Shown: positions 1 to 44,609 of the stretch, in pieces
Layout of the letters: each line of letters begins with the position of its first letter
Position numbering within the stretch: position 1 is the first letter of the stretch
Origin: a virus
Lineage: Duplodnaviria; Heunggongvirae; Uroviricota; Caudoviricetes
Strand: one strand, 5' to 3'
DNA length: 44,609 bases
Virus record (IMG/VR): IMGVR_UViG_3300045988_011059
Coordinates: 1-44,609 of that record
Notes under the pieces: generated by a model
The model's input: only the letters and a program-made list of their open reading frames with translations
Told to the model about the DNA's origin: nothing
Databases searched by the model: none
Translations under genes and position numbers: made by a program

Positions 1-89
1 ATTTTTTTTATCTATTTTCTGTAATGACTAGTTGACTATTACCTACGACCATATTATATCTACTCCATCGACAACGAGAACGGAGTAGA
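1..89. repeat. 89-bp direct terminal repeat, identical to 44521..44609
   Basis: Exact identity of the first and last 89 nt of the window, read directly; contains a promoter-like element and abuts a terminator hairpin. Confidence 0.95.
32..60 (+). promoter_or_regulatory. Sigma70-like promoter (TTGACT-N17-TATATC) inside the terminal repeat
   Basis: TTGACT at 32-37, 17-nt spacer, TATATC at 55-60; lies upstream of the first small gene (ATG 94). Confidence 0.5.
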
Positions 90-93
90 GAAG

Positions 94-243
94 ATGAAAA
101 TCACAGATATCGAAGCATTCAAAGACGCACAACTGATGGCGCGCATCGCCGTTAGCAACCTGAGCAGCAGTATTCCAGCGGACGCGTTCTGGTTTGCTGC
201 GATGCAGACACTGAAAGCAGCTTATGCAGGAGAGAAGAAATGA
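94..243 (+). CDS. Hypothetical small protein (49 aa)
   Basis: ATG with GGAG about 9 nt upstream; stop overlaps the next start as ATGA; below the ORF-track length cutoff, translated by hand. Confidence 0.45.
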   Translation: MKITDIEAFKDAQLMARIAVSNLSSSIPADAFWFAAMQTLKAAYAGEKK

Positions 244-524
244 TAAACCAACAGTTAATTAGCGCGGGTTATAGGGTTGTGTCGCGAAAGCATAAGACAC
301 TTTCTCGCATAGACCGCGCGGACTGGAAACAGGTGTTGGCTAAACATCAATGCCCGTGGGATGCAGACGGCGAAGGGATGGAGTGGGTTCTTAATCTAGG
401 TGAGCGCAATTCCGAAGATTATTACAGACGCTGTATAAGTAAGGACACGATAGTTGTTGATGATATAAACGGAATACCTAACAGCGGAAGCGCTGTAACC
501 GGATACAGAGGGGAGACGAAATGA
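240..524 (+). CDS. Hypothetical protein (94 aa)
   Basis: ORF track; ATGA coupling on both ends. Confidence 0.6.
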   Translation: MINQQLISAGYRVVSRKHKTLSRIDRADWKQVLAKHQCPWDADGEGMEWVLNLGERNSEDYYRRCISKDTIVVDDINGIPNSGSAVTGYRGETK

Positions 525-676
525 GCGAACAAGGCCCAGTAAGCCAGCCATTACGAGTAGGCCGTAAAGTCAGCAACACCCCGTTCCCGACACGCGAGGA
601 ACTGATGAAACGTAACAGTTTCCCGGGGCCGGACAAGAACAAGTATCTCAATCGCATGTGGGGAGAGAAGAAATGA
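521..676 (+). CDS. Hypothetical small protein (51 aa)
   Basis: Hand-translated; ATGA overlaps with both neighbours. Confidence 0.4.
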   Translation: MSEQGPVSQPLRVGRKVSNTPFPTREELMKRNSFPGPDKNKYLNRMWGEKK

Positions 677-912
677 AACATTTACGATATGACTGCATTG
701 GTGCGTATTATGCGGGTGAAACCCGACATCCACAAACCGTAATGCGTGAACTTGGTATTACCTACGAACTTGCAATCCCTCAAAGCATATGTGACCAGTG
801 GTGGCTATTTAATTGCCAGCACGGAGAACTTCCAAAGTTCATCGATGAGATGAAAGCAGACGAGCGGCTAGTCAACCAGTATAAACTGCCTAAGGGGTAT
901 AAAAATGACTGA
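673..912 (+). CDS. Hypothetical protein (79 aa)
   Basis: ORF track frame; ATG at 673 preceded by GGGAGAGAAG. Confidence 0.55.
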   Translation: MKHLRYDCIGAYYAGETRHPQTVMRELGITYELAIPQSICDQWWLFNCQHGELPKFIDEMKADERLVNQYKLPKGYKND

Positions 913-1090
913 CCGTGAATACGAAAAGATGATGGTAGAGGCCGTTAACAGCGGCGTAGACATCAGCCACGTGATGCACGTCCTGAATACTAAAATCGCG
1001 GTAGCCGAGCAAATGGTTGAGTCGCTTTATGAGACACGCCGTGAACTGATTAACCGCTTCAACCTGAACAAAGGTGACGCCAATGCCTAA
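905..1090 (+). CDS. Hypothetical protein (61 aa)
   Basis: ORF track; overlapping start. Confidence 0.5.
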   Translation: MTDREYEKMMVEAVNSGVDISHVMHVLNTKIAVAEQMVESLYETRRELINRFNLNKGDANA

Positions 1091-1319
1091 AATAACAATC
1101 GCATCACTCGAGCGCCGTATTCTGGTACTCGAGTCAGAGAAACAGACGTTAGGCGGACAACTGTCAATTAACGGTGAGTTTCAACTGGAGGCGTTTAAGC
1201 AGTTACTTGATAAGTTGAAAGCGGACGAAAGGCCTTGTGCACACGACTACTACATACATTTTGATGGGGTACATCGAGTGACATGCGTTAAATGTGGTAA
1301 AGCGTATGGAGTCTCCTAA
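1083..1319 (+). CDS. Hypothetical protein with C-terminal Cys/His cluster
   Basis: ORF track frame from ATG 1083; C-x-H...H...CxxC near the C-terminus suggests a zinc-binding fold. Confidence 0.5.
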   Translation: MPKITIASLERRILVLESEKQTLGGQLSINGEFQLEAFKQLLDKLKADERPCAHDYYIHFDGVHRVTCVKCGKAYGVS

Positions 1320-1488
1320 ACCAGTAGTTATCGATGGCGTTCTGTGGAAACCCTACTCGGTTAACCACATCGACGCCGACGGGAAGAAGTTCAGCTTCTA
1401 CATTTTTGCAATTAGCCGTGAGCACGCTGCTTGTGTGGTAGACGATATACGAGAAACGGCGTGGCTTGGTGATGAGATAGTAGGGTAA
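1306..1488 (+). CDS. Hypothetical protein (60 aa)
   Basis: ORF track frame; start ambiguous between GTG 1294 and ATG 1306. Confidence 0.4.
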   Translation: MESPKPVVIDGVLWKPYSVNHIDADGKKFSFYIFAISREHAACVVDDIRETAWLGDEIVG

Positions 1489-1490
1489 TT

Positions 1491-1661
1491 ATGTTCAGTG
1501 ACATCAACGCGGCAATCGAAGAAGCAATATGGCGTCGTTACAACGGCGAGCAACAACGGCACTTCTGCCTGGTGCAACGTGGGAACATGATTGCCGTAGT
1601 GCAGGACCGCGATAACAAATATCCGAATGCGATGTGGACAACGAGGAATTTCGTAGGATGA
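1491..1661 (+). CDS. Hypothetical small protein (56 aa)
   Basis: Hand-translated; stop overlaps the next ATG (ATGA at 1658-1661). Confidence 0.4.
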   Translation: MFSDINAAIEEAIWRRYNGEQQRHFCLVQRGNMIAVVQDRDNKYPNAMWTTRNFVG

Positions 1662-1894
1662 TTACCAGCATTCCGAACCTGATTAAAGAATACGGCACGA
1701 TGGCCGAGACATGCCGTCAAACCGGCATCAACGAAATGACGATTGCGAAGTACAGCAAAGACGTTGATTGCGAGCGCCACGTAATTTATAACAACCGTCT
1801 GATGACGCACGTTAAGACAAGCCCGGTGTTATTCACGCGACGCGGTATCACTAAAACCGAGCAACGCATTGCTAAAGAGGAGAGTGGGGAATGA
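1658..1894 (+). CDS. Hypothetical protein, possible helix-turn-helix
   Basis: ORF track frame from ATG 1658; a GINEMTIAKYSK stretch resembles an HTH. Confidence 0.5.
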   Translation: MITSIPNLIKEYGTMAETCRQTGINEMTIAKYSKDVDCERHVIYNNRLMTHVKTSPVLFTRRGITKTEQRIAKEESGE

Positions 1895-2163
1895 TTGAAT
1901 ATGATAATTACCACATAAACCGGTGTGAGGCACTTGAATTTTTGTCCAGAAACTTCCACGATTTCCCAGAACACATGCCTAATGTTCGCGAAGTTGCAGA
2001 GGGTATTTCCGAGAACATATTCAAAGGCTGGCGGTTCGTCGTTATTGATTCTGGTGAGTTGGTTTTCGCTGATTGCCTTTCACCATGTATTCGTAAAATA
2101 GACCTTGAGGAATTTAATGCGACTTTTAGTCTTTCCGAATGCCTGGACTATAGTCGTAGCTAA
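1891..2163 (+). CDS. Hypothetical protein (90 aa)
   Basis: ORF track; ATGA coupling. Confidence 0.55.
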   Translation: MIEYDNYHINRCEALEFLSRNFHDFPEHMPNVREVAEGISENIFKGWRFVVIDSGELVFADCLSPCIRKIDLEEFNATFSLSECLDYSRS

Positions 2164-2221
2164 CGACCATTACGGCGGCGATGGTAAAAGAGCACCACGA
2201 CACGGCCTATATAACTGATAC

Positions 2222-2245
2222 AAGCCCTCTACGGAGGGCTTTTCT
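2222..2245 (+). terminator. Rho-independent terminator
   Basis: AGCCCTC-TACG-GAGGGCT hairpin followed by TTTT. Confidence 0.6.
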
Positions 2246-2339
2246 GTACATCCCTCCCAATCCCCTTATATAATCCTTTTAGACGCGTAGGGCGCGTCTG
2301 ATGCGCTCTGATGGTCAGACGCATAAGCAAGGGGATTCT

Positions 2340-2885
2340 ATGAAGCTGAAACTTAAGCAGCCATCGCCAGAGGTGGTGCAAGCTGCACATGAAGAAGCGG
2401 TTAGCGCAAACCGTCGCCGTAGACGACCGCGTGGCAAACAGAGCCTTTATCAATCATCCCGTAATTCCGCCGCGTTGTGGGACCCGGACTATTGCGACGA
2501 ATTAATCGAGTTCTTCGACCGCACGTCGTGGGAACTGGTGCCTACGTCCAAAGGTGACGAACGTCCGCTGATTCAGGATAAGCCACCATCTCTGGCCCGC
2601 TTTGCCTTACATATCGGCGTCACTATCCCGATTATTAAGCTGTGGCTGCGCGAGATTCCCGCATTTGCCGAAGCCTATGAAACAGCACAGGCACTGGAAG
2701 AGGCATATTTCACTGAGACTGGGGCCGCGGGCATCTCTGCTACGTTTGCCGCCGCGAAGCTGGGACTCGGCAAAGAGAAACCGGTTGAATCGACCGAAGA
2801 AACAGCGCCAACAGAGATTATTTTCAGTGTTGCGGAGCCTGTGGGTAAAATCGTAACAACGAATATGGGTGAGGTAGAGGAATGA
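2340..2885 (+). CDS. Putative terminase small subunit
   Basis: Immediately upstream of and overlapping the large terminase; basic N-terminal region (RRRRRPRGK); AAGGGG RBS before ATG 2340; role inferred from position. Confidence 0.5.
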   Translation: MKLKLKQPSPEVVQAAHEEAVSANRRRRRPRGKQSLYQSSRNSAALWDPDYCDELIEFFDRTSWELVPTSKGDERPLIQDKPPSLARFALHIGVTIPIIKLWLREIPAFAEAYETAQALEEAYFTETGAAGISATFAAAKLGLGKEKPVESTEETAPTEIIFSVAEPVGKIVTTNMGEVEE

Positions 2886-4132
2886 GTATTCAGCTATCCG
2901 CGCCACAGGCTTTGTTCCTGAATTGTGACAATAAATACAAAGCATACGTCGGCGGCTTCGGCAGTGGCAAGACGTTTGTGGGCTGTCTGGACCTGCTTAC
3001 GTTCATGCTCAAGCATCCAGGTACGCGCCTTGGATACTTCGGCCCGACATATCCCGCTATACGCGACATCTTCTACCCGACATTCGAGGAAGCGGCTAAC
3101 CTGCTTGGCCTCGATGTGCTGGTTAAATCCGGCGACAAAGAGGTTGTGGTTACTCGCGGTAAGACGGTGCTCGGAACTGTTATCTGCCGTTCAATGGATA
3201 ACCCTGGCTCGATTGTGGGCTTCAAAATCGCCGCAGCTGTCGTGGATGAGCTGGACGTATTGAGTCGCGAGAAAGCTGAGCTGGCGTGGAACAAAATTGT
3301 AGCCCGTATGCGTCTGGTTATTCCTGGCATAACTAACCACATCTCTGTCACCACGACGCCAGAAGGGTTCAAGTTCGTCTACGCCAAGTTCAAAGAGAAC
3401 CCGACGCCTAGTTACTCGATGGTGCAGGCATCCACACATGAGAATGCGCGTTTTCTGCCGCCGGACTACATTAGCTCGCTGACCGAGACTTATCCGGCGC
3501 AACTGATTAACGCGTATCTGAACGGTGAGTTCGTCAACCTTACCTCCGGCAGCGTGTATTACGCGTATGACCGCCGTAAGCACCGCAGCAAAGAGACAAT
3601 TCAACCGGGCGACACGCTGTACATCGGGCAGGACTTCAACGTTACGAAGAACGCGAGCGCCGTATATGTACAGCGAAAAGACGGCTGGCACGCGGTGGCG
3701 GAACTGAAGGGCCTGTTCGATACACCAGACACCGTGCGTGTAATTACCGAGAAGTGGAAGTCGCAGGGCCACCGCATTGTCGTTTACCCCGATGCCAGCG
3801 GCAAGAACCGCAAGACAAACTCAGCGTCAATCTCTGATATTGCATTACTCCAGCAGGCCGGGTTCGATGTTCGCGCTAAATCCGCCAACCCTCCGGTTAA
3901 AGACCGTGTTTTAGCAGTGAATACCGCGCTGGAAAAAGGTAAGCTGTGGGTTAATGACCACTTATGCCCCGAGATAGCCAAGACGCTGGAACAGCAGGCA
4001 TACGATGATAACGGAGAGCCAGCTAAAGACGGCATCATTGACCATATGGCGGATGCTCTCGGCTACCCTGTAGTTTACGAGATGCCGGTGGTTAAACCAG
4101 TAATCAACATCCCGGTGACTTTCGCACTTTAA
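2882..4132 (+). CDS. Terminase large subunit
   Basis: Walker A GGFGSGKT near the N-terminus, about 416 aa, followed by the portal gene. Confidence 0.85.
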   Translation: MSIQLSAPQALFLNCDNKYKAYVGGFGSGKTFVGCLDLLTFMLKHPGTRLGYFGPTYPAIRDIFYPTFEEAANLLGLDVLVKSGDKEVVVTRGKTVLGTVICRSMDNPGSIVGFKIAAAVVDELDVLSREKAELAWNKIVARMRLVIPGITNHISVTTTPEGFKFVYAKFKENPTPSYSMVQASTHENARFLPPDYISSLTETYPAQLINAYLNGEFVNLTSGSVYYAYDRRKHRSKETIQPGDTLYIGQDFNVTKNASAVYVQRKDGWHAVAELKGLFDTPDTVRVITEKWKSQGHRIVVYPDASGKNRKTNSASISDIALLQQAGFDVRAKSANPPVKDRVLAVNTALEKGKLWVNDHLCPEIAKTLEQQAYDDNGEPAKDGIIDHMADALGYPVVYEMPVVKPVINIPVTFAL

Positions 4133-4144
4133 GAGGATTATTCA

Positions 4145-5626
4145 ATGTTAACTATGAACGGTCAGAATCAGGGTGTTAAGACAAAACACCGGGAATGGCT
4201 GCATCACTTCGATAAATGGCAGAAGGTACGCCACGCACTGGAAGGCGACCTTATTCGCTATCTTCGAAATGTCGGGAAGAACGAACCAGACCCGGCCTAC
4301 GCGGCACAGCGCCAGGAAGAATACGAGAACGGGGCTATCTGCTACAACTTCACTAAACGCACCCTGGCGGGGATGGTTGGCAGTGTCATGCGCAAAGACC
4401 CGGAACAGATCATTCCACCTGAACTGGAGTACCTGTTACGCAACGCTGACGGTTCTGGCGTCGGGCTGTGGCAGCACGCGCAGGACACGTTGATGGAGAT
4501 TGACTCGGTAGGGCGTGGTGGGTTGCTGGTGGACGCCCCGGAGACGGCTGCGGCGACGGCAGCTGAACAGAACGCCGGTTTATTAAACCCGGTCATCGCG
4601 TTCTATACCGCGGAGAACATCATCAACTGGCGACTGACCCGTATCGGTTCGGTTAACCGCGTGACAATGGTAGTGCTGCGTGAGGTGTGGGAATACTCAG
4701 AACCGGGTGCAGAGTTCGAAACAAAGTTCGGTGAGCAATATCGCGTCCTTGACCTTATTGATGGACGCTACCGTCAGCGCATTTACCGCTTCGATGCAGA
4801 AGGTGGCGCACAGGGTGAAGTAAAAGAAATCTTCCCGGAACTTGGCGAACAGTTGCGCGGCAAAATCCCGTTCACGTTCATCGGCGCAAGCAACAACGAT
4901 GCAACCATCGACGACGCACCTTTGCTGCCGTTGGCTGAGCTTAATATCGGACATTTCCGCAACAGCGCGGACAATGAGGAATCCAGCTTCGTTGTAGGCC
5001 AGCCCACTCTGTTCATCGCCCCGGGTGAGAACATGAGCATGGAACAGTGGGCAGAAGCCAACCCACACGGCGTGCGCATGGGGTCGCGCTCAGGCCATAA
5101 CATCGGTTACGGCGGCAATGCGTTTCTGGTTCAGGCGGGAGAGAACAACCTCGCCAAACAGAATATGCTGGACAAAGAGAATCAGGCCATCCAGATTGGT
5201 GCGCAGCTTATCACCCAGACGCAGCAAATCACCGCGGAATCGGCCCGGCTGCAACGCGGCGCTGATACGTCCGTTATGGCAACAATCGCACGTAACGTAA
5301 GCATGGCGTATACAGATGCGTTGCGCTGGGTTGCTGCGATGCTAGGGCTACGTGAAGGCACAGAGATTGAGTTCAAGCTGAATATGGAGTTCTTCCTGCA
5401 GCCTATGACCGCTCAGGACCGTGCACAGTGGATGGCGGACATTAACGCAGGCCTGTTACCGGCTACTGCTTACTACGCAGCGTTGCGTAAGGCGGGTGTA
5501 ACTGACTGGACGGATGAGGACATTCAGAACGCTATCGAGGATGCACCTCTGCCGATGGGCGCGGTTACCAAGGTAGCGGGGGAGATTCCGCAGTCGGCGC
5601 AGCAACAAGATACCATTCAGCGGTAA
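4145..5626 (+). CDS. Portal protein
   Basis: 493-aa ORF directly after the terminase with AAGAGGA RBS; call is by position and size. Confidence 0.75.
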   Translation: MLTMNGQNQGVKTKHREWLHHFDKWQKVRHALEGDLIRYLRNVGKNEPDPAYAAQRQEEYENGAICYNFTKRTLAGMVGSVMRKDPEQIIPPELEYLLRNADGSGVGLWQHAQDTLMEIDSVGRGGLLVDAPETAAATAAEQNAGLLNPVIAFYTAENIINWRLTRIGSVNRVTMVVLREVWEYSEPGAEFETKFGEQYRVLDLIDGRYRQRIYRFDAEGGAQGEVKEIFPELGEQLRGKIPFTFIGASNNDATIDDAPLLPLAELNIGHFRNSADNEESSFVVGQPTLFIAPGENMSMEQWAEANPHGVRMGSRSGHNIGYGGNAFLVQAGENNLAKQNMLDKENQAIQIGAQLITQTQQITAESARLQRGADTSVMATIARNVSMAYTDALRWVAAMLGLREGTEIEFKLNMEFFLQPMTAQDRAQWMADINAGLLPATAYYAALRKAGVTDWTDEDIQNAIEDAPLPMGAVTKVAGEIPQSAQQQDTIQR

Positions 5627-5636
5627 GTTCGCATAT

Positions 5637-5657
5637 AGCCCCGAAAGGGGCTTTCTT
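5637..5657 (+). terminator. Stem-loop / weak terminator
   Basis: GCCCC-GAAA-GGGGC followed by TTTCTT. Confidence 0.45.
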
Positions 5658-5695
5658 ATAGTATGCTATTAACTTTAGCACCACAGGGTTTATCT

Positions 5696-6739
5696 ATGAG
5701 CTTACTTACATCCCTAATAAGCCACCAGATATGGCTACAACGAGCCGCTTCCGGTGAAGTGAAAGACCTCACACCATTCATTCAGGAGATGCGAGACGAA
5801 ATCAAACGGCAGGTTCTGCTATTCGGTGACGACGGTCGCAGCACTGCGCGACTGAATAAACTGTTACGCGACCTCGAAGAAGCACTGGCAGGACTTACCG
5901 GTGACTGGCAAACAAAACTGACAGAAGACCTTAAGGAACTGGTGGCATATGAGGCTGAGTGGAACGTAAAGACGCTGACGGCTAACGTTAACGCGGAATT
6001 TGTTACGCCTACCGCAGAACAGGTGTGGGCCGCTGCCGAGTTTCAGCCATTATCGTTAAGTGACAAGCCTGTTGATTTCACGAAGCTGATGTCTGGCTGG
6101 GGTGAAACGGAGGTCGCGCGCCTGGTAACTGGCGTTAAGATGGGTTTCGTACAAGGCCAAACCACACGGCAGATTGTTAAAAATGTCGTAGGCGCTGGTG
6201 GACTGGCGGACATTTCAGAACGAAACGCTGCGACGGTAATCCGCACCGCTCTGTCTCACGTATCCAACGAAGCACGTAACGAGACGTACCGCCAGAACGA
6301 CGACATCATCGAGAAGTACGAGTGGGTGTCGACGCTGGACAGCCGTACCAGTACGATTTGCAGGGCCAGAGACGGGATGACGTGGGAAATCGGTAAAGGG
6401 CCGATGCCACCCGCCCATCCGAACTGCCGGTCGTGCACGGCTCCGGTAATCAGTTCCGAGTTCGACTTCCTTGATAAAGGTGCAAAACGCGCGGCTAAGG
6501 GTGCGGATGGCGGTACTCAGGTAAGCGCAGACACCACTTACTACGAGTTCCTGAAACAACAACCCGCATGGTTTCAGGACCAGGCGCTCGGCCCGGTGCG
6601 AGGTAAGATTTTCCGCAACAGCGGTATATCGCCGGAAGAGTTTCGCGTAATATCTGTAGATGGTTTCGGGAATCCGCTCACGCTTAAGCAGATGGCGGAA
6701 CTCGATAAACGTGTTGCTGATTATCTGAAAGGGGATTAA
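5696..6739 (+). CDS. Head morphogenesis / minor capsid protein
   Basis: About 350-aa ORF after the portal; start could be ATG 5663 or 5696; call mostly positional. Confidence 0.6.
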   Translation: MSLLTSLISHQIWLQRAASGEVKDLTPFIQEMRDEIKRQVLLFGDDGRSTARLNKLLRDLEEALAGLTGDWQTKLTEDLKELVAYEAEWNVKTLTANVNAEFVTPTAEQVWAAAEFQPLSLSDKPVDFTKLMSGWGETEVARLVTGVKMGFVQGQTTRQIVKNVVGAGGLADISERNAATVIRTALSHVSNEARNETYRQNDDIIEKYEWVSTLDSRTSTICRARDGMTWEIGKGPMPPAHPNCRSCTAPVISSEFDFLDKGAKRAAKGADGGTQVSADTTYYEFLKQQPAWFQDQALGPVRGKIFRNSGISPEEFRVISVDGFGNPLTLKQMAELDKRVADYLKGD

Positions 6740-7200
6740 TGATGGGCTTTTTCAAAGTAACTGATGTACCGTCGCGTCGCGTAGTTCAGTACGCCCGAGT
6801 GTCTGGTTCTGGTGAGAACGTGGTATTTATCGAAGATGAAAGTGTACTTGGTACACCAGTAGACGACATGCCGTTTGCAGATAAAACCGGTATTGCGCTG
6901 CCGGCGGCGGGTATGCTTTATGAAATTCCGTATCTGGCTGATGCTGGCGACGTGTATTTCTCGGTGCAACCGAAAGACACAGAACTGGCAGACGGCAGCG
7001 CAACTATCACGGTCGAAGTTAAGGCTGGTAAAGCGCCGTATGCTCTGACCTGGTACAAAGATGGTAAGGAAGTTGTAAACGCACCCGAAGAGGCTTTGTC
7101 TCTTACGGTTAACGCGGCAGGCGAATACTTCGTTAAAGTTACCGATGCCGATGGTGTAGAGGCCGTCAGTAAAGCGGCGAAGGTCACTAAGCCTGAATAA
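6739..7200 (+). CDS. Ig-like domain protein (capsid-associated?)
   Basis: C-terminal segment YALTWYKDGKEV...GEYFVKVTDADG is typical of a bacterial Ig-like beta-sandwich. Confidence 0.55.
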   Translation: MMGFFKVTDVPSRRVVQYARVSGSGENVVFIEDESVLGTPVDDMPFADKTGIALPAAGMLYEIPYLADAGDVYFSVQPKDTELADGSATITVEVKAGKAPYALTWYKDGKEVVNAPEEALSLTVNAAGEYFVKVTDADGVEAVSKAAKVTKPE

Positions 7201-7203
7201 ACT

Positions 7204-7225
7204 AAGGCCCCGAAAGGGGCTTTTT
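7204..7225 (+). terminator. Rho-independent terminator
   Basis: AAGGCCCCGAAAGGGGCTTTTT hairpin plus T-run. Confidence 0.7.
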
Positions 7226-7254
7226 AGCGCCTGTTATTATTCCAGTTATTCCTC

Positions 7255-7305
7255 CTAATTGTAAATGTTGGAATAAACTATTCGAATAGTTGACTTTTCA
7301 CTAAA
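7255..7305 (+). promoter_or_regulatory. Putative regulated promoter: ATGTTGGAATAA box, palindrome ACTATTCGAATAGT, then TTGACT
   Basis: Read directly; ATGTTGGAATAA recurs at 8045-8056 upstream of the scaffold gene. Confidence 0.35.
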
Positions 7306-7542
7306 AATGTGATAAGCTCCACCTGAGCTTGTGAAGTATGAACAAGCGACCGCGGCGCGGGCAGGTAACGGAGCGGGACGTAAGTCCTGAGTGTAGTTAC
7401 GCTGACGCGTTCGGAAGGGCCATACTCTATTGCTTGTGTAAAAAGGAACGGGTTTACTGAGATTACGCCGTTTCTATGTTTAAATGATAAGGACTAGCGC
7501 CCCGCTTTATGGCGGGGCTTTACTTATCGAGAAAGGAGAAAC

Positions 7543-7929
7543 ATGAATCTTAAAGCAACTGTCGTAGCAGGGGCATGTTTCATCATCCTGTTATATGCCC
7601 ACGGCTACTATCAATACCGCATCGGCTGGAACGAAGGCCGGGCGAATCTCGTTTCGCAGCAACAGCAGAAAGCACAGGCTGCGTTAGCGAAGAAAACACA
7701 ACGGCAGCAGCAGGATGAATCGAAGGCCGCAGCCGCTGACAACGAAGGCAAGACGAAATCAGAGGTGATCACCCGTGAAGTCGTTAAGTACATTAAAACG
7801 CCTGGTCGCAGCGTGTGCACTTTTGACCCTGAGCGCGTGCAGCTCAAGTCCCGCGCCGTCGCAAATGCCAATTCCATCCCCGGATACGACGATGATGCAG
7901 CCGCCGTGCAAACTGGCGGCACCAAGTAG
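7543..7929 (+). CDS. Rz-like inner-membrane spanin
   Basis: N-terminal transmembrane helix (VVAGACFIILLYA), Q/A-rich coiled-coil region, with an o-spanin embedded in the +1 frame. Confidence 0.7.
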   Translation: MNLKATVVAGACFIILLYAHGYYQYRIGWNEGRANLVSQQQQKAQAALAKKTQRQQQDESKAAAADNEGKTKSEVITREVVKYIKTPGRSVCTFDPERVQLKSRAVANANSIPGYDDDAAAVQTGGTK

Positions 7930-8038
7930 CGACGCGGACGAGGATTTAGCTATCGACGTTCAGAACGCTGAATGTGTACGGCAACTGAGACTGAAAGTGT
8001 TCATGTTGCAGGACTACGTGAGGAATATTCTGGAATAG
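7775..8038 (+). CDS. Rz1-like outer-membrane lipoprotein spanin
   Basis: Signal peptide with lipobox LSAC, proline-rich mature region; starts inside the Rz gene and extends past it; GTG start with AGAGG RBS. Confidence 0.7.
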   Translation: MKSLSTLKRLVAACALLTLSACSSSPAPSQMPIPSPDTTMMQPPCKLAAPSSDADEDLAIDVQNAECVRQLRLKVFMLQDYVRNILE

Positions 8039-8120
8039 TTGCCTTGCATGTTGGAATAATTTATTCTTGACATGTAAATCCGGGTGGCCCGGATTCCAAC
8101 GTCCAGGGGACATACTGACT

Positions 8121-8822
8121 ATGAATCGTTTTTTACGTTATCCGTTCCAGGAAGAAGCTGGGGCAGAAGATAAAGCCGGTGGCGGTGACGCGCCGAAAAT
8201 GTTCACCGCCGAAGAAGTTCAGGCGCTGATTGAGAAAGAAGTCGCCGGGCTTAAGGCCAATCAGGAAGCATTGCTGGCGGAGAAGAAAGAAGCCGCTCGC
8301 AAAGCAAAAGAGGCCGAAGAAGAACGGCAGCGCGCACACCAGGAGGCGTTAAAAGCCGCAGGTAAGATGGACGAGTTCGAAAAGACGATTCGTAGCCAGT
8401 ATGACCCGGTGTTAGCCGAGAAAGATGGCCGCATCTCCAGAATGGCAGAGCGCATCCTCGGCAGCGAACGTAAAGCGGTGTTAGGCTCTTTCGCGGGTGA
8501 CTTTATTACCCCGGAAGCAGTGGACATCCTTGCGCCGTTCGTTAAGACTGAGTTCGAAGGCGATGATGTGGTTACTAAGTTTGTCGGCGCAGACGGCAAC
8601 GTAATCACGACTGACCCGGAACAGTTCCGCAAATACCTGCGCGAACACAAAGCGTTTTCGCATTTGATTAAAGCAAATGCAGCTTCCGGCGGCGGGGCTT
8701 CCGGTAGCAAAGGCGGCGGGGCCGCACCAGCGTTTAAAGACATGAGTGAAGCAGAGCGTTTAGCACTGTATAAATCGAACCCTGCCGAATTTGAACGGCA
8801 ACTTAAAGCCCTGAGGAAATAA
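8121..8822 (+). CDS. Scaffolding protein
   Basis: Highly charged, alanine-rich helical protein immediately upstream of the major capsid gene. Confidence 0.65.
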   Translation: MNRFLRYPFQEEAGAEDKAGGGDAPKMFTAEEVQALIEKEVAGLKANQEALLAEKKEAARKAKEAEEERQRAHQEALKAAGKMDEFEKTIRSQYDPVLAEKDGRISRMAERILGSERKAVLGSFAGDFITPEAVDILAPFVKTEFEGDDVVTKFVGADGNVITTDPEQFRKYLREHKAFSHLIKANAASGGGASGSKGGGAAPAFKDMSEAERLALYKSNPAEFERQLKALRK

Positions 8823-8824
8823 TA

Positions 8825-9874
8825 ATGGCAATTACCACTATCGGCGATATCGTAACTGGCAACATCCCGGTCCTGGCGTCTTATATGACCGAGGACCCGG
8901 TAGAAAAAACCGCGTTTTTCCAGTCTGGTATTCTGTCCCCGACTCCATACGCTGCCGAGATTGCCCGCGGCTCGTCCAACATCGCTAATATTCCTTTCTG
9001 GAAAGCGATTGACACTTCTATTGAGCCGAACTACTCGAACGACGTATACCAGGACATCGCTACCCCGCGTAATGTCCAGACCGGCGAGATGATGGCGCGC
9101 GTAGCTTACCTGAACGAAGGTTTTGGCCAGGCTGACCTGACCGTTGAACTGACCAGCCAGAACCCGCTGCAATCTGTGGCTTCTCGCCTGGATAACTTCT
9201 GGCAGCGTCAGGCACAACGCCGTCTGATTGCTACCGCGCTCGGTCTGTACAATGACAACGTAGCTGCTACCGATGCTTACCACGAGCAGAATGACATGGT
9301 AATCGACGTGTCCTCTACTCTGGGCTTCGATGCAGGCGCGTTCATCGACGCTACCCAGACTATGGGTGATGCCCTGATGGGCAACGGCGGTGAAGTGCTT
9401 GGCGCTATTGCGATGCACAGCTTCGTTTATGCGCAGGCCCGTAAGCAGCAGCTTATTGACTTCATCAAGAACGCTGACAACGACACCCTGTTCGCCACCT
9501 ACCAGGGCTACCGCGTGATTGTTGATGACAGCATGACCGTAGTCGGTACTGGTGGCAGCCGTAAGTTCATCTCCATCATCTTCGGCAACGGCGCTATTGG
9601 TTACGGTGAAGGTTCTCCGTCCAACCCGCTGGCCTATGCGCGCGAAGAGTCTCGCGGTAACGGTGGTGGCGTCGAAACCCTGTGGACACGTAAGACTTGG
9701 TTGCTGCACCCACTGGGCTACAGCTTCACCAGCGCGGTGATCACCGGCAACGGCACCGAGACTACCCCGCGCTCCGCTTCCTGGCAGGACCTGGCGAACG
9801 CCTCCAACTGGAACCGTGTTGTTGACCGTAAGCATGTACCGATTGCCTTCCTGGTAACTGGTGTTGGGTCTTAA
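8825..9874 (+). CDS. Major capsid protein
   Basis: 349-aa ORF after the scaffold with strong expression signals; call is positional, no search run. Confidence 0.75.
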   Translation: MAITTIGDIVTGNIPVLASYMTEDPVEKTAFFQSGILSPTPYAAEIARGSSNIANIPFWKAIDTSIEPNYSNDVYQDIATPRNVQTGEMMARVAYLNEGFGQADLTVELTSQNPLQSVASRLDNFWQRQAQRRLIATALGLYNDNVAATDAYHEQNDMVIDVSSTLGFDAGAFIDATQTMGDALMGNGGEVLGAIAMHSFVYAQARKQQLIDFIKNADNDTLFATYQGYRVIVDDSMTVVGTGGSRKFISIIFGNGAIGYGEGSPSNPLAYAREESRGNGGGVETLWTRKTWLLHPLGYSFTSAVITGNGTETTPRSASWQDLANASNWNRVVDRKHVPIAFLVTGVGS

Positions 9875-9935
9875 GGTTAAGCTATAATCGAGAGGGACTT
9901 CGGTCCCTCTTTTCATTTACTAAGAGGATTCCTAA

Positions 9936-10277
9936 ATGGCAGACGTATTGAAGCGACGCATCACCGGCGTCTCCGCTGACGCCCCGGGTGCTAAGATTGA
10001 CATGGTGACTATTTCTCCTGCGTCTTTCTCGTCCGCGCTGGCGGCTACTACCTCCGTTACCGCAGGCGAAACCATGACACTGACCGTAACCGTAACTGGC
10101 GGTCTGGAGCCGTATTCCTACCAGTGGTATAAGAACAACAACGCCATCGCCGGGGCTACCGCGGCTACCTACGCTAAAGCGTCAACCACTACCGCCGATT
10201 CTGGTACGTATAAAGTGGTTGTTCACGATGCGTATGGTAATATTATCTCCAGCAGCACTGTAGCAACTGTGCCTTAA
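9936..10277 (+). CDS. Ig-like domain protein (possible decoration protein)
   Basis: YSYQWYKNNN...SGTYKVVVHDAYG Ig-like motif; sits after the capsid gene. Confidence 0.55.
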   Translation: MADVLKRRITGVSADAPGAKIDMVTISPASFSSALAATTSVTAGETMTLTVTVTGGLEPYSYQWYKNNNAIAGATAATYAKASTTTADSGTYKVVVHDAYGNIISSSTVATVP

Positions 10278-10282
10278 TACAA

Positions 10283-10298
10283 CGGCCCTTCGGGGCCG
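10283..10298 (+). terminator. GC-rich stem-loop (weak terminator)
   Basis: CGGCCC-TTCG-GGGCCG hairpin, no strong T-run. Confidence 0.35.
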
Positions 10299-10313
10299 TA
10301 ATAAGGAAAGGTC

Positions 10314-10493
10314 ATGGCAGATAACTATGTAATCCGAGAGAAATACACCCACGTTGATATTATTGACGGTCAGGTGATGCCCGTTCGCGGTGTGGTAGAA
10401 GCGGATGAACTGGTCGCAACCCAACCGGACAACGAAGAAGCGCACAACAACGGCGGTGGTGCCAAGCGCCGTCGCCGTAAGTCAGAGGAATAA
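10314..10493 (+). CDS. Hypothetical small protein (59 aa)
   Basis: Hand-translated; AAGGAAAGG RBS; basic C-terminus. Confidence 0.4.
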   Translation: MADNYVIREKYTHVDIIDGQVMPVRGVVEADELVATQPDNEEAHNNGGGAKRRRRKSEE

Positions 10494-10496
10494 TTT

Positions 10497-11009
10497 ATGC
10501 CGCTAATCGTGGAAGATGGGTCAATAGTACCTGGCGCTGACAGTTACATTAGTCTGGCTGACGCCCGCGCGTTAGCGGCTGATTATGGCCTGGAGTTGCC
10601 CGCGGACGATACCGCCGCGGAGGTGGCTTTGCGCAACGGCGCTACGTATGTCGGGCTTGCAGAACCGCAGATGTGCGGTCGTCGTGTATCCGCTGAACAG
10701 TCTCTGGCGTATCCGCGCACCGGCGTTACGCTGAACGGATTCCCTGTCGCGAACAATGTCATCCCGAAACAGGTGATTCTTGCGCAGGTAATCGCGTCCG
10801 CCACGTATGGTGCAGGTACTGAGGTGCGGGCTAACTCTGATGGGCGTTCTGTACAGACCGAGCGTGTCGAGGGTGCAGTAACAGTTACCTACTTCAACAA
10901 CGGCAACAGTGGCGCTACAACCGCGATTACCGCTGCGGACGACGCCTTACGCCCGTTACTGTGTGGCGGGCTTAACAATGGCTTCTCATTTAATGTGTAC
11001 CGGGGTTAA
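10497..11009 (+). CDS. Structural protein (head-tail joining region)
   Basis: ORF track; position between capsid and tail genes. Confidence 0.5.
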   Translation: MPLIVEDGSIVPGADSYISLADARALAADYGLELPADDTAAEVALRNGATYVGLAEPQMCGRRVSAEQSLAYPRTGVTLNGFPVANNVIPKQVILAQVIASATYGAGTEVRANSDGRSVQTERVEGAVTVTYFNNGNSGATTAITAADDALRPLLCGGLNNGFSFNVYRG

Positions 11010-11011
11010 AA

Positions 11012-11626
11012 ATGGCGAAGACTAAAACAGAGATGTTTACCCTTATCGGCGCGAACCTCCCTGATAACCCCACCGGACTTATTACCCCCGCCGCATTGCG
11101 CGAAGTAATGACACAGATGGCAGACTCACCTATTTACGCCACTCCGGGTGTTAAAGAGGTTGAAGTTCTCCGCGCTGCGTCTACCGTAACACAAACGCCT
11201 TCCGCAGTAGATACGGCGTTGCAGTTAACTTTCGGCTCCGCGCAGGGTAGCGCGTCAGACCCGGTAATGATTAATGCTGCGGGGCTTGTTACATTCAACA
11301 CCGCAGGTAACTATGCCGTTCGTATCAAGTTACAGGCGGGGCGTACAGGGGCGAGTGGTACATCAATCCTTTTATCACGCATTCTCCTTAACGGCGCTCA
11401 GTACGGCTCCCCCGCAGCTACTAAACTGGTCAGCGCCGACGTAACGATTCCGATTGAATCCCGCGTCGTTATTAACCCGACAGCAGGCCAGACGTTTGCC
11501 GTTCAGATTATGCGAGATAGCTCCGGAAGCAACTACGGCGGCGTATACCCGCAAGCGGCTACCGTGACCGCATGGGGCACAGCACCATCAGCGTTACTGG
11601 TTATCTCGAGACTGGAGGCCGCCTGA
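11012..11626 (+). CDS. Structural protein (head-tail joining region)
   Basis: ORF track; positional. Confidence 0.5.
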   Translation: MAKTKTEMFTLIGANLPDNPTGLITPAALREVMTQMADSPIYATPGVKEVEVLRAASTVTQTPSAVDTALQLTFGSAQGSASDPVMINAAGLVTFNTAGNYAVRIKLQAGRTGASGTSILLSRILLNGAQYGSPAATKLVSADVTIPIESRVVINPTAGQTFAVQIMRDSSGSNYGGVYPQAATVTAWGTAPSALLVISRLEAA

Positions 11627-11985
11627 TGAGCACCGCTTTCAGTAAACGTATGCAAGGCGTGGGTACGCGCCTGCTGACCAAATTCGGCAGTACGGTATCT
11701 CTTGTTCGCGCTGGTTCGAAAGTATGGGATGAAGTTCTCGGTGAGTACGTCTGGTCTGACGATGAAGTGTTGCCGTTGAAGGCCGTTCCAGTTCCGGTAA
11801 ACGCGGGACTGGTAAACGGTACGACGATCCAGGCTGGCGACATGATTGTCAAAGTGGATTGCAGTGTCGTTCCGAAGATGGAAGACAAGGTACAATTCGG
11901 CGGAGAGCAATGGTCCATCGAAGCCATCGAGAAGAAGATGGTTAACGACGATGTTGTGGCATACTTTATTCAGGTGAGAAAATGA
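11626..11985 (+). CDS. Head-tail adaptor / head closure protein (putative)
   Basis: ORF track frame from ATG 11626 (TGATG overlap with the upstream stop). Confidence 0.45.
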   Translation: MSTAFSKRMQGVGTRLLTKFGSTVSLVRAGSKVWDEVLGEYVWSDDEVLPLKAVPVPVNAGLVNGTTIQAGDMIVKVDCSVVPKMEDKVQFGGEQWSIEAIEKKMVNDDVVAYFIQVRK

Positions 11986-12377
11986 GTTTCGCGCTTGATG
12001 TCTCTAAGTTCGTGGAAAAGGCGAAGAAGAACCCTGAGAAGGTGATGCGTCAGGTGTCTATCAAGCTGTTTTCCGCTATCATAAAGGCGACGCCAGTTGA
12101 TACTGGTCGTGCGAGAAATAACTGGTTTGCGTCTGGCAGTACTCCGTCACAGGAAACTACCACCTACGGCGCACCGCAAGGAACAGCAACAATCCAGCGT
12201 GTTACTGCGGTTATAAACACCGCTACAGACTGGAGCGAGTTCACACTTACCAATAACCTGCCGTATATACAGCGTCTGGAGTACGGCTGGTCGCAACAGG
12301 CGCCGCAAGGATTTGTCCGGGTGAATATATCGCGTTTCCAGCAACTCATTAACGAAGAAGCCAACAAGGTGAAATGA
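11982..12377 (+). CDS. HK97 gp10-like tail component protein
   Basis: PVDTGRARNNW motif resembles the DTG-R-N signature of that family; ATGA-coupled. Confidence 0.55.
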   Translation: MSFALDVSKFVEKAKKNPEKVMRQVSIKLFSAIIKATPVDTGRARNNWFASGSTPSQETTTYGAPQGTATIQRVTAVINTATDWSEFTLTNNLPYIQRLEYGWSQQAPQGFVRVNISRFQQLINEEANKVK

Positions 12378-12790
12378 TGGGCTACTTTGAGGACTTAACA
12401 AAAGCGTTCGACGTGCCGCTGGTAGCCTTCGGAACCACCAACGGCATCAAGGTAGCACTTGAAAACATCGACGCGCCGACGTCAACCGATACGCCGTATC
12501 TGGCTAGTTACATGTTACTCGCGGATACGGAACAGGCTGATTTGTTCTTCACGGAACAACGCGCTGGCGTCTACCAGGTAGATATTAACTACGCATCGGT
12601 GAAAGGTAGCGCGCCGATCAATAAAATGGCAGACTTACTTAACACGGCGTTTAAAGCAGGTAAGTCATTTTCACGTAACAACATCTGCGCCGAGGTTCAA
12701 TCGGTTAGCCTGGGGCCACTGATTGTAGAAAACGGATGGGCAAAACGACCATTGTCAATTAACTTTATTGCATTCACCAAGAGGCTGTGA
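12374..12790 (+). CDS. Tail completion / terminator protein (putative)
   Basis: ORF track; directly precedes the major tail protein. Confidence 0.45.
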   Translation: MMGYFEDLTKAFDVPLVAFGTTNGIKVALENIDAPTSTDTPYLASYMLLADTEQADLFFTEQRAGVYQVDINYASVKGSAPINKMADLLNTAFKAGKSFSRNNICAEVQSVSLGPLIVENGWAKRPLSINFIAFTKRL

Positions 12791-12792
12791 AT

Positions 12793-13959
12793 ATGGCTAC
12801 AACTCCTTTTAAGGGCGCGAATACCGCGCAATTCTATGTGGCGGAAGTCACCCCGGGCGTAACACCGGCTAACCCGGTCTGGTCACCGTTGCGTAACACT
12901 GGCGGTGTTCCTGCTATCACCCGCGACACGCTGACCTCCAACGAACTGGACGGCAGCCGTGAAACTACATCCATCCGCACCGGTAACAAACAGGTTAGCG
13001 GTGAATACGCGATCGAGCTTAGCTCGAAAAGCCAGGATGACTGGCTGGCGGGTGCTTTAGGCTCTACGTGGCGATCCGGTGTTTCCCTGTCCAGTCTGTC
13101 GATTACCGTCGCACCCGCAGGCAAGACGTTCACACGCGCTACCGGCAGTTTTATCACTGACGGAGTTGTGGTAGGCGACCTGATTGCATTTACCGATTTA
13201 ACAGGCGATAACGCAAAACCATTTATTGTTACTGCAGTAACGGCTACGGTTGTTACTGGTGCAGGCATCCAACACACCCTGACCACCGAGACAAAAACTA
13301 GTAAGGCTAAAACCGGCGACACGCTGGAAACCGGTAACACGTGTAAGACGTTCTCTATCCTTACCTGGTACAAAGGCCAGTGCGGCGGTACTGACGCGTA
13401 CACGTTAACCAAAGGCGTGGAAGTTTCTGGTTTTACCATCGAACAGGCTGTTAACGCGATGGTAACTGGCAGCTTCCCATTCATAGGTCGCAGTCAGGAG
13501 ATTCTCACTACGCCGCCGACCGATTCCAACTTCTCATCTGTTACTTTTGGCGATGAGCCGTTCTCTTCGGTTGACGTTTCCGTGTTCGATGGCTCTACGC
13601 CGTTGCGTTGCGATAGCCTTACCATCACCAACGATAACAGCGCATCTGCGCAGTTCGAACTAGGCAACACTAACGTAGCGTTTGTGGAGCGTAGCCGTGC
13701 AGCTAACACCTTCTCCATCTCCGGTAAGCTGTATGACATGGCGATGATTCAGAAGTTTATCAACGAACAGCAGGTGGAGATTAACTCTATTCTGGCGGGG
13801 GTAAACGGAGCTATGTCTTTCAGTTTGAAACGTGCAGAACTCACGGCGGTTACACCAGAGATTGGGGGGCCTGAGTCAATCACTCAGTCCATTGAAGGCC
13901 AGGCTACCGGCAACCAGTACCAGTCGTCTATTGTTATCCAGCGTATCACCTACGCATAA
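12793..13959 (+). CDS. Major tail protein
   Basis: About 390-aa Thr/Ser/Gly-rich protein with AAGAGG RBS, followed by a strong terminator; positional. Confidence 0.7.
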   Translation: MATTPFKGANTAQFYVAEVTPGVTPANPVWSPLRNTGGVPAITRDTLTSNELDGSRETTSIRTGNKQVSGEYAIELSSKSQDDWLAGALGSTWRSGVSLSSLSITVAPAGKTFTRATGSFITDGVVVGDLIAFTDLTGDNAKPFIVTAVTATVVTGAGIQHTLTTETKTSKAKTGDTLETGNTCKTFSILTWYKGQCGGTDAYTLTKGVEVSGFTIEQAVNAMVTGSFPFIGRSQEILTTPPTDSNFSSVTFGDEPFSSVDVSVFDGSTPLRCDSLTITNDNSASAQFELGNTNVAFVERSRAANTFSISGKLYDMAMIQKFINEQQVEINSILAGVNGAMSFSLKRAELTAVTPEIGGPESITQSIEGQATGNQYQSSIVIQRITYA

Positions 13960-13963
13960 AACT

Positions 13964-13988
13964 AAGGCCCCGAAAGGGGCCTTTTCTT
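13964..13988. terminator. Bidirectional rho-independent terminator
   Basis: AAGGCCCCGAAAGGGGCCTTTT between convergent genes. Confidence 0.7.
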
Positions 13989-14163
13989 ACTCACTTTTGA
14001 ATGGCATTTCATAGAAGTTAGTTAACTGGCCTCGATCACTTCGTTCTGTCATTTCTTTTGAGGCCTCCTCCTTGCTACCAACGGCGTAAATATCGACCCA
14101 CTCGTCCCATTCTTCGTCGAATACGCGGATTACATATATTGTTTTCATAATGTTTTCACGCAT
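13987..14163 (-). CDS. Hypothetical acidic small protein
   Basis: ORF track frame; start at ATG 14163 or 14148; last gene of the minus-strand cassette. Confidence 0.4.
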   Translation of the reverse strand: MRENIMKTIYVIRVFDEEWDEWVDIYAVGSKEEASKEMTERSDRGQLTNFYEMPFKSE

Positions 14164-14725
14164 TTGGGTAAATCCCCAGGATTCTATTAGCAATCGCAGC
14201 CGCTGTTAATGTAATCTCGCCCGGAACGACGGCGACGTCATGGTGCACTACCCCATCAATATCGTACAGATAACCACGGCTGTCATCCTCAAACGTATAG
14301 CCGTCACGATGAAGGCGAACGATTCTCACGTCATGACCCGCGGCGACGATAGGAGTCACTTCACTGGCGAATCCGCCATCAGACACTACAAAAACTTCGT
14401 TGCCGTCTGGCAAGTTTTCAGCAAGATACTTACCGAAATAATCATTGCCAAGTACAGGCTTAATGAATTGCTCCGAGATAGCAATCATGAACTGACGTCG
14501 CGACAACCCATTAAGGAAACATTCTGGCTTTTCTTTCCGTGCCCGGTCGTCGTAGCCGTCGAGAAACTCATGGTAAGCATCCGGACCTAACGCCGCCAAA
14601 GCAATATTGAACATTGGATTCTTGAAACTGGTAGTTCCTTTCGCAAAGCCCATTTCTACCAGTGCCATAGCAAGCGTGTCTTTCCCGCAACCCGCAGGAC
14701 CATTAAGAATAATTACCTTAGCCAT
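14156..14725 (-). CDS. P-loop nucleotide / polynucleotide kinase-like protein
   Basis: Walker A GPAGCGKDT near the N-terminus, like the G-x-GKDT P-loop of T4 dNMP kinase. Confidence 0.65.
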   Translation of the reverse strand: MAKVIILNGPAGCGKDTLAMALVEMGFAKGTTSFKNPMFNIALAALGPDAYHEFLDGYDDRARKEKPECFLNGLSRRQFMIAISEQFIKPVLGNDYFGKYLAENLPDGNEVFVVSDGGFASEVTPIVAAGHDVRIVRLHRDGYTFEDDSRGYLYDIDGVVHHDVAVVPGEITLTAAAIANRILGIYPNA

Positions 14726-15210
14726 TATTTATCGCTCCCATGTGGCTTTAAGTGTGAAGAGTTCCCGTTACAGTCATATTCGGTAACCGCGTGAGTGGTT
14801 ATGCCGAGTTCGCGGAAATGCTTTATTACCGCGGGAGAGTCGTCGAATGCGCACAAGATTCTTTCCAGCCCGATAGCACGTAGCACCTCTTCCTTAATTA
14901 CGATGTCTTTTCTGTTGTCGTGTTTGCTGCGCATGATTAACTGGTAAAATTCGACGCGGTGGCGCTGCAACCACATTCTTGTTTCTTTTTCCGCGTCATC
15001 ACTGCGGCCCGTTAAAATAACAACGGCGTAGCAGCGATTAAGGGCGTTACACAGTTCGATGTTATCTATAATTGGTTCATCATCTTTGCACGCCATGTTA
15101 AATGGTTTCCACGCCCAGGTTTCGCCGTAGTTATCTTTCGGCAGCAGGTGTAAACGATGAGTACCATCCGCCAATGTCCCGTCTAAATCGAAAATCACAA
15201 TATCTTTCAT
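14725..15210 (-). CDS. HAD-superfamily phosphatase, T4 Pnk phosphatase-domain-like
   Basis: N-terminal IVIFDLDGTLA (DxDGT), then LTGRS and RKD...KEE...DD motifs in the same order as the T4 polynucleotide kinase 3'-phosphatase domain. Confidence 0.7.
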   Translation of the reverse strand: MKDIVIFDLDGTLADGTHRLHLLPKDNYGETWAWKPFNMACKDDEPIIDNIELCNALNRCYAVVILTGRSDDAEKETRMWLQRHRVEFYQLIMRSKHDNRKDIVIKEEVLRAIGLERILCAFDDSPAVIKHFRELGITTHAVTEYDCNGNSSHLKPHGSDK

Positions 15211-16337
15211 CCCAGCATCTCCGGTGAAATAGTTAAACGTGCGACCTCGCCAAATTCGGCGCTATAAGTAATTACATTTGCGCTACGGCCCGACATCCAA
15301 CCTCCGCGGGAGGCGTAGGCGTCTTTAGCCGCTAAGGTGCGGTGTTGCTCAACAATCATGTTACGGCTTTCCACAATCTTCTGATGGTGCAGGTGTCCTA
15401 CATGGGCGTAGCTGTAAACACTCTCACCGAACGCTTTGCGGAACTTGGCGATCATAACCGGTTCGATAGCGTCGAAGCGTGCTTTATGTCCGTGGTGAAA
15501 GAACAGCGTCGTTTTGCCGTGTTGCACCATCTTGTAAACATCCGGTGACGTATCGACGAACACACGCGGCTCATTGTCATACAGCGTACTGAACATCTCA
15601 GCCAACCAAATCATGCCACTTTCGTCGTGATTCCCTTGCACGATAAGCAAGCGAACATTTTTATGCTTAACCAGCGCCATATCGACAACACGGCGGACCA
15701 TGCGAATCATGTAGCGGACAAGTTTCTGGTAACGGGTGTCGGCGTCAAGGGCGTGACCGCTTGCAGGTGTAACGGCAACCAGACTATCGAAGTGCGCGAA
15801 GTCGCCCAGCAGGTTAATAACCCCAGTCCCCGCATCCGGTGCTTTCTGAAACGCCGCGTCGAACCAGCGAGAGAACAGGTCTTCCGCAATCTTCATATCC
15901 CAGTCGTCGCCGCTCTCGTCGGCCCAGGCCAGCATACCGAGATGAAAATCGGATACAGTGTAAAGATTAAGCAGTTTATCGTCGCGTTTGGCTCGGGTTG
16001 CTTTAACAGGTGCAACCGGAGTAATCTCTGACTTCATGCCTTCGATTACGGCTTTCATCAACTCGACCTGACGTTCTGCGTCTGTGTCGGTCTTAACCCA
16101 TTGCAACTTAGTGTTGCCGAACTCGTCCACAAGTGACGACGTTCCTTTAATCTTGTAGCCATCTGGCACAAGGTGACTAACGTCGCGCCCGTGGCCTACG
16201 CCTTTCTTAGCCAGCTTCGCTTTACGGATGCGAATAACGCGGTCTGAGATGCCGTATTTACGGGCGATGTCGATATTCTTCATACCGGCGTTCAATTCTT
16301 CCTGCAACTGTTCGTCGGTTATTTTCTTCCTGGCCAT
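15207..16337 (-). CDS. Calcineurin-like metallophosphoesterase with N-terminal HTH
   Basis: Motifs D-x-H (SDFHLG), GD (LLGDFAH), GNHD (QGNHDE), GHxH (HHGH / GHLHH); N-terminal NIDIARKYGISDRVIRIRKA resembles an HTH. Confidence 0.7.
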   Translation of the reverse strand: MARKKITDEQLQEELNAGMKNIDIARKYGISDRVIRIRKAKLAKKGVGHGRDVSHLVPDGYKIKGTSSLVDEFGNTKLQWVKTDTDAERQVELMKAVIEGMKSEITPVAPVKATRAKRDDKLLNLYTVSDFHLGMLAWADESGDDWDMKIAEDLFSRWFDAAFQKAPDAGTGVINLLGDFAHFDSLVAVTPASGHALDADTRYQKLVRYMIRMVRRVVDMALVKHKNVRLLIVQGNHDESGMIWLAEMFSTLYDNEPRVFVDTSPDVYKMVQHGKTTLFFHHGHKARFDAIEPVMIAKFRKAFGESVYSYAHVGHLHHQKIVESRNMIVEQHRTLAAKDAYASRGGWMSGRSANVITYSAEFGEVARLTISPEMLG

Positions 16338-16401
16338 GCTTATTCCTCGTGCTTAGGATTTGTCCTATTTAACCACAGTGCATTCCTTTAAATAAAGGCG
16401 A

Positions 16402-16728
16402 CTATTTACTTTCTGCGCCTATTGCCCACCCAGTCATTACCATTTGCAGGCGGGTGGCGGTCAGTAGGCTGTAAACCGCGTCTCCGTTTTTCTCTACAGA
16501 ACGTATTACCGTGTATGTTACGGCTTGCGGAGGCAGGCCCGATTTACCAACCTCTACGGCTGCCTCACACTCGCGAACGGTAGAGTCCTTAAATGCCTTT
16601 ACAATAGTAGGGTCGGCTCTATCAAGCACACCAGAAGTCATAAGAACGGATTCACTAAACACCTGTTCACACGGAGACCCAAAAGTAGCAAAAGACATAA
16701 AACCAAGAGCTAACACTAATTTACGCAT
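16402..16728 (-). CDS. Secreted / periplasmic protein with signal peptide
   Basis: N-terminal MRKLVLALGFMSFATFG is a classic signal peptide; no lipobox. Confidence 0.6.
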   Translation of the reverse strand: MRKLVLALGFMSFATFGSPCEQVFSESVLMTSGVLDRADPTIVKAFKDSTVRECEAAVEVGKSGLPPQAVTYTVIRSVEKNGDAVYSLLTATRLQMVMTGWAIGAESK

Positions 16729-16756
16729 AATTATTTCCTCAGTAAGTTACAGGTGA

Positions 16757-16785
16757 ATAGTACCCTATTATATCGGGGTGTGCAA
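16757..16785 (-). promoter_or_regulatory. Early-type promoter TTGCAC-N17-TACTAT (minus strand)
   Basis: Reverse complement reads TTGCACACCCCGATATAATAGGGTACTATTCAC, near-identical over about 33 nt to the promoter at 39230-39258. Confidence 0.55.
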
Positions 16786-16892
16786 GTAGTGTGCTAGAAT
16801 AAGTTTGCGCCTAGTGTCGCACACGAAAAGCGGGTGGTTCCCGTCTGGCGCGTCAACCTTAACCTGTAACCTCTTAACCAAAGGACTAAAGA

Positions 16893-17309
16893 ATGAAACT
16901 TTCTGATTTCTATTTTGCTGACCGACACGCTGCCGGTACTAAAATGCCTATCCTTCTGCCGAGTGGTAAAGACTCCGGAGAATGGTTGCAGGTCATTGGT
17001 CCTGATTGTGATGTCGGGGTTCGCGCGGGCCGCGCCTACACAACGGCAATTCGACGCCTTACGGAAGAACTTGCGCCATTAGATAAAGAGTGTGAGGCAC
17101 TGAATAACTGGGCGCGTTATAATGATGAGAAGGGCTGGCGGGTGATGGACCTGAACAAGCAGCTTGCCGTGGAAATCGTCACCGGTTGGTCATTCGACGA
17201 ACCGTTCAGCAAAGAGGCGCTGGCTAACCTGTTTGACCAGTACAGTGGGTTGGCAGAAGCCGTAGTTAAGCACCACACCGATAGCCGCGAGAAACTCTCG
17301 GAAAAGTAA
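16893..17309 (+). CDS. Tail assembly chaperone (G-like)
   Basis: 138-aa ORF immediately upstream of the tape measure gene. Confidence 0.6.
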   Translation: MKLSDFYFADRHAAGTKMPILLPSGKDSGEWLQVIGPDCDVGVRAGRAYTTAIRRLTEELAPLDKECEALNNWARYNDEKGWRVMDLNKQLAVEIVTGWSFDEPFSKEALANLFDQYSGLAEAVVKHHTDSREKLSEK

Positions 17310-17671
17310 AAGCGCTGTATGAATTTGCGCAATGGTGCTTTGTCGACCGCCAGAAACGTAAGCAATTCGACGACATCGCGGCGGGGCACCAGGCGGCTTT
17401 GATTGCAATGGGCGTGATTAAAGAACCGCAGATGAAAGAAGCGACGGGGCCAGAATGCCCCGTTTCTCTTATCGACGTGTTCGAGAAATACCGTGCCATT
17501 AAATTCCTACAGCGCGAAACAGATGATACTATCGTTATAATCCCGCGCGATGCGCTCAAATGGCAAGATTTGGTAGCGTTTCGTGATGTCGCCGGTTACG
17601 GCATAAGTTTGTTCGAAGCCGAGGTTATCATGGGCTTAGACGGAATATTTGAGGGCAGAGAAGATGGCTGA
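17285..17671 (+). CDS. Putative -1 frame extension of the tail assembly chaperone (T-like)
   Basis: The -1 frame is open from 17285 and overlaps the last 25 nt of the chaperone; no ATG or RBS of its own; ends overlapping the tape measure start. Confidence 0.4.
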   Translation, partial: PRETLGKVKALYEFAQWCFVDRQKRKQFDDIAAGHQAALIAMGVIKEPQMKEATGPECPVSLIDVFEKYRAIKFLQRETDDTIVIIPRDALKWQDLVAFRDVAGYGISLFEAEVIMGLDGIFEGREDG

Positions 17672-19976
17672 TACGGCTTCCCTAATCGCCAGAGTAAAAA
17701 CTGAAGGGGCTGACGTCGCTGCCAAACAGCTTGACGCTATGGCGGCATCCGCAGACCGGGCGGACACATCTGTAAACAAACTAACGCCGGATGTTAATAA
17801 AGTTAACACCGCCACCTCTAAAGCAGCGTCCGACGGTTTCGCTAAGTTCCGTAACGCTGCTGGGCAGGTTGGTTTCCAGGTGCAGGACATGGTAGTCCAG
17901 TTGCAATCCGGTACGTCTGCATTCGTTGCGATAGGGCAGCAAGGTTCCCAACTTGCTGGCGCTTTCGGCCCTGGTGGTGCGGTGCTCGGGGCGGTAATCG
18001 CTCTAGCATCAGCAATTGGTGGTGTCCTGTACAAATCACTAACCGAAGCAGAAGGCAGTTCAAAAGACCTCGAAGCTGCGCAGAAGCAGTTAAAGGATAC
18101 TTTCCAGCAAACGGCATCTGGCTCCCTCGAACTGACAGACGGCCTTATCCAGCTTACCCAAATCAGCAGAGAAGCGGCGGAGACTCAGCTTGCTCTGGCT
18201 AAGGCTAACGCAGACCTTATCGCGCAGCAAACAGCTAAAGCTGTCCGCGAGGACGCCGAGTCATGGGAGACATGGAAAGCCTCCACGGCATCCGCTATTA
18301 GCCAGTACGATGCATTGGTCTCTAAGGGTGCGGATGTAGGCGACACGTTAGAAAAACTTGGCGGCACTTACGAGGGTAACATCGTAGGCGTCAACATGCT
18401 GGCGCAGAATATAGCGGAGCTTAGCAGTAAGTTCGGGGTTAACCGTGACCAGGCGCTGGAGATGATAGCGGCGCAGAGCGCGTTTAACAAAGAGCCAACC
18501 GCCGAGAATGCCCGCCGCATCGCCGATGTGTTTACCGACTGGCTCGGTAACACAAAACAGTTGAACCCGGAACTTATCCGCCTGACTGACAACGCCAACA
18601 AGAACGCCACGGCACTGGAGAACGCGGAGAAGTCAGCAAACGCGGCAGCAGAGGCCCAAAAGAATCTCGGTCGTAACGTTAACTCAACCACGCAGAGGTT
18701 CCAGGAACAGAACGAAGCTATCGTCAAGAATCAGCAAATTGCCATCTTAAGCGACCGCGAACGCATCCGGGCGCAAGCTGAACTGGACAAGCAGGCATTC
18801 GCTAAGCGTGAAGCTGTCACCAAAGAACAGATAGCCGCGTATAACGCAGCCCGTGACACGGAAGCACAGCAAGACATCGCTCGCATCGACGCGACCGAAA
18901 AAGCGAAGGCAGACCGCGAGGCTAAATCGAACGAGAAACGTCTGGCGGCGCAGGCCAAACGTGAAGAAACGGCGGCACAACGCCAGAAGAAAGCCGCGGA
19001 AGATTTCCTCGCTACGGTTGACCGTACAACCGGAGATGAAATTTCTCGCATCACGGCGGCCGAAGAGCAGAAACTGGCGAAACTTGAAGAGTTCAACCGC
19101 GCCGGAACGATAAGCCAGCAGCAGTATGAAAACGCCAAAACTCAGATTATGCTGGAGGCGGATACCGCACGGCAGCAAGAATTGGATAAGCGCGAGAAAG
19201 AACGGCAGGAGAAAAAGCAGAAAGGCGACGACTTCATGGCTCAGATTATTGGCCAGAACGCTACTGAGCTTGAGCTTCTCGACATCCAGGAGCAGCAGAA
19301 ACTGGCGGTCGCAGATAAGTACCGTGAGCAAGGGCTTATTAGTGAGAAGCAGTATCAGGCCGCGCTTAACGCCATCAACGAGCAATACGCCACCAAGCGT
19401 GCCGACGCAACGGCAACCGCCTTCGGTAACATGGCGTCAAACATCGGGTCTGCGTTGGGCGAGGCCTCTGGTGCGTATAAGGCATTCGCTATCGTACAGG
19501 CCACCATAGCCACGTACACCGCAGCTATCGAGGCGTACAAGTCCACGGCGGCTATCCCTGTAGTTGGCCCGTTCCTGGCCCCCGTAGCCGCTGCCGCTGC
19601 CGTTGGGGCGGGTATGGCGCAGGTTTCCGCTATCCGGTCCGCGCGTGAACAGGGCGGACAGTTATCCGCAGGGCAGGCTTCCACCATCGCAGAACGCGGT
19701 AAACCGGAAGTTATCATGCCGGCCGGCGCATCCCGTGTGCGCACCGCCCAGCAGATGAAAGAAATTATGGGGCAAAACGGGTCTTCTTCAGGCCCGTCTA
19801 ATGTTACTATCGTAAACAACACGAGTTCTCAAATCAGCAACGTATCCACCGAACAAGATGATGAAGGGCGTCTTCGTATCATCATCGAAGAGCAAGTGGC
19901 AGCCTCTTTGCAGAACAGCAACAGTAAGATTAGCAAGGCCCGCAAGGCCACAAGAAATGCGCCGGGGTTCAAGTAA
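17664..19976 (+). CDS. Tail tape measure protein
   Basis: About 770-aa Ala/Gln/Glu-rich coiled-coil protein with a hydrophobic segment, directly after the chaperone genes. Confidence 0.85.
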   Translation: MADTASLIARVKTEGADVAAKQLDAMAASADRADTSVNKLTPDVNKVNTATSKAASDGFAKFRNAAGQVGFQVQDMVVQLQSGTSAFVAIGQQGSQLAGAFGPGGAVLGAVIALASAIGGVLYKSLTEAEGSSKDLEAAQKQLKDTFQQTASGSLELTDGLIQLTQISREAAETQLALAKANADLIAQQTAKAVREDAESWETWKASTASAISQYDALVSKGADVGDTLEKLGGTYEGNIVGVNMLAQNIAELSSKFGVNRDQALEMIAAQSAFNKEPTAENARRIADVFTDWLGNTKQLNPELIRLTDNANKNATALENAEKSANAAAEAQKNLGRNVNSTTQRFQEQNEAIVKNQQIAILSDRERIRAQAELDKQAFAKREAVTKEQIAAYNAARDTEAQQDIARIDATEKAKADREAKSNEKRLAAQAKREETAAQRQKKAAEDFLATVDRTTGDEISRITAAEEQKLAKLEEFNRAGTISQQQYENAKTQIMLEADTARQQELDKREKERQEKKQKGDDFMAQIIGQNATELELLDIQEQQKLAVADKYREQGLISEKQYQAALNAINEQYATKRADATATAFGNMASNIGSALGEASGAYKAFAIVQATIATYTAAIEAYKSTAAIPVVGPFLAPVAAAAAVGAGMAQVSAIRSAREQGGQLSAGQASTIAERGKPEVIMPAGASRVRTAQQMKEIMGQNGSSSGPSNVTIVNNTSSQISNVSTEQDDEGRLRIIIEEQVAASLQNSNSKISKARKATRNAPGFK

Positions 19977-21376
19977 TGAGCGACTTATATTTCCCACGTA
20001 GCCTTAAGCCAGTGGTGTCAAAAGGCTACTCAATGACCAGACGCAACAACGTCTGGAGTGTTGATTTAGCCGGTGGCGGGGTGCGTCAGGGCCGTGACAC
20101 GTATTACGACGTGTTCCCTGTTAGCGTAACCCTGATTACATCCGCAATGGGGCGACAGGCGTTTCTGTCGTTCCTCGAAAAAGTAGACGGCGGTGCGTCA
20201 AGTTTCTGGATGGCGCACGACTTCGGCATGGGCATCGAAGATTATCAGGTAACAATCACATCCACCATCGCGGAGTCCACCGAAGACGGCATTAACTGGA
20301 CGATTACCTTCACGGCAACCGCCGAGAAATCGCCGTTCCAGGACCAAGAGAACCAGTGCCTGATTAACAATCTTCCAGATTTGTACGGTTGTTACGGGGA
20401 TTGTCTGGGTAGTTTCCTGAAAATATATGCGAACTATGAGACGACGTTCCCTCGCATCTGGAGCAATGAAGGGCCTGCAGGATACCCGCCGATTAACCTT
20501 CTGGCGTCGACTCTTGATAGCCGCATTGTGTATGACGGGCCGCAGGTTTATTACATCAACCGCAACGGCAATCTTGTGCAGTCCGCTGCCGATGAATGGC
20601 CTCTTACGTTTATCGATGGGGTTGCTGTCGGGCGCGTACCTCCTGACAATGGGGTGGTCAATTTTCTAACACAATCATCTAATCTTTCCGAAACATCGTG
20701 GAGCAGGACAAGAGTAAACGTGATTTGGGCCTCTGACGAACTGTCTACGGACTACACGTACAGCCTGATACCAACTGCGGTATCCGGAAGTCATTCTGTA
20801 CAACAGATAGTTACCGGTAGTTTTATGGATGGATCAAAGTATACATTCTCTTGGTGTTTCAAGTCTTACGGGTACAGGTTTATACGGTTGCGCGTATATG
20901 ATGATATAGGGGTACTAGGCGATTCTGTTGTAGACCTGTCTGACGGCGAGGTGTCTTCCGGGGCGAGCGGCACTACTGTGACTAACCTCGGTAGCGGATG
21001 GTTCCGCGTAACAGAAACAATAACATTCTCGTCAGCTAAAGGGTCGGCATACTTAGGCATAATGGCATGGGTGTATAACTCCGCAACAGGGTCATCATTC
21101 ATCGGAGATGGGGTTAGTGGGGTACTGTCTTGTGCCCCGCAAATGGAGCGTAGTAGTTTCGCGACATCACCTATAATCACAGGACCATCGCCCGTTACTC
21201 GGTATTCCGCAACTGCAAAAGTAGCAATGAACGGCGCAACAAGTATCGACATCACCTACTCCGACAGCTCTGTGGTAAACGTTCAGGCTGTTGATGGCTA
21301 CGCCGCCATACCACGGGCTAATTCAGCGTGGGGGAGTAAATATATCACCCGTATTGATTTTAATGTGGACGGTTAA
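19976..21376 (+). CDS. Minor / distal tail protein
   Basis: First gene after the tape measure (TAATG overlap); C-terminal two-thirds visibly more AT-rich. Confidence 0.6.
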   Translation: MSDLYFPRSLKPVVSKGYSMTRRNNVWSVDLAGGGVRQGRDTYYDVFPVSVTLITSAMGRQAFLSFLEKVDGGASSFWMAHDFGMGIEDYQVTITSTIAESTEDGINWTITFTATAEKSPFQDQENQCLINNLPDLYGCYGDCLGSFLKIYANYETTFPRIWSNEGPAGYPPINLLASTLDSRIVYDGPQVYYINRNGNLVQSAADEWPLTFIDGVAVGRVPPDNGVVNFLTQSSNLSETSWSRTRVNVIWASDELSTDYTYSLIPTAVSGSHSVQQIVTGSFMDGSKYTFSWCFKSYGYRFIRLRVYDDIGVLGDSVVDLSDGEVSSGASGTTVTNLGSGWFRVTETITFSSAKGSAYLGIMAWVYNSATGSSFIGDGVSGVLSCAPQMERSSFATSPIITGPSPVTRYSATAKVAMNGATSIDITYSDSSVVNVQAVDGYAAIPRANSAWGSKYITRIDFNVDG

Positions 21377-21379
21377 CTT

Positions 21380-21895
21380 ATGAGCCAGGAATCAGTAGAA
21401 GCAGCCTACCGCCGTAAGCTGGCCTCAAACCCCGACGGCGAGATGGACTACATCACGTTGCAAATCAGCCACCCGTTGCTATCGAAGACGTATTATCTTG
21501 TGCGCGGGCTACAGGAACTTACGGCAACACTGGAGACGGGCGAAACTATCACATTCGAACCCACCCCGATGGAAGCGTCGGGGGCGGCTAATAATAGCGA
21601 TATGGACCAGACGACGACGTTTACTTTACCGGATATTCTCAATCAACTTGATGATGAGATGGATAAAATCCCGATGAGTAACACCGAGTTGCCAAAGTTC
21701 GTATTCCGCCGGTATGTCAGCACCGACCTGTCCTATCCCGCGGACGGCCCTGTCGTGTACGAGTTACAGGCTATCAACCAGGAGAAAGGCGAGTTCTCCG
21801 CGGATGTCGGTACACCTATGCTGAACCAACGAAGCACTGGTATACTGATGACACCTAAAGAGATACCGTTATTACGCGGCCTGTTGACCACATGA
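21380..21895 (+). CDS. Minor tail protein
   Basis: ORF track; position in tail tip cluster. Confidence 0.55.
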   Translation: MSQESVEAAYRRKLASNPDGEMDYITLQISHPLLSKTYYLVRGLQELTATLETGETITFEPTPMEASGAANNSDMDQTTTFTLPDILNQLDDEMDKIPMSNTELPKFVFRRYVSTDLSYPADGPVVYELQAINQEKGEFSADVGTPMLNQRSTGILMTPKEIPLLRGLLTT

Positions 21896-22257
21896 ATATT
21901 AACGACTACACGGGTATACCTTACGACTTTCGCAAGCGCAATTGCTGGCATCACGTGCGCATTGTACGGGCAGATGCTGGGTTAGAAACTCCGGCGTTCG
22001 ACGTTACAAGCCCCACGGCAATTAACGAAGCGTTTGACGAAGGCCACCGCAACACGAAGGGGCTTACGAAAATCGATAAGCCTGAAAACTTCTGTGCGGT
22101 GCTTATGGGGTACCGCCGTGGTGGGCGTATCGTGTGGCACGCGGGAGTTTACTTCGACGGGATGGTGAGCCATTGCGAGCTTGCGTCCCGTCAGGTACGG
22201 CTTGACAGGCTGGTGGACCTCAGAGACACGTACACGGAGATTGAATTTTGGCGATAA
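21892..22257 (+). CDS. Tail assembly protein with NlpC/P60-like Cys-His motif
   Basis: NCWHHV...H motif typical of NlpC/P60 cysteine peptidases, as in lambda gpK-type proteins. Confidence 0.6.
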   Translation: MNINDYTGIPYDFRKRNCWHHVRIVRADAGLETPAFDVTSPTAINEAFDEGHRNTKGLTKIDKPENFCAVLMGYRRGGRIVWHAGVYFDGMVSHCELASRQVRLDRLVDLRDTYTEIEFWR

Positions 22258-24803
22258 TCCTGCACTACACGCGAAATGCCGACGGGGCTTTCGACCGTAC
22301 AAAACACGTTGGGATGCCGATGGAGTTTGTTGTTAACCGTATTCCTGACGGTGTGCCTGTGCGCGTCTACCTCGGCGAGATTGGCGATGACACGGACGTA
22401 ACGGACGACTTCGACGCGCTTAAAGACGAAGACGCTGTGTACCACATTATAGAGGGTGCTGGCAGCGGCGCGCTTGGCGCAGTTAGTAAGGTGTTCGGCT
22501 TTATCCTTAAGCCAATTGCTAAGTTGTTTGGTCTGAACACGGCAGCCAACGCCAACTACACGGCGACTAACAACCAGACAACATCACCGAATAACAGCCT
22601 CACAGACCGCTCCAACAAGCCGCGTCCTTACGCGCGCTCTTATGACATCTGCGGGACTGTGCAGACAATCCCCAACGACCTTATGCAGACGTATAAGGCG
22701 TTCAACTCCACTGGTGCTTTGCTGGAATATTCGTACTATGACGCAGGGCGCGGGCATCTGCATATTGAGGCTGATGGCGTAACAGAGGGCGACACCCTGA
22801 TAAGCGACATCACAGGTTCCTCTGTTGCCGTATACGCGCCGTATACGTCACCGAACAACACCACATCGCCGCAACTACAAATCGGCGACGTCATTGACCA
22901 GAAACTCTATGTAACATACTCCAACGACGACGTTGACGGTATCGTACTGAAAGCGCCAAACGACATCGGGGCTAACCCAAGCTCCGGTGGAACCGCCAAA
23001 CGTATTTCAACCACCGGCTATATCTATGACCCGTCTGGTGACTCTGCTTTTTCTGAGTTTCTTAGCGTCGGTGGTGTCGCGGTGCTGAGCAACTTTGACG
23101 TTAAGGACGTCACTAACCTGAACGGCTCGTTTGAGGTTTTATACGTTGACGACTTTGAGGTTCGGTTGTATGTCGGGGATATAGGTAACTGGGGCAACCT
23201 TAATAACGGAGAGACTTACGCGCTTACAGAGCGTTCAGATACGTTTATCGGTCCGAGCAACACCTATGACGTCTCTCTTACGGACTGGTATTACATGGTA
23301 CGCGGAGAAGTTGACCGGGTGCTTGCTAACGTTGCCGGGCAAAACGGCCTCTACAAATACGACGGCGGCTATAACCGCACCAGCGTAACCGTAGAACTCC
23401 AGTACCAGATGATTGATTCTCAGCGCAACCCATTGAGCGATATTTACACGGTACAGGCCACAATTACAGGTAACAATACTGACTACGTCGGCACGTCCAT
23501 TTATGGGCAGTTGCCAACTGCATCGCGTTTCCGCGCCCGTATGCGTCGTGTAACTAATTTCGATAAAGACTACGACGGTACGGTAAGTGACGAGATAACC
23601 TTCATAAACCTGTATGGCCAGTCGCTGGATACAACCCCTCACTACGGAAACCGAACTACCGTACACTGCGCCCGTAAACAGACGCCGCGCGCCGCCAGTA
23701 TCGATAACCCTGAACTGCGCATGATTGCAACCGAGATGTGCTACAAATACTTAGGCAATGGGGTATTTGATACGGTAATGTCACCAAATACTCAGGCTGT
23801 GCAGTCACTAATTCGACTGGCACGTGACCCTGCGGTAGGTAATCTGGAACTGACAACGGCAAACATGGACAAGTTACTCGCCGTGCAGGAAGAGATTGAG
23901 TCCTATTTCGGAAGTGAATTGGCGGGGCAGTTCTGCTACACGTTCGACGACTACGACACTACGATGCAGGACATCGTTCAGACCATAGCGGAAGCCGTGT
24001 TCTGTACTGCGTACCGTAAAGGCGCGGATATTATGCTTCGATTTGACCGTCCGGTCGCTGGACCAGAGATGGTGTTCACCCACCGCAGCAAAACGACCGG
24101 TACGGAGAAATGGACCCGCACGTTCAATGATTCGACAACCTACGATAGCCTGTCGTTCTCGTACATCGACCCGGATACTAACGTACAGGAAACTATTTAT
24201 ATCCCGGAAGAACTCGGTGCAAACACTGAGGAATACGAATCAAAGGGCGTGCGCAACTATCAGCAAGCGTACTGGCTGGCGTGGCGTCGCTACCAACGCA
24301 ATGCGTTAAGTAAAGTTGTCGTAGAGTTCGAAGCTACGGAAGAAGGTGCGCTCGCTACCCCCGGCGGGGTAATCAGCGTGGTTAAAGGCTCTCGCATTGC
24401 GCCGCAAGATGGTTATGTTGTTGCCGTTAATGGGCTTACACTGACACTGTCCCAGCCTGTTACGTTTACTCCCGGTGATGACCACTCCATCATCCTCAAG
24501 AAGCGCGACGGCTCCGTACAGAGTATATCTGTTATCAAAGGAAGCCACGACCGCGAGGTGATTATGCTCTCTGCGCCGGAGGAGGCAATCTACACAGGGA
24601 ATAGCGCGCTAAAAACTGAGTTTTCATTCGGTAACGAAGCAAGGCATAATGCTCAGAAGATAGTTGTTTCTTCAATAGACCCTGGCGACGACCGCACGGT
24701 CAAGATTACGGGTTACAACTATGACGACGGATTCTACAAATACGACGGCGTCGCGCCATACGGCAGCGGTTTCTCCGACGGATTCAGCAACGGTTTTAAT
24801 TAA
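22248..24803 (+). CDS. Tail tip / host specificity protein (gpJ-like)
   Basis: 851-aa ORF after the gpK-like gene; TTG start with GGAGA RBS. Confidence 0.7.
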   Translation: MAIILHYTRNADGAFDRTKHVGMPMEFVVNRIPDGVPVRVYLGEIGDDTDVTDDFDALKDEDAVYHIIEGAGSGALGAVSKVFGFILKPIAKLFGLNTAANANYTATNNQTTSPNNSLTDRSNKPRPYARSYDICGTVQTIPNDLMQTYKAFNSTGALLEYSYYDAGRGHLHIEADGVTEGDTLISDITGSSVAVYAPYTSPNNTTSPQLQIGDVIDQKLYVTYSNDDVDGIVLKAPNDIGANPSSGGTAKRISTTGYIYDPSGDSAFSEFLSVGGVAVLSNFDVKDVTNLNGSFEVLYVDDFEVRLYVGDIGNWGNLNNGETYALTERSDTFIGPSNTYDVSLTDWYYMVRGEVDRVLANVAGQNGLYKYDGGYNRTSVTVELQYQMIDSQRNPLSDIYTVQATITGNNTDYVGTSIYGQLPTASRFRARMRRVTNFDKDYDGTVSDEITFINLYGQSLDTTPHYGNRTTVHCARKQTPRAASIDNPELRMIATEMCYKYLGNGVFDTVMSPNTQAVQSLIRLARDPAVGNLELTTANMDKLLAVQEEIESYFGSELAGQFCYTFDDYDTTMQDIVQTIAEAVFCTAYRKGADIMLRFDRPVAGPEMVFTHRSKTTGTEKWTRTFNDSTTYDSLSFSYIDPDTNVQETIYIPEELGANTEEYESKGVRNYQQAYWLAWRRYQRNALSKVVVEFEATEEGALATPGGVISVVKGSRIAPQDGYVVAVNGLTLTLSQPVTFTPGDDHSIILKKRDGSVQSISVIKGSHDREVIMLSAPEEAIYTGNSALKTEFSFGNEARHNAQKIVVSSIDPGDDRTVKITGYNYDDGFYKYDGVAPYGSGFSDGFSNGFN

Positions 24804-24815
24804 AGAGGACTCTAT

Positions 24816-26735
24816 ATGTCAAGCGGATGCGGTGACGTTTTAAGCCTGGCGGATTTACAAACCGCTAAGAAACACCAGATTTTCGAAGCTGAGGTAATTA
24901 CCGGGAAACAAGGTGGTGTCGCTGGTGGCGCTGATATCGATTACGCGACCAATGCCGTTACAGGGCAGACCCAGAAGACACTGCCGGCGGTGTTGCGTGA
25001 CGCCGGGTTCAGGCCAGCTTCTTTTAATTTCACCACCGGCGGCACCTTAGGCGTGAACGACGCTGACCTGGCCGTTCTGTGGCCGGAGTCCGACGGCGGG
25101 GACGGTAACTATTACGCATGGAAAGGGTCACTGCCTAAAGTAATCCCGGCGGCATCCACACCTGATTCAACCGGAGGTATCGGTAGCGGGGCCTGGTCAG
25201 TGGTTGGCGATGTCACTTTGCGCAGCGACTTAAAATCTCCTGATGGGATGTACATGGTCGGAGGTGACCTAAAATCCTACGGTGCTGATGCTTCTGGGGT
25301 ATTGCCGTGCGACGCCTATATTTCGCAAATGCTAGCTGATAAAAAATTCATAGTTAACTCTGGTACTTACCTAATAACATCATCTCATGAGGTGGATATT
25401 TCATCCCTTGAATATGTCGAGGTTGGCCCGGACGTTGAATTTATCATTAGAAGCAACATCAACGGATTTATATTTAAGAATCCAAACGCCAATTTCGACG
25501 CAAACGGCATGCGGATAACAGTAGACATCCCCGGCGGTGGATACAGTAGGATAGCCTTAACTTTAAGAGGTAGCAAATACTACACCGGACCTTCTAACCT
25601 TGGGCGATTAACCCAGAAGAATAAATTCGGTCCGTTTTACGTGTTTAACCGACAAGGGGCTGTTAAACAAGAATCAGCGTCTGCTCCTGTTACCGATGAG
25701 GGGTACGGCTTCTCCATAGACTGCAACTCAGCAGATGAAGAAATACTGATATGGAACGAAGTTGATGTCTCATCCACTGGGTTTACTGTGGCTCATGCAA
25801 TAGGCGTAGGAACAAATCCACTTAACTTTATTTCATCTCTTGACCTTAAGTTGGTATCCTGGTTCAGTACATATCATTTCAGGGATACCAGCATCCCGCA
25901 ATCTGGTGGCAACGTAGCTGGAGGAATTGGTGATGTGCATGTGCGATTACAATCACAACCTCACGCTCAGATGGTTAAGGTTGTGCATATGGAACACGCG
26001 CCGGGGTTCATGAGCGGCTGCCGATTTGACCTATCAATCTGGGACCCTAACGCCTACGGCTATACCGCTAATGTGGTAGATGCATCCGTGACAAACGAAT
26101 ATACAAATACTATGGAGCGGAAATCGTACCCGTTAACTCGAGTGCTGAATATGGTAGATGGTAGTATATTCCCGGTAGTGAATTACACCAGTAGTATCCA
26201 GCAGTCGGATATACTTTCCAGTAGTGACCCTGAGCTGGCTAAGTACTTGTACCTGTCAACAGTAACTCCAGAAATGACGGTGATACAGGCGTGTAATGCC
26301 ATTAAAACATGGTGTAACGAAAATAACATCCGTAATAATTTTGAATTCAAAGTGTTTTTAGGTGACTCTACCGTCGATATACGTAACGTTTTTCTCCCGT
26401 GGATAACAGCTATAGGTGACTACTCCGGATACTTACATCTATATGCTACTTTTTACAATGGCATTATAAATACAGTGCGTGTCGAGTACGAGGTTAATCC
26501 TATAACCAGCGGGGGAAAGACAGAGAAACACGAAATATTATGGACAAACACAACAGGTCTTGTGTCGCATCGCCTGATTGAGTACTCATTCGGCACCACT
26601 GCTGAGATAAAAAGCAAGGTAGCCATACAGGCAAAAGGGTTCACAACTTTCGACTCTACTTTTAACCTCCCTGTTTGGTATAATGGAAATAATTCATGGC
26701 TTAAAGCAGACGGTTCTGTTGCGTACACCCTATAA
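24816..26735 (+). CDS. Tailspike / tail fibre protein
   Basis: 639-aa last gene of the tail operon; GC-richer N-terminal part, AT-rich C-terminal part; followed by a strong terminator. Confidence 0.7.
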   Translation: MSSGCGDVLSLADLQTAKKHQIFEAEVITGKQGGVAGGADIDYATNAVTGQTQKTLPAVLRDAGFRPASFNFTTGGTLGVNDADLAVLWPESDGGDGNYYAWKGSLPKVIPAASTPDSTGGIGSGAWSVVGDVTLRSDLKSPDGMYMVGGDLKSYGADASGVLPCDAYISQMLADKKFIVNSGTYLITSSHEVDISSLEYVEVGPDVEFIIRSNINGFIFKNPNANFDANGMRITVDIPGGGYSRIALTLRGSKYYTGPSNLGRLTQKNKFGPFYVFNRQGAVKQESASAPVTDEGYGFSIDCNSADEEILIWNEVDVSSTGFTVAHAIGVGTNPLNFISSLDLKLVSWFSTYHFRDTSIPQSGGNVAGGIGDVHVRLQSQPHAQMVKVVHMEHAPGFMSGCRFDLSIWDPNAYGYTANVVDASVTNEYTNTMERKSYPLTRVLNMVDGSIFPVVNYTSSIQQSDILSSSDPELAKYLYLSTVTPEMTVIQACNAIKTWCNENNIRNNFEFKVFLGDSTVDIRNVFLPWITAIGDYSGYLHLYATFYNGIINTVRVEYEVNPITSGGKTEKHEILWTNTTGLVSHRLIEYSFGTTAEIKSKVAIQAKGFTTFDSTFNLPVWYNGNNSWLKADGSVAYTL

Positions 26736-26740
26736 AACTA

Positions 26741-26762
26741 AGGCCCCAAACGGGGCCTTTTC
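26741..26762. terminator. Bidirectional rho-independent terminator
   Basis: AGGCCCC-AAAC-GGGGCCTTTT between convergent operons. Confidence 0.7.
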
Positions 26763-26763
26763 T

Positions 26764-26901
26764 CTACTCTTCTGATAACTTCTCCAGTACATACGCCAGT
26801 TGCGCATTAGCGGCGTCTCGCTGTTGTCGTAGTCGTAGAACCTCTTCTTCGAGTTCTTTGATACGTTTTTGCAATGCCGGAATCGTGGATATGATGTTCA
26901 T
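26764..26901 (-). CDS. Hypothetical coiled-coil small protein (45 aa)
   Basis: Hand-translated; ATG overlaps the helicase stop (ATGA). Confidence 0.35.
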   Translation of the reverse strand: MNIISTIPALQKRIKELEEEVLRLRQQRDAANAQLAYVLEKLSEE

Positions 26902-28322
26902 TTCTTACTCCTTCTCTTCATATAATTAAGTAGTTCGTCCTGTACGGACCTTTTCTCGTCTGTACGCGCGGCGACAACTTCATCAAGAGTATCTCTGGCT
27001 ATTATTTGATAAATGAATACAGACCGTTTGTATCCAGATTGCATCTGCCTTACCGGGCCTATACGCTCGATAACCTGCAAATAATGTTCAAGGTTCCACC
27101 CCTGACTCATAAAGGCCATGTGGTGCCCGCCGTGTTGTAGCGACAGTCCGTGGCCTGCGGAGGCTGGGTGTATCAGGAGCATTGGTATTTCCCCGCGGTT
27201 CCACGCGTCCATCTGCTTATTACCCTTAGCGCCTTTAGAAAATGCCTGGGCCTGAGGGAATCGCTTAAGGATGCGCTCCAGTTCGTGCTTGAACTGATAC
27301 GCCACCAGTAACGGCGCACCCTGTAGCTCCTCAACAATTGACTCGAGTGCATCCAGTTTCGTGTCGTGCACTTTCTCCCAGTCTTTCGTTGCTTCACCAT
27401 CCGGCCCTGATACATACACGGCACCGGATGCGATCTGCAAGCACTTTGAGGTCTTCGCCGCGGCGTTAGCCGCTTCAACTTCTCCGCTCTCCAGTTCCGC
27501 GAATAACTTCTCCTCCATATCTATGTATGCCTGACGCGCTTTCTTCGGCAGGTCGATTTCAACCGGTACAATAATCGGCGCCTCGCAACCGAACCACTCG
27601 GCGGCGTCAATCGTGAGACTGATGTCCTTCATCTTCTGGTGAATTTCATTATCCGCACCAGGGCGGGCGTGGTATTCGCGCGCCATCGCCGACTTACCTT
27701 TCTGTACCGAGTTAAACCAGCGGTCCGTGAACGCTGTGTACGAAGAACCGAGGCGCTCACCCGCGTCGATAAACCAGTTCTGCCCCCACAAGTCTTTTAG
27801 TCCGTTTGGCGACGGCGTACCCGTCAGGTTGATGAAACGCTTAACCTTACCGAACGCAACCTTACTGAGCGCCTTCGCCCTCTTACTACCGCCTGAACGG
27901 CTGCGGAATGATTTCAGCTTCGTGCTTTCATCGGCGACAATAACCGTAAAAGGCCAGTCGTCTTTGCCGTAGTAGTCAATCAGCCACTCGATAACTTCGT
28001 AGTTGGTGCACACCACGTTAGCGTCAGACTCCAGCGCCGCGATGCGGCGCTTCTCTGAACCTGTTGCGTCTACAACATTCAGACACGGGAACCGCCATTT
28101 CTCTTGTTCTGCGGGCCACGTACCGGACGCAACTCGTAGCGGGGCAAGGATTAACACACGGTCGTCATCATTAAGTTGGCCGTTGCGGAACAGTCGGTTT
28201 AAAGCCCACAGTACGCTGCCAGTCTTCCCGGCACCCATGCTTGCCCATATGTTGCAGCGATGGTGCCGCAGCATGAACGAAGTCATGAGCTTCTGGTACT
28301 CTCGCCTTTGAAACTTAGACAT
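26898..28322 (-). CDS. SNF2-family helicase
   Basis: Walker A MGAGKTGS and DEAH-like DESTK motif; start at ATG 28322, not the track start. Confidence 0.8.
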   Translation of the reverse strand: MSKFQRREYQKLMTSFMLRHHRCNIWASMGAGKTGSVLWALNRLFRNGQLNDDDRVLILAPLRVASGTWPAEQEKWRFPCLNVVDATGSEKRRIAALESDANVVCTNYEVIEWLIDYYGKDDWPFTVIVADESTKLKSFRSRSGGSKRAKALSKVAFGKVKRFINLTGTPSPNGLKDLWGQNWFIDAGERLGSSYTAFTDRWFNSVQKGKSAMAREYHARPGADNEIHQKMKDISLTIDAAEWFGCEAPIIVPVEIDLPKKARQAYIDMEEKLFAELESGEVEAANAAAKTSKCLQIASGAVYVSGPDGEATKDWEKVHDTKLDALESIVEELQGAPLLVAYQFKHELERILKRFPQAQAFSKGAKGNKQMDAWNRGEIPMLLIHPASAGHGLSLQHGGHHMAFMSQGWNLEHYLQVIERIGPVRQMQSGYKRSVFIYQIIARDTLDEVVAARTDEKRSVQDELLNYMKRRSKK

Positions 28323-28998
28323 GATTAGCCTCGTAAACTGCTTTTGCGAAACCTCGCGGGGTGAGGCTGCGGATTGTTTTTGTTCTGGCGCTCTTGCCGC
28401 CCAGTTTAGCCCAGCCCGGATTATCTCCACTACCCGCGGCAACATCGGCAACGTCGGGCATAACAAACCCATTGCCCGCCCACAGGCACGTCTTTTTAAC
28501 ATAGGCATCTCGCGCTGGAATAACATCCGGAAACATTGGATGTGTGTCGTCTTCCGGTAGATAGCCGCCGTAATCGTGTGGGTCGAATACATAATCGGGC
28601 TTACGCCATAAAGATGAAAGAACGCTAACTGGGTTCTCAATCATATAAGGTACGTTGTACTTTTTAGCCAGACGCGCTGCCACTTTGCATGTAATCACGG
28701 CCTCTACCTGAAACGTTGGGTTCTTCTTGCGCTTAGCCTCGAAATGACGCGACCCACTAACGGCTAAATCTGTGCAAGGAGGGAACGCAAAAATAATATC
28801 CGGCGCGGCTTCGAAGTCGAATTTATTATCAATCCACGCGTTTATATAGTGGATGTTCTCGTGTTCAACCTTTGCACCCAATAGTGCGTAGTCGCCGTGG
28901 TCAGCGCCGTCGTAGTTGAAACAGTAGCAAGTATGGCCCGCTTCCGCCCACGGCTGGGCCATAAGGCCCGAACCGTCAAATAATGACCAGACAATCAT
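28315..28998 (-). CDS. DNA (cytosine-5)-methyltransferase-like protein, compact
   Basis: Motif I LFDGSG, motif IV PPCTD, motif VI ENP in canonical order; only 227 aa. Confidence 0.65.
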   Translation of the reverse strand: MIVWSLFDGSGLMAQPWAEAGHTCYCFNYDGADHGDYALLGAKVEHENIHYINAWIDNKFDFEAAPDIIFAFPPCTDLAVSGSRHFEAKRKKNPTFQVEAVITCKVAARLAKKYNVPYMIENPVSVLSSLWRKPDYVFDPHDYGGYLPEDDTHPMFPDVIPARDAYVKKTCLWAGNGFVMPDVADVAAGSGDNPGWAKLGGKSARTKTIRSLTPRGFAKAVYEANHV

Positions 28999-29186
28999 TT
29001 CAACACCAGAACTAACTCTTTACGCCCGAACGCCGTAATATTGCCGGTTACATCTTCGATAACCAGTTTACCGTTCGACTCGACGTACACCGTATCAACG
29101 GCAACAGGACGACGGGTCTTAACGTTGAAAATCATGTCGCCCGGTACGATGTCACGTGCTGGTTTGCGGTCATATTCGTGTTTCAT
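28995..29186 (-). CDS. Hypothetical protein (63 aa)
   Basis: ORF track; ATGA coupling. Confidence 0.5.
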   Translation of the reverse strand: MKHEYDRKPARDIVPGDMIFNVKTRRPVAVDTVYVESNGKLVIEDVTGNITAFGRKELVLVLK

Positions 29187-29206
29187 TTCTCAATTCCTTA
29201 TAGTTA

Positions 29207-29222
29207 AGGCCCCGAAGGGCCT
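29207..29222. terminator. GC-rich stem-loop between minus-strand genes
   Basis: AGGCCC-CGAA-GGGCCT hairpin. Confidence 0.35.
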
Positions 29223-29225
29223 GTA

Positions 29226-29480
29226 TTAGTTAGATAATTCTGCTTGAACTTGCTTAATAAGTTCCCCAGCCGTTGTGAAGTCTACCGACAGCCCTTTAGC
29301 GACGTCTTCTGCCAGCACTTTGCGGCCAACTGACCCGAAACCCAGGATACGGTTTACTTCCGAAACCTTCATAGACCATGAGTAATTAACTGACGCCCCT
29401 GTGTATTTACCGATACGAACAGATGAGTCGATTGAACCAATAATCATAGTGTTTACTGACAGTTGAAGTTCGATAGCCAT
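29226..29480 (-). CDS. Hypothetical protein (84 aa)
   Basis: ORF track. Confidence 0.5.
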   Translation of the reverse strand: MAIELQLSVNTMIIGSIDSSVRIGKYTGASVNYSWSMKVSEVNRILGFGSVGRKVLAEDVAKGLSVDFTTAGELIKQVQAELSN

Positions 29481-29481
29481 T

Positions 29482-29799
29482 TTATAATTCCTTATATTGT
29501 TGGGGTATGTACTTACTATAATAGTCCGCTACTAGGGTGTCAACCTGTTTTATCGAACCAACTACAAAAACATTTGCGCCACGTTTACGCATCCGCTCGT
29601 GTTCCCGTAACTGGTGAGGGTCTGGCTTCGTGTTTTCGTCTTTCTTAACCTCGACGAACCAGACGATGCCGTTGGGGAGAATTACCAGCAGGTCGGGAGC
29701 GCCGGAACGTCCTTCGTAGGAAAGTTTACGAACGAGGCCGCCAATGGCCTCGAATCGGTCTTTTGCGTATTTCTGGATGCGCCCCTCAGGCGTACTCAT
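29482..29799 (-). CDS. VRR-NUC domain nuclease
   Basis: PD-(D/E)XK-type motif PDLLV...FVEVKK in a roughly 105-aa protein. Confidence 0.75.
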   Translation of the reverse strand: MSTPEGRIQKYAKDRFEAIGGLVRKLSYEGRSGAPDLLVILPNGIVWFVEVKKDENTKPDPHQLREHERMRKRGANVFVVGSIKQVDTLVADYYSKYIPQQYKEL

Positions 29800-29883
29800 C
29801 TATACACCCCTCGCGTTTCGTGTGTTCAATCCCGCAGCGCGGACAGATTCGACAGTCTTCTTCGTAGAACCAGTAGATTTTCA

Positions 29884-30012
29884 TTCCAGCACCCACAGAT
29901 AAATTGCGATGAACATACCCAATATGGCAACCATCATGCCGTATTGACCCTCGTGACAGTAGACACCGGCGGCGAATCCCGCCAGTACCGCGATAATCAG
30001 TTTACTTAGCAT
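29884..30012 (-). CDS. Putative small membrane protein (42 aa)
   Basis: Hand-translated; two hydrophobic segments; ATG overlaps the polymerase 3' end; a 32-aa CxxC ORF (29789..29887) follows with ATGA coupling. Confidence 0.3.
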
Positions 30013-32254
30013 AACGCTTCATCTCAGCACCTTCCGCTACAAGAGGGAACCCCTCTGCCCATTCCGGTAATTCGCACATCAACCGCCCAAGCTCTGCGAC
30101 ATTGTATTCCGGTGCATCTGGTGTCTCGCAGATAATTTCATCGTGAACATGAAGTACAATTGGGTAGCCGTTTGCCTCTACGTTCAGCAGCGCATTAGCC
30201 AACAAATCACGGCACAGCGCTTGGGTGCAGTTTTCCACGAGTTTACCGGAATATGTGTACTGGAAACCCCACTGACGGGTTAACTGATTCTCCCCCTGGT
30301 ACTTGATGCGCACGTTAGTAGTCACCTTTCCATCTTCGTCTGTCTCTTTCGACACGCTTAACCCGACGCCCGGGTATGACATAACGCGCCCCGACGGCAA
30401 CGTCATGCGCAACCACCAGCCCGCGACTTTGTTGCCGTTGTTGTCTGTCTCTACGTTGCGCGAAAATTTAACGCCGCGCGGCCCTGCGGTGAACTCTTTG
30501 CCTGGATTGCGGATAGCCGCCATAGCTGCATCTTCAATATCTCGCCAGAACGCTACTGTTTCCGGGTGAGACTCGCGCCACATGCGCTTGATAGCGTCAC
30601 AGGTACGCCACACTTTCTTATCAAGAATATACGATGGTCGGTCATCCTTTTCACCAGGCCGCGGCGGTCGCTTGGCTTCCTGAATACGCGCCCACTCATA
30701 GCCCCGTGCAGTAGCCGCCCATATGTGGTCGGGGAAAGTTCCGTCCATTGTTTTAGCCATATCAACAAGGTTTAAGCCGAGGTTTTTAGCAAACTGAACG
30801 AAAGCACCAACGCCACCCGCATAGCCGAGGCCCAATTCACATGCTTTGCCAATCTGGCGCAGGTCACTACGGCTTTCGAGAATGTAATCGGGGTCCATTC
30901 CGAACATCTTACCTGCGGTTACGCAGTAAATATCCAATCCCGCACGGAAGGTATCGAGAGCGGTTTCTTCTCCCGCCAGCCAGGCCAACCCACGACCCTC
31001 AACGTTAGAGTAGTCGGCAACGACAAACTTATGCCCAGCCTCAGGTATAATGCAGCTACGCACCGTCGATGCCGTTAGCTTGGCTACGTCAAAACGGCGA
31101 TGAGCACGGCCTTTAAACAACAGGTCGATTCCGTAGGACAATGGGTGTGTTACTCTCCACCAATCCTTCTCTGACATCCAGTCATAACGGACTTTCTTCT
31201 TTTTATTCTTCGGGTCGTCGTGATAGTACCCGCGCGCCAGGTTCTGCGGCTGGAAGCCTTTGCCAGCAAATCGTAACGTACGCTTAGCCCCGCCGTACTG
31301 GATGCAACCGCGGCGACGGTCGTCCGACGAGCGGCCTAATAGCAATGGGTTATATTTCGTTGACGCGGTGGACGCGGCCCCGAGGCGCATTTCGATAATC
31401 GCGCGGGCGTCGTCCGGTAAATCATCGTCTGCCAACAGGTCGTTAAGCGTCGACTTCTGCGCGTTGTGGATGCGGTGCGCCGGTGCTAGTTCACGTAGAA
31501 TCGGAAGGAAGTCTTTACCTGTGAGCGAGCCGCCGTATTTACGTTGGGCTTCTTCCTGTAACTGTGCCTTGTGCTTCTCCACGGCTTCAATCGCGGCTTC
31601 CGCCAGCGCTACGTCAACCTTAAACCCACGATCGTTGATTAGCTGGTCGAGTTCCAGTACACGGTCCTCGAACTCAGAGTTACCCCAACACGGCAGCTTA
31701 TGGAAGACTTCACGCACCGATGTAATGTCGCTAATACCATACTTAATAAACCAGGCCCACTCTTCTGGGTGCGTATCCGCGGTGTAGCGACGTATTTTGT
31801 AGTTCTTCGGCGTCGGTTTAGAAAAACGCTGAATCAGAGCCTTGCCGCGTTTATCCTTCGCGTTTTCTGCTGACACACCAAGTACTTCGCACAACGCCGC
31901 CAGTGACCCGGGTAGCGCGTGTCGAAACGCAAGAATCATCGTATCAATGATGTTAGTTGGGTGAATTTTGTAACCCCAGCAGCGCTCTATGACGAGCCTG
32001 TCAAATTGAAGGAAATTGTGCCCAACAAGTTTCAACCCGTAATTCGGCTTTTCAAGGCCCGCAAGGCAACGTCGCAGTTCTCTCGGTATATTTCTGCCTT
32101 TTGTGGGGTCGTAAACCTCCACTGGCTCATCGTTAAACGCGTAAGTGGCGAGAATAATCTCTGTTGACGGGTCTTCCGAGTACCGGTAAGCCCCAACCTT
32201 TTTCAAATCGGCTTCGCTAAAAGTTTCAGTATCTTTAAACAGTAAGTCTTGCAT
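30002..32254 (-). CDS. DNA polymerase, family A, with 3'-5' exonuclease domain
   Basis: Exo motifs FKDTETF and HNFLQFD; polymerase motif A DYSNVEGR, motif B RQIGKACELGLGYAGG, motif C LHVHDE. Confidence 0.9.
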   Translation of the reverse strand: MQDLLFKDTETFSEADLKKVGAYRYSEDPSTEIILATYAFNDEPVEVYDPTKGRNIPRELRRCLAGLEKPNYGLKLVGHNFLQFDRLVIERCWGYKIHPTNIIDTMILAFRHALPGSLAALCEVLGVSAENAKDKRGKALIQRFSKPTPKNYKIRRYTADTHPEEWAWFIKYGISDITSVREVFHKLPCWGNSEFEDRVLELDQLINDRGFKVDVALAEAAIEAVEKHKAQLQEEAQRKYGGSLTGKDFLPILRELAPAHRIHNAQKSTLNDLLADDDLPDDARAIIEMRLGAASTASTKYNPLLLGRSSDDRRRGCIQYGGAKRTLRFAGKGFQPQNLARGYYHDDPKNKKKKVRYDWMSEKDWWRVTHPLSYGIDLLFKGRAHRRFDVAKLTASTVRSCIIPEAGHKFVVADYSNVEGRGLAWLAGEETALDTFRAGLDIYCVTAGKMFGMDPDYILESRSDLRQIGKACELGLGYAGGVGAFVQFAKNLGLNLVDMAKTMDGTFPDHIWAATARGYEWARIQEAKRPPRPGEKDDRPSYILDKKVWRTCDAIKRMWRESHPETVAFWRDIEDAAMAAIRNPGKEFTAGPRGVKFSRNVETDNNGNKVAGWWLRMTLPSGRVMSYPGVGLSVSKETDEDGKVTTNVRIKYQGENQLTRQWGFQYTYSGKLVENCTQALCRDLLANALLNVEANGYPIVLHVHDEIICETPDAPEYNVAELGRLMCELPEWAEGFPLVAEGAEMKRYAK

Positions 32255-32315
32255 ATTATTTTCGACCCTTAGTAAAAAGGCCCAATGAAGGGCCTTAGTT
32301 AAATTGATTCAGATA

Positions 32316-32942
32316 TTAGCGGCGACGACGCTCGCGGCGTGGTGCTTCATCTTCTTCGTCATCTTCCAGGTCATCAACACTCGCGGCGACTTTAGAGCCC
32401 CCGAATGCTTTACCCTCACCAACGTACTTAATTGCCAGCAGGTTAACGCCGAGGACTTTGTATTTCTGGCTGAACCAGATTTCAACGCTTACGTTAGCCA
32501 CACAGCCGCTGTAAACCTGTTCGCCTTCAATCTGTTCGCCGTCTACATTGAAGTCCTGTTCTACCTGAGTCTCACCTTTTTTAGAGGTTACAATCAGCGG
32601 CTGTTTCTGTGCCTTCGCTTTGAAGTAGAAGCCCTCCGGGAAGTCTTCAAACGGATTGTCGCGCTCGGCAATGTCTTTAATCGCGCATTTATCCATGTGC
32701 TTACCTTCGCCGTAGTTGGACTTCATCCACTTCTCGGCAGCGGCTGCACCCAACGCTTCTTCAACTACAGCGTAGACAGTGTCGTATAGCGCGTCGATTT
32801 GAGCATGGTCAGACGGCAGGATAATAGTCGCGCTGTACTGCCCTTTAGTGATTGAGCCATCATCGTTTTCACGGTCTTTTTCACGTTCGAATACGTTAAC
32901 CCATGCAGTGTTTACTTTACGCAGATTCAGTTTCAGTCCCAT
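32316..32942 (-). CDS. Putative single-stranded DNA-binding protein
   Basis: 208-aa protein with acidic C-terminal tail (DDLEDDEEDE) next to the polymerase; family assignment by context. Confidence 0.45.
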   Translation of the reverse strand: MGLKLNLRKVNTAWVNVFEREKDRENDDGSITKGQYSATIILPSDHAQIDALYDTVYAVVEEALGAAAAEKWMKSNYGEGKHMDKCAIKDIAERDNPFEDFPEGFYFKAKAQKQPLIVTSKKGETQVEQDFNVDGEQIEGEQVYSGCVANVSVEIWFSQKYKVLGVNLLAIKYVGEGKAFGGSKVAASVDDLEDDEEDEAPRRERRRR

Positions 32943-32998
32943 TTCTCGATTCCTCAGTTTTCAGTTTACTCCGGGAAGCTGCCCGGCCAGTGATTAGA

Positions 32999-33027
32999 AC
33001 TATAATAGCTAACTATTCAGGTGTCAA
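32999..33027 (-). promoter_or_regulatory. Sigma70-like promoter TTGACA-N17-TATAGT (minus strand)
   Basis: Reverse complement TTGACACCTGAATAGTTAGCTATTATAGTT; spacer carries the GAATAGT motif. Confidence 0.55.
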
Positions 33028-33031
33028 CACT

Positions 33032-33205
33032 TTATTTAAGTTTCTTCGGAACTACCTTATAAATATAGGGCTGCACCGCCTCATGCTTCGAGTTCTTCTC
33101 TTCTGCAATTTTGTCGGCGTCGGCGCGTTTAGCGTGAACAGAAACAATATCAAGTTCTTGAATAGAATATCGGCGGTGATACCGCGTGAGAATATAAACC
33201 ATCAT
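33032..33205 (-). CDS. Hypothetical protein (57 aa)
   Basis: ORF track frame from ATG 33205 (ATGA overlap with the exonuclease stop). Confidence 0.45.
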   Translation of the reverse strand: MMVYILTRYHRRYSIQELDIVSVHAKRADADKIAEEKNSKHEAVQPYIYKVVPKKLK

Positions 33206-34443
33206 TCCAAATCCTCCTCTGTTACCTGATTCCACTCAGGACGCTTGTCGTCCGCCGTTGCAACACATGGTGCGCCAGGCTTACGGGTAATGAAGTCTTT
33301 TAGCTCCTCCTCCGGTATGACTTTAACCGCTTCGGTAGGTGACATGAGCACGTCTTTAGTCAGCTTGTAGCCGTATTTCTCGTATACCGCCTCAGCATCC
33401 TTCCACGCACGATTGCCCATCTTACCTTCAACCAGCTTGTACCCCGGCACTTTCTTACCGGAATGCAACGCGGCGGACATCGCTTTCTCGACCTTGTCGA
33501 TGTGCTGGCGCAACAATGGCAACTTCTCATACTCAGCTACGAGTTGCTCTGGTGTCAGTTCCAGCGCAAAGTCGTCTTCAAGTTCTTCCGCCAGCACCGC
33601 GTTAACGGTTTTTGTACGCGCGGCACACTGTTCCGAGAACCGGCACCACTGACAACCGTCTACTGACGGCTTGAAGTCAGATGCTTTCAGGTTCTTCTTG
33701 CCTCGGTAATACGCGTCAAGAGCTAACAGTGCGCGTTTCTGTGCAAACTTAGCGAACAGTTCCAGACCTTCAACCGAGATGTCCCACTCCGACGCACCGC
33801 CCGCGTACGGCTGAAAGATGACCAGGCGAACAACTGTGATGTTATAACGTCTCTTGAGTCGGCGATAAACACCGAGAGCGTAAAGCATAAGCTGCTTGTT
33901 TTCTTTCGCTTCAACACGATGCCGTCCAGTTTTAAGGTCGCCAATAATGAGCATGTGCTCGTCGGTGTTCGCCAGTTCCTGAACGGCAACAAGGTCGGCG
34001 GTTCCGAATGTCTCAACGCCTTCGTAGCCTGGATGCAATACCTCAGTAAGATTGACACGCATCTCGAGTTTGGCGTAAGTCGCTACATCGATAACAGCTT
34101 TGCAGTAGTCTGTGTACTTGCGCACCTGCTCAATCATGTCAGCCGTAATCAGTACCGCGCATTTCATCGGGCTGATTAGCGCCTTAATCTGGCCTTTACC
34201 CTCGTCCAGCACGTAAGCACCGACTTCACGCTCTAATGGTAGCGCAGTGCCGCGGATATAGGCGTTGAGATGTACCTCAGCTATGGTGTGCATAGCCGTA
34301 CCTAATACCGCGGCTTTACCGGACGTGTTAGGAATATCTTTTTCACAGGCCAGAGAAGCCGGGCAGGTTAACCACTTTTTAGCGCCTGACGGTGATAGTA
34401 ATGCGTGTACATCGTTATTGCCACCGCGTTCTTTTAGAATCAT
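33202..34443 (-). CDS. PD-(D/E)XK exonuclease with Cys4 cluster (Cas4/RecB-like)
   Basis: GTADLVAV...IGDLKTG...QLMLYALG nuclease core; N-terminal Cys and C-terminal CQWC...C cluster; start at ATG 34443. Confidence 0.75.
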   Translation of the reverse strand: MILKERGGNNDVHALLSPSGAKKWLTCPASLACEKDIPNTSGKAAVLGTAMHTIAEVHLNAYIRGTALPLEREVGAYVLDEGKGQIKALISPMKCAVLITADMIEQVRKYTDYCKAVIDVATYAKLEMRVNLTEVLHPGYEGVETFGTADLVAVQELANTDEHMLIIGDLKTGRHRVEAKENKQLMLYALGVYRRLKRRYNITVVRLVIFQPYAGGASEWDISVEGLELFAKFAQKRALLALDAYYRGKKNLKASDFKPSVDGCQWCRFSEQCAARTKTVNAVLAEELEDDFALELTPEQLVAEYEKLPLLRQHIDKVEKAMSAALHSGKKVPGYKLVEGKMGNRAWKDAEAVYEKYGYKLTKDVLMSPTEAVKVIPEEELKDFITRKPGAPCVATADDKRPEWNQVTEEDLE

Positions 34444-34712
34444 GCCCTGCTCTCCCACTGGTCAATTAAATGCCGTGTCTTATGCTCGCAGTGCATAGCC
34501 CAGCCATACATCGACTCAAAGACATAAAAGTCAGGTTTGGCGAAAGTCGTGCGCTTAATCTGCGACACATGACGGCCTATGTCTTTAGGCCGCGGTACTT
34601 TGCCTAAGTACGCCATCTCTTCCATCTGGTGTGCCTCTGACGGCGCACGCAATAACCATAGCGCCTCTGTGTTATCTCGCCTGTCTACGGCGCGGTAGAG
34701 TTGGTAAATCAT
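34440..34712 (-). CDS. Hypothetical protein (90 aa)
   Basis: ORF track; overlapping starts and stops. Confidence 0.5.
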   Translation of the reverse strand: MIYQLYRAVDRRDNTEALWLLRAPSEAHQMEEMAYLGKVPRPKDIGRHVSQIKRTTFAKPDFYVFESMYGWAMHCEHKTRHLIDQWESRA

Positions 34713-34996
34713 TGCGCCTTCTCCCGCATTTTCAGAAAGACAATCATAGCGGCGCGTAGGGGGTTTTCGTGCGTACTTTTGGTGAAAGATGCAGAGTGGT
34801 ACGCGCGATATGTAAACGTATGCCGGTTAGCCGTAACGCATTCAATTGATATGTGATTATCAATTATTATGGGCCATGCATCAGATGGGTTGTTGCAGTA
34901 GTCTTTGGCCTTAAACGAATTCAATCCTGAAATTTGCATAACCTCTGCGTGTACACAGCAGTTAATCTCAAAATCGCTCATATCTTCGTATTTCAT
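34709..34996 (-). CDS. Hypothetical protein (95 aa)
   Basis: ORF track. Confidence 0.5.
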   Translation of the reverse strand: MKYEDMSDFEINCCVHAEVMQISGLNSFKAKDYCNNPSDAWPIIIDNHISIECVTANRHTFTYRAYHSASFTKSTHENPLRAAMIVFLKMREKAQ

Positions 34997-35039
34997 ATTT
35001 CCGACCCTCAGTTAAAGCGGCCCGAAGGCCGCAAGATAG

Positions 35040-35537
35040 TTATTCTTCTTCGAAATACTTGTTCTTGATTGCCGTCAGGCGTTCCAGATATTCAGCCAGG
35101 TCTTCGTCTTTAATCGCGGCAATCTTCATTTTCTTACCGGTGAACTCTTCCAGTAGTTCATCAGAATCGTCGCACGCGGCGTCGCTCGGACCTTCGTTAA
35201 TGGCGTCGTCGATAGCCTGAATCTGGTCACGCAGAGACTGATAATCGACTTCTTCTTTCTCTTCTTCCGGCTCTGGCGTAGGTTCCTCTACTTTAGCTTT
35301 ACGCGGCTTGCGTTTTGGCTTCTCTTCTTCTGCCGGTTTAGTGTCTACGAGGTCTTCACCTTCGACCGGGATTTCTTTTGTTTCTTCGGCTTTTACAACG
35401 GCACGAACTACGTCGGCTTTAGTCTCTGCGGGTAACCCATCTACTTCGGAAACGACAACTTGTTTCGCGCTATTCGCAGCAATAAGTTCATGTGCAACTA
35501 CGAAACGTTCCAGTAATACTAAGAATTTCTCTAACAT
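35040..35537 (-). CDS. Highly acidic protein, possibly disordered
   Basis: 165 aa with long Glu/Asp/Pro/Lys-rich tracts; promoter-proximal in the leftward operon. Confidence 0.55.
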   Translation of the reverse strand: MLEKFLVLLERFVVAHELIAANSAKQVVVSEVDGLPAETKADVVRAVVKAEETKEIPVEGEDLVDTKPAEEEKPKRKPRKAKVEEPTPEPEEEKEEVDYQSLRDQIQAIDDAINEGPSDAACDDSDELLEEFTGKKMKIAAIKDEDLAEYLERLTAIKNKYFEEE

Positions 35538-35710
35538 TTTTCTTTCTCCAGTTCTCGTTTAATCATTTCTGTCGTTCTGATGGCCCAGCGGTCTACCGGT
35601 TTACCATCTTCGAACACTATAAAAAGCTCTTCTGGCCTTACGGCGCATTCTGATTGAAGTTTGCAACCGTCACATTTGCTAAACCTCCCGCACCAGTCTT
35701 TAACATCCAC
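35531..35710 (-). CDS. Putative Cys-rich small protein (59 aa, GTG start)
   Basis: Hand-translated; GAGAGGA RBS before GTG; CGRFSKCDGCKLQSEC; stop overlaps the acidic-protein start. Confidence 0.3.
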   Translation of the reverse strand: MDVKDWCGRFSKCDGCKLQSECAVRPEELFIVFEDGKPVDRWAIRTTEMIKRELEKEKC

Positions 35711-35740
35711 GCTATGTATCCTCTCGTTTGGTATGGGTTA

Positions 35741-35769
35741 ACTATAATAGCGAACTATTCACGTGTCAA
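35741..35769 (-). promoter_or_regulatory. Sigma70-like promoter TTGACA-N17-TATAGT (minus strand)
   Basis: Reverse complement TTGACACGTGAATAGTTCGCTATTATAGTT; near-identical to the promoter at 32999-33027. Confidence 0.55.
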
Positions 35770-35833
35770 TGGGCTTTTCTAAAATAATTAATATGGTACT
35801 ATTCACATATCAACTGACTAAGGAGTAAATGAC

Positions 35834-36049
35834 ATGCAACCATCTGAACTAGGTATCCGCGTAGAACAACGCCGTAAAGAACTCGGCATCTCCCAGCGCC
35901 GTCTGGCGGTCCTGGCTGGCGTTTCCCAGGGCGCGATTAACCAGCTTGCGCTCGGGGTAACTCAGGACGTCCGACCGGCGACGCTGTTCAAGCTGGCGGA
36001 AGTGCTACAAGTAGACGCCAAGTGGCTGGCGTTCGGTGAAGGGGCTTAA
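35834..36049 (+). CDS. XRE-family helix-turn-helix regulator (Cro/CI-like)
   Basis: GISQRRLAVLAGVSQGAINQL is a canonical HTH; AAGGAG RBS; only plus-strand gene inside the leftward block. Confidence 0.8.
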   Translation: MQPSELGIRVEQRRKELGISQRRLAVLAGVSQGAINQLALGVTQDVRPATLFKLAEVLQVDAKWLAFGEGA

Positions 36050-36064
36050 TGCCCCTTTCTTTTT
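36041..36064. terminator. Bidirectional rho-independent terminator
   Basis: GGGGC-TTAAT-GCCCC plus T-run; the regulator's stop codon lies in the loop. Confidence 0.65.
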
Positions 36065-36066
36065 AC

Positions 36067-38334
36067 TTATTCCAAATCATCCTCGGTCACCACCAGCATT
36101 TCATTCGGTTCGTATAGTGTCTTCGGAATCTTGTTATCCGTTATCCGGGTATTCAGCCTGTAACGGCCTGGTATTATCTGATTGTTTTCGTCGGTCCCTG
36201 GCACAAGATACCCCGCCTCAACCATTTTCTTAATCTTCCCGCGTTCTATGGCTTCTTTGGAGTTAAACGCCTTTGCGTTAGGGTCGGACTGTGCGAGCTT
36301 ATTCGCTGCGGCTACCGTGATGCCCTCGTTGCCGTTGTAGGTTCCTTCCGCCAGTTCAAACGCCGCCAGTATCGTGGCTTCTGAACTGTTGACGGCGTTC
36401 TCTACGGTTTTACGTACGTTTTCTTTACCTTCCTTCGTCAGTCCTTCTTCCCGCTCTTTCTCCTCGTCAGTCTTAAACGGCTCGAAGCCCCACGGCATCA
36501 GCACAAGCGCCTTGTGTGGCTCAGGCAGGTCCAGGTTTACGATTGTGCCGTATTCCTCTGTGCTACCCAGGAACTCAACTGCACGGTACTCTTTCGGCGG
36601 CGGGGCTTCACGGAACTGTACCGACTCCAGAACCATGCCAACTGTCTTCTGTTGTGGCCCGTGCTTAAATTTCGAGTGATATACGTTTATCTGACGGTCG
36701 GTAGCGCGTTCAATTGTCAGTTCCACGTCGACGCCAGCGTACAGCGCCCCACTACCACGGGCTTTCTTTCCGCCCTTCGGTGTGTGGTGGACAACACCTA
36801 CCGCGGCTTTAGTCGCATCACGTACTTCTTTCAGGATGGCGATAACTTTACCCATACCGATTGCCGTTGATGAGCTGTTCTCGTCGAACTTATCAATCGT
36901 CAGGGCCAGCGTCTGGTTAAGGGTGTCGAACGCAACCATGCCGATTGGCTCGTCGCCAGCAGTTTCGCGCATTAACTTAATCAGGCTTTTAAGTTTTCCG
37001 ACCTCACCCATGTCTATGACATGTACATAATCTTTACCCTCCACGCCGTATTTAGCCGCGAGCGCATCAATACGTGTACGTGTGGCCGCGCCGCCCTCAC
37101 CGTCTATATAGAAATGGTGGCAACGCTGGGTGTCCGCCCCCGCGAACCGGTATCCGGCGGCGCTGAGGTACATCATCCCCAGCGTATAAAACGATTTGTA
37201 CGTGCCAGATTCCCCGACGATATCCCAGATACAATCCGACGGCATGTACCCTTCGACGACGAAATCAGCCTTTACCGGTTCTGGTAACTCGTCCTCCTCT
37301 GAGTCCTCGTCGTCTTCCAGGTCGTCGAGACTGCATGAAACAGATTCACGTGCACCCCAGCCGATTGCCTCGGCTACTTCACTGAACGGCAGACCAGTCG
37401 CATCGCACGCGTATTTCCACACCTCTTTCGGCGACATGCCTTCGGTTGCCGTAATGTCGGTGTCGTGAATCATGGTTACGTTCGGCGCTTCGTACCCCTC
37501 TCGCGGGAAACACAGCAGAAAGTCATCCGGGCGCGGCGTCGGGTCGCTGTAGTTCTCTGCGTGTTCCGGTGTAGCTGGCATCTTAAGGCCGCGCGGTGTC
37601 ATGATGCCGCCGTACTCGAACGCCAGTGCTTCGAACGCATCTGTAAACGCGGTGCGCAGTTCTTCTGGTATCTGGTAATCCGATGCGCTGCTAACGTCAA
37701 CGGCGGGGATGCCTTCCAGTAATTCGTCCGGGTCAATCAGGTCGTTGCGGCGCGACCAGATAACATGAGAGCCAACTGGCGGCAGGTACATCGGCTGCGA
37801 CAGAGTGAACCCGCTGCGGTCCGCGCCCATGCCTTTGAAGAAGTGCTCAAGCAACCCATGACGAACACGGATGATGTCGCCGACTTCAACCGGACGGGCC
37901 AGCGGCATGACGACGCGAAAGCGCGGGGACTCGTCGGTATGTGATGCCGTGGTATAGAGGCACATCGCACGGCGGCTTCGCTTAACCAGACGCACCGCTT
38001 CCTGATACTCTTCCGGCGTTGCGCTGTCGAAGTCCAGATACGCCAGCGACGATTTGCTTACAGATGCGTCGCAGCGATAGAAAAAGCCTTTACGCGCTTG
38101 CTTAAAGTCACCGGTTTCCGGGTCTTTCACGGTGCTGTGTGTAGAGTCACACGCGGCGGTGATATAGCCGGGCGCTGTCTTCGGGTTAATCCCATCACGA
38201 ACAGCATCAAGCGGCTGGATTAACGCTTTCAGGTCGTCCAGTGTTGCCGTGTGTGTGGTTCTGACGTTTATATCCTTTTTCTCTGCTCGCGCGTTGCGGC
38301 GTGACCACGAGTAGGATAAAATTACATCGGACAT
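36067..38334 (-). CDS. Primase-helicase (primase/polymerase N-domain plus RecA-like ATPase)
   Basis: Walker A GESGTYKSF and Walker B MVAFD in the central domain; 755 aa; AAGGA RBS. Confidence 0.8.
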   Translation of the reverse strand: MSDVILSYSWSRRNARAEKKDINVRTTHTATLDDLKALIQPLDAVRDGINPKTAPGYITAACDSTHSTVKDPETGDFKQARKGFFYRCDASVSKSSLAYLDFDSATPEEYQEAVRLVKRSRRAMCLYTTASHTDESPRFRVVMPLARPVEVGDIIRVRHGLLEHFFKGMGADRSGFTLSQPMYLPPVGSHVIWSRRNDLIDPDELLEGIPAVDVSSASDYQIPEELRTAFTDAFEALAFEYGGIMTPRGLKMPATPEHAENYSDPTPRPDDFLLCFPREGYEAPNVTMIHDTDITATEGMSPKEVWKYACDATGLPFSEVAEAIGWGARESVSCSLDDLEDDEDSEEDELPEPVKADFVVEGYMPSDCIWDIVGESGTYKSFYTLGMMYLSAAGYRFAGADTQRCHHFYIDGEGGAATRTRIDALAAKYGVEGKDYVHVIDMGEVGKLKSLIKLMRETAGDEPIGMVAFDTLNQTLALTIDKFDENSSSTAIGMGKVIAILKEVRDATKAAVGVVHHTPKGGKKARGSGALYAGVDVELTIERATDRQINVYHSKFKHGPQQKTVGMVLESVQFREAPPPKEYRAVEFLGSTEEYGTIVNLDLPEPHKALVLMPWGFEPFKTDEEKEREEGLTKEGKENVRKTVENAVNSSEATILAAFELAEGTYNGNEGITVAAANKLAQSDPNAKAFNSKEAIERGKIKKMVEAGYLVPGTDENNQIIPGRYRLNTRITDNKIPKTLYEPNEMLVVTEDDLE

Positions 38335-38392
38335 ATTATAATTCCTTCAGCAAGTAATTTGGCCTCGGCGTTCACCGCGTCGGGGCTTTCTT

Positions 38393-38626
38393 TTATTCCA
38401 GGTCTTCTAAAGTAGCGGTCATTCCGCGAACTTCAGCAACAGCACTATATTTCCCACCAACATTTTTCACGACACCAGATTTAACCAGCACCTTCAACGA
38501 CCCTTCAATAATGGCGGAACTATAGTACCTAAAATAACTACGACGCAAGTCCATAACGCTGCACGACCCTTTTTTACGTGTTAGCGAAACGACAGCCGTA
38601 AATACCCGGGACTGGAACTCGGTCAT
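38393..38626 (-). CDS. Hypothetical protein (77 aa)
   Basis: ORF track; ATGA-coupled to the upstream HTH gene. Confidence 0.5.
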   Translation of the reverse strand: MTEFQSRVFTAVVSLTRKKGSCSVMDLRRSYFRYYSSAIIEGSLKVLVKSGVVKNVGGKYSAVAEVRGMTATLEDLE

Positions 38627-38793
38627 TTTACATTCTCCTTAATCCACGCTTCCACTTTCTCCGGGTCAAACGTACCTGGCTGCCGGCGGCCCATAATGCG
38701 GGTACAACAATCAGGGAACTTCCCACTCTTTAACCAGTTATTAAGCGTACGACGAGTAACCCCAATACGCTCAGCTACCTCATTCTGCGTCAT
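38623..38793 (-). CDS. Small HTH DNA-binding protein (AlpA/excisionase-like)
   Basis: MTQNEVAERIGVTRRTLNNWLKSGKFP HTH; ATG 38793 lies downstream of the predicted promoter, the track TTG start does not. Confidence 0.6.
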   Translation of the reverse strand: MTQNEVAERIGVTRRTLNNWLKSGKFPDCCTRIMGRRQPGTFDPEKVEAWIKENVK

Positions 38794-38825
38794 TCTCAAA
38801 CCCTCATTATCAGTTAACGAAACCA

Positions 38826-38854
38826 AGTATACATTGCGAATAATGGGAAATCAA
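38826..38854 (-). promoter_or_regulatory. Sigma70-like promoter TTGATT-N17-TATACT (minus strand)
   Basis: Read on the reverse complement; sits just upstream of the first leftward gene. Confidence 0.5.
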
Positions 38855-39150
38855 ACATAATCGCACCTATTGACATTATGAAAATCTTCGTTTAAGGTGC
38901 TTCTATATCTTAGTTACTTTGATTCCTGTTCACCTTGTAATACCCGCTTGAAACGCAGCGGCGCACCAGCGCCAGCGAAGTGTTAAGCGGCAGATTACTG
39001 AACATAAGAATTATCGTAACTTTCCTTCCTTAGTATCTCCGGTTGCCCTGGGCAAGCTCTATTCTCATCGGCAGCATATCTCTTAAGTATATGATAATTA
39101 AAAGTTTCTATAGTTGCCGTAAGCAAGGTAGAGAGTACTTCACTCCGCTG

Positions 39151-39170
39151 GGGTGGGCTAACGCCCACCC
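39151..39170. other. Perfect GC-rich hairpin GGGTGGGC-TAAC-GCCCACCC
   Basis: 8-bp inverted repeat read directly, inside the 465-bp divergent control region. Confidence 0.6.
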
Positions 39171-39229
39171 ACTGCGTTGCGTACTCTTTTAAGAAACGAA
39201 CGAATCACAACGGCAACGTAACTATTCTC

Positions 39230-39258
39230 TTGCACACCCCAACATAATAGGATACTAT
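39230..39258 (+). promoter_or_regulatory. Early-type promoter TTGCAC-N17-TACTAT
   Basis: TTGCAC 39230-39235, TACTAT 39253-39258; flanked by ACTATTC motifs. Confidence 0.55.
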
Positions 39259-39292
39259 TCACTTATCGAAACGAGACATAAGGAATTTAGAA

Positions 39293-39511
39293 ATGAACAA
39301 AGCGACCGCAAGCGTAGTTTCCGCAATAAAAGAAGTTTACGGCATCGATATCTCAGAGCGAGTAATCATCGGGAACAAACGAAACTTCTTTACGTTCGAC
39401 ACCGACGGAATGGATGAAAATGATTTTATTAACGTACAACGTTTCGCCAACGGTAAAGGGCTTCGTAACGAGCCTGCGGGTTACAAGAAATTCGCTATCT
39501 ACTTTAAATAA
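39293..39511 (+). CDS. Hypothetical protein (72 aa)
   Basis: ORF track; AAGGA RBS; AT-rich. Confidence 0.6.
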   Translation: MNKATASVVSAIKEVYGIDISERVIIGNKRNFFTFDTDGMDENDFINVQRFANGKGLRNEPAGYKKFAIYFK

Positions 39512-39529
39512 GACAGAGGGGTGAGGGTT

Positions 39530-39709
39530 ATGTTTAAGCACGGTCAGTTGGTTAAAACGAAAGACTGCGGGTACGGCGTCATTGTGCGAGGTTCTAAAAT
39601 ACCAGGGAGATATTTTTTGACTAATCCGTACTGGGATTTTGATATGTGGTTTTACGAGTACGAGCTAACACTCATCGGCAACAATTTTAAATTCAAAGGG
39701 GCAAAGTGA
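39530..39709 (+). CDS. Hypothetical protein (59 aa)
   Basis: ORF track frame from ATG 39530 after a GAGGGGTGAGGG RBS. Confidence 0.5.
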   Translation: MFKHGQLVKTKDCGYGVIVRGSKIPGRYFLTNPYWDFDMWFYEYELTLIGNNFKFKGAK

Positions 39710-39942
39710 TGCAAATCATAATTACAGATAACACCGTTACCTATGAAACAGCTAACGATACTCTGGAAAGCATAGGCGTAAATATTGGCGATGTTTTTGA
39801 TGTGCTGGACTCCTGCGAGTACGGCTGGTGGATTAAGGTCAGGCATTACAAAGTGCCAGTAACTAAGGCCGAAGCGGAAATATACACAACGGCATCGAAT
39901 CATGATGCTCGTGCCGACGACTCCGAGGGAGGTTGCCGTTAA
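39709..39942 (+). CDS. Hypothetical protein (77 aa)
   Basis: ORF track frame; ATG 39709 overlaps the upstream stop. Confidence 0.5.
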   Translation: MQIIITDNTVTYETANDTLESIGVNIGDVFDVLDSCEYGWWIKVRHYKVPVTKAEAEIYTTASNHDARADDSEGGCR

Positions 39943-40199
39943 TGAATAATACTGAACTGAAAACAGTAGCGGAATATAACCGTAAAATACGGGTCATGCG
40001 TCGGGGTGCGGGGCTGGAGCAGTTCTATAACATGTGGCGCATTGCGACGCGCGACCCTGAGTTTCTTCAGACAGGTTATTATTCCATTAAAGGCATTATC
40101 CCGATTCGTGCACGTAAGGATTATGGTTGGGTTCGTGAGACCCCTAATCTTTTGTGGTGCTGGTATTGTGGTGAATTCTGGGTAAAGGTTAAGGACTAA
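39942..40199 (+). CDS. Hypothetical protein (85 aa)
   Basis: ORF track frame from ATG 39942 (TAATG overlap). Confidence 0.5.
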   Translation: MNNTELKTVAEYNRKIRVMRRGAGLEQFYNMWRIATRDPEFLQTGYYSIKGIIPIRARKDYGWVRETPNLLWCWYCGEFWVKVKD

Positions 40200-40202
40200 G
40201 TT

Positions 40203-40346
40203 ATGAGAGAAGCATTTGAACGGTGGGCCGTCGTCGAGGGTCTGCCGGTTAACAAGGGTTCTAAGAAAGAGTACCTTAACGTTAAGACACGTCTCGCGTG
40301 GCGGGCGTGGAAAGCTGGTGTGCAATATGCGATGAATACGAGGTGA
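40203..40346 (+). CDS. Hypothetical small protein (47 aa)
   Basis: Hand-translated; AAGGA RBS. Confidence 0.35.
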   Translation: MREAFERWAVVEGLPVNKGSKKEYLNVKTRLAWRAWKAGVQYAMNTR

Positions 40347-40349
40347 GAT

Positions 40350-40655
40350 ATGAGCGAAGAACTTAAAGCATTTTATAAAGCCTACGCTGCGTGGCTCGAT
40401 GCTGGTGCGGTTAACAATGGCGTATTCACATGTTGCACCGGACTATGTTTCGCATTGCATAAGTGGGCAGGTGATAAAGGTTACAACCTCCGCGCTCTGC
40501 GCCTGGAGTTGAAAGCACAGTTTACCAACGCTGGGTTAGATTCGGGCTACCCGTTTAACCACGGCGAACCTAACTATGACGTCGAGTGCGATGATGGAAC
40601 AATCCACCTAAATCCGGCACGCATCGCCTGGGTACGTAAACACGCGACTGATTGA
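40350..40655 (+). CDS. Hypothetical protein (101 aa)
   Basis: ORF track; GAGGTGA RBS. Confidence 0.55.
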   Translation: MSEELKAFYKAYAAWLDAGAVNNGVFTCCTGLCFALHKWAGDKGYNLRALRLELKAQFTNAGLDSGYPFNHGEPNYDVECDDGTIHLNPARIAWVRKHATD

Positions 40656-40725
40656 TACGTATAACACACTGGATGCCGTTACCCGAGCCGCTGGAAGTGT
40701 GATGTTCAATAGTTTGGGATTTTAC

Positions 40726-40763
40726 TGAGTGACTTACGCTGCTACACAGCAGCGTATCATTTT
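40726..40763 (+). terminator. Rho-independent terminator
   Basis: ACGCTGCT-ACAC-AGCAGCGT hairpin followed by a T-rich run. Confidence 0.6.
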
Positions 40764-40826
40764 TCTCATTTTTGTTCTATTTCACCAAACGCAACAATCG
40801 AAGAGACTATTGCAGGAGATGCAACA

Positions 40827-41000
40827 ATGATTACTAAAGAACAGGCCGAACGACTAATCACGTTAATTGACACGATGATTGATGTAAAAACCGATTTAGC
40901 AACGGCAACAGAGGAGTCCGCTACCTGGTCACTTGAGGAAAGAGAAGCAGAAGCGGAGCGCGCGTTACTGGCGTTCATCGACTCTATAACACACCAATAA
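40827..41000 (+). CDS. Hypothetical small protein (57 aa)
   Basis: Hand-translated; strong AGGAG RBS 8 nt upstream; preferred over the antisense track ORF 40766..40978. Confidence 0.45.
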   Translation: MITKEQAERLITLIDTMIDVKTDLATATEESATWSLEEREAEAERALLAFIDSITHQ

Positions 41001-41007
41001 AATTTAC

Positions 41008-41036
41008 TTGCACGCTGAAATAGAATAGGCTACTAT
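41008..41036 (+). promoter_or_regulatory. Early-type promoter TTGCAC-N17-TACTAT
   Basis: TTGCAC 41008-41013, TACTAT 41031-41036; same architecture as 39230-39258. Confidence 0.55.
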
Positions 41037-41067
41037 TCATTTACACAGACGAGAGGAGAGACAGAAG

Positions 41068-41286
41068 ATGTTCCTGGAATGCAAATCCCACGATGACTAT
41101 TGGGTGCTGACTAAAAACGACTTATACCATCTCAAAGAAGACGGCGACGAGAGCCGCTGCTACGTAATAGACGACAACGGCACTGAACTTGATGTCTACT
41201 ACGCGGGGTATGGTCGATGGGCGCTATCCGCAGACGATGACTTTGTGTTCGAAGAATATAATGGGGAGGAACCAGAAGATGAGTAA
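41068..41286 (+). CDS. Hypothetical acidic protein (72 aa)
   Basis: ORF track; GAGAGGAGAG RBS. Confidence 0.55.
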   Translation: MFLECKSHDDYWVLTKNDLYHLKEDGDESRCYVIDDNGTELDVYYAGYGRWALSADDDFVFEEYNGEEPEDE

Positions 41287-41971
41287 CAAAAACGAAGTAT
41301 TCGAGTACCTGATTGACCAACTACGGCAGCAGCTACCGGTCGCAGATGTAATGGGTGAAATTAAACGGTGGAGTATCGACCGTAGTATTGCTGGTCGCGG
41401 TAACTATACCGACGAGGAAAATGCCGTAATCGATGCCTACATCGGCCTGGAGCACAACCAGTACAAGCAACAGTGCGAAGACCTGGCGCATGAGGTGCAG
41501 TCACTTAAGAATCAGTTACGTGATGCGTCGGCGCAGATTAAGGAGTTGCGGGAAGACAACATTAAGAAATCTGAGCACATATCGCACCTGACAGGGCAAT
41601 CGTCAGCATATCGCGGCGATGCGTTGCGCTTTCAAGCGCAAGTTGATGACCTGGTAAAACGACTGGCTACCGGTGACGTGGAGGCGTACAAACTTATCCG
41701 TAAAGGTGCGCTTGGCACTGAGAAATCCGGTTGCCGTAAAGAAGATACCCAGGAATGTGACCACAATTGGCTTATCGCTCCAGGATTGTTTATCGCCGAA
41801 GGCCACAAGGGCAACGTGCCCGGTAGTCTGTTTTGCTGCGAATGCGGTGCGCGTGAGTGGGATGACCCGGAGTATGAGCCGAAAGCCTATACGCAGAAAT
41901 GCAAACATGAGTGGGAATATTATTACCCCAACGGGCGGCGTTGTACCAAATGCGGGGTGATAAACTTATGA
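41279..41971 (+). CDS. Coiled-coil protein with C-terminal Cys/His zinc-ribbon-like cluster
   Basis: ORF track frame from ATG 41279; central coiled coil; C-terminal CDHNW...CCECG...CKHEW...CTKCG. Confidence 0.55.
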   Translation: MSNKNEVFEYLIDQLRQQLPVADVMGEIKRWSIDRSIAGRGNYTDEENAVIDAYIGLEHNQYKQQCEDLAHEVQSLKNQLRDASAQIKELREDNIKKSEHISHLTGQSSAYRGDALRFQAQVDDLVKRLATGDVEAYKLIRKGALGTEKSGCRKEDTQECDHNWLIAPGLFIAEGHKGNVPGSLFCCECGAREWDDPEYEPKAYTQKCKHEWEYYYPNGRRCTKCGVINL

Positions 41972-42244
41972 CCAGCATCCTCTTTATCTGGGTACTGTCC
42001 GCAGGCCAGATGCACCTCGCGGCATCAGAAACGTTTTACTCTATGGAGGCGTGGTGATGATTAAACTATTCGACTGGCGTACACTGCCGCCGGAGGCCTG
42101 ATATAGCGGCGAGTATGTGCGCGTGCGGTACTCTGATTTAATGGCTCTCGAAGCCGAGTTACAGAAATACAAAGACCAGTTCCCGGATTACGTCGAGTGC
42201 GCGAACTGTGGGTCGGTTACACATGTGGAAGGGGTGGAGTGATT

Positions 42245-42463
42245 ATGATATTCAGAGACCGTAGCAGCCTAAGAACGCCGGATTGTCCTACGTTCGAGTT
42301 CGAAGACAAAGACGGGGATGTCTGCTGTATTCAATTTTATAAAGACGATGAAGGCGAGTGTGGGCTTGTAGAGTTGCAGGTTTACAGCGAAACCGGTTGT
42401 GTTGTATTAAGTGCAGACGATGCTGAATCACTAGCTCGTAAGATACTTGAGGGTGTTAAATGA
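42245..42463 (+). CDS. Hypothetical protein (72 aa)
   Basis: ORF track frame from ATG 42245 with GGAGTG RBS. Confidence 0.5.
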   Translation: MIFRDRSSLRTPDCPTFEFEDKDGDVCCIQFYKDDEGECGLVELQVYSETGCVVLSADDAESLARKILEGVK

Positions 42464-42753
42464 GCCTTGCAACTGACATCCTGAAACGAAGAGGCCTTGA
42501 GCCGCTGTCACCGAGAGCTAAGACGCGCATACACAAGCGCCGCCATAACGCGCTGTACCCGGAGATTCAGGCCAGACGCAAAGCTGTCCGCGCCTGTGGG
42601 TTCCAGAACGGGAAGGCCGTAAATCTCGGTGAGTTCAAAACACAGGAACGTGCAGCTATCGCTAACCGGTTATTTAATTACTGGAAATCTCTGGGATACG
42701 ATGATATTCCGACGAAACCGCAGAGACGACAATACATCTGGAGACACAAATGA
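42460..42753 (+). CDS. Hypothetical basic protein (97 aa)
   Basis: ORF track; ATGA coupling on both sides. Confidence 0.55.
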   Translation: MSLATDILKRRGLEPLSPRAKTRIHKRRHNALYPEIQARRKAVRACGFQNGKAVNLGEFKTQERAAIANRLFNYWKSLGYDDIPTKPQRRQYIWRHK

Positions 42754-43190
42754 CTACTATCGCGTTTGACGGAAAGACAATGGCTTGCGACACGCGTGTT
42801 GTGTGCGGAAGTAACTGCTACAACACTGGCACTAAGATATACGAGAATGATTTTGCTGTTATCGGGGTGGCGGGTGATGCGGGGGTAGGCGCTATGCTTA
42901 TCGATTGCCCCGGTATCCTTCGGGCAAAGCACTATGACTTCGATTTCGAAGCCCTGGTGTTCGTGAAAGACACAGAAAAGGTGTATAAAGTCGCGTTTTA
43001 TAAATCATGGGATTGTGCCCTTAGTTCGGTTATCCCTGTCGCCGATAGCTTTGCCGCCGTTGGGTCCGGCTCGCCCTATGCGTTAGCGGCTATGTATTTG
43101 GGCGAAACCGCAACACGCGCGATTACTGTAGCCTCTCAATTCGACATTAACACCGGCGGCAAGATTATTACCAAACAACTATTAGGATAA
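42750..43190 (+). CDS. HslV / proteasome beta-type Ntn-hydrolase-like protein
   Basis: N-terminal MTTIAFDG matches the Thr1 nucleophile context of HslV (MTTIVS); IYENDFAVIGVAGDAG parallels LYNDKVIAGFAGGTADAF; AAVGSGSPYALAAMYL parallels IAIGSGGPYAQAAARAL; compared from memory. Confidence 0.65.
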   Translation: MTTIAFDGKTMACDTRVVCGSNCYNTGTKIYENDFAVIGVAGDAGVGAMLIDCPGILRAKHYDFDFEALVFVKDTEKVYKVAFYKSWDCALSSVIPVADSFAAVGSGSPYALAAMYLGETATRAITVASQFDINTGGKIITKQLLG

Positions 43191-43204
43191 TTCCTAACCG
43201 TGCT

Positions 43205-43244
43205 ATCCTCCAGTTACTGCATACTTAATACGCACCTGGAGGAT
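43205..43244 (+). promoter_or_regulatory. Hairpin sequestering the holin ribosome-binding site
   Basis: ATCCTCCAG (43205-43213) is the exact complement of CTGGAGGAT (43236-43244), which contains the GGAGGA RBS of the holin. Confidence 0.4.
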
Positions 43245-43249
43245 TCATC

Positions 43250-43558
43250 TTGGATAAATTTACTGAAACTGTGACAGGCTGGCTTCTGGCTGCCGCACTC
43301 GCTGGTGGGGTAATCGGACTACGGCAGCATAAGTCCGTTATTTCTGGCCCCATCGACGGCTTCTGCTTTATTGCAACTGGCTTCACTTGCGCCGTATTTG
43401 GCGCACCCCTCGCGGCACAATGGTTCGGCATTACTGGCGACCGTGAAATCGCCGGTCTGGGCTTCATTATCGCTATTCTCTGGATGCCTATCTATTCCCG
43501 CCTCTCTGGTATCGTTGCCGGAGAATACATCGCACGTCGAGGGGGTACAGATGAATGA
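43250..43558 (+). CDS. Holin
   Basis: 102 aa with three predicted transmembrane segments; TTG start with GGAGGA RBS; immediately upstream of the endolysin. Confidence 0.65.
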   Translation: MDKFTETVTGWLLAAALAGGVIGLRQHKSVISGPIDGFCFIATGFTCAVFGAPLAAQWFGITGDREIAGLGFIIAILWMPIYSRLSGIVAGEYIARRGGTDE

Positions 43559-43823
43559 GTTATTCTGGTTCGGCGGTATGCTGGCAATCGGGGGCACATC
43601 GCTGTTTAATGTATACCACCCAAGCGTTGACGACGGACTATTTGGCCGGGTGCTCTATATCCTGACCGCTATTGTCTGCGCTGCCGGGTGCATCCACCTG
43701 TTACAGGGCAGCATGTCCCCCACGCTGCCAGAGACATTAATCACATTAGTTGCGCTGCGTCAGATTCGTCAGGCGTGGCTATCGTACGGAGGACATAAGC
43801 GTGTCTCGAAACATTTCAGATAA
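43551..43823 (+). CDS. Holin-like / antiholin membrane protein
   Basis: ORF track frame from ATG 43551 (ATGA overlap); two hydrophobic helices. Confidence 0.55.
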   Translation: MNELFWFGGMLAIGGTSLFNVYHPSVDDGLFGRVLYILTAIVCAAGCIHLLQGSMSPTLPETLITLVALRQIRQAWLSYGGHKRVSKHFR

Positions 43824-44286
43824 TGGACTGCATTTCACCGCTGCGTTCGAGGGATTCCGCGGAACTGCGTATCGTGCTACACCAAACGAGAAGTACCTTA
43901 CTATCGGATATGGAAGCTATGGCCCTCATGTTAAGGCAGGACAGACCATCACCCCCGGACAAGGCCTCCTGTTACTGAATCGCGATATGGCTAAGGCCGT
44001 AGCTGCGGTTGACGCCGCAGCGCACCATTCCCTTACACAGGCACAGTTCGACGCAGTGTGTGACCTGGTGTATAACGCCGGTGCTGGCGTGATTGCCGCT
44101 ACCACTGGTACGGGTAAAGCGCTGCGTTCCGGGGATATTGCGACGCTGCGGGCTAAGCTGGCGCTGTTCATTAACCAGAACGGCAAACCATTACTAGGCC
44201 TGCGTCGCCGTACTGCCGGACGTCTGGCACTGTTCGACGGTAAACCGTGGCAGGAGGCTGAGGCTATTGGACGCGCGGTGAAATGA
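43801..44286 (+). CDS. Endolysin, GH24 lysozyme
   Basis: AAFEGFRGTAY catalytic Glu context and TIGYG motif as in lambda R / P22 gp19 / T4 e; GTG 43801 with GGAGGA RBS. Confidence 0.85.
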   Translation: MSRNISDNGLHFTAAFEGFRGTAYRATPNEKYLTIGYGSYGPHVKAGQTITPGQGLLLLNRDMAKAVAAVDAAAHHSLTQAQFDAVCDLVYNAGAGVIAATTGTGKALRSGDIATLRAKLALFINQNGKPLLGLRRRTAGRLALFDGKPWQEAEAIGRAVK

Positions 44287-44499
44287 TGGACGAATCCGAA
44301 GGCATTTAGTATTCTGGTTAGGCCAAGTTTTTCGTATTTGCTAATGGAGACCATTATGGCACTGCAAGAGTTCACCAGCCCAGTTAAATCTCGTGACGAT
44401 ATTGACGAGTCTATTGGTTACGGCGAAGGTTGACACCTAAGGCCAATCCTACGATACTTAAATCACCTCCTGCTCCATCCCTCTGCTCTCCAGTTTTAT

Positions 44500-44529
44500 C
44501 CCGGCCCTGACCCAGCCGGGATTTTTTTT
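44500..44529 (+). terminator. Rho-independent terminator abutting the terminal repeat
   Basis: CCCGGC-CCTGACCCA-GCCGGG hairpin followed by ATTTTTTTTA, which is the start of the 89-bp repeat. Confidence 0.7.
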
Positions 44530-44609
44530 ATCTATTTTCTGTAATGACTAGTTGACTATTACCTACGACCATATTATATCTACTCCATCGACAACGAGAA
44601 CGGAGTAGA
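44521..44609. repeat. Second copy of the 89-bp terminal repeat
   Basis: Identical to 1..89. Confidence 0.95.

Follow-up and report, generated by a model that had tools for sequence, protein, structure and literature searches.

The tailspike gene of a 44,609-nucleotide stretch of phage DNA, hereafter the window, raises the question of whether its AT-rich 3' part was acquired by horizontal exchange and set onto a conserved N-terminal anchor, as an earlier note on this DNA had proposed. Examination of its base composition, homology, junctions and predicted structure indicates that the gene very probably encodes a recombinant tailspike, in which the lineage's own anchor is joined to a horizontally acquired receptor-binding module of 491 residues.

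The gene (24816..26735, plus strand) is an uninterrupted open reading frame with an ATG start that encodes 639 amino acids. Directly 5' of it lies a gene (22248..24803, plus strand) for an 851-residue J-like central tail tip protein, which matches the phrog_469 tail protein (E 9.7e-252) and, weakly, the Pfam families Phage-tail_3 and FNIII-A_GpJ. This is a conserved backbone gene that occupies the same position 5' of the tailspike in Kagunavirus, and its nucleotide identity to the counterparts in K1G and phiWAO78-1 is 89-92%. Comparison of positions 22000-29000 with Kagunavirus phages gives 86-91% identity at 63-75% coverage, with the gap corresponding to the 3' part of the tailspike gene. Judged from these alignments, the window comes from a Kagunavirus-like siphophage (Guernseyvirinae), and the gene is the single tailspike of such a phage.

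Sliding-window analysis reveals a significant compositional shift inside this gene, with the GC content of 200-nt windows falling from 0.60-0.62 at 24900-25199 to 0.445 at 25200-25399 and 0.38 at 25300-25499, and staying at 0.36-0.51 from 25300 to the end of the gene. A single maximum-likelihood changepoint falls at nucleotide 501 of the gene (position 25317, codon 167; 2-log-likelihood support interval 25204-25341), in agreement with the abrupt drop about 500 nt into the gene described in the earlier note. The GC content is 56.1% to the left of this point and 43.1% to its right, and the LLR of 12.6 exceeds those of all 500 codon shuffles (mean 2.5, maximum 11.95); it is also the strongest intragenic break among the 14 genes at least about 1.1 kb long, the runner-up reaching an LLR of 6.4. 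The drop is seen at every codon position (GC1 0.593 to 0.461, GC2 0.515 to 0.400, GC3 0.563 to 0.431). The C-terminal part, at 0.433, lies within the lowest 0.2% of same-length segments of the window, and the module itself has a GC content of 43.7% and a GC3 of 0.434, as against 0.53-0.64 for every gene of at least 350 codons. Two AT-rich strings quoted in the earlier note each occur exactly once, at 25576-25599 and 26451-26474. Its description of the 5' part as GC-rich is borne out, but not the addition that this part resembles the rest of the genome: at 56% it is richer than the genome (51.2%), and the compositional step is exaggerated for that reason. At the left edge the changepoint coincides with the onset of near-identity to related modules at 25321-25330. 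At the right edge the two kinds of break differ: homology of the module ends at about 26725-26731, whereas low GC runs beyond the stop codon to about 27090, in conserved Kagunavirus backbone DNA, and the GC profile on its own would therefore put the right edge of the foreign segment in the wrong place.

Separate searches with the two parts of the gene recover different relatives. The 5' 484 nt have matches in 500 phage records, nearly all of them Guernseyvirinae (Salmonella phages of the Jerseyvirus type and E. coli Kagunavirus), at 70-89% identity and over the first 190-410 nt only. At the protein level, residues 1-138 match the phrog_29731 tail spike (E 4.4e-78). Within this region a Kagunavirus-type N-terminal virion anchor (segment A, residues 1-61, 24816..24999, plus strand) shows 70-100%, mostly 90-100%, identity to K1G and phiWAO78-1 in 30-nt windows, and nucleotides 1-194 of the gene are 85-89% identical to other Kagunavirus. 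It is followed by a diverged Guernseyvirinae part of the anchor (segment B, residues 62-122, 25000..25180, plus strand), which has a GC content of 60-62% and an identity to K1G of only 60-66%; within the phage collection it is most similar to Jerseyvirus tailspikes (76%), in matches that end at 25180. Segment B leads into the PF18668 Tail_spike_N domain (TSP1/Gp66 N-terminal domain; residues 85-132, 25068..25211, plus strand), which scores above the gathering threshold (57.9 bits against a cut-off of 25, E 1.1e-15). Sequence matches in the PDB over these residues include 5w6f (tailspike protein 3), 5w6h (tailspike protein 4) and 4oj5, and this stretch is a conserved connector common to many tailspikes.

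The 3' 1436 nt, on the other hand, match only three records in the phage collection, none of them from Guernseyvirinae: the unclassified siphophage AB4P2 (97.4% nucleotide identity), Baskent_phicoli_1, a T7-like podovirus (Kayfunavirus, Autographiviridae; 90.5%), and BEK6 (Drexlerviridae; 66.6%). Over the aligned module the identities are 96.0-96.3% for AB4P2 and 89.3-89.4% for Baskent_phicoli_1. Protein-level searches with the module match five records from four distinct phages, again none from Guernseyvirinae, and 34 clusters at 90% identity carry it. In these it is preceded by PF18668, by PF03906 (T7 fibre N-terminus), by PF09008 (P22 head-binding) or by no Pfam N-terminus, and one copy belongs to a four-gene cluster of tailspike-like genes, on a contig of 154 kb. 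A P2-like Vibrio phage has a relative with 33% identity, and a diverged P22-type copy (67% nucleotide identity) is found in only 3 of 5,426 complete E. coli genomes. Together with the coinciding breaks at the left edge, this discordant homology supports the exchange of a C-terminal module onto a conserved N-terminal anchor.

Alignment of 21 representatives shows that the exchangeable module is 490-491 residues long and has the same N-terminal boundary regardless of the N-terminus that precedes it. In the window it comprises 491 residues (149-639, 25260..26732, plus strand), beginning with the motif GGDLxSYGAD. The left junction zone (residues 123-172, 25181..25330, plus strand), where homology breaks, includes a linker and the first approximately 24 residues of the module. 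Backbone homology ends at 25177 for K1G and at 25002 for phiWAO78-1 and resumes for both at 26732, with no homology between either phage and the window from 25177 to 26732. AB4P2 matches the window at 60-76% as far as position 25329 and at 100% from position 25330, and 19 of the 59 differences between the window and AB4P2 fall within the first 100 nt of the module. These alignments place the latest left crossover between about 25300 and 25330, inside the module and approximately 110 nt 3' of the Tail_spike_N connector. While the anchor and swapped module of the earlier note are upheld, its two-part layout is not, given that the gene contains at least three segments and the module is itself mosaic, with candidate internal breakpoints near module residues 80 and 330-360.

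The right junction is confined to the last three codons and the stop codon (26725..26735, plus strand), where homology to AB4P2 and Baskent_phicoli_1 stops at 26725 and that to K1G and phiWAO78-1 restarts at 26732, at the stop codon; donor-type and backbone sequences share no homology at this junction. Immediately downstream, a terminator scan detected a conserved GC-rich hairpin (AAGGCCCCAAACGGGGCCTT, 26740..26759) with an 8-pair stem that includes 6 G-C pairs. K1G and phiWAO78-1 have the identical stem, the loop differing in phiWAO78-1, and the hairpin, located between the convergently oriented tailspike and replication genes, probably terminates transcription in both directions. Both the conserved connector and this probable terminator adjoin the junctions; however, given that the latest left crossover maps within the module and the right junction, in the last three codons, lacks shared homology, simple homologous recombination at conserved motifs would be insufficient as a full explanation.

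Structure prediction indicates that the first approximately 330 residues of the module (25260..26250, plus strand) form a right-handed parallel β-helix, presumed to be the glycan-binding and depolymerase body. This is followed by a C-terminal α/β domain (module residues ~334-491, 26259..26732, plus strand) of mixed helices and strands, predicted with a pLDDT of about 85-93 and ending in the motif GFTTFDSTFNLPVWYNG..W..ADG. A first model built with 12 close homologues had a pLDDT of 68.6 and left residues 231-333 unmodelled, a defect repaired by the addition of six distant homologues. The β-helix expected of the C-terminal part is thus predicted, and it resembles those of tailspike depolymerases. 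In the P22-type relatives the C-terminal domain diverges independently of the β-helix. At the sequence level, Pfam gave nothing beyond PF18668 at E <= 0.1, and PHROG likewise no catalytic family for the module. In PDB sequence searches with the protein and the module profile, residues 150-639 were unmatched except for the short C-terminal motif, which weakly matches the C-termini of the tailspike 6nw9 and of Gp49 (9d83). Foldseek found no PDB match at E <= 0.001. An exhaustive HMMER profile search (1.84 billion) recovered only 15 representatives and no characterised enzyme family, and the second run of a word-indexed profile search returned the same 34 proteins, none tied to a characterised enzyme.

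Could the break be intrinsic to a β-helix module whose amino-acid usage is rich in N, S, T, I and K, or which is under selection for AT, so that it would appear even without recent transfer, instead of marking foreign origin? In every carrier examined, including those of 43-46% GC, the module has a lower GC content than the DNA on either side of it (36.7-43.7% against 42.8-51.2%), and GC1 and GC2 fall as far as GC3. A part of the AT-richness may thus derive from amino-acid composition or intrinsic constraint rather than from a foreign donor genome. However, GC3 falls too, from about 0.56-0.58 in the left part of the gene to about 0.43 in the right, so synonymous sites also differ. Moreover, the homology discordance and the 96-97% nucleotide identity to the module of an unrelated phage demonstrate exchange; an intrinsic bias accounts for some of the GC value but not for the mosaic structure, and as a replacement for exchange it is unlikely. 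The AT-richness is the module's own composition, and it has survived here because the latest exchange is recent, as indicated by that identity to the AB4P2 copy. An underpowered test of amelioration gave 14 AT>GC against 8 GC>AT changes in the window lineage and 4 against 13 in the AB4P2 lineage, counts that are uninformative because most of the window-specific changes lie near the start of the module (first 100 nt) and probably come from a different allele. The direction of transfer could also have been the reverse, with the module ancestral in a Kagunavirus sub-lineage and donated to AB4P2-type phages, Kayfunavirus and others, in keeping with the two 639-residue clusters of Kagunavirus type, P0001 and P0006. 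This is quite improbable in view of the 500 records matched by the anchor against three for the 3' part, none from Guernseyvirinae, and of the non-Guernseyvirinae contexts of the more distant relatives. Furthermore, the module's GC of 43.7% is nearer to the backbones of AB4P2-type phages (46%) and Drexlerviridae (43%) than to this genome (51%). That the chimera was created by assembly or sequencing, through the joining of two phages, has nothing more than the abruptness of the junction in its favor and is exceedingly improbable. The reading frame is intact over both junctions, and an independent contig of 44,112 bp from another sample (L008) has the same 639-residue architecture, neighbors and Kagunavirus gene order, a module 98% identical and a DNA identity of 96-100% over the left junction; the second cluster, P0006, occurs on 43-kb contigs. 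Assembly artefact was rejected on account of this independent recurrence of the same chimera.

With regard to function, the negative sequence and Foldseek searches are compatible with a hydrolase, a lyase or a binding-only module, and the module might accordingly be a non-enzymatic adhesin, namely a β-helix fibre that only binds its receptor. Several observations make such an adhesin a minority prospect: its top structural neighbors are mostly depolymerases, lyases or glycosidases; three acidic residues (D373, D410 and D422 in protein numbering), which are candidate catalytic residues, are invariant down to 20% identity; AB4P2, with the same module, forms plaques with 10-mm halos (PMC11889872); and the characterised Kagunavirus tailspikes are enzymatic (PMC11990801).

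In light of the above, we propose that residues 1 to about 122 constitute the anchor by which this lineage attaches the tailspike to the virion, with the Tail_spike_N connector at its end, while residues 149-639 are a self-contained module that was acquired horizontally, near-identical copies of it being carried on quite different anchors. The module, a predicted right-handed β-helix followed by a small C-terminal domain, would most likely act as a trimer in binding, and probably also cleaving, a host surface polysaccharide (O-antigen or capsule). Recognition of this glycan could set host specificity and allow the tail tip to reach the outer membrane. Given that the host range of glycan-dependent phages is set by their tailspike modules, the limits defined here (residues 149-639, from the constant GGDLxSYGAD start to an end just ahead of the stop codon) are useful for host-range engineering, and nature offers an example in a single cassette on siphovirus, T7-like, P22-like, BEK6-type (Drexlerviridae) and multi-tailspike anchors. 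The locus also flags a small β-helix family without biochemical characterisation. It is a doubtful but conceivable extension that this is a very small depolymerase family forming an unusually promiscuous cassette, with at least six attachment systems and nested recombination of sub-modules. If so, and provided that AB4P2 does infect A. baumannii as reported, the module would also have passed between Enterobacterales phages and Acinetobacter phages, in copies over 96% identical. This would point to a surface glycan receptor that is common to these hosts or cross-reactive, or else to a new chemistry of cleavage.

Comparison with known systems places this tailspike among modular receptor-binding proteins of several phage types. 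Kagunavirus tailspikes, which are encoded 3' of the J-like protein and target O-antigen or capsule (PMC11990801), include the endosialidase of K1G, K1H and K1ind and gp35 of phiWAO78-1; these occupy the same locus, with the J-like gene 5' and the conserved terminator 3'. The anchors of K1G and phiWAO78-1 are homologous to that of the window, strongly over residues 1-61 and more weakly to residue 122, but their C-terminal modules are unrelated to it, that of K1G being an endosialidase in a 2955-nt gene and that of phiWAO78-1 being likened by its annotators to CBA120 TSP4. Conversely, the AB4P2 tail fibre (WPJ20733; vB_AbaM_AB4P2, OR544125) has the same module (96.5% amino acid identity) with the same GGDLxSYGAD boundary, but a 139-residue N-terminus and another siphophage backbone, and its authors likewise predicted a β-helix (PMC11889872). 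Baskent_phicoli_1 (XCD08726; PP766721) shares the module (93.9%) and boundary, but this podovirus carries it behind a T7 gp17-type N-terminus (PF03906). The papers on these two phages, of 2025 and 2026, contain no biochemical or serotype data on the module. CBA120 TSP1-4 and the G7C gp66-type tailspikes have the Tail_spike_N connector in common with the window, followed by a β-helix body, but the sequence likeness ends after the connector. The structural neighbors 7chu (Geobacillus virus E2 ORF18 pectin lyase), 7vz3 (Klebsiella depolymerase Depo32) and 2x3h (K5 lyase) are only 11-12% identical to the module, their catalytic residues cannot be mapped onto it, and its C-terminal domain is unmatched. 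P22-type tailspikes, with a head-binding domain and a β-helix endoglycosidase, follow the same domain logic, and 618-residue prophage proteins of E. coli and Salmonella combine PF09008 with this very module. Finally, modular exchange of receptor-binding proteins among E. coli phages, including Kagunavirus and Kayfunavirus, has been described, with conserved motifs marking the anchor end and a terminator lying downstream (PMC10408124, Virol J 2023). None of the three records carrying the module is found in that study (BEK6 has 0 occurrences), and in the window the latest left crossover maps within the module instead of in the connector. The architecture is the same as in that study, a conserved anchor with a swappable receptor-binding domain, and exchange crosses genera. 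The modularity of Kagunavirus tailspikes is already published there; this tailspike, although clear, is an ordinary example of a well-documented route of host change, and as biology it bears out an established principle without adding a new one.

The tailspike gene (24816..26735, + strand) is an uninterrupted ORF of 639 aa with an ATG start, whose GC content in 200-nt windows is 0.60-0.62 across 24900-25199, 0.445 at 25200-25399 and 0.38 at 25300-25499, thereafter staying at 0.36-0.51 up to the gene end. Fitting a single changepoint by maximum likelihood placed it at gene nt 501 (window 25317, codon 167; 2-LL support interval 25204-25341), with GC declining from 56.1% to 43.1%. Its LLR of 12.6 exceeds those of all 500 codon shuffles (mean 2.5, maximum 11.95), and the same scan of 13 other long genes gave LLR <= 6.4. 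The drop affects every codon position (GC1 0.593 to 0.461, GC2 0.515 to 0.400, GC3 0.563 to 0.431). Furthermore, GC3 of the receptor-binding part (hereafter the module; aa 149-639, 25260..26732) is 0.434, lower than in any window gene of >= 350 aa (0.53-0.64); hence amino-acid composition alone is insufficient to explain its low GC. The abrupt intragenic drop claimed in an earlier note is thus real and far beyond chance, and the two strings quoted there were found at 25576-25599 and 26451-26474. That note's description of the 5' part as GC-rich holds, but not its likening to the rest of the genome, since the values are 55.9% and 51.2%, respectively; this excess itself enlarges the step.

Across 22000-29000, the surrounding DNA shares 86-91% identity with siphophages of Kagunavirus (Guernseyvirinae), among them phiWAO78-1, K1G and JSSK01; these cover just 63-75% of it, and what they lack is the 3' part of the tailspike gene. 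A J-like tail tip protein is encoded upstream (22248..24803; phrog_469, E 9.7e-252), and helicase and methylase genes lie downstream on the opposite strand. The mechanically called ORF at 26898-28640 (-; 580 aa, TTG start) overlaps the methylase ORF (28315..28998) and probably extends too far; relatives have a helicase of 474 aa (8277-9701 on L008, an independent 44-kb contig). The window lacks the toprim-domain gene that separates the small ORF from the helicase in phiWAO78-1. Low GC (41-47%) also runs past the tailspike stop through 26735-27090, conserved backbone DNA (85-93% identical to K1G and phiWAO78-1) that spans a small reverse-strand gene and the helicase 3' end, and the helicase gene has its own changepoint at 27092 (LLR 6.4). 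The only ORFs in a second low-GC stretch (38300-39750; 0.41-0.43), which has the largest GC step of the window, are small and lie on both strands; one of them (38623..38826, -; 67 aa) has a DNA-binding-regulator-like sequence, and the stretch resembles a divergent early or regulatory region.

Pairwise BLAST showed that K1G-type homology ends at 25177 and phiWAO78-1 homology at 25002, both restarting at 26732, while homology to the phages AB4P2 and Baskent_phicoli_1 extends from 25260 or 25242 through 26725. Identity profiles in 30-nt windows resolved three segments on the + strand: 24816-24999 (aa 1-61), mostly 90-100% identical to Kagunavirus; 25000-25180 (aa 62-122), 60-66% identical to K1G, with a best match of 76% to Jerseyvirus tailspikes ending at 25180; and a segment from ~25330 that is 100% identical to AB4P2 in those windows. 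Within the gene, GC peaks in the middle segment (60-62%), which has no relative above 80% nucleotide identity in the phage collection, suggesting a third recombination tract of older date. Of the 59 differences from AB4P2, 19 are crowded into the opening 100 nt of the module, which places the latest crossover on the left at ~25300-25330, in agreement with the GC changepoint (25317) and a BLAST match start at 25321. At the right edge the window tracks AB4P2 and Baskent_phicoli_1 as far as GACGGTTCTGTxGCxTA, and from the stop codon and the hairpin AAGGCCCCAAACGGGGCCTT (26740-26759) onwards it follows Kagunavirus instead. A Pfam scan of the tailspike recovered the PF18668 Tail_spike_N connector (aa 85-132, 57.9 bits) and nothing else.

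Searched separately, the two halves of the gene have different relatives, which supports the proposed exchange of the C-terminal part: the 5' 484 nt matched 500 records, nearly all Guernseyvirinae, and the 3' 1436 nt only 3 of 50,697 phage records, namely the siphophage vB_AbaM_AB4P2 (97.4%), the T7-like Kayfunavirus Baskent_phicoli_1 (90.5%) and the Drexlerviridae phage BEK6 (66.6%). An assembly artefact is excluded by the same 639-aa chimera on L008, in Kagunavirus gene order. Protein searches recovered 34 module-bearing clusters (60-98% identity); in 21 aligned representatives the module is near-constant in length (490-491 residues) with a common start motif, GGDLxSYGAD. Its N-terminal partners are PF18668 (proteins of 630, 639 and 663 aa), the T7 fibre N-terminus PF03906 (718 aa) and the P22 head-binding domain PF09008 (618 aa; E. 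coli and Salmonella, one cluster having 281 members); other carriers are BEK6-like fibres of 829-846 aa and proteins of 763 aa, including P0010. The latter is the third of four consecutive tailspike-like genes (1017, 657, 763 and 704 aa; two with PF18668) at 238-10457 of the 154-kb contig L007, a run resembling Ackermannviridae multi-tailspike clusters. A P2-like Vibrio phage encodes a relative that is 33% identical. The family is small: exhaustive profile searching against 1.84 billion representatives yielded only 15 matches. Among 5,426 complete E. coli genomes, diverged copies occur in only 3.

Module GC is 43.7% in the window, 42.2% in AB4P2, 42.9% in Baskent_phicoli_1, 39.5% in BEK6 and 36.7% in the Vibrio phage, below the local flanks (42.8% to 51.2%) in each carrier. 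Thus, AT-richness is a property of the module family, conspicuous in the window by contrast with a recipient of 51% GC and an adjacent anchor segment of 60-62%; it may stem from a low-GC source or from intrinsic constraint.

We compared module aa 1-80, 81-330 and 340-491 (25260-26732) with the carrier clusters P0010, P0014 and P0019. P0010 is 47-60% identical to the window module over aa 1-80 and 82-100% afterwards; P0014, an E. coli P22-type protein, is 80-97% identical over the helix core (aa 81-320) and 32-57% over the C-terminal domain (aa 361-491). The module is itself mosaic, which shows that sub-domain boundaries are sites of recombination too.

The AlphaFold model built from 12 close homologues was poor (pLDDT 68.6), but quality rose to pLDDT 86.5 and pTM 0.68 once the input was widened to 18 sequences, among them relatives at 20-38% identity. 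In line with the earlier suggestion of a β-helix, module residues ~1-330 are predicted to form one, followed by an α/β C-terminal domain (~334-491). Structural neighbours in BFVD are tailspike and pectate-lyase proteins, and Foldseek against the PDB found no significant match. D225, D262 and D274 of the module (D373, D410 and D422 of the protein) are invariant throughout the extended family and, by analogy with acid-catalysed tailspike glycosidases, are candidate catalytic residues. Plaques of AB4P2, a carrier of the same module, are haloed, and a pectin-lyase-like helix was likewise predicted by the authors who described that phage (PMC11889872). Lysis by Baskent_phicoli_1 was limited to its isolation strain (PMC13319148), consistent with narrow glycan specificity.

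The AB4P2 module, encoded in its tail fibre gene (OR544125, 5523-7415), is 96.5% identical in amino acids to that of the window. This phage reportedly plaques on A. baumannii AB3/AB4 only, 5 E. coli strains and 10 Salmonella strains having yielded no plaques, and its backbone is nearest to enterobacterial phages (IME207, C1, STGO-35-1); its host assignment or receptor biology deserves a second look. A further reading, which we regard as rather improbable, is that the module represents a new depolymerase family and spreads as an exceptionally promiscuous cassette, perhaps even between phages of Enterobacterales and of Acinetobacter.

We propose that the anchor (aa 1 to ~122) would dock a trimeric spike onto the tail tip beside the J-like protein, and that the β-helix would bind, and probably cleave, O-antigen or capsule, conferring specificity and outer-membrane access. 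The gene itself very probably arose by a recombinational swap of the receptor-binding part, from the connector region to the stop codon or terminator. Both this architecture and this process are known from receptor-binding proteins of E. coli phages, with Kagunavirus and Kayfunavirus named explicitly, in a scheme with a conserved anchor-end motif and a downstream terminator motif (PMC10408124), and the BASEL collection's account of Kagunavirus tailspikes matches the window tailspike (PMC11990801). Tailspike exchange is an already described process, and what differs here is the identity of the module and the position of the crossover: the module belongs to a small, uncharacterised family, and the latest crossover lies within the module, not within the connector.

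Follow-up and report, generated by a model that had tools for sequence, protein, structure and literature searches.

A compact Dcm-like DNA cytosine-C5 methyltransferase with a reduced target-recognition region in a Jersey-like phage

Can a protein of only 227 aa that carries the motifs of a cytosine-C5 methyltransferase (C5-MTase) act as a DNA methyltransferase, and if so, by which part of its chain would it recognize a target? The question is raised by a gene at 28315..28998 on the (-) strand of the window, by which we mean the whole 44,609-nt stretch of DNA that was analyzed, and which is from a Jersey/Kagunavirus-like phage. The original prediction described a 227-aa open reading frame with the motifs LFDGSG, PPCTD and ENP in canonical order, and these are present at residues 6-11, 73-77 and 121-123 of the product, which begins with an ATG codon. 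The open reading frame with its motifs lies far beyond what chance would produce. We infer that the gene product is very probably an active, SAM-dependent DNA cytosine-C5 methyltransferase belonging to a compact phage "Dcm-like" family (phrog_757).

Gene context and family membership

The methylase gene lies within the replication module, with both its start and its stop overlapping neighboring genes. Its stop codon, TAA (28317..28315, (-)), is inside the start of the downstream gene, which encodes an SNF2-related helicase of 474 aa (26898..28322, (-); PF00176 at 4e-13) that is annotated as a DNA helicase in relatives of the phage. The 8-nt overlap with the helicase start that had been predicted could be read directly as ATGTCTAA (28315..28322, (-)), which places the helicase ATG at 28322..28320, and a GAGG Shine-Dalgarno-like element is located 6 nt 5' of that codon. 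On the upstream side, the methylase ATG overlaps, as ATGA, the stop of a 63-aa open reading frame (28995..29186, (-)), for which a Pfam search gave no match and which is a conserved hypothetical protein in phages Jersey (gp38) and hz69. Because of these overlaps at both ends, the methylase would probably be produced jointly with the VRR-NUC nuclease, the polymerase and the SNF2 helicase.

The gene itself is already known, in that Dcm or DNA cytosine methyltransferase is the usual annotation of its relatives. The window protein is 95% identical to gp37 of Jersey, annotated as "C-5 cytosine-specific DNA methylase", and orthologues designated "DNA cytosine methyltransferase" with 85-99% identity are found in Guernseyvirinae phages (Jersey gp37, hz69, SZH-1, LP31 and others) at the same position as in the window, between the 63-aa open reading frame and the SNF2 helicase gene and with the 8-nt overlap, which is annotated identically in Jersey and hz69. 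Beyond these phages, a tblastn search identified the methylase in 1,528 phage records, of which 1,474 cover at least 80% of the query, and the homologues in those records are annotated mostly as cytosine methylase. Residues 1-226 gave a full-length match to phrog_757 (5e-86), a family of phage proteins of 205-260 aa with approximately 2,000 clusters at 50% identity; most full-length representatives fall in that range of lengths, as does the window protein with its single domain. In one natural fusion protein (P0254), the methylase domain is joined to an adenine methyltransferase of the Dam-like D12 type. A literature search found no measurement for the window protein or for any Guernseyvirinae phage.

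Catalytic core and the activity of a homologue

To assess conservation, we used 77 diverse representatives, whose identity to the window protein is only 35-59%. Motif I, LFDGSG (28966..28983, (-), residues 6-11), forms the SAM-binding loop after strand 1; it is kept across the family, and its G9, S10 and G11 are invariant in close homologues. Motif IV, FPPCTD (28768..28785, (-), residues 72-77), includes the catalytic residue Cys75, and motif VI is ENP (28630..28638, (-), residues 121-123). Cys75, Glu121 and Pro123 are invariant in all 77 representatives, and N122 is at least 90% conserved. The threonine in place of the glutamine of PCQ, which had been pointed out in the original prediction, is a family-wide trait (consensus FPPCTDLAVSG). 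Since an hhalign comparison with E. coli Dcm alone was too weak, the comparison profile was built from ten canonical sequences, those of E. coli Dcm and nine canonical phage C5-MTases, and against this profile motifs I, IV and VI were in register (E 0.0024), with LFDGSG opposite LFAGIGG of Dcm, C75 opposite its PCQ and ENP opposite its ENV.

Structural evidence pointed in the same direction. The AlphaFold (AF2) model of the methylase had a pLDDT of 89.8 and a pTM of 0.89, and it has the C5-MTase catalytic-domain fold: the top 16 matches in a fold search were C5-MTases only, with DNMT3B the best, a ranking that argues against a non-methyltransferase Rossmann protein. The catalytic domains of DNMT3A and DNMT3B, however, share only 12-19% sequence identity with the window protein, and nothing pointed to a shared ancestry nearer than the superfamily level. 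The DNMT3 domain is approximately 280 aa in length, has motif X and forms an oligomer with DNMT3L. Searches of general domain collections counted against the identification. The PF00145 score of 19.4 bits did not reach the gathering cut-off (22) and covered residues 3-102 only, and just 3 of the 77 representatives matched PF00145 at E 0.01 or better. The methylase had no match in NCBIfam, and searches of the PDB by sequence and by profile returned chance matches only, with no solved structure of the family detectable by sequence.

Evidence of activity comes from a homologue, the Dcm of phage K42, which triggers retron Ec86 (bioRxiv 10.1101/2023.08.16.553469; a study that appears in the reference given in PMC13276650 as Cell Rep 2024;43:114857). 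Over-expression of K42 Dcm raised 5mC in the msDNA of retron Ec86, as determined by LC-MS, and no such rise occurred with the quadruple mutant C82A/E128A/K175A/K176A, in which all four residues were replaced together and none singly; phage mutants that escaped the retron had a disrupted dcm or a mutation just upstream of it (bioRxiv 10.1101/2023.08.16.553469). A near-identical counterpart of K42 Dcm is the Dcm of phage KarlJaspers (Bas06, bas06_0055, QXV82308.1), whose 711-bp gene has the length described for phage K42, and to which the window methylase is 63% identical over its full length (E 8e-108). In the alignment, C82, E128, K175 and K176 of the K42/KarlJaspers Dcm correspond to C75, E121, K168 and K169 of the window methylase. 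The two proteins share family and architecture and differ in length (236 aa in KarlJaspers versus 227 aa), the KarlJaspers protein having 6-7 additional aa ahead of motif IV, and in gene context, as two small genes separate dcm from a helicase in KarlJaspers (Drexlerviridae), whereas in the window the two genes overlap by 8 nt. Another candidate for K42 Dcm, P0083, has the same residue numbering but was set aside as it is a protein of a Salmonella phage (Sasha-like). The retron paper in PLoS Biology has an adenine methyltransferase as its subject and has no bearing on the window methylase.

Taken together, the fold ranking and the production of 5mC by the family of the 63%-identical homologue uphold the identification of the protein as a C5-cytosine methyltransferase. 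Tight linkage to the helicase gene, along with the existence of domain fusions to helicase-like proteins, would also fit a protein without catalytic activity that binds DNA on behalf of the neighboring helicase, and a mainly RNA (tRNA) m5C methyltransferase similar to DNMT2 can be envisaged as well. Both notions are scarcely credible, given that DNMT2 was outscored by DNA methyltransferases in the fold search, that neither the catalytic Cys nor the Glu varies across the approximately 2,000 clusters, that methylation of msDNA by the homologue requires the set of four active-site residues to be intact, and that there is a fusion to a DNA adenine methyltransferase.

A reduced recognition region

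The expectation that the protein is too short for a typical C5-methyltransferase was borne out. Only 37 aa separate motif VIII from motif IX, versus 94-148 aa in the ten canonical enzymes, and 18 aa extend from the start of motif IX to the C-terminus, versus 51-73 aa; motif X, GN[SA]V, is absent from the C-terminal tail. The methylase is approximately 100 aa shorter than classical enzymes because it has a 31-aa loop where they have a large target-recognition domain (TRD), and because it lacks the tail with motif X. The related claim, that there is no obvious TRD, is correct to the extent that there is no sizeable one, but it was overstated in view of that loop and of an insert of approximately 20 aa in motif VIII. 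By comparison, E. coli Dcm is 472 aa long, its motifs VIII and IX are 121 aa apart, and its motif X reads GNSV. The window methylase has motifs I, IV and VI in register with this M.EcoRII-type enzyme (PF00145) and, in a weak alignment, appears to have the motif IX pattern RxLTPR in common with it, but the hhalign alignment was confined to motifs I-VI and motif IX, with no similarity to the Dcm TRD and nothing that matched its 121 aa. Orthology with E. coli Dcm was therefore rejected, the TRD having no counterpart and motif X being absent.

The modified motif VIII (28474..28575, (-), residues 142-175) consists of DYGG, the insert of approximately 20 aa, YLPEDDTHPMFPDVIPARDAY, and the strand KKTCLWAG. 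The QxRxR of canonical motif VIII is not present in the methylase, and K168 and K169 occupy the place of its arginines. P140, Y166 and W173 are invariant, and D164, K168 and T170 at least 90% conserved, in the 77 representatives, and the model is well determined over this stretch (pLDDT 91-97, with a strand at 170-175). As the profile alignment to the ten canonical sequences reached neither motif VIII nor the loop, we assigned motif VIII, with due caution, from the pattern and the equivalence with K175/K176 of K42 Dcm. The standard chemistry is proposed for the enzyme: Cys75 would attack C6 of a flipped-out cytosine while Glu121 would hold its N3/N4, Lys168 and Lys169 would stand in for the motif VIII arginines, and the methyl group of SAM would then be passed to the cytosine C5.

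The loop between motifs VIII and IX, which can be viewed as a "mini-TRD" (28372..28464, (-), residues 179-209), has a length of 31 aa that is fixed in nearly all close homologues, and it includes the part of the model with the lowest confidence (pLDDT 64 at residues 191-200). It is followed by a putative motif IX, RSLTPRG (28351..28371, (-), residues 210-216), and a C-terminal helix (215-225), which may take the place of one of the canonical helices. The correspondence of RSLTPRG to RRLTPRE of Dcm had a weak hhalign E of 0.015, with R, L, T, P and R identical and Gly in place of Glu, and R210, S211, P214 and G216 are at least 90% conserved in the 77 representatives.

Two alleles of the loop were apparent, type A with NPGW (67 sequences) and type B with GYSxQH (55 sequences). 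The window methylase carries a type A loop (..GDNPGWAKLGGKS..), as does KarlJaspers Dcm (DNPGWAK). Positions 159, 161 and 167 of the motif VIII insert co-vary with the loop allele, and the cassette is swapped between proteins that are otherwise 91-93% identical: the Guernseyvirinae orthologues P0035-P0037 have the type B cassette, with an identity to the window protein of 44% inside the module and 91-93% outside it. Loop and insert make up a co-varying, two-allele module by which recognition is probably carried out. We propose that DNA is recognized by the 31-aa loop together with the insert, which is specific to the family, and that the two may be in contact in space. Further along this line lies the somewhat doubtful proposal that the family is a minimal natural DNA C5-MTase which has lost the classical TRD and motif X and has a swappable cassette instead, the A and B alleles of which would recognize different, possibly short, targets other than CCWGG. 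A literature search for a C5 methyltransferase lacking a TRD returned nothing relevant.

Motif X normally helps to form the cofactor pocket, and its absence has a bearing on which group is transferred. The original prediction had allowed that the enzyme might be repurposed for another base modification, and a precedent is CmoX, a phage DNA cytosine C5-carboxymethyltransferase (PDB 8yf3) with an SPPC motif, Arg350 at the motif X Asn position as one of its criteria, and an associated phage CmoA (PMC12783734). The Asn position of motif X decides the use of Cx-SAM (CmoX, M.MpeI N374K), so that the window methylase, with motif X missing, would have an atypical cofactor pocket, and Cx-SAM could be supplied by the CmoA of an E. 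coli host. Transfer of a carboxymethyl or other non-methyl group is nonetheless highly improbable, as 5mC was found by LC-MS for the K42 homologue, motif IV is FPPC and not the SPPC that defines CmoX, the annotation of the related hz69 genome includes no gene for a CmoA or an amide ligase, and 8yf3 ranked no better in the fold search than ordinary methyltransferases. The idea of repurposing accordingly found no support, and we did not place the protein in the CmoX group in view of its FPPC motif, its absent motif X region and the lack of an annotated CmoA in hz69.

Target sequence and biological significance

If the protein is a DNA cytosine-C5 methyltransferase, as we consider very likely, the sequence that it methylates becomes the next question. 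The phage name "Dcm" does not imply CCWGG specificity, because the TRD and motif X of Dcm are lacking and PF00145 is below threshold; for K42 Dcm, too, CCWGG was assumed from the name and not mapped (bioRxiv 10.1101/2023.08.16.553469). In the window, CCWGG occurs 86 times versus 92-117 expected and is not strongly avoided, unlike GATC and several 6-mer palindromes; this we count in favor of the methyltransferase reading. Counting against it, a phage enzyme specific for CCWGG would look redundant in the usual hosts, where Dcm is present already.

A distinct possibility, to which we give somewhat less than even chances, is that the chemistry is the same but the target is other than CCWGG, perhaps a short or degenerate motif of 2-4 bp, and that the A and B alleles may differ in target. 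Supporting this are the 37-aa interval between motifs VIII and IX with no detectable similarity to the Dcm TRD, the recognition of CpG with a small TRD by the best structural matches (DNMT3B/3A), the co-variation of the two loop alleles with the motif VIII insert and their swapping among 91-93% identical proteins, and the fact that CCWGG was borrowed from E. coli Dcm solely on account of the name. In addition, msDNA in dcm+ MG1655 was low in 5mC until the phage enzyme was expressed, but conversely, retron defence was lost when the CC of CCTGG in the stem of the msDNA was altered (bioRxiv 10.1101/2023.08.16.553469), and CCWGG persists in the genome although many other palindromes are avoided there. 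A literature search on Jersey-like, T1-like or BASEL phages yielded no relevant methylome or restriction-digest data. It is important to note that a target other than CCWGG refines the identification as a DNA cytosine-C5 methyltransferase and does not replace it.

With regard to the benefit to the phage, the methylase would likely shield replicating DNA from cytosine-sensitive restriction, an anti-restriction role also envisaged in the original prediction. Against this, possession of methyltransferase genes by phages was not related in any simple way to their restriction resistance in the BASEL study. As a side effect, retron Ec86 may be able to detect the methylase, because the msDNA would become methylated, an effect reported for K42 Dcm only, whose type A loop the window methylase shares.

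The window gene represents a methyltransferase that is very common among phages, and it does not add a new kind of system. Nevertheless, this family of 210-260 aa proteins shows the extent to which a C5-methyltransferase can be trimmed, being without a large TRD and without motif X, and its two-allele cassette may contain a minimal specificity determinant that could be changed by swapping of the loop, which may be of interest to enzyme engineers. Retron Ec86 (Retron-Eco1) is native to E. coli BL21(DE3). The window phage is predicted to make 5mC and, possibly, to be sensed by this retron, which bears on the prediction of its host range.

Gene context and relatives of the locus

The compact C5-methyltransferase (227 aa) is encoded on the minus strand from an ATG at 28998 to a TAA at 28315, as read from the sequence, and it carries LFDGSG (residues 6-11), PPCTD (residues 73-77) and ENP (residues 121-123) in the order that the original prediction had described. 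The minus-strand 3' end of the gene reads ...GAGGCTAATCATGTCTAAG, with its stop at 28317..28315 and the ATG of the next gene, which is SNF2-related (PF00176, 4e-13), at 28322, so that the predicted 8-nt overlap was confirmed by direct reading; a GAGG lies 6 nt 5' of this downstream ATG. On the 5' side, the stop of a 63-aa ORF (28995-29186, minus strand) overlaps the methylase ATG as ATGA, and this ORF and a small 84-aa ORF (29226-29480, minus strand), both conserved and both unmatched in Pfam, sit between the methylase and the VRR-NUC gene. Further upstream are the VRR-NUC protein, a family A DNA polymerase and an Enc34-type ssDNA-binding protein. The helicase stop is overlapped by a 45-aa ORF (26764-26901, minus strand) of coiled-coil appearance with a sub-threshold match to DUF1192 (23.1 bits versus a cut-off of 25.5). 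The site 3' of the helicase is variable, since at the same position phage Jersey has an HNH endonuclease gene and another small hypothetical ORF.

The region is 86-91% identical in nucleotide sequence to Guernseyvirinae phages (Kagunavirus, Jerseyvirus). Jersey gp37, annotated as a "C-5 cytosine-specific DNA methylase", is 95% identical to the window protein and has the same location and 8-nt overlap, and the gene arrangement is also that of phage hz69. In the Guernseyvirinae relatives examined the Dcm-like enzyme occurs alone, whereas phage KarlJaspers (MZ501090) encodes a Dam-like adenine methyltransferase in addition to its compact Dcm-like enzyme, at 33019-33720 and 40087-40797.

A conserved family with a characterised member

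The AlphaFold2 model of the window protein, based on 66 homologues, had a mean pLDDT of 89.8 and a pTM of 0.89. Its best 47 Foldseek matches were DNMT3A/B/C, MET1 and DNMT1, and the close matches among viral models were annotated cytosine methylases; the fold matches are therefore C5-methyltransferases and not a non-methyltransferase Rossmann family, the outcome that the original prediction had named as counting against it. By sequence, phrog_757 ("DNA methyltransferase") matched at 5e-86. Pfam PF00145 covered no more than the N-terminal 100 residues, with a score of 19.4 bits that falls short of its cut-off of 22, and was reached at E 0.01 by just 3 of 77 diverse family members; NCBIfam and PDB sequence searches with the window protein gave no match.

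The protein was found by tblastn in 1,528 phage records, with hosts including Escherichia, Klebsiella, Salmonella, Shigella, Campylobacter, Vibrio and Arthrobacter. A word-indexed protein search matched 6,636 proteins, and an exhaustive profile search 2,001 clusters at 50% identity (E 1e-3 or better), mostly of 205-260 aa. Among 77 representatives that share 35-59% identity with the window protein, C75, E121, P123, P140, Y166, W173 and P181 were invariant, and F72, P73, N122, D164, K168, T170, R210, S211, P214 and G216 were at least 90% conserved. The short length and the Thr that follows the catalytic Cys, both correctly noted beforehand, are therefore traits of the family rather than quirks of this copy. 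Fused forms also occur: a 563-aa homologue (P0254) carries, besides the compact domain, a D12 Dam-like adenine methyltransferase (residues 303-546), which supports a role in DNA methylation; a 348-aa homologue (P0262) joins the compact domain to an HNH_2 endonuclease domain; and BFVD A0A6J5SE15 (1397 aa, "Helicase/UvrB, N-terminal") contains it in a fusion that echoes the methylase-helicase linkage of the window.

The genome of phage K42 shares 95.4% identity with that of the BASEL phage KarlJaspers, and K42 escapes retron Ec86 through mutations disrupting, or just upstream of, a 711-bp dcm (10.1101/2023.08.16.553469). Expression of K42 Dcm was toxic only with the retron present and led to a gain of 5mC in msDNA by LC-MS, a C82A/E128A/K175A/K176A quadruple mutant was inactive, and the gene for this Dcm is present in 34 of 35 retron-sensitive phages (10.1101/2023.08.16.553469; cited in PMC13276650 as Cell Rep 2024;43:114857). 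The corresponding KarlJaspers gene, bas06_0055 (711 bp, "Dcm-like C5 cytosine methyltransferase"), encodes a protein with 63% full-length identity to the window protein (E 8e-108), in which C82, E128, K175 and K176 align with C75, E121, K168 and K169. Given this identity and the four aligned residues, the family of the window protein has a characterised member.

The original prediction had also raised repurposing for another base modification, of which carboxymethylation of the CmoX type would be an example. The defining features of the CmoX carboxymethyltransferase are an SPPC motif, Arg350 and an associated phage CmoA (PMC12783734). The window protein instead has FPPC and lacks the motif X region, no CmoA or ligase is annotated in the relative hz69, and the product of the K42 enzyme is 5mC (10.1101/2023.08.16.553469), and for these reasons we consider such a change of chemistry very improbable. 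The window protein is a real, conserved DNA C5-methyltransferase, almost certainly with that activity, and belongs to a compact phage family that is already annotated and partly characterised.

The shortened C-terminal half and its two alleles

When the window protein was aligned profile to profile with ten canonical C5-methyltransferases (E. coli Dcm and nine from phages), motifs I, IV and VI were in register (E 0.0024, query 1-129), with no extension past residue 129. Of motifs VIII to X, for which such a check had been proposed, motif IX aligned weakly (RSLTPRG versus RRLTPRE, in register, E 0.015), motif VIII was recognized by pattern only (DYGG and the downstream strand KKTCLWAG, separated by a conserved insert of ~20 aa that was modelled with confidence), and motif X (GN[SA]V) was absent. 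The distance from QxRxR to motif IX is 94-148 aa in the canonical enzymes versus 37 aa here, and that from motif IX to the C-terminus, GN[SA]V included, is 51-73 aa versus 18 aa, with a C-terminal helix at residues 215-225. Most of the target-recognition domain (TRD) and the motif X tail thus account for the missing ~100 aa, and the earlier description of a very small protein without a classical TRD was correct.

Among 122 close homologues, the segment from the motif VIII strand to motif IX has, with few exceptions, a length of exactly 31 aa (residues 179-209; 28372-28464, minus strand). It occurs as type A, ..(D/N)NPGW(A/Q/K)KLGGKS.., in 67 sequences, those of the window and KarlJaspers among them, and as type B, ..GYSxQ(H/Y)xKLGGKS.., in 55. 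Outside the loop, position 167 had the highest mutual information with loop type (0.93 of 0.99 bits), followed by positions 161 (0.85) and 159 (0.78), all within the part of the motif VIII insert at residues 155-169 (28492-28536, minus strand). Three Guernseyvirinae orthologues of type B (P0035-P0037) share 91-93% identity with the window protein outside loop and insert and 44% inside, which indicates exchange of the cassette within Guernseyvirinae. A pattern of this kind would be expected of a specificity determinant, although the sequences compared share common ancestry. The alleles of loop and insert look like a swappable specificity cassette.

Target sequence and site avoidance

For K42 Dcm, CCWGG specificity was taken from E. 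coli Dcm by analogy, the evidence being that altering the CC of CCTGG in msDNA abolished defence; in dcm+ MG1655, msDNA carried little 5mC when the phage enzyme was absent (10.1101/2023.08.16.553469). No TRD common to the window protein and E. coli Dcm was found by profile-profile alignment. The window contains 86 CCWGG sites versus 92-117 expected, a near-expected count that is compatible with CCWGG being protected without proving it; CCGG is also near expectation. Strongly avoided are GATC (12 versus ~154 expected), AAGCTT (0 versus 10), GGTACC (1 versus 10), GGCGCC (2 versus 17) and CAGCTG (2 versus 13), and CTAG is avoided as well (20 versus 69). The related genome hz69 has no annotated Dam-like methylase, so that avoiding GATC may take the place of protection by Dam. 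In the BASEL study, resistance to restriction did not relate in any simple way to the methyltransferase genes of the phages, and we found no methylome data for Jersey-like, T1-like or BASEL phages in the literature. The remaining interest of this enzyme lies in its target sequence and in its putative two-allele recognition cassette.

Follow-up and report, generated by a model that had tools for sequence, protein, structure and literature searches.

The XRE regulators of phage 434 are the closest described systems with which the locus analysed here can be compared. The 434 Cro protein (PDB 2cro, 3cro and 1zug) and the DNA-binding domain of the 434 repressor share the same five-helix XRE fold, and in this phage Cro has a CI partner, six operators are grouped as the OR1-3 and OL1-3 triplets at two loci, and lysogeny takes place. 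Lytic phages that keep cro-like genes are already known, for example the virulent Streptococcus thermophilus phages (PMC5338259), which lack an integrase yet keep a cro-like regulator and are themselves suspected to descend from temperate ancestors (prophages). These phages are unrelated to the present one and infect Gram-positive hosts, and the passages of that report dealing with the regulator do not describe a genome-wide operator set. In Kagunavirus, the papers on phages fBC-Eco01 and Golestan (PMC9825357, PMC7203180) list PHIRE repeats, seven copies per genome with the consensus tgAATAGTa-ccTATTat-T, as 'phage-specific promoters', and the fBC-Eco01 paper ascribes them to a phage-encoded RNA polymerase (PMC9825357). 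The passages of these papers on the repeats mention neither their palindromic nature nor a link with a Cro-like gene. Compared with these systems, the gene studied here (35834..36049, plus strand) would be a functional 434-class Cro-type regulator in a strictly lytic siphophage, repressing via dispersed palindromes, a reading to which we give a probability of roughly 0.65.

The window, i.e. the whole stretch of 44,609 nucleotides that was analysed, repeats its first 89 bases at 44521-44609 and is therefore a complete genome, about 44,520 bp long, whose ends overlap. Its DNA is 90-93% identical to that of Kagunavirus phages of Escherichia (subfamily Guernseyvirinae), among them EC3-1, fFiEco03 and K1ind2/3. 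Kagunavirus relatives have been described as lytic and without integrase (PMC9787291), and the BASEL collection paper likewise calls them lytic. Pfam scans of nearly all large ORFs, a set to which the 775-aa ORF 17649-19976 (whose size and position suggest the tape-measure gene) does not belong, revealed no integrase, recombinase, S24-peptidase (CI-type) or RNA polymerase domain. The components of a lambdoid lysis-lysogeny switch were sought in the same set: neither Peptidase_S24 nor a long HTH protein was found, and integrase and recombinase gave zero Pfam matches. The initial annotation, which had seen neither an integrase nor a CI-length repressor, was thus right for the ORFs scanned. With no CI partner and no integrase, the regulator would serve temporal control rather than a choice between lysis and lysogeny. 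The phage does encode other small DNA-binding proteins, including an excisionase-like HTH_17 protein (38623-38826, minus strand) and possibly a 63-aa protein (28995-29186), which may be another site-binding factor. An Rfam scan of the window gave zero matches.

The 71-aa product was initially assigned to the Cro/CI-type HTH proteins, and this assignment is borne out by its match to Pfam HTH_3 (PF01381) over residues 11-65, with an E-value of 1.2e-12 and a score of 48.1 bits against a cut-off of 23. Among proteins of solved structure, its closest relative is 434 Cro, which is also 71 aa long (42% identity over the full length, E 4.9e-7), followed by the 434 repressor and P22 c2. The AF2 model (pLDDT 79.7) contains five helices (5-17, 21-28, 32-39, 48-57 and 62-66) and no further domain, in line with the single-domain, five-helix bundle of about 70 aa that characterizes 434 Cro. 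When this model was submitted to Foldseek, 2cro, 3cro and 1pra were matched with TM-scores of 0.73-0.80, and the structural matches included SinR-N, the 434 repressor, 434 Cro, P22 c2, HipB, HigA, C.AhdI and C.BclI. Residue Q32, invariant in the alignment, aligns with Q28 of 434 Cro, the glutamine that opens the recognition helix. In 434 complexes, this glutamine contacts the outermost adenine of the operator, and the outermost base of the 14-mer palindrome described below is also an A. The rest of the recognition helix differs, however (QGAINQ here, QQSIQL in 434), as does the half-site (AATAG here, ACAA(G/T) in 434).

Two copies of ACTATTCA are found at 35754-35761 and 35798-35805, as parts of a direct repeat of 25 nt (80% identity, 44-bp spacing). 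The initial annotation had described two operator-like motifs flanking the gene; in fact both are located upstream of it, and, while the elements are real, each of them covers no more than the right half of AATAG-N4-CTATT, a palindrome of 14 bp. The motif ACTATTCAC occurs four times in the window, against 0.31 expected, and none of 100 shuffles reached four. The first copy of ACTATTCA belongs to candidate operator O_A, AATAGCGAACTATT (35746..35759), an exact palindrome. It fills the spacer, and reaches the first -10 base, of the leftward promoter P_L1 (TTGACA-17-TATAGT, 11/12, 35741..35769, minus strand), the best sigma-70-like promoter of the region, predicted to drive ral and the recombination and replication genes. 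The second copy belongs to candidate operator O_B, AATATGGTACTATT (35790..35803), whose left half is imperfect yet conserved. O_B overlaps the -10 hexamer TACTAT (35797-35802) of the putative own promoter of the gene, read from the sequence as an extended -10, TGGTACTAT (35794..35802, plus strand), in which TGG precedes the hexamer and for which no good -35 was found. The overlaps first proposed, with the leftward promoter (35769..35741) and with the own -10, thus appear correct as far as promoters can be read from sequence. An alternative own promoter, TTCACG-16-TAAAAT (35758..35785, plus strand), is a weak consensus match (9/12) and would place O_B at about +1.

The palindrome is by no means restricted to this locus. 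Five exact and six one-mismatch copies of AATAG-N4-CTATT were found, against 0.99 expected, and none of 100 shuffles reached 11; one of the six one-mismatch matches is a duplicate due to the window ends, so that the 11 matches correspond to about 10 distinct sites. For a longer form, TGAATAGTnnnCTATTAT, seven copies with at most two mismatches were counted, where 0.1 would be expected. The exact copies all lie between genes, and every copy of the palindrome is located on a promoter-like site, in one of three registers relative to the -10 and -35 hexamers. The helicase-primase operon contained no exact or one-mismatch copy. The initial annotation had suggested an autoregulated switch: the site on the own -10 agrees with this suggestion, but the sites do not form a local pair, and a set of about 10 sites on promoters throughout the genome points to a global regulator rather than to a two-operator switch.

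In the first register (class 1, TTGACA-17-TATAGT), the spacer is filled by the palindrome, which extends to the first -10 base. The three promoters concerned, at 35769, 33027 and 29543, are all leftward and are the top three sigma-70 matches in the right half of the genome. Besides P_L1, these are the promoter at 32999..33027 (minus strand, 11/12), upstream of the SSB and DNA polymerase genes, with candidate operator AATAGCTAACTATT at 33004-33017, found at the same relative position in relatives, and that at 29515..29543 (minus strand, 11/12), with a one-mismatch candidate operator at 29520-29533. In the second register (class 2, TTGCAC-17-TACTAT), the palindrome is shifted by 6 bp and covers the -10; the own upstream region of the gene belongs here, its TACTAT being the -10 of this class. 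The other class-2 promoters are located at 39230-39258 (plus strand), with candidate operator AATAGGATACTATT at 39246-39259 and, 34 nt beyond it, the first rightward early gene (ATG 39293); at 16785..16757 (minus strand), upstream of the 14156-16728 block, with candidate operator AATAGTACCCTATT at 16756-16769; and at 41008-41036 (plus strand), with a candidate operator at 41024-41037 that is a perfect 16-bp palindrome, GAATAGGCTACTATTC. The relative positions of the sites at 39246-39259 and 41024-41037 are conserved in relatives. Three sites (D, E and G) had first been read with poor -35 boxes (TCGATA, GTTACA and TGTGTA), and this reading was rejected because their other strand offers a clean TTGCAC-17-TACTAT that fits the gene direction; their orientation was changed accordingly. 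A CRP-like reading of TGTGA in site B was also rejected, since the right half does not fit. In the third register (class 3), degenerate copies have a TTGA centre that creates a TTGACT -35. These are the candidate ACTAGTTGACTATT at 27..40, before the packaging and structural genes, which, owing to the overlap of the window ends, appears again at 44547-44560 and which has syntenic counterparts in SE2 and Cornellvirus, and the weak candidate AATAGTTGACTTTT at 7285..7298, intergenic within the structural module. A pure early-gene repressor would have no obvious need for such degenerate sites on structural-gene promoters.

As in 434, two-fold 14-bp candidate operators of 5-N4-5 geometry thus overlap promoter cores, including one on the protein's own promoter, which speaks for the presence of sites rather than for their occupancy. 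Unlike in 434, there is no CI partner, there are no OR1-3/OL1-3 triplets and there is no lysogeny, and about 8-10 sites, single or as one pair, are distributed over at least seven promoters genome-wide, compared with six at two loci in 434.

The sites were also compared among relatives. A scan of IMG/VR returned 59 loci, which were fetched with peptide patterns derived from the recognition helix. In 36 loci of Kagunavirus type and 10 of Jerseyvirus, the sites show a constant relative arrangement, and hardly any sites lie outside it. In the Kagunavirus-type loci, their positions relative to the start of the gene are about -2.2 to -3.2 kb, -88, -44, +3.4 to +3.8 kb and +4.4 to +5.2 kb, and the imperfect left half of O_B, AATAT, is present in all 36. 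The two halves of O_A, AATAG and CTATT, are invariant in 35 unique upstream regions of Kagunavirus type, while the O_A centre takes six forms (CGAA, CTAA, TGAA, CAAA, CGAG and CTAG) and the linker between O_A and the -35 varies in both sequence and length. Jerseyvirus shows the same layout with TAATAG-N4-CTATTA, and its phage SE2 has seven sites against 1.1 expected. The Kagunavirus and Jerseyvirus proteins are 51% identical and their recognition helices differ (SQGAINQ and SQSLITH, respectively), but the AATAG core is common to both. In the unconstrained half, the outer flank distinguishes GAATAG in Kagunavirus from TAATAG in Jerseyvirus (22/22), and protein-site covariation therefore comes down to one flanking base. 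Enrichment is weak in Cornellvirus, where 10 degenerate sites were counted; about 3.5 are expected, and shuffled sequences gave at most 7-8. A single palindrome was rejected for the Cornellvirus operators, which mix ATTAG, AATAC and AATAG halves, and de novo whole-genome palindrome counts, swamped by GC-rich coding 5-mers, were uninformative for this genus.

Several observations connect the protein with the palindrome. Two sites are located at its own gene, and the 434 and P22 operators have the same geometry, 14 bp as 5-N4-5. When the small HTH proteins and the small ORFs nearby were compared, no HTH protein except the XRE protein turned up in Cornellvirus as well. More distant homologues were found in temperate-phage switch regions of IMG/VR (loci L057, L059, L060, L061, L062 and L065), which, having been retrieved with recognition-helix patterns, are not an unbiased sample. 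Their CI proteins are related to those of Variovorax phage VarioGold, Burkholderia phage KL4 and 434, and their HTH domains are homologous to that of the present protein (36-44% identity), with a recognition helix VSQGxIxQ or TQSAISH. The regulator is a CI-like repressor bearing an S24 autopeptidase domain in L057, L060 and L061, and a shorter protein (72-156 aa) in L059, L062 and L065; the window, by comparison, has the short form and dispersed sites. In all six loci, the palindrome class A[AT]TAG-N4-CTA[AT]T is clustered from -70 to -12 before the regulator gene, thus at the regulator's own promoter, as in the window. A second pair of palindromes, 25 bp apart, is located 0.7-2.4 kb downstream in four of these loci (L057, L060, L061 and L062). 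No further copy was present in the approximately 10 kb of these loci, in each of which about 0.04 exact copies are expected. In L060, the repressor gene adjoins a divergent Cro-like gene whose product shares its helix, TQSAISH, with the Cornellvirus protein. The Cro of Klebsiella phage RCIP0098 (45% identical) was also considered as a model for the site and rejected, as it is of true 434 type with ACAA-N6-TTGT operators, not AATAG; it helps to place the family, not the site.

It could be argued that the repeated element is nothing more than a promoter consensus specific to the phage, or that it is bound by some other factor, for instance the HTH_17 protein, the 63-aa protein or a host protein, with the XRE protein binding elsewhere. 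We find this doubtful. Every site does overlap a -10 or a -35, one half-site is partly fixed by the -10, and the two Kagunavirus papers mentioned above interpret as promoters repeats that are the same element as the AATAG-N4-CTATT sites reported here. Moreover, other small DNA-binding proteins are encoded, and in the coarse RNA-seq time course of Kagunavirus K1B4 (PMC12645636) the HTH_17 gene was classed as 'early'. However, no RNA polymerase domain was detected in the large ORFs scanned, and the palindrome keeps its sequence while it slides relative to the hexamers, taking three registers, which is the behaviour of a protein-binding site and not of a part of one promoter consensus. The half-site on the spacer side has no role for sigma-70, yet it is invariant. 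As to other factors, the HTH_17 and 63-aa proteins were not detected in Cornellvirus, and we know of no HTH_17/Xis-type protein that binds 14-bp palindromes of 5-N4-5 geometry. The CI/Cro proteins of the temperate homologues, by contrast, have the same class of palindrome in their own switch regions.

We thus infer that it is the Cro-type protein that binds the palindromes, and that it represses by binding. From a functional point of view, a timing switch in a lytic phage, which the initial annotation had put forward as one option, is the best reading at the level of sequence evidence. Likely binding sites are present on most non-structural promoters, and the protein probably turns the early genes down. 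Host RNA polymerase would at first transcribe freely the units headed by near-consensus sigma-70 promoters. As the protein accumulates, its dimer would bind the 14-16-bp palindromes (G/T)AATAG-N4-CTATT(C/A) on the three strong leftward replication promoters and on the four TTGCAC-17-TACTAT promoters, including its own, and possibly on the two promoters with a site over the -35, and would occlude the -10, the spacer or the -35. The units turned down in this way would be those of replication, recombination, nucleotide metabolism and small early genes, which corresponds to the 'turn-off' role of Cro. In favour of this timing, the K1B4 RNA-seq study (PMC12645636) classed the orthologue of the XRE gene (K1B4_004) as 'middle'. 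At a higher concentration, the protein may repress its own promoter via the weaker O_B and so limit its own synthesis.

Repression rather than activation is deduced solely from the positions of the sites, and the protein might instead bind the palindromes as an activator or a dual regulator, or mainly exclude superinfecting relatives. In favour of activation, several operator-bearing promoters have imperfect hexamers, and the degenerate sites at 27-40 and 7285-7298 are located on promoters before structural genes; as for exclusion, a repressor made during infection would silence incoming genomes that bear the same operators. Sites in the spacer, the -10 or the -35 are nevertheless in positions of repression, whereas known sigma-70 activators sit at -41.5 or -61.5, and the perfect sites are on the strongest, near-consensus promoters, which makes such a role unlikely. 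Repression thus remains the preferred reading. A broader proposal can be attached to it, in which Guernseyvirinae possess a Cro-only clock with about 8-10 dispersed operators in three registers, acting on almost every early and middle promoter and, weakly, on the late ones, and conferring genus-specific immunity when supplied in trans. We put this forward tentatively, at somewhat below even chances.

A gene without function would be another explanation, in the form of a vestigial Cro inherited from a temperate ancestor and deprived of any present regulatory role; the initial annotation had likewise evoked a remnant. The genome, lacking CI and integrase, and the neighbouring genes (ral, NinX-like and exonuclease), which resemble a lambdoid early region, are compatible with such an origin, as is the precedent of the S. 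thermophilus phages. Decay, however, is contradicted by strong purifying selection: the 35 unique coding sequences give a pS of 0.24 and a pN of 0.021, hence a pN/pS of 0.085. The recognition helix GVSQGAINQLALG and the segment GVSQGAINQLALGVTQDV are constant, even among variants that are just 77% identical. The gene was found in 568 phage records from three genera, with identities of 93-100% in Kagunavirus, about 51% in Jerseyvirus and 39-41% in Cornellvirus, and essentially all the Kagunavirus records found keep it. This selection, the constant helix segment and this distribution indicate that the gene is functional. In addition, the operators are conserved genome-wide, and the gene has its own ribosome-binding site, AAGGAG (35820..35825, plus strand), located 8 nt before the ATG and conserved in 35 related upstream regions, as well as a terminator-like hairpin with a T-run around its stop codon (36038..36058, plus strand), which renders it monocistronic. 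A vestigial gene is therefore very improbable, while descent of this functional regulator from a 434-like temperate ancestor is plausible. Finally, an antitoxin of the HipB/HigA type or a restriction-modification controller (C) protein is scarcely credible, for although HipB, HigA, C.AhdI and C.BclI are among the structural matches and a cytosine methylase is encoded at 28315-28998, this ORF, the only methylase-like one, lies at a distance of 7 kb, the ORFs scanned revealed no restriction enzyme, no co-transcribed toxin or restriction gene is adjacent to this monocistronic gene, which lies between convergent and divergent replication genes, and the top sequence identities are to 434 Cro and the 434 repressor.

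The orientation of the gene can be considered in the light of the same relatives. As the initial annotation had observed, it is the only plus-strand gene in a leftward block of about 12 kb (26898-38826, 11.9 kb), according to both the ORF map and the annotation of close relatives. On its left is a divergent ral homologue and on its right the convergent helicase-primase gene, the leftward operon recalling a lambdoid early region through its ral and NinX-like genes and its exonuclease. In Cornellvirus (FSL SP-031 and Shemara), the same Cro-like gene comes first in a rightward operon that runs into helicase-primase and is divergent from the leftward recombination and replication genes, which is the lambdoid layout, with cro heading the rightward operon. 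The helicase-primase block is inverted in Kagunavirus and Jerseyvirus, leaving the Cro-like gene isolated on its own strand, and the lone opposite orientation of the gene reflects that inversion. No leftward terminator was found between the helicase-primase and XRE genes, and leftward transcripts may thus read antisense through the latter.

We found no functional study of this gene in the literature. While the persistence of cro-like genes in lytic phages was known, the novelty here lies in the operator, in its sites throughout the genome, in a different reading of the 'phage promoters' already published and in the inversion, which accounts for the orientation of the gene. This includes a correction to the literature, where the element was ascribed to a phage RNA polymerase, a gene not found in the ORFs scanned here. 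It also offers a testable regulatory map, made of one regulator, one 14-16-bp operator and about ten promoters, in a 44-kb phage that serves as a chassis for synthetic biology. Phages of Kagunavirus and Jerseyvirus have been widely put forward for therapy and biocontrol against E. coli and Salmonella, and the annotation of a 'repressor' in such phages repeatedly prompts the question of lysogeny. A Cro-type turn-off regulator without a lysogeny partner, if shown, would not be a marker of temperate growth, and the present case may illustrate how a temperate-type switch has been reduced to a timing device.

The regulator's candidate binding site, the palindrome AATAG-N4-CTATT, lies within a pair of cassettes, cTTGCACaccccaacaTAATAGGATACTATTCAc and cTTGCACaccccgataTAATAGGGTACTATTCAc, each of which combines promoter and operator in about 36 nt. 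They are located at 39229-39265 (plus strand) and 16750-16786 (minus strand), respectively, and are about 85% identical in sequence. The two are in opposite orientation, 22.5 kb apart, and dispersed inverted repeats such as these could be substrates for inversions. A different arrangement of the half-sites was found at 7276-7298 (AACTATTCGAATAGTTGACTTTTC), where they occur in reverse order, as CTATT-CG-AATAG. An AATAG-TTGA-CTTTT site, together with a TTGACT -35 element, immediately adjoins them.

A leftward block, 14156-16728 (minus strand), is set between the head and tail genes. It encodes a small protein along with a P-loop protein, an HAD/PNKP-type phosphatase and a metallophosphatase-like protein. 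In the Jerseyvirus phage SE2, the counterpart of the small protein, gp53, is annotated as "immunity to superinfection". An operator-bearing promoter appears to drive this block.

The orientation of the helicase-primase block indeed differed between genera. Comparison of window positions 36067-39229 with the corresponding loci of the Cornellvirus phages FSL SP-031 (L004, 11098-14291) and Shemara (L006, 35330-38332) showed that Kagunavirus and Jerseyvirus carry this block in inverted orientation compared with Cornellvirus, where the Cro-like gene and the helicase-primase gene are co-directional. The Kagunavirus and Jerseyvirus block also contains the excisionase-like HTH_17 gene and a small ORF, both of which are missing in Cornellvirus. 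Some 400 bp devoid of any convincing ORF (38827-39229) separate the HTH_17/helicase-primase operon from the rightward early promoter. This stretch includes a GC-rich hairpin at about 39150-39172, no Rfam match was found for it, and it could be the site of an origin or a leader.

The regulator and its neighborhood also varied among relatives. One metagenomic variant of the regulator, P0001, owes its length of 84 aa to a tandem duplication of residues 2-14 in the first helix (QPSELGIRVEQRR followed by QPSELGIRVEKRR). In the Kagunavirus phage EC3-1 (L001), an additional gene annotated as "helix-turn-helix domain-containing" (7076-7390) is inserted between the Cro-like gene and the helicase-primase gene; the window has no such gene.

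Comparison of both ends of the window showed that positions 1-89 are identical to 44521-44609. The window therefore represents a single genome, complete at about 44,520 bp, and the 89-bp overlap may reflect either terminal redundancy or wrap-around during assembly. Homologues of lambda Ral (35531-35710, minus strand; Pfam Ral, E 1.6e-30) and P22 NinX (34709-34996, minus strand) are encoded in the leftward operon and give the early region of this lytic phage a lambdoid flavor.

What the first reader, a model, noticed from the sequence alone, without database searches (positions are those of the whole stretch)
38855..39229. Large divergent early control region with a perfect GC hairpin: candidate origin or small RNA locus
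The 465-bp interval between the leftward and rightward operons has divergent promoters at its edges (38826-38854 minus; 39230-39258 plus) and an additional plus-strand TTGACA box at 38870-38875 that would transcribe into the non-coding interior. That interior contains a perfect 8-bp GC hairpin (39151-39170) and AT-rich flanks. The layout fits either a replication origin next to the primase-helicase gene or an early non-coding RNA.
Basis: partly seen in the sequence, partly recalled or inferred. Interest (0 to 1): 0.4.

Follow-up and report, generated by a model that had tools for sequence, protein, structure and literature searches.

The report
Unannotated structured early RNA cassette
The "empty" 500-bp gap between the two early operons of this Kagunavirus phage most likely encodes an unannotated, highly folded non-coding RNA with its own promoter and terminator hairpin. 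The RNA is conserved across hundreds of E. coli and Salmonella phages, and the gap shows none of the usual features of a replication origin.

Summary
The interval has divergent promoters, an extra rightward TTGACA box and a perfect 8-bp GC hairpin.

The window is a Kagunavirus (Guernseyvirinae) genome. The interior is conserved in about 450 phage records and is usually left unannotated.

From TTGACA (38870) plus TAAGGT (38893), a roughly 285-nt RNA is predicted with three parts:
- **Long hairpin (38912-39021):** sequence diverges between genera (47% identity) but pairing is kept. 97.7% of cells pair, 20 of 43 pairs carry compensatory changes, and slid controls pair at 35-42%.
- **Core (39022-39095):** 82% identical between genera, against 59% for the adjacent primase-helicase gene.
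- **Exchangeable 3' module:**

G·U outnumbers A·C 127:17, so the + strand is the one that folds.

I found no iterons, no DnaA-box excess, no conserved ORF, no Rfam match and no literature.

Other Kagunavirus lineages carry different promoter-plus-structured-RNA bodies at this site. One of these bodies has a paralogue in this window at 7290-7525, where it forms a terminated leader in front of the spanin and capsid genes.

Verdict: the RNA locus is supported and the origin is not. The mechanism is unresolved. I favour a cis-acting terminated or antiterminated leader (lambda PR'-6S-like or put-like), with a trans-acting sRNA as the main rival.

The parts
38623..38793 (-). First gene of the leftward (replication) operon. 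It encodes a 56-aa HTH_17/Xis-like DNA-binding protein.
   Evidence: Pfam HTH_17 at E 2e-7. Relatives annotate the 171-nt gene from this ATG. It is 86% identical to phage Jersey.
38826..38854 (-). Leftward sigma-70 promoter PL: TTGATT, 17-bp spacer, TATACT.
   Evidence: Found by the consensus scan. The same site is found in K1ind1 and Jersey. The flanking stretch ATAATGGGAAATCAA is invariant in 26 relatives.
38870..38898 (+). Rightward 'class A' promoter PR1: -35 TTGACA (38870-75), 17-bp spacer, -10 TAAGGT (38893-98). The inferred start site is about 38905.
   Evidence: CACCTATTGACATT and T-A-A-G-N-T are invariant across the Kagunavirus and Jerseyvirus copies. Phage Jersey's record annotates a promoter here. 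The pattern TTGACW-N17-TAAGNT occurs only here and at 7290 in the window. Transcription itself is inferred, not shown.
38912..39021 (+). Long irregular RNA hairpin of 110 nt. Helices: P1 38912-17/39016-21; P2 38920-25/39008-13; P3 38927-32/38999-39004; P4 38937-41/38994-98; P5 38944-51/38983-90; apical P6 38958-64/38969-76.
   Evidence: MFE folds of 20 relatives give the same architecture despite different sequences. Within Kagunavirus, 97% of cells pair, against 33-45% for slid controls. On the covariance-model alignment of 35 distinct sequences, 97.7% pair and 20 of 43 pairs have changes on both sides. The hairpin is only 47% identical to Jersey.
39022..39095 (+). Nearly invariant core. It comprises a pyrimidine-rich single strand UUUCCUUCCUUAGUAUCUCCGG (39022-42); helix P7, UUGCC 39043-47 with GGCAG 39070-74 (alternative: GGCAA 39051-55); the motif CUCUAUU (39057-63); and a repeated YUUA(A)GUAUCU.
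   Evidence: 82% identical to Jersey, against 59% for the neighbouring primase-helicase DNA. P7 is kept in 98.9% of cells, with one-sided G·U/G-C changes only. Similar GGGC..(C)UCUAUU motifs occur in the other RNA body types. That resemblance was judged by eye and is tentative.
39096..39217 (+). Exchangeable 3' module of the 'window type'. It is closed by GUUGCCGU (39113-20) pairing with ACGGCAAC (39210-17).
   Evidence: Present in 32 phage records at 94.6-99.1% identity, combined with three different upstream RNA bodies. Other phages carry K1ind1-type, Jersey-type or RP180-type modules at the same place, each with its own GC hairpin.
39130..39190 (+). Compound stem-loop. The outer stem is AGAGAGUAC/GUACUCUUU. 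A UUUU tract follows at 39187-90. It is a candidate intrinsic terminator or attenuator for the PR1 transcript.
   Evidence: Folds. The equivalent K1ind1-type hairpin GGGCAGGCuuagGGCCUGCCC+UUUAGUU is scored terminator-like and shows G·U and compensatory variants. The window's own hairpin is NOT flagged by the simple terminator scan, so its efficiency is uncertain.
39230..39258 (+). 'Class B' promoter PR2: TTGCAC, 17-bp spacer, TACTAT. It is followed by the leader UCACUUAUCGAAACGAGACA, an RBS and the first early gene (ATG at 39293).
   Evidence: Three copies lie in the window (39230+, 41008+, 16785-), against 0.41 expected. It is conserved in relatives.
7290..7525 (+). Paralogous cassette in the late region. 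It has a class A promoter TTGACT-17-(TGa)TAAGCT (7290-7318), a structured 'type-2' RNA, the terminator GCCCCGCuuuaUGGCGGGGC+UUUACUU (7499-7518 plus tail), and then the RBS and ATG of the spanin gene at 7543.
   Evidence: 79% identical (E 1e-24) to the RNA body that occupies the finding's position in phage fPoEco01. Terminator-like site found by scan. 98% identical to a Salmonella Jerseyvirus, against 78-87% for the flanking genes. 7 of 33 pairs are compensatory across 6 sequences.

Best explanation
The interval is an unannotated early transcription unit, not an origin.

Host sigma-70 RNA polymerase starts at the conserved class A promoter (TTGACA 38870 / TAAGGT 38893) and makes a non-coding RNA of roughly 285 nt. 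The RNA has three parts:
- a 110-nt long hairpin whose shape, but not sequence, is conserved;
- a 75-nt core whose sequence is nearly invariant;

It belongs to a set of interchangeable promoter / structured-RNA / terminator cassettes in Guernseyvirinae. I recognise four body types at this site. One of them is also present at 7290-7525, in front of the spanin, scaffold and capsid genes.

I think the most likely mode of action is in cis. The nascent RNA would be a terminated leader that decides whether polymerase started at class A promoters reads through the hairpin and the further terminators of the roughly 30-kb rightward arm. The layout resembles lambda PR'-6S RNA-tR'. The RNA dependence would resemble HK022 put.

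What is shown: the promoter motifs, the structure with covariation, which strand folds, the modularity and the paralogue.

What is inferred: that the region is transcribed, where the 3' end lies, and the whole cis-antitermination step.

My confidence that this is a functional RNA element on the + strand is about 0.85. My confidence in the specific cis-leader mechanism is about 0.35-0.4. The figure given for this explanation is the second one.
For: **Identity and conservation**
- The window is a Kagunavirus.
- The interval is conserved in 448 phage records across E. coli and Salmonella phages.
- Most records listed carry no annotation under the match.

**Structure**
- The + strand folds with z = -5.4; the - strand gives z = -3.3.
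- Within the genus, 97.0% of cells pair, 5 pairs are compensatory, and 0 of 500 shuffles reach the observed values.
- Across genera, 97.7% pair and 20 of 43 pairs are compensatory, covering 198 cells. Slid controls pair at 35-42% with at most 6 compensatory pairs.
- G·U cells outnumber A·C cells 127 to 17.

**Divergence pattern**
- Compared with phage Jersey, the hairpin is 47% identical and the core 82%, while the primase-helicase gene DNA is 59%.

**Promoter**
- The promoter motifs are invariant.
- The same unusual -10 (TAAGNT) heads the other cassettes.

**Arguments for action in cis**
- Some phages carry the same RNA type at two promoter-proximal sites in one genome (2 places in fPoEco01, phiEc4 and RP180). 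This resembles nutL/nutR and putL/putR.
- At 7.3 kb the upstream operon ends in what looks like an intrinsic terminator (GGCCCCGAAAGGGGC followed by TTTTT, 7207-7225; read from the sequence, the scan flags only the reverse strand).
- No other + strand promoter is detected before the spanin and capsid genes. Those genes start 25 nt after the cassette's terminator stem. The RNA there must therefore be read through.
- Several intrinsic-terminator-like hairpins lie between co-oriented genes of the rightward arm, at 40735, 5637, 7207, 7499 and 9890.
- No Q/N-type antiterminator is annotated or recognised.
- The Jersey-type 3' module has no good terminator, so in those phages the RNA is a leader.
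Against: - I have no transcript data of any kind.
- The PR1 -10 matches the consensus at only 3 of 6 positions.
- The window's own hairpin fails a simple terminator scan, and its U tract varies among relatives.
- At the early locus a separate strong promoter (PR2) sits downstream of the cassette. The early genes therefore do not need the leader, which fits a free-standing RNA gene as well as, or better than, a cis element.
- RNA-only antitermination from a constitutive promoter would give no obvious temporal control.
- The element has no sequence or size resemblance to put (about 70 nt, two stem-loops; PMC9378689).
- The covariation counts across genera come from a model-fitted alignment of related sequences, which inflates them. 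The unfitted within-genus MAFFT alignment gives 5 compensatory pairs.
- The motif shared between RNA types (GGGC..CUCUAUU) was judged by eye.
Confidence: 0.4

Rival explanations
1. It is a free-standing, trans-acting small RNA gene. The roughly 285-nt RNA would be released at the hairpin terminator. It would act on host or phage mRNAs, or titrate a protein, through the invariant single-stranded pyrimidine-rich stretch (UUUCCUUCCUUAGUAUCU, which resembles an anti-Shine-Dalgarno sequence).
For: - The unit has its own promoter and a terminator-like 3' stem-loop.
- An independent promoter (PR2) for the downstream genes follows immediately.
- The core is invariant and predicted to be unpaired.
- Bodies and 3' modules are exchanged without regard to the neighbouring genes.
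- The K1ind1-type module has a canonical terminator.
- There is precedent in phage lambda: Hfq-bound sRNAs, including the terminated 194-nt 6S RNA (bioRxiv 10.1101/2024.10.31.621285).
Against: - I found no complementarity above chance to the phage's own genome, to the leader of the first early gene or to the paralogous RNA.
- Host targets could not be searched.
- The U tracts are short.
- The Jersey-type module lacks a terminator.
- At 7.3 kb the sister cassette must be read through to express the capsid genes.
- Two copies of one RNA type in the same genome are redundant for a trans-acting RNA.
Confidence: 0.3
2. It is an RNA processing or stability element. The long hairpin would be an RNase III-type site or a protective 5' structure in a long leader of the early-right mRNA, as with the RNase III sites of the T7 early region.
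For: - The irregular hairpin of about 45 base pairs starts 7 nt from the inferred 5' end.
- The arrangement of tandem early promoters in a long non-coding leader resembles T7 A1-A3/R0.3. This comparison comes from my own knowledge and was not tested.
Against: - It does not explain the invariant core.
- It does not explain the exchangeable 3' modules with terminators.
- It does not explain the paralogous cassette.
- PR2 transcripts would lack the element.
Confidence: 0.1
3. It is a replication origin. One version is transcription-primed: the PR1 transcript would be used as a primer, as at the T7 primary origin or with ColE1 RNA II. The other version is a +-strand ssDNA hairpin recognised by the adjacent primase-helicase.
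For: - The interval sits at the head of the replication operon (primase-helicase, Pol A, SSB).
- A promoter reads into a moderately AT-rich stretch, 39083-39112.
- The cumulative GC skew has its minimum here.
- G·T pairs are also tolerated in ssDNA hairpins.
Against: - There are no iterons or tandem repeats.
- There is no excess of DnaA boxes.
- The single P4-type TGTTCACC octamer is at chance level.
- The skew minimum coincides with the switch in gene orientation.
- A sister cassette with the same promoter type lies among the structural genes, 31 kb away from the replication genes.
- Body types are swapped between phages that keep the same replication proteins.
Confidence: 0.08
4. It is protein-coding. 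The candidates are a minus-strand ORF of up to about 110 codons, annotated as a hypothetical protein in some relatives (e.g. Bas73_0055), or a short plus-strand ORF (39043-39192).
For: - The minus-strand frame is open for 97-112 codons in some Kagunaviruses (L001, L002, L060).
- Gene callers annotate it.
Against: - The frame is broken into 2-3 pieces in the window, in L015 and in all Jersey-type phages. This happens even though the core DNA is 82% conserved.
- The hairpin lengths differ by non-multiples of 3: 111, 109, 105 and 106 nt.
- The pattern of G·U and compensatory changes is an RNA-structure signature.
- The plus-strand ORF starts at a TTG with no SD. That start is CTG in many Jersey-type phages.
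Confidence: 0.03

Closest known systems
Phage lambda late leader: PR' promoter, 194-nt 6S RNA, terminator tR' (read through when Q acts)
   Same: - A host-type promoter fires into a non-coding transcript of about 200-290 nt.
- That transcript ends at an intrinsic terminator placed immediately upstream of co-oriented genes.
- At the window's sister cassette (7290-7525) the genes that follow are lysis (spanin) and head genes, as in lambda.
- The lambda 6S RNA is also a stable, Hfq-associated species of unknown role (10.1101/2024.10.31.621285).
   Different: - No Q homologue is annotated or recognised.
- No conserved promoter-proximal -10-like pause element was seen.
- Here the RNA's secondary structure is itself under selection.
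- At the early locus a second promoter follows the terminator.
- There is no sequence similarity to lambda 6S.
HK022 putL/putR cis-acting antiterminator RNAs
   Same: - They are structured nascent RNAs just downstream of early sigma-70 promoters and upstream of terminators.
- Two related copies can occur per genome at different operon starts.
- No dedicated phage antiterminator protein is known (PMC9378689).
   Different: - put is about 70 nt with two stem-loops (PMC9378689). This RNA has a 110-nt single hairpin plus a 75-nt core.
- There is no sequence similarity.
- Binding to RNA polymerase and terminator read-through are untested here.
Phage-encoded trans-acting sRNAs (lambda PreS/LPR1; prophage DicF and StxS)
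   Same: - They are short non-coding transcripts from phage genomes with a terminator hairpin.
- They carry a conserved unpaired segment that could serve as a seed.
   Different: - This RNA is about 285 nt and dominated by one long helix.
- No target or chaperone is known.
- The U tail is short.
- The host phage is virulent.
Transcription-activated origins (T7 primary origin with promoters 1.1A/1.1B; ColE1 RNA II)
   Same: - A promoter next to replication genes reads into non-coding DNA.
- ColE1 RNA II is a structured transcript of several hundred nucleotides.
   Different: - The RNA has no G-rich segment, and no R-loop or RNase H motif was identified.
- No iterons are present.
- The same kind of cassette occurs away from the replication genes.
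- These comparisons come from my own knowledge.

Membership tests
Any described RNA family (Rfam 15) | A covariance-model match at or near the family's gathering score | tested here: not met
   There were no matches at gathering score over the whole window. The only hit with E<=10 in 38700-39400 is a chance snoRNA match at 17 bits against a threshold of 70. Six relatives carrying the other body and module types gave no hit at E<=1.
Structured functional RNA (generic) | Secondary structure is conserved through compensatory substitutions, on one strand | tested here: met
   Searches give 97.0% and 97.7% of cells paired, with 5 and 20 pairs changed on both sides. Slid controls pair at 33-45%. G·U outnumbers A·C 127:17. 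Caveat: the sequences are related, and the cross-genus alignment was fitted to the model.
Sigma-70 transcription unit | -35 and -10 hexamers at 16-18 bp spacing, conserved in relatives | tested here: inconclusive
   TTGACA-17-TAAGGT has a perfect -35 but a -10 matching at 3 of 6 positions, so it fails the scan. The motif is invariant in relatives. The sister cassettes have TTGACT-17-TGnTAAGCT with an extended -10. No transcript data are available.
   The inner 8-bp hairpin is followed by ACUGCGUU, so it is not flagged. The compound stem 39130-39186 is followed by UUUU. The positional equivalent in K1ind1-type phages is flagged: 9 pairs, tail TTTAGTTACC. The Jersey-type module has none.
HK022 put antiterminator RNA | About 70 nt, two stem-loops, downstream of early promoters, with related copies in one genome (PMC9378689) | tested here: not met
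   The position and the paired copies resemble put. The size and architecture differ: a 110-nt hairpin plus core. There is no sequence similarity.
HK022 put antiterminator RNA | Binds the RNAP beta' zinc-binding domain and suppresses terminators without protein factors | not testable with these tools
   This needs in vitro transcription or rpoC (ZBD) mutant hosts.
Lambda-type Q antitermination leader (PR'-6S-tR') | A promoter, a short terminated non-coding transcript, then late (lysis and head) genes with no intervening promoter | tested here: met
   This is met at the sister cassette 7290-7543. At the finding's own locus it is met only in part, because PR2 intervenes.
Lambda-type Q antitermination leader (PR'-6S-tR') | A Q-family protein encoded by the phage | tested here: not met
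   No antiterminator is annotated in the fully annotated relative Bas73. No such PHROG or Pfam hit was found among the flanking and early-right proteins scanned. Most early proteins are of unknown function, so an analogue is not excluded.
N/nut or rrn-type boxA element | A conserved boxA core GCUCUU(U)A (consensus from my own knowledge) | tested here: not met
   The window has GCUCUAUUC (39056-64). Jersey-type phages have GCUAUAUUC, and the other bodies have AGUCUAUUG or CGUCUAUUU. The GCUCUU core is therefore not conserved.
Iteron or DnaA-type replication origin | Clustered direct repeats and/or DnaA boxes next to an AT-rich unwinding element | tested here: not met
   No repeat family with more than 2 copies, and no tandem repeat, lies in 38600-39500. 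DnaA-like sites number 59 against 67.6 expected. TGTTCACC is at chance level.
Replication origin (functional definition) | Replication initiates here in vivo | not testable with these tools
   This needs marker-frequency analysis or 2D gels.
Protein-coding gene | An open frame and start codon conserved across relatives | tested here: not met
   No ORF is shared between the Kagunavirus and Jerseyvirus copies, although the core is 82% identical at the DNA level.

The most novel reading that the evidence does not exclude
Guernseyvirinae encode no RNA polymerase and no recognisable Q or N protein. They might time their late genes with a family of exchangeable cis-acting leader RNAs. Polymerases that start at the two class A promoters (38870 and 7290) would fold these RNAs. 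Then, alone (as with put) or with an unknown early protein, they would become resistant to the cassette's own terminator and to the internal terminators of the roughly 30-kb rightward arm. That arm carries the lysis, packaging and head genes. This would be a new structural class of RNA antiterminator, present in hundreds of therapeutic-candidate phages.
Probability: 0.2. Interest if true: 0.8.

Novelty: new member of a known kind. Interest (0 to 1): 0.55.

Why it matters
**Practical relevance.** Kagunavirus and Jerseyvirus phages are among the most frequently isolated E. coli and Salmonella phages for therapy and biocontrol. They are also proposed as small chassis for engineering (BASEL II preprint, 10.1101/2024.09.12.612763). 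Despite this, their gene-expression programme is essentially unknown.

**Annotation.** This interval is either left blank or filled with spurious 'hypothetical protein' calls in public records. Recognising it as a conserved structured RNA cassette, with a sister cassette in front of the capsid and lysis genes, has three consequences:
- it corrects the annotation;
- it warns engineers not to treat the gap as a neutral insertion site;
- it gives a concrete, testable handle on how a virulent siphovirus that relies only on host polymerase controls read-through into its late genes.

**RNA biology.** The interval adds at least two RNA families supported by covariation that are absent from Rfam.

Tried and rejected
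1. **tRNA, tmRNA or a known RNA family.** ARAGORN found none and Rfam gave no match.
2. **Iterons or P4-type origin repeats.** The octamer TGTTCACC at 38927 caught my eye, but 3 copies per genome against 1.4 expected is chance. No repeat families were found.
3. **DnaA boxes.** They are not enriched.
4. **boxA/nut reading of GCUCUAUUC after a small hairpin.** The core is not conserved in Jersey-type phages or in the other bodies.
5. **A conserved small ORF on either strand.** Rejected.
6. **The 17-mer TTCCTTCCTWAGTATCT as a wider motif.** The 10 extra viral hits were unrelated. Where a start codon was visible nearby, they read as reverse-strand ribosome-binding sites.
7. **Base-pairing of the RNA with other RNAs.** I tested the phage genome, the leader and RBS of the first early gene in five lineages and the paralogous 7.3-kb RNA. 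None exceeded shuffled controls.
8. **Host-target search.** It is not feasible with the BLAST tools for seeds of 10-15 nt, so it was not attempted.
9. **Covariance model R1 against the other body types (K1G, fPoEco01, Bas70).** There were no hits even with filters off. They are separate families, not divergent copies detectable by this model.
The 32 copies are 95-99% identical and uninformative.
11. **Literature.** Searches for Guernseyvirinae, Kagunavirus or Jerseyvirinae combined with transcriptome, sRNA or origin terms returned nothing on this region. The one Kagunavirus transcriptome paper works at gene level only.
12. **Bacterial genomes.** The scan gave one hit, in a Taishania assembly. 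It is a Jersey-type phage sequence, probably contamination.
Full report
**What the window is.** The window is a complete genome of the Kagunavirus type (subfamily Guernseyvirinae). A megablast of 38600-39520 hits 341 phage records, all Escherichia, Salmonella, Shigella or Klebsiella phages of the Kagunavirus or Jerseyvirus type.

The finding lies between two operons:
- **Leftward replication operon:** a 56-aa HTH_17 protein at 38623-38793, a 77-aa protein, and a 755-aa helicase-primase. DUF2800, an SSB, Pol A, VRR-NUC and an SNF2 helicase follow further on.
- **Rightward arm:** small early genes, then holin and endolysin, then, across the window ends, terminase, portal, head and tail genes.

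**Checking the observation.** Four refinements apply.
- Relatives start the HTH gene at the ATG at 38793, so the gap is 499 bp.
- The TTGACA box at 38870 is followed after 17 bp by a weak -10, TAAGGT. A plain consensus scan therefore misses it.
- The 39230 promoter (TTGCAC-17-TACTAT) is also missed by that scan. It recurs at 41008 (+) and 16785 (-) with an extended consensus.
- The perfect hairpin 39151-39170 is the tip of a longer compound stem-loop, 39130-39189.

Perfect GC-rich 8-bp hairpins occur 4 times in the genome, against about 1 in shuffles. Two of the others sit right behind genes, as terminators do.

**Conservation.** A sensitive blastn of the gap finds 448 phage records: 326 Salmonella and 104 Escherichia. 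In most of the records listed, nothing is annotated under the match. Some carry gene-caller fillers such as Bas73_0055.

I collected 36 distinct copies from GenBank, IMG/VR and metagenomes. The alignment resolves into modules:
- back-to-back promoters, with ATAATGGGAAATCAA-N9-CACCTATTGACATT invariant;
- a region that differs strongly between lineages;
- a nearly invariant block;
- a variable module with a GC hairpin;
- the second rightward promoter.

Against phage Jersey, the identities are 59% (helicase-primase DNA), 67% (77-aa gene), 86% (HTH gene), 47% (variable region), 82% (invariant block) and 28% (3' module).

**The variable region is a conserved RNA hairpin.** Independent MFE folds of 20 copies give the same 100-111-nt irregular hairpin, built from different sequences. 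Examples:
- P2 is UGAUUC/GAAUUA in Kagunavirus and UAAGUUU/AAACUUA in Jerseyvirus.
- P3 is UGUUCA/UGAACA in one and GUUUCA/UGAAAC in the other.
- The last pair of P4 is U-A, A-U or G-C.
- P5 is CCGCUUGA/UUAAGCGG, UGUUUAACCC/GGGUUAAACA or CUUAGCG/CGUUAAG.

On an ordinary MAFFT alignment of 21 Kagunavirus copies, my structure pairs 97.0% of cells, against 33-45% when partners are slid. Five pairs change on both sides, and no shuffle of 500 reaches the observed covariation.

A covariance model built from that alignment recovers the Jerseyvirus copies at 70-85 bits. On the resulting alignment of 35 distinct sequences:
- 97.7% of cells pair;
- 20 of 43 pairs carry changes on both sides (198 cells);
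- slid controls give 35-42% paired and at most 6 such pairs.

That alignment is fitted to the model and the sequences are related, so the numbers are generous. The within-genus result does not depend on the fitting.

G·U pairs outnumber A·C 127 to 17. The + strand therefore folds, meaning an RNA made by rightward transcription. A + strand of ssDNA is less likely but would fit the same count. The + strand also folds better than the - strand, with z = -5.4 against -3.3.

**No protein explains the conservation.** A minus-strand frame stays open for 97-112 codons in a few Kagunaviruses. It is broken in the window, in other Kagunaviruses and in all Jersey-type phages. Hairpin lengths differ by non-multiples of three. 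The plus-strand TTG ORF loses its start in many Jersey-type phages.

**No known RNA family or literature.**
- Rfam gives nothing for the window or for six relatives.
- ARAGORN finds no tRNA.
- Full-text searches found no description of this region. The one Kagunavirus transcriptome paper (PMC12645636) reports gene-level counts only.

**The origin reading.**
- The interval has no iterons or tandem repeats.
- DnaA-box-like sites are not enriched.
- The lone P4-type octamer is at chance level.
- The GC-skew minimum simply marks the switch in gene orientation.

**Modularity.** Other Kagunavirus lineages have, at exactly this place, a different rightward promoter and a different structured body:
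- the fPoEco01/SHAK7858/RP180 type (TTGACT-17-TGcTAAGCT);
- the K1G/K1H type (TTGACA-16-TAAAAT);
- the Bas70/71 type (TTGAAA-18-TATAAT).

Model R1 does not detect these bodies.

The 3' modules are shuffled independently.
- K1ind1-type, Jersey-type and RP180-type modules replace it elsewhere.
- The Kagunavirus-type modules (window, K1ind1, RP180) begin at UGCCGUA.. and end at ..ACGGCAAC. The Jersey type keeps only a shorter UGCC...GGCA closure. Each module has its own GC hairpin.
- The K1ind1-type hairpin scores as an intrinsic terminator and shows G·U and compensatory variants.
- The Jersey type has no convincing terminator.

**A sister cassette in this genome.** The fPoEco01-type body has a paralogue in 181 phage records, often as a second copy. 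In the window it lies at 7302-7432, at 79% identity and E 1e-24.

The layout there reads as follows:
- the terminator-like hairpin of the upstream operon (7207-7225);
- a promoter TTGACT-17-(TGa)TAAGCT (7290-7318);
- a structured RNA;
- a terminator GCCCCGC-uuua-UGGCGGGGC+UUUACUU (7499-7518);
- 25 nt later, the spanin gene, followed by the scaffold and major capsid genes.

This RNA is 98% identical between the window and a Salmonella Jerseyvirus, while the flanking genes are 78-87% identical. Across early-locus and late-locus copies, 7 of 33 predicted pairs are compensatory.

The pattern TTGACW-N17-TAAGNT occurs only at these two cassettes in the window. I derived the pattern from them, so the match is descriptive rather than a test.

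**What this implies.** A promoter / structured-RNA / terminator unit that also occurs among the structural genes is hard to reconcile with an origin.

At 7.3 kb no other + strand promoter is detected before the most highly needed late genes. The RNA there must therefore be a leader whose terminator is read through. That is the layout of lambda PR'-6S RNA-tR' (10.1101/2024.10.31.621285 for 6S; the Q mechanism is from my own knowledge).

Three further points bear on this:
- The rightward arm contains several more terminator-like hairpins between co-oriented genes, at 40735, 5637 and 9890.
- No Q/N-type protein is annotated or recognised.
- Some genomes carry the same RNA type at both sites, as with nutL/nutR or putL/putR (PMC9378689).

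On that basis I favour a cis-acting terminated or antiterminated leader.

The counter-arguments are real:
- At the finding's own locus a strong independent promoter follows the cassette.
- The window's terminator is unconventional.
- The RNA looks nothing like put.
- There is no transcript evidence at all.

A free-standing trans-acting sRNA is nearly as likely, and the two readings are not exclusive. My searches for complementary targets in the phage were negative, and host targets could not be searched.

The element is a new structured-RNA family of a known general kind (phage leader or small RNA), with unusual cassette-like modularity. I put about 0.85 on the claim that it is a functional + strand RNA, and about 0.4 on any specific mechanism. 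The interest is moderate. It would be high if the antitermination model holds.

Noticed in passing
window 7201-7542: A second non-coding cassette lies in the late region. It has a class A promoter (7290-7318), a structured 'type-2' RNA, and a terminator (7499-7518) directly in front of the spanin gene. It is 98% identical to a Salmonella Jerseyvirus, while the flanking genes are 78-87% identical. It is a paralogue of the RNA that replaces the finding's RNA in phage fPoEco01. It deserves its own finding.
   Followed up: partly
window 39230-39258 (+), 41008-41036 (+), 16757-16785 (-): A three-copy 'class B' promoter family, cTTGCAC-N10-ATAATAGGnTACTAT-TCA, with a shared transcribed leader (ACTTATCGA...). 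It heads the early-right genes, a second early block and the leftward 14.1-16.7 kb cassette. A similar ACTTATCGAGA follows the 7499 terminator.
   Followed up: partly
window 40735-40756, 5637-5652, 7207-7225, 9890-9911, 13964-13983, 26740-26759: Strong intrinsic-terminator-like hairpins lie between co-oriented genes of the rightward arm, several built on the motif GGCCCC-GAAA-GGGGCC. Examples sit after the portal and major capsid genes. No promoter was detected behind them. This suggests partial termination or an antitermination mechanism.
   Followed up: no
L007 (Salmonella phage KE04) 1740-2100; L005 (Kenya-K4): Some Jerseyviruses carry a tandem arrangement: K1ind1-type 3' module, then a Kagunavirus-like PR2, then a Jersey-type module, then a Jersey PR2. 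This records a cassette insertion by recombination at the short shared sequence GAAATGCCG.
   Followed up: partly
L004/L006 (Jersey-type) about 1570-1600, equivalent to window about 38899-38917: Jersey-type copies have an extra palindrome, GUAACUUCAAGUUAC, just after the start site. It could pair with the 5' arm of P1, giving an alternative early fold. It is absent from Kagunavirus copies.
   Followed up: no
GenBank records PQ850603 (Bas73_0055), PP856710 (CDS0039-0042), PQ850619/PQ850615 (Bas70_0055/56, Bas71_0054/55), OR594183 (SHAK7858_0054/55), OM272052 (fBCEco01_09): Short 'hypothetical protein' CDSs are called inside the structured-RNA intervals. They are not conserved between lineages and are probably gene-caller artefacts.
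   Followed up: partly
L072 (OR594183.1, vB_EcoM_SHAK7858); L076 (NC_048181.1, RP180): There are record-level oddities. SHAK7858 is filed under Autographiviridae/Kayfunavirus and named 'EcoM', yet it has a Kagunavirus early region. RP180's 'DNA-binding protein' ORF44 is annotated on the strand opposite to the HTH gene that the sequence shows.
   Followed up: no
L075 (NZ_JACVEL010000022.1, Taishania pollutisoli scaffold22, 18,987 bp) 2134-2365: A Bacteroidota genome assembly contains a scaffold with the Jersey-type promoter pair and RNA (80.5 bits with model R1). It is most likely Salmonella-phage contamination of the assembly, not a prophage.
   Followed up: partly
window 38393-38626 (-): The 77-aa protein between the HTH and the helicase-primase (PHROG 5169, unknown function) is variously labelled 'replication protein' or 'uvsX-like' in relatives, with no visible support. 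Other Kagunavirus lineages have an unrelated 96-aa protein there.
   Followed up: no

Follow-up and report, generated by a model that had tools for sequence, protein, structure and literature searches.

A symmetric AATAG-N4-CTATT element on seven predicted promoters of a Kagunavirus-type phage genome, a candidate operator for a 434-Cro-like protein

Introduction

The intergenic DNA ahead of the small plus-strand genes that begin at 39293 carries a predicted promoter whose -10 region is covered by a short inverted repeat (39246..39259), and a preliminary description of the sequence had taken this repeat for one of eight intergenic members of a promoter/operator family. We examined what the repeated unit is, at how many sites it occurs, and whether it is better read as a part of the promoter or as the binding site of a regulatory protein.

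The window, by which we mean the whole stretch of 44,609 bases that was analysed, is a complete genome of the Kagunavirus type (Guernseyvirinae; virulent E. coli siphophage). Its bases 1-89 are repeated exactly at 44521-44609, most likely as the overlap left by circular assembly, which leaves a unique genome length of 44,520 bp. The best-matching phages over window positions 30000-42000, including K1ind2, K1ind3 and phiWAO78-1, cover 70-79% of this region at 88-91% identity, and the annotated relatives have the same gene order as the window. Kagunavirus relatives have been described as strictly lytic (PMC9825357; PMC7203180), and no integrase is annotated in the related genomes that were examined. 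The Guernseyvirinae (Kagunavirus, Jerseyvirus) are widely isolated and have been proposed for therapy and food safety, and their transcription programme is essentially unstudied.

The dyad and its enrichment

The unit behind the repeated 8-mer ACTATTCA is the dyad AATAG-N4-CTATT. The 8-mer is present six times in the genome against 1.24 expected, at 16754-16761 (minus strand), 33012, 35754, 35798-35805, 39254 and 41032; four of these positions (33012, 35754, 39254 and 41032) had been given correctly, and those listed as 16757-16770 and 35804-35811 were slightly off. In a census of all 5-mer dyads with gaps of 0 to 8, AATAG-N4-CTATT ranked first, above the terminator hairpins. The enrichment against shuffled sequence held: five exact copies (16756, 33004, 35746, 39246 and 41024) compare with none in 60 dinucleotide-preserving shuffles, where the highest count for any dyad was three. 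With up to one mismatch allowed there were 11 matches against 0.99 expected, and 0 of 100 shuffles reached 11. Two of the promoter sites, 29520 and 35790, carry one mismatch. Alignment of the copies by their dyads gives the element a direction, ATAATAG-N3-ACTATTCA, and its extended form reads TGAATAG-N4-CTATTAT.

Four of the 11 matches (27/44547, 5657 and 7285) are not members, which leaves seven real sites, all intergenic, in place of the eight first claimed. The match at 27/44547, a single site lying in the terminal duplicate, was rejected as it overlaps the -35 of another promoter, has ACTAG as its left half in every relative, and has no dyad at the corresponding place in Jerseyvirus; the one-mismatch matches at 5657 and 7285 were rejected as well. 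The ACTATTC at 39221 is present as had been noted, but it is without a partner half-site, varies among relatives, and does not belong to the family.

Two further copies proposed earlier belong to something else. The 14-bp palindrome ACTATTCGAATAGT exists, at 7277-7290 and not 7275-7288, and GAATAGTTG was correctly placed at 8033-8041; neither has the AATAG-N4-CTATT arrangement, and both were rejected as dyad members, being parts of a separate late-region GGAATA/TATTCC element that is kept in Cornellvirus without the AATAG dyad. Repeats of this late motif occupy two intergenic regions among the head genes (7236-7318 and 8022-8072). The first cluster, at 7236-7284 upstream of the spanin gene, consists of ATTATTCCAGTTATTCC ... 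GGAATAAACTATTCG (GAATA-N3-TATTC) followed by TTGACT-N17-TAAGCT; the second, at 8022-8072 upstream of the scaffold gene, reads GGAATATTCTGGAATAGTTGCCTT-N6-TGGAATAATTTATTCTTGACA and has no obvious -10. Since the late motif is common to Kagunavirus, Jerseyvirus and Cornellvirus, where it is conserved, it may be the binding site of a late-gene activator. The ACTATTCGAATAGT palindrome itself is not retained in SETP7 or SP-031, and we take GGAATATTCT to resemble an RcsAB box.

Placement of the seven sites on predicted promoters

All seven dyads overlap predicted sigma-70-type core promoters, which share roughly 8-11 of the 12 consensus bases. Three lie over the -10 of predicted TTGCAC-N17-TACTAT promoters, as the preliminary description had it (16785..16757, minus; 39230..39258, plus; 41008..41036, plus), and all three are exact. 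On the minus strand, AATAGTACCCTATT at 16756..16769 covers a promoter with its -35 TTGCAC at 16785..16780 and its -10 TACTAT at 16762..16757, upstream of genes 16728..14156 (an unknown 108-aa protein, a DNA-repair exonuclease, a polynucleotide kinase and a kinase-like protein); this dyad is conserved in K1G, EF2-1, Bas73 and the Jerseyvirus RA140. On the plus strand, AATAGGATACTATT at 39246..39259, the locus flagged at the outset, lies over TTGCAC (39230..39235)-N17-TACTAT (39253..39258) ahead of small genes at 39293..40655, a unit that ends at the terminator 40735-40756, and AATAGGCTACTATT at 41024..41037 lies over TTGCAC (41008..41013)-N17-TACTAT (41031..41036) ahead of the plus-strand genes from 41068 onward.

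Three more sites, all on the minus strand, fall in the spacers of predicted TTGACA-N17-TATAGT promoters, two of which had been described (33027..32999 and 35769..35741) and the third overlooked (29543..29515). The dyad AATAGCTAACTATT at 33004..33017 is exact and lies between TTGACA (33027..33022) and TATAGT (33004..32999), upstream of an SSB-like gene (32942..32316; Pfam Enc34_ssDNA-bd) and the DNA polymerase gene, in a unit that starts from 32942. The equally exact AATAGCGAACTATT at 35746..35759 lies between TTGACA (35769..35764) and TATAGT (35746..35741), upstream of genes 35537..33202 that encode unknown ORFs and a PD-(D/E)XK exonuclease. The overlooked site, AATAGTCCGCTACT (written in plus-strand letters) at 29520..29533, has one mismatch and lies between TTGACA (29543..29538) and TATAGT (29520..29515), upstream of small ORFs, a Dcm methylase and a helicase (29480..26764); among 30 distinct sequences from relatives, 28 have a perfect dyad at the orthologous position.

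The seventh dyad, AATATGGTACTATT at 35790..35803 on the plus strand, is imperfect, with AATAT as its left half, and overlaps the extended -10 TGgTACTAT (35794..35802) of a gene for a Cro-like protein whose promoter stands back-to-back with the 35746 promoter; the two dyads are 44 bp apart, centre to centre. The imperfect AATAT is fixed in 36 of 36 orthologues, and this dyad is a candidate weak autoregulatory operator of the Cro-like gene.

The register of the dyad differs between classes. In the TTGCAC class it points in the direction of transcription and spans -19 to -6 (centre about -12.5), so that its right half makes up most of the -10 hexamer; in the TTGACA class it has the opposite orientation and spans -25 to -12 (centre about -18.5), within the spacer and abutting the -10; on the Cro-like gene's own promoter it again covers the -10 hexamer, with its centre at about -12.5. 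One directional 18-bp element is thus found sense at -12.5 and antisense at -18.5. Different registers and orientations relative to the -35 and -10, including a third one of about -15.5 in the Jerseyvirus SETP7, make the dyad a module separate from both hexamers, and its location upstream of the predicted transcript starts at all seven sites means that it acts as DNA, not as part of a transcript. An Rfam scan of the window gave no match. Bidirectional promoters were rejected as the source of the symmetry, as the opposite strands have the -10-like TATTAT and TATAAT but no usable -35.

Two predicted promoters are without a full dyad. One, TTGATT-N17-TATACT (38854..38826), serves the helicase-primase operon. 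The other, TTGACT-N17-TATATC at 44552-44580 (also at 32-60), follows a terminator at about 44505-44530 and holds a CTATT half-site alone; relatives have the better -10 TATATT, from which the window differs by a T-to-C change that weakens the hexamer.

Three further observations were made near these promoters. A hairpin, CCGGG-N6-CCCGG (32971-32986), lies in the minus-strand 5' leader between the 33004 promoter and the start of the SSB-like gene; Jerseyvirus conserves it, a recognisable form is present in Cornellvirus, and it may be a regulatory leader structure. The non-coding stretch at 38827-39229, between the divergent helicase-primase and early promoters, is unusually long (~400 bp), is without an Rfam match and includes a GC-rich hairpin at 39151-39170; either a replication origin or a small RNA could lie there. 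A degenerate dyad, AATAGTTTGGGATT, lies at 40708-40721 upstream of the 40735-40756 terminator. About nine relatives have a perfect AATAG-N4-CTATT at this place, just before the early-operon terminator and with no recognisable -35, which could be a roadblock site or a promoter remnant.

Conservation within and across genera

Orthologous sites were gathered by BLAST and not by motif from 37 related loci, giving 27-36 distinct sequences per site. Thirty-six IMG/VR loci that encode the same HTH_3 protein (78-100% identical) carry the dyad at orthologous promoters. Across the BLAST-collected orthologues the minor-allele fraction was 0-0.07 in the half-site columns and up to 0.33 in the central four, with 3-8 central variants per site; at 35746 neither half-site varied among 36 distinct orthologues, in which six variants of the central 4 bp occurred. 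Spacer bases that are not read by RNA polymerase are conserved too, TGAATAG in one class and ATAATAG in the other. Promoter regions are highly conserved as wholes within the genus, which makes half-site conservation there weakly discriminating. The few half-site variants within the genus all fell at position 2, with the regulator unchanged.

In Jerseyvirus SETP7 the dyad was again top-ranked, in the form TAATAG-N4-CTATTA, and the copy in the third register lies within TTGCAT-N17-TATTAT. AATAG-N4-CTATT is absent from Cornellvirus SP-031 and St162, where the orthologous promoters instead have TATTAG-N4-GTAATA or TATTAT-N4-CTAATA together with mixed forms (a shifted version, TATTA-N6-TAATA). This change is symmetric, affecting both halves, and the -10 that the dyad overlaps is TAATAT instead of TACTAT. 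A scan of viral contigs for TGAATAG-N4-CTATTAT found more than one copy only in contigs of Kagunavirus size, several of them identified as Kagunavirus relatives; other contigs had single matches, consistent with chance.

An additional TTGCAC-type promoter with the dyad was seen on the minus strand of Bas73 (locus L044, ~5140-5180) and of RA140 (locus L045, ~10620-10660). Each adjoins the late motif and drives an inserted gene that is missing from the window, which suggests that the promoter-operator unit travels with acquired genes.

We considered if these sites need a regulator at all. They might all descend from one or two ancestral promoter cassettes, their sequence being retained because it tunes the binding of RNA polymerase through spacer shape and contacts at the -10 and discriminator, with the palindrome incidental. 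In favour of this, CTATT shares bases with the -10 TACTAT in one class and is adjacent to TATAGT in the other, whole promoter regions are highly conserved within the genus, and in two relatives a further complete promoter of the class, dyad included, drives an inserted gene. Against it, polymerase contacts do not explain three registers and both orientations, symmetric half-sites stay fixed while the centre drifts, the Cornellvirus halves change jointly, and the dyad before the 40735 terminator is perfect in about nine relatives with no recognisable -35 there. We regard this explanation as improbable. The mobility of register and orientation, the symmetric halves with a drifting centre and the joint Cornellvirus change fit the site of a symmetric dimer, not a plain part of a promoter. 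Taken with the two-fold symmetry itself and the conservation across genera, they make a dimeric-regulator site superimposed on promoters, and a genome-wide regulon, the reading that the sequence supports best, much as the preliminary description had suggested, although 7277, 8033 and 39221 drop out of that regulon.

Candidate binding proteins

Both helix-turn-helix genes that had been named as possible regulators (35834..36049 and 38623..38793) exist, matching Pfam HTH_3 and HTH_17, respectively.

The plus-strand gene at 35834..36049 encodes a 71-aa HTH_3 (Cro/CI-type) protein (E 1.2e-12; 48.1 bits against a cut-off of 23), whose closest solved relative by phmmer is phage 434 Cro, also 71 aa (residues 6-68, E 4.9e-7). 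No other candidate regulator identified here is shared by the three genera; its identity is 93-100% in Kagunavirus, about 52% in Jerseyvirus and about 40% in Cornellvirus. The gene diverges from a dyad-bearing promoter and has the conserved weaker site on its own. Inspection of the neighbouring genes revealed no CI-like gene beside 35834, the divergent genes being replication genes or of unknown function; a divergent cI, tripartite operators and an integrase, which define a lambdoid immunity region, are not a feature of the window. 434 Cro binds 14-bp operators in which the outer bases are conserved and the centre is variable. Operators of the Cro/CI type are two-fold symmetric over about 14-18 bp, with conserved halves and a weaker centre, and overlap core promoter elements so that binding keeps RNA polymerase out; the sites described here have the same symmetry and conservation pattern and overlap the core elements of predicted promoters. 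Parsimony (one homologous binder in three genera), the match to the geometry of the family, and the divergent, apparently autoregulated gene favour the Cro-like protein, which we therefore consider the probable binder, if by a modest measure.

The recognition helices read SQGAINQ in Kagunavirus, SQSLITH in Jerseyvirus and TQSAISH in Cornellvirus; the Kagunavirus and Jerseyvirus dyads are the same though their helices differ, and the Jerseyvirus helix is closer to that of Cornellvirus, whose dyad differs. Across lineages, then, the 40% identical Cornellvirus protein goes with a shifted dyad, whereas Kagunavirus and Jerseyvirus have the dyad in common despite different helices. A homology search for relatives of the Cro-like protein outside the Guernseyvirinae returned only relatives at 77-100% identity, and a contig scan for it yielded, apart from one Jersey-like contaminant, remote homologues at 44% identity or less, with unrelated upstream dyads at the five loci checked.

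The dyad could instead be an operator bound by the second protein, the 56-aa HTH_17 (excisionase/AlpA-like) product of the minus-strand gene 38623..38793 (30.9 bits against a cut-off of 27). This gene is the first of the helicase-primase operon, and its predicted promoter (TTGATT 38854..38849, TATACT 38831..38826) is the one noted above to be without the dyad. The distribution of the protein follows the AATAG dyad exactly, and as well as or better than that of the Cro-like protein: it occurs in Kagunavirus and Jerseyvirus and is missing from Cornellvirus, which has a different dyad. It reaches 80% identity or more in 422 of the 443 matching records, all of Kagunavirus or Jerseyvirus types, and half-sites that hardly vary are more in keeping with a protein so well conserved than with the Cro-like protein at 52% identity. 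Its homologue in K1B4 (gene 008) is, moreover, one of four genes that peak inside the 30-min latent period. Against this, small proteins of the HTH_17/excisionase type usually recognise direct repeats or asymmetric sites and not 14-bp palindromes, and do so as monomers or in head-to-tail arrays; the location beside the primase-helicase suggests a role in replication; and Cornellvirus keeps dyads of like geometry at orthologous promoters though the HTH_17 protein is missing, so that a second, unrelated binder would be needed there. No solved relative of the protein was found by sequence. We judge it an unlikely binder.

A host transcription factor common to E. coli and Salmonella would account for identical dyads in Kagunavirus (on E. 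coli) and Jerseyvirus (on Salmonella) despite the divergence of their Cro-like proteins, but Cornellvirus, also on Salmonella, has a different dyad at the orthologous promoters. No E. coli factor is known to recognise AATAG-N4-CTATT; the ATAG/CTAT halves of OxyR and MntR sites have other spacings. A host factor seems to us very unlikely.

The published assignment can hardly be right: the seven "phage promoters" that PHIRE found in the Kagunavirus fBC-Eco01 (tgAATAGTa-ccTATTat-T) were ascribed to a phage RNA polymerase (PMC9825357), but PHIRE detects repeated motifs only, no RNA polymerase gene is annotated in any related genome examined, and the sites coincide with ordinary sigma-70 -35/-10 pairs with 17-bp spacers (TTGACA/TTGCAC-N17-TAnnnT) and not with promoters of a single-subunit phage polymerase.

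A model for early and replication gene control

Our reading is that AATAG-N4-CTATT is the operator of a phage dimeric helix-turn-helix repressor, most likely the 434-Cro-like 71-aa protein, placed on seven sigma-70-type promoters; on the sequence evidence we give this a probability of about 0.55. A dimer at -12.5 or -18.5, lying over the core promoter, would block RNA polymerase. The regulator would be made from its own promoter, which bears an operator that appears deliberately imperfect, and, as it accumulated, would turn down the early and replication units and lastly its own gene. Under its control would come the small early genes at 39293-40655 and from 41068 on, the genes for repair and kinase functions at 16728-14156, and three units for replication: 35537-33202, the unit from 32942 that includes SSB and polymerase, and the unit from 29480 that includes methylase and helicase. 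The structural genes, having a different upstream motif, would escape the repressor.

The only time-course RNA-seq for a Kagunavirus, that of K1B4, has the DNA polymerase and methylase genes peaking late, which is not an obvious fit to their early shut-off; sampling ran to 120 min against a latent period of 30 min, which makes its expression classes unreliable, and we rejected this data set for timing the promoters because it extends far beyond one infection cycle.

It is possible, and we put it forward tentatively as a rather doubtful extension, that in a strictly virulent subfamily of siphophages all early and replication genes are governed by a Cro-only circuit without CI, that a portable promoter-operator cassette wires in new genes, and that the specificity of the regulator and the -10 hexamers (TACTAT in Kagunavirus and Jerseyvirus, TAATAT in Cornellvirus) shifted together between genera.

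Comparison with known systems

The motif itself is already published. Seven PHIRE promoters were reported also for the Kagunavirus VB_EcoS-Golestan (PMC7203180), and these and the fBC-Eco01 promoters are the same element as the dyad, at seven copies per genome. Neither report (PMC9825357; PMC7203180) mentions dyad symmetry, the overlap with sigma-70 hexamers or a link to the Cro-like protein, and the operator reading appears to be new; placed on host-type promoters, it would correct the assignment to a phage polymerase. It offers a simple, testable model for the control of early and replication genes, with two candidate regulators and exact target fragments named. It proposes no new mechanism, extending a familiar Cro-operator logic, an ordinary kind of phage gene control, to a virulent lineage.

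The nearest parallel is Cro of phages 434, lambda and P22 acting at OR and OL. 434 Cro and the 35834-36049 protein are both small, single-domain HTH_3 proteins of 71 aa, similar in sequence (E 4.9e-7). In both settings the operators, putative ones here, are 14 bp long, vary at the centre but not in their outer bases, and overlap the -35 and -10 of early promoters, and the gene diverges from a promoter that carries one. Cro turns down PL and PR in lytic growth of lambda or 434, and the protein here may have the like role of lowering early transcription during lytic growth. Unlike 434 and lambda, the window has no CI partner, no tripartite OR/OL and no lysogeny module, the phage being virulent. 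Unlike 434 as well, each of seven promoters, distributed along about 25 kb, has a single putative operator, and the half-site is TAATAG/GAATAG as opposed to ACAA.

In having many short conserved sites genome-wide, over or near promoters, the arrangement also resembles the sites of P1 C1, the inverted repeats of phiC31 and the stoperators of L5 gp71. P1 C1, the phiC31 repressor and mycobacteriophage L5 gp71 serve immunity and the maintenance of lysogeny in temperate phages, and the sites of P1 and L5 lack symmetry, whereas those of the window are symmetric and belong to a virulent phage.

Follow-up and report, generated by a model that had tools for sequence, protein, structure and literature searches.

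Gene content and layout of the block

Positions 39293-42753 of the window (the whole 44,609-nt stretch of DNA that was analysed) hold a chain of ORFs on the plus strand, g1 to g14, with a gene encoding an HslV-family peptidase just past its end (Table 1). As proposed in the preliminary description, all ORFs read in one direction. Each of them except g12 is preceded by a Shine-Dalgarno sequence. The window belongs to a siphophage of E. coli with a genome of ~44.5 kb, genus Kagunavirus (Guernseyvirinae), and showed ~89% identity with patchy coverage to UTEC10, BCH953P1 and Bas73. An 89-bp repeat was found at both window ends, which means that the assembly is a complete genome. The phage is a virulent Kagunavirus; it has no repressor, integrase or antitermination system.

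Table 1. Positions of genes, regulatory elements and exchangeable segments in the window.
Feature	Position	Strand	Description
Third promoter copy	16754..16785	-	heads leftward operon
GC-rich hairpin	39151..39170	+	GGGTGGGC-TAAC-GCCCACCC; ~60 nt 5' of P1; folded segment z = -3.2
Putative promoter P1	39230..39261	+	TTGCAC-N17-TACTAT(TCA); nearly invariant in Kagunavirus loci; predicted activity
g1 cassette	39279..39515	+	single gene, between P1 leader (…AACGAGACA) and g2 ribosome-binding site
g1	39293..39511	+	72 aa; Ip9 homologue; first gene after P1
g2	39530..39709	+	59 aa, basic; divergent alleles (39-63% identity) in most Kagunaviruses
g3	39709..39942	+	77 aa, acidic, chimeric; last 17 codons kept in relatives
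g4	39942..40199	+	85 aa, basic; Kagunavirus only
g5	40203..40346	+	47 aa, basic; phrog_15836; in all Kagunavirus loci spanning block
g6	40350..40655	+	101 aa; rare in Kagunavirus
Intrinsic terminator, unit 1	40735..40773	+	9-bp stem, 4-nt loop ACAC, T-run tail TCATTTTTCTCATTTTTG
Cassette slot, here holding g7	40807..41007	+	left junction TTGCAGGAGATGCAACAATG, right junction ACACCAATAAAATTTAC
g7	40827..41000	+	57 aa, acidic; Pfam DUF7438
Putative promoter P2	41008..41039	+	TTGCAC-N17-TACTAT(TCA); heads unit 2; predicted activity
g8	41068..41286	+	72 aa, pI 4.1; hypervariable first slot behind P2
g9	41279..41971	+	230 aa; phrog_6094; conserved N-terminus, coiled coil, two CxH…CxxCG zinc-ribbon-like modules
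g10 remnant	41968..42057	+	29 aa; hydrophobic N-terminal part of a 66-67 aa protein, phrog_3766
93-nt replacement	42054..42146	+	deletes 3' part of g10 and 5' part of g12
g11	42057-42101	+	14 codons; piece upstream of in-frame TGA
g12 remnant	42117..42242	+	41 aa; GTG start, weak ribosome-binding site; matches phrog_29624 positions 22-60
g13	42245..42463	+	72 aa, acidic; very rare cassette
g14	42460..42753	+	97 aa, pI 11.2; phrog_9632; core Guernseyvirinae gene, N-terminus MSLATDILKR
HslV-family peptidase gene	42750..43190	+	just past block; itself accessory

Seven of the 12 junctions overlap by 1-8 nt (TGATG, TAATG, ATGA three times, ATGAGTAA and TGATG), and three further ones are gaps of no more than 3 nt. 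The coupling by overlaps described earlier applies to these seven junctions, but not to g1/g2, where the gap is 18 nt, nor to g6/g7 and g7/g8, which are separated by the terminator and P2. The size range of 47-100 aa had to be corrected, because g9 encodes 230 aa. Low GC content in the first ~650 bp was borne out (0.438 for 39293-39942 versus 0.510 for the genome, which places this segment among the lowest 3.4% of windows of 650 bp), but the AT-rich zone already begins in the control region, near 38650. As had been noticed, several of the encoded proteins are acidic (g3, g7, g8 and g13, pI 4.1-4.4) or contain 4-9 Cys residues; "Cys-rich" is, however, not a family signature, because only one Cys each is conserved in the wider alignments of g6 and of g13.

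The last codons of g3 are conserved because the ribosome-binding site of the next gene lies there, and the acidic tail of g8 (EEPEDE) likewise overlaps the ribosome-binding site and start codon of g9. For g4 no PHROG or Pfam family was found. The g6 product showed 47-56% identity to those of free-standing genes in Phapecoctavirus (phAPEC8), Rogunavirinae and other phages.

Two truncated remnants, g10 and g12, are within the block, and as judged from the alignment with relatives both are damaged in this genome by the 93-nt replacement, which had no match in the phage collection. The g12-type frame (ATG 42057 to stop 42242) carries an in-frame TGA at 42099-42101, and only its last 41 codons, from the GTG and ending …ECANCGSVTHVEGVE, match the family. 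No homologue of g11 was found in relatives.

The dN/dS values of g1, g4, g5, g6, g7 and g8 against their relatives were 0.02-0.3, showing purifying selection, and it means that these are real genes. A reading in which the region is mostly non-coding or regulatory DNA, and many small ORFs do not represent genes, would suit three doubtful pieces, the truncated g10 and g12 and the 14-aa g11. As an account of the block it is extremely improbable in view of the low dN/dS, the Shine-Dalgarno sequences upstream of the 11 other ORFs, the protein-level homologues carried by unrelated phages, the confident structure model of g1 (pLDDT 95.7) and the annotation of the same genes in relatives; Rfam gave no matches in the block.

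Putative promoters, terminator and proposed transcription units

The motif TTGCAC-N17-TACTAT(TCA) has three exact matches in the 44.6 kb, versus none in 100 shuffles. Exact copies at 39230 (P1) and 41008 (P2) confirm the second motif of this type that the preliminary description had placed in the block. Behind the third copy follow a 108-aa gene and genes for an SbcD-like exonuclease, a polynucleotide kinase and a dNMP kinase; only a weak hairpin is near it. The motif agrees with the sigma-70 consensus at 3/6 (TTGCAC) and 4/6 (TACTAT) positions with a spacer of 17 bp, and it is intergenic and conserved. P1 and P2 are kept in at least 28 Kagunavirus loci, among which the distance from P1 to P2 varies from 996 to 1880 bp and that from P2 to g14 from 327 to 1747 bp. 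A generic promoter scan did not list P1 and P2, which were below its threshold.

From these features we infer that P1 and P2 are sigma-70-like promoters, which would be used by the host RNA polymerase. The leftward DNA-metabolism operon has the same type of promoter, in agreement with expression in the early or middle phase. The strongly conserved spacer could reflect regulation by a phage factor, and the copies would then not be plain constitutive early promoters. In the sole transcriptome of a relative, which is coarse, only four early genes were named, including the leftward HTH gene, and the others, like the genes of the block, were not named (PMC12645636).

The internal terminator suspected earlier is present at 40735-40756 as an intrinsic terminator with a T-run. 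Its fold has -17.7 kcal/mol (z = -4.7), and the stem is kept in 38 loci from Kagunavirus and Jerseyvirus-like phages, with loops that differ in the latter. At the place corresponding to the hairpin upstream of P1, relatives have a hairpin of other sequence.

The order of these elements suggests that the block consists of two transcription units. Unit 1 would run from P1 through g1-g6 to the terminator. Unit 2 would start at P2 and include g8-g14; as the search for intrinsic terminators gave none in it before ~44500, it probably extends through the HslV-like gene into the lysis cassette with holins and endolysin, and would then not be simply "early".

Anchors, cassettes and their likely relatives

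Presence and absence were counted in 64 related loci. Most of the block is mosaic and fits the earlier term accessory: g1 occurs in 7/64 loci, g4 in 10/64, g7 in 9/64, g6 and g8 in 1/64 each and g13 in 0/64, and the HslV-family gene in 21/64. The term does not suit g5, g9, g10 and g14, which are conserved genus-wide, g10 and g14 even subfamily-wide; the intact g10-type protein is in 60 of the 64 loci. As no Kagunavirus locus spanning the block lacks g5, this gene is a conserved anchor. Coverage of the block by the best phage relatives is only 62%. Across 29 genomes we identified ~33 ORF families in it, with 5 to 15 genes per genome.

Bas73 and locus L016 lack the g1 cassette, which in the window forms a clean insertion of 237 bp with a GACA repeat at its boundaries. 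Behind the terminator, the slot has no gene in locus L003; other loci carry g7 there, or a different gene, or a pair of genes, and in L016 a further copy of the junction motif separates the pair. Promoters, terminator and leaders are conserved, as are the last codons of each gene, which hold the next ribosome-binding site. We consider it likely that the block is a hyperplastic, cassette-swapping accessory region with the architecture and evolution described here. Its content is mixed, with the anchors g5, g9, g10 and g14 and, between them, the swappable genes g1, g4, g6, g7, g8 and g13. Among the anchors, g9, which is highly modular among relatives, would be a modular coiled-coil and zinc-ribbon protein, and g10 a small protein with a hydrophobic leader. 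The conserved junctions most likely act as short homology patches for single-gene exchange with other Kagunaviruses; in the longer term, genes may be gained from unrelated coliphages, such as T-even, T1-like and phAPEC8-like phages and lambdoid prophages.

A comparable case is known from T4-like phages, whose hyperplastic regions carry PeSL (promoter-early stem-loop) motifs (Arbiol et al. 2010, PMC2839356; Comeau et al. 2014, PMC4122927). There too, small variable genes lie between conserved blocks, and short composites of terminator and early promoter flank the cassettes and are thought to be exchange points. The hairpin with P1 and the terminator with P2 resemble them, since both pairs are conserved while their flanks vary; the spacing from terminator to P2 is 112 nt in many relatives and 270 nt here, with g7 between. 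The two systems differ in phage family (a small siphovirus here), apparently in motif sequence, and in number, with three copies per genome against many dispersed ones. In addition, much of the exchange here apparently takes place at gene junctions (ribosome-binding site, start, stop) and not at promoter and stem-loop alone, as comparison of the loci suggests.

The pL and nin "moron" genes of lambdoid phages are likewise small optional genes directly behind early promoters, swapped at short conserved junctions, and a g13 homologue occupies such a pL position. The g13 family comprised only 3 clusters among 5.8 billion proteins, and one relative lies in a prophage of lambdoid type, where it is the second gene behind N, in the order N, orf80, g13-like gene, terminator. 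The Kagunavirus block differs from these in belonging to a virulent phage and in its long translationally coupled chains.

Possible functions of the block

The statement that the genes are of unknown function was upheld, as Pfam, PHROGs, NCBIfam and PADLOC assigned none to the block ORFs. The sole trace of a known anti-restriction family was a match of g12 to Lar_restr_allev (E = 0.045, 14.4 bits), which was below the cut-off of 28.6.

The g14 product is probably an AP2-type DNA-binding protein and a candidate regulator, as suggested by family profiles. A PDB search with the g14 family profile gave only two matches, both AP2/ERF proteins (WRI1, E = 0.013; TEM1, E = 0.93), and 5 of 19 family members had weak Pfam AP2 hits (best E = 0.0011). 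The pattern …GV…W.A……K…LG.F.T…A..A of AP2/ERF domains (PF00847) is recognisable in the family alignment. All scores were, however, below the curated thresholds, including the Pfam gathering score, and the copy in the window had no Pfam hit. Kagunavirus copies have also lost the first strand motif, g14 has no HNH or other attached enzymatic domain, and its peptide MSLATDILKR has no counterpart in AP2/ERF domains.

The Ip proteins of T-even phages are injected along with the DNA. The product of g1 is homologous to one of them, Ip9, with 49% identity to RB15 Ip9 (P0040; E = 1.9e-30) and 50-58% identity across all 72 residues to VR5 ip9 and PTE-Eco05. The alignment covers the mature part of Ip9, and the capsid-targeting sequence, which the prohead protease cuts off in Ip proteins, is missing: all 72-aa Kagunavirus copies begin MNKATA… directly at the domain, and in T-even copies, including VR5 ip9, MKTYQEFIAE and ~10 residues stand ahead of it. 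These T-even homologues are placed between 57B and trna.4, like T4 ipI; g1 is not in the ipI or ipII-ipIII locus but in a siphovirus position behind P1. Without MKTYQEFIAE and the linker, packaging by the T4 route would be impossible, and the missing sequence argues against a route in which g1 enters the head and is delivered along with the genome. Rather, g1 would be an Ip9 copy without capsid tag, made as the first product of the first rightward promoter. Its model is an alpha/beta sandwich, and a PDB fold search with it gave only generic alpha/beta matches (best E = 0.013).

Like the T-even Ips and Ip9, g1 is small, non-essential-looking and horizontally mobile. Each of T4 Ip1, Ip2 and Ip3, the only ones characterised in the study cited, inhibits a single type IV restriction enzyme of the GmrSD kind (PMC12373910), and the Ip proteins have been described as diverse defence proteins with the capsid-targeting sequence alone in common (PMC3012670). 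Following the example of T4 Ip1-3, we tentatively suggest that g1 might neutralise a nuclease-type host defence, although we hold this to be less likely than not. Against it, g1 shares no sequence similarity with T4 IPI, the target of which is known, and hmC, the target of GmrSD, is not known from Kagunavirus DNA.

Small-gene arrays of this kind had been taken as the usual place of host-takeover and anti-defence proteins. It is unlikely that the whole block is a dedicated early operon of that type, in which most of the small proteins would hit host targets within minutes of infection. Its genes are indeed small, often acidic, fast-turnover and promoter-proximal, and the promoter type also drives the DNA-metabolism operon; yet four conserved anchors, one of them DNA-binding-regulator-like, sit among them, and the lysis genes probably share unit 2. 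The homology of g1 to an injected T-even protein and the immediate-early pL position of the g13 relative would also agree with takeover. Against it, no block ORF matched known anti-defence, defence or host-takeover families (Pfam including Ocr, ArdA and Lar; NCBIfam; PADLOC), high sensitivity of Kagunaviruses to restriction-modification systems has been reported (PMC11990801), and two members have decayed in this genome, which means that they are dispensable.

The block might instead be mainly unrecognised phage housekeeping (small regulators, accessory factors of replication and recombination, lysis-timing factors), and its variability allelic replacement within constant functions, with no optional cargo involved. 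The empty slots (L003) and the varying gene number argue against this, as do g1, g6 and g13, which are missing from most relatives and common to unrelated phages, and the breakage of g10 and g12 in an apparently complete genome. With these observations we regard it as quite improbable, even though g2 and g9 keep their places while their alleles are very divergent or modular, positions are fixed relative to landmarks in general, g14 is a probable regulator, and the g10 leader is signal- or membrane-like with the lysis cassette nearby.

The block is an ordinary hyperplastic accessory region, in which an anti-defence role is plausible for a few cassettes only. For such a role, g1 as an Ip9 homologue is the single concrete lead.

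Phage identity and transcriptional layout

Megablast assigned the window to the genus Kagunavirus (Guernseyvirinae), which comprises E. coli siphoviruses, with about 89% identity to phages UTEC10, BCH953P1, Bas73 and K1ind; within 39000-43200 the best relative covers just 62%. The same 89 bases stand at its start and end (1-89 and 44521-44609), so the genome is complete with about 44.5 kb, and the repeat indicates terminal redundancy or the overlap of a circular assembly. Immediately 5' of the end repeat, at about 44500-44530, the stem CCCGGC…GCCGGG and a run of T8 make up a strong terminator. The gene layout is identical in annotated relatives, where all genes of the block are labelled "hypothetical".

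Features of the small-gene block and its surroundings, with the number of related loci (of 64) matched by tblastn
Feature	Coordinates	Strand	Size	Loci (of 64)	Remarks
Third promoter copy	16754-16785	-			heads leftward operon 14156-16728 (-), set among tail genes
Helicase-primase gene		-			left of the block
77-aa gene		-	77 aa		left of the block
Small HTH gene	38623-38826	-			left of the block
Control region			466 bp		after the leftward HTH gene
g1	39293-39511	+	72 aa	7
g2	39530-39709	+	59 aa	29	39-63% identity
g3	39709-39942	+	77 aa	33	mostly the tail alone
g4	39942-40199	+	85 aa	10
g5	40203-40346	+	47 aa	37
g6	40350-40655	+	101 aa	1	terminator next
g7	40827-41000	+	57 aa	9	promoter P2 next
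g8	41068-41286	+	72 aa	1
g9	41279-41971	+	230 aa	47
g10	41968-42057	+	29 aa	60	truncated
g11	42057-42101	+	14 aa		no homologue in relatives
g12	42117-42242	+	41 aa	26	truncated
g13	42245-42463	+	72 aa	0
g14	42460-42753	+	97 aa	64	HslV-like gene next
HslV-family peptidase gene	42750-43190			21	right of the block
Two holin genes, endolysin gene					right of the block

Every ORF of the block except g12 is preceded by a Shine-Dalgarno sequence. Seven junctions are overlaps of 1-8 nt and three more are gaps of at most 3 nt. The dN/dS values of g1, g4, g5, g6, g7 and g8 against relatives were 0.02-0.3, which means that they are real coding genes. The view of the block as a chain of small coupled genes was thus largely right, except for g9, with its 230 aa, and for g10, g11 and g12, which are remnants; g11 is probably not a gene. 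The first 650 bp are AT-rich as described (GC 0.438 against 0.510 for the genome, about 2 SD low and in the lowest 3.4% of windows), and this zone starts already within the control region.

The promoter motif TTGCAC-N17-TACTATTCA occurs in three exact copies, at 39230 (+, P1), 41008 (+, P2) and 16785 (-), where none is expected by chance; the copy at 41008 is the second TTGCAC-N17-TACTAT promoter motif that had been reported inside the block. A leftward operon starts behind the third copy, with genes for a 108-aa product, an SbcD-like exonuclease, a polynucleotide kinase and a dNMP kinase, so promoters of this class would act on non-structural genes. Across Kagunavirus loci, P1 and P2 are almost invariant, and this extends to much of the spacer (ATAGAATAGG-TACTAT), which hints that a regulator may be bound there besides sigma-70. 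The internal terminator was also located, at 40735-40756. It is strong by folding, and its stem is kept in 38 related loci, some of them Jerseyvirus-like and with different loops. About 60 nt 5' of P1 there is a GC-rich hairpin (39151-39170); the hairpin that relatives carry there differs in sequence.

No intrinsic terminator was found from P2 to about 44500, so the second unit, which starts at P2, probably carries the HslV-like and lysis genes too. Because of this, the simple label "early", given to the whole block before, is doubtful for the right half.

The control region holds a conserved rightward promoter-like site, TTGACA-N17-TAAGGT, at 38870-38898, followed by about 270 nt with no intact ORF; a 106-aa leftward CDS annotated there in Bas73 is broken in the window. 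Next comes the hairpin at 39151-39170, a strong one. This part may encode a small RNA or serve as an insulating terminator; Rfam gave no match in the whole window, control region included. On the other side of the block, the segment 43191-43252, 5' of the first holin gene, is conserved with or without the HslV-like gene. It holds the palindrome TAGGATAATTCCTA and an inverted repeat, ATCCTCCAG…CTGGAGGAT. By pairing with the Shine-Dalgarno sequence of the holin gene, this repeat might control the timing of lysis at the level of translation.

Cassette exchange and conserved anchors

Gene presence was scored by tblastn in 64 loci, of which 62 came from IMG/VR with g14 as the anchor and two were GenBank relatives. 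The preliminary description had called the whole block accessory. This is matched with the rarity of g1, g4, g6, g7, g8 and g13, and it does not hold for g14, a core gene present in all 64 loci. Among the 29 genomes with both promoters, the distance is 996-1880 bp from P1 to P2 and 327-1747 bp from P2 to g14, and each block has 5-15 ORFs belonging to about 33 families in all.

Alignment revealed defined slots. The slot 3' of the terminator is bounded by the junctions TTGCAGGAGATGCAACAATG on the left and ACACCAATAAAATTTAC on the right, after which comes P2. It is empty in the related locus L003, holds g7 in the window and in locus L004 and another gene in Bas73, and in locus L016 contains two genes with the junction motif repeated between them. 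The g1 cassette is a clean insertion of 237 bp (39279-39515) between the P1 leader and the ribosome-binding site of g2. The first slot after P2 is occupied by mutually unrelated alleles, several of which, including g8 and the Bas73 allele, have a common acidic EEPEDE tail; this tail is kept because it overlaps the ribosome-binding site and start codon of g9. The gene g3 behaves in the same way, with a conserved tail. From these junctions we infer that cassettes may be swapped by recombination. A similar pattern is seen in T4-like phages, where stem-loop motifs with early promoters were proposed as shuffling sites of hyperplastic regions (PMC4122927, PMC2839356), and in the junction mosaicism of lambdoid phages.

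The peptidase gene next to the block has an N-terminus MTTIAF…, with Thr after Met as in HslV. It was matched in only 21 loci and is bypassed in L004, where g14 is directly followed by the holin gene, so it is itself an optional cassette.

The g9 gene exists in 28 versions in 29 loci (within L001-L054), of 109-230 aa. Their building blocks are an N-terminus that stays constant, a coiled coil, inserts that may be absent, and CxH…CxxCG modules, of which there are one or two; the L003 version is a fusion with the C-terminus of g12. The zinc-ribbon-like CxxCG modules seem to be sites of recombination, both inside a gene and from one gene to another. Matches of the coiled coil to SMC, LmuB and a scaffolding protein were rejected as compositional. 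The alignment of the g14 family has an AP2-like pattern. Its profile hit only AP2/ERF domains in PDB (E = 0.013 and 0.93), and weak matches to Pfam AP2 were obtained for 5 of 19 members. The core gene g14 is therefore a probable DNA-binding regulator.

In relatives, g10 encodes 66-67 aa with a hydrophobic leader and g12 encodes 60-98 aa with the C-terminus …AELQKYKDQFPDYVECANCGSVTHVEGVE. In the window, the 3' portion of g10 and the 5' portion of g12 have given way to 93 other nucleotides (42054-42146), by which g10 is truncated and the g12-type frame gains an in-frame TGA. This stretch had no match in the phage collection, and the damage may be true decay or a sequence error.

Two cargo genes besides g1 have relatives in distant phages. 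The g6 gene, rare in Kagunavirus, is 47-56% identical to free-standing genes of phAPEC8-like myoviruses, which carry several copies per genome, and of Rogunavirinae and other phages. For g13, just three homologous clusters were found among 5.8 billion proteins: in a Kagunavirus metagenome contig (L071), in a 50-kb phage contig and in a lambdoid prophage (L067, 4421-5240). In this prophage the order is N, an 80-aa gene, the g13-like gene and a terminator. By this arrangement the g13-like gene is in an immediate-early position and, standing directly 5' of the terminator two genes after N, would be transcribed before antitermination. An exhaustive profile search added a few relatives of 65-82 aa and spurious matches in giant repeat proteins, and the structure model (pLDDT 58.7) was too poor for fold search. 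Metal binding by "Cys-rich" g6 and g13 was rejected, as wider alignments keep one Cys only.

g1 as a homologue of Ip9

The g1 product matched phrog_7673, "internal head protein". This label is right as homology to Ip9; it does not make g1 a head protein. Tblastn recovered 171 phage records, of which about 160 were T-even-type myoviruses with 49-58% identity, several annotated as ip9, ip7 or ipI. In VR5 and PTE-Eco05 the homologue sits between 57B and trna.4, which is the position of ipI in T4. The T-even homologues start with MKTYQEFIAE, the T4 capsid-targeting sequence, and a short linker; the first residues of g1 and of every Kagunavirus copy are those of the mature domain, without this tag. 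The g1 profile recovered Ip9 of RB15 (E = 2e-30), and among 5.8 billion proteins it found two groups only, T-even and Kagunavirus. A confident AlphaFold model (pLDDT 95.7) has an alpha-beta-beta-alpha-beta-beta order. Fold search with this model gave no significant solved relative, the best viral match being unnamed, and the sequence had no match in PDB. As a relative of T4 IPI g1 was rejected, with no alignment and no similarity between the two.

In T4, Ip1, Ip2 and Ip3 are inhibitors of one GmrSD type IV restriction enzyme each (PMC12373910), and Ip proteins are regarded as diverse injected defence proteins with the targeting sequence as their sole common feature (PMC3012670). By analogy with them, and because of its promoter-proximal position, we infer that g1 may encode a counter-defence protein made right after entry. 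It is possible, if rather doubtful, that an "internal protein" effector of T-even phages also exists as a free-standing, untagged gene, which a small siphovirus would express first after DNA entry. One counter-defence domain would then have two deliveries, as a ready-made protein by T-even injection and by transcription at once in Kagunaviruses.

Glucosyl-hmC is not known from Kagunavirus DNA, so on this reading Ip9 would be directed at some defence other than hmC-specific GmrSD. The window also has a DNA methyltransferase gene (phrog_757) at 28315-28998 (-). Methylation could expose the phage DNA to modification-dependent nucleases, and this is relevant to the question of which defence an Ip-like protein may act on.

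Function and meaning of the block

Arrays of this kind had been expected to hold host-takeover and anti-defence genes. Scans of every ORF with Pfam, PHROGs, NCBIfam and PADLOC matched no known anti-defence, defence or host-takeover family, and returned only families of unknown function, DUF7438 (g7) and coiled-coil noise (g9). A Lar-like restriction alleviation protein was rejected for g12, with a score far under the cut-off. A second chain of ten small rightward genes, at 94-2163 and 5' of the terminase genes, has PHROG families of unknown function only, and its ORF 658-912 has no family at all.

In the BASEL phenotyping, Kagunaviruses were highly sensitive to restriction-modification and variably to the Old system (PMC11990801). 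This restriction sensitivity argues against a broad anti-restriction activity in the genus. The sole transcriptome of a relative reports four early genes, among them the leftward HTH gene, the rest without names (PMC12645636), and a literature search on Jerseyvirus transcriptomes gave nothing useful.

The block is real, correctly located, and an ordinary hyperplastic accessory region of Kagunavirus. New over the preliminary description are the predicted layout in two units with its conserved landmarks, the slots bounded by junction motifs, the division into anchors (g5, g9, g10, g14) and swappable cargo, the damage to g10 and g12, the probable AP2-type g14, and the Ip9 homologue without packaging tag. 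Apart from the g1 lead the region is ordinary, and gene functions are predicted at most.

Kagunaviruses are under development as small engineerable phages. From the map of landmarks and junctions one can read at which places gene removal or insertion would leave regulation intact. Dispensable genes are visible on it too: g10 and g12 are already broken in the window, and several slots are empty in relatives. Unexplored genes for phage-host interaction have their main reservoir in variable early regions of this type. Through its link to Ip9, g1 is a testable counter-defence candidate common to very different phage families and, if true, the untagged 72-aa g1 would be a convenient handle for finding the target of Ip9.
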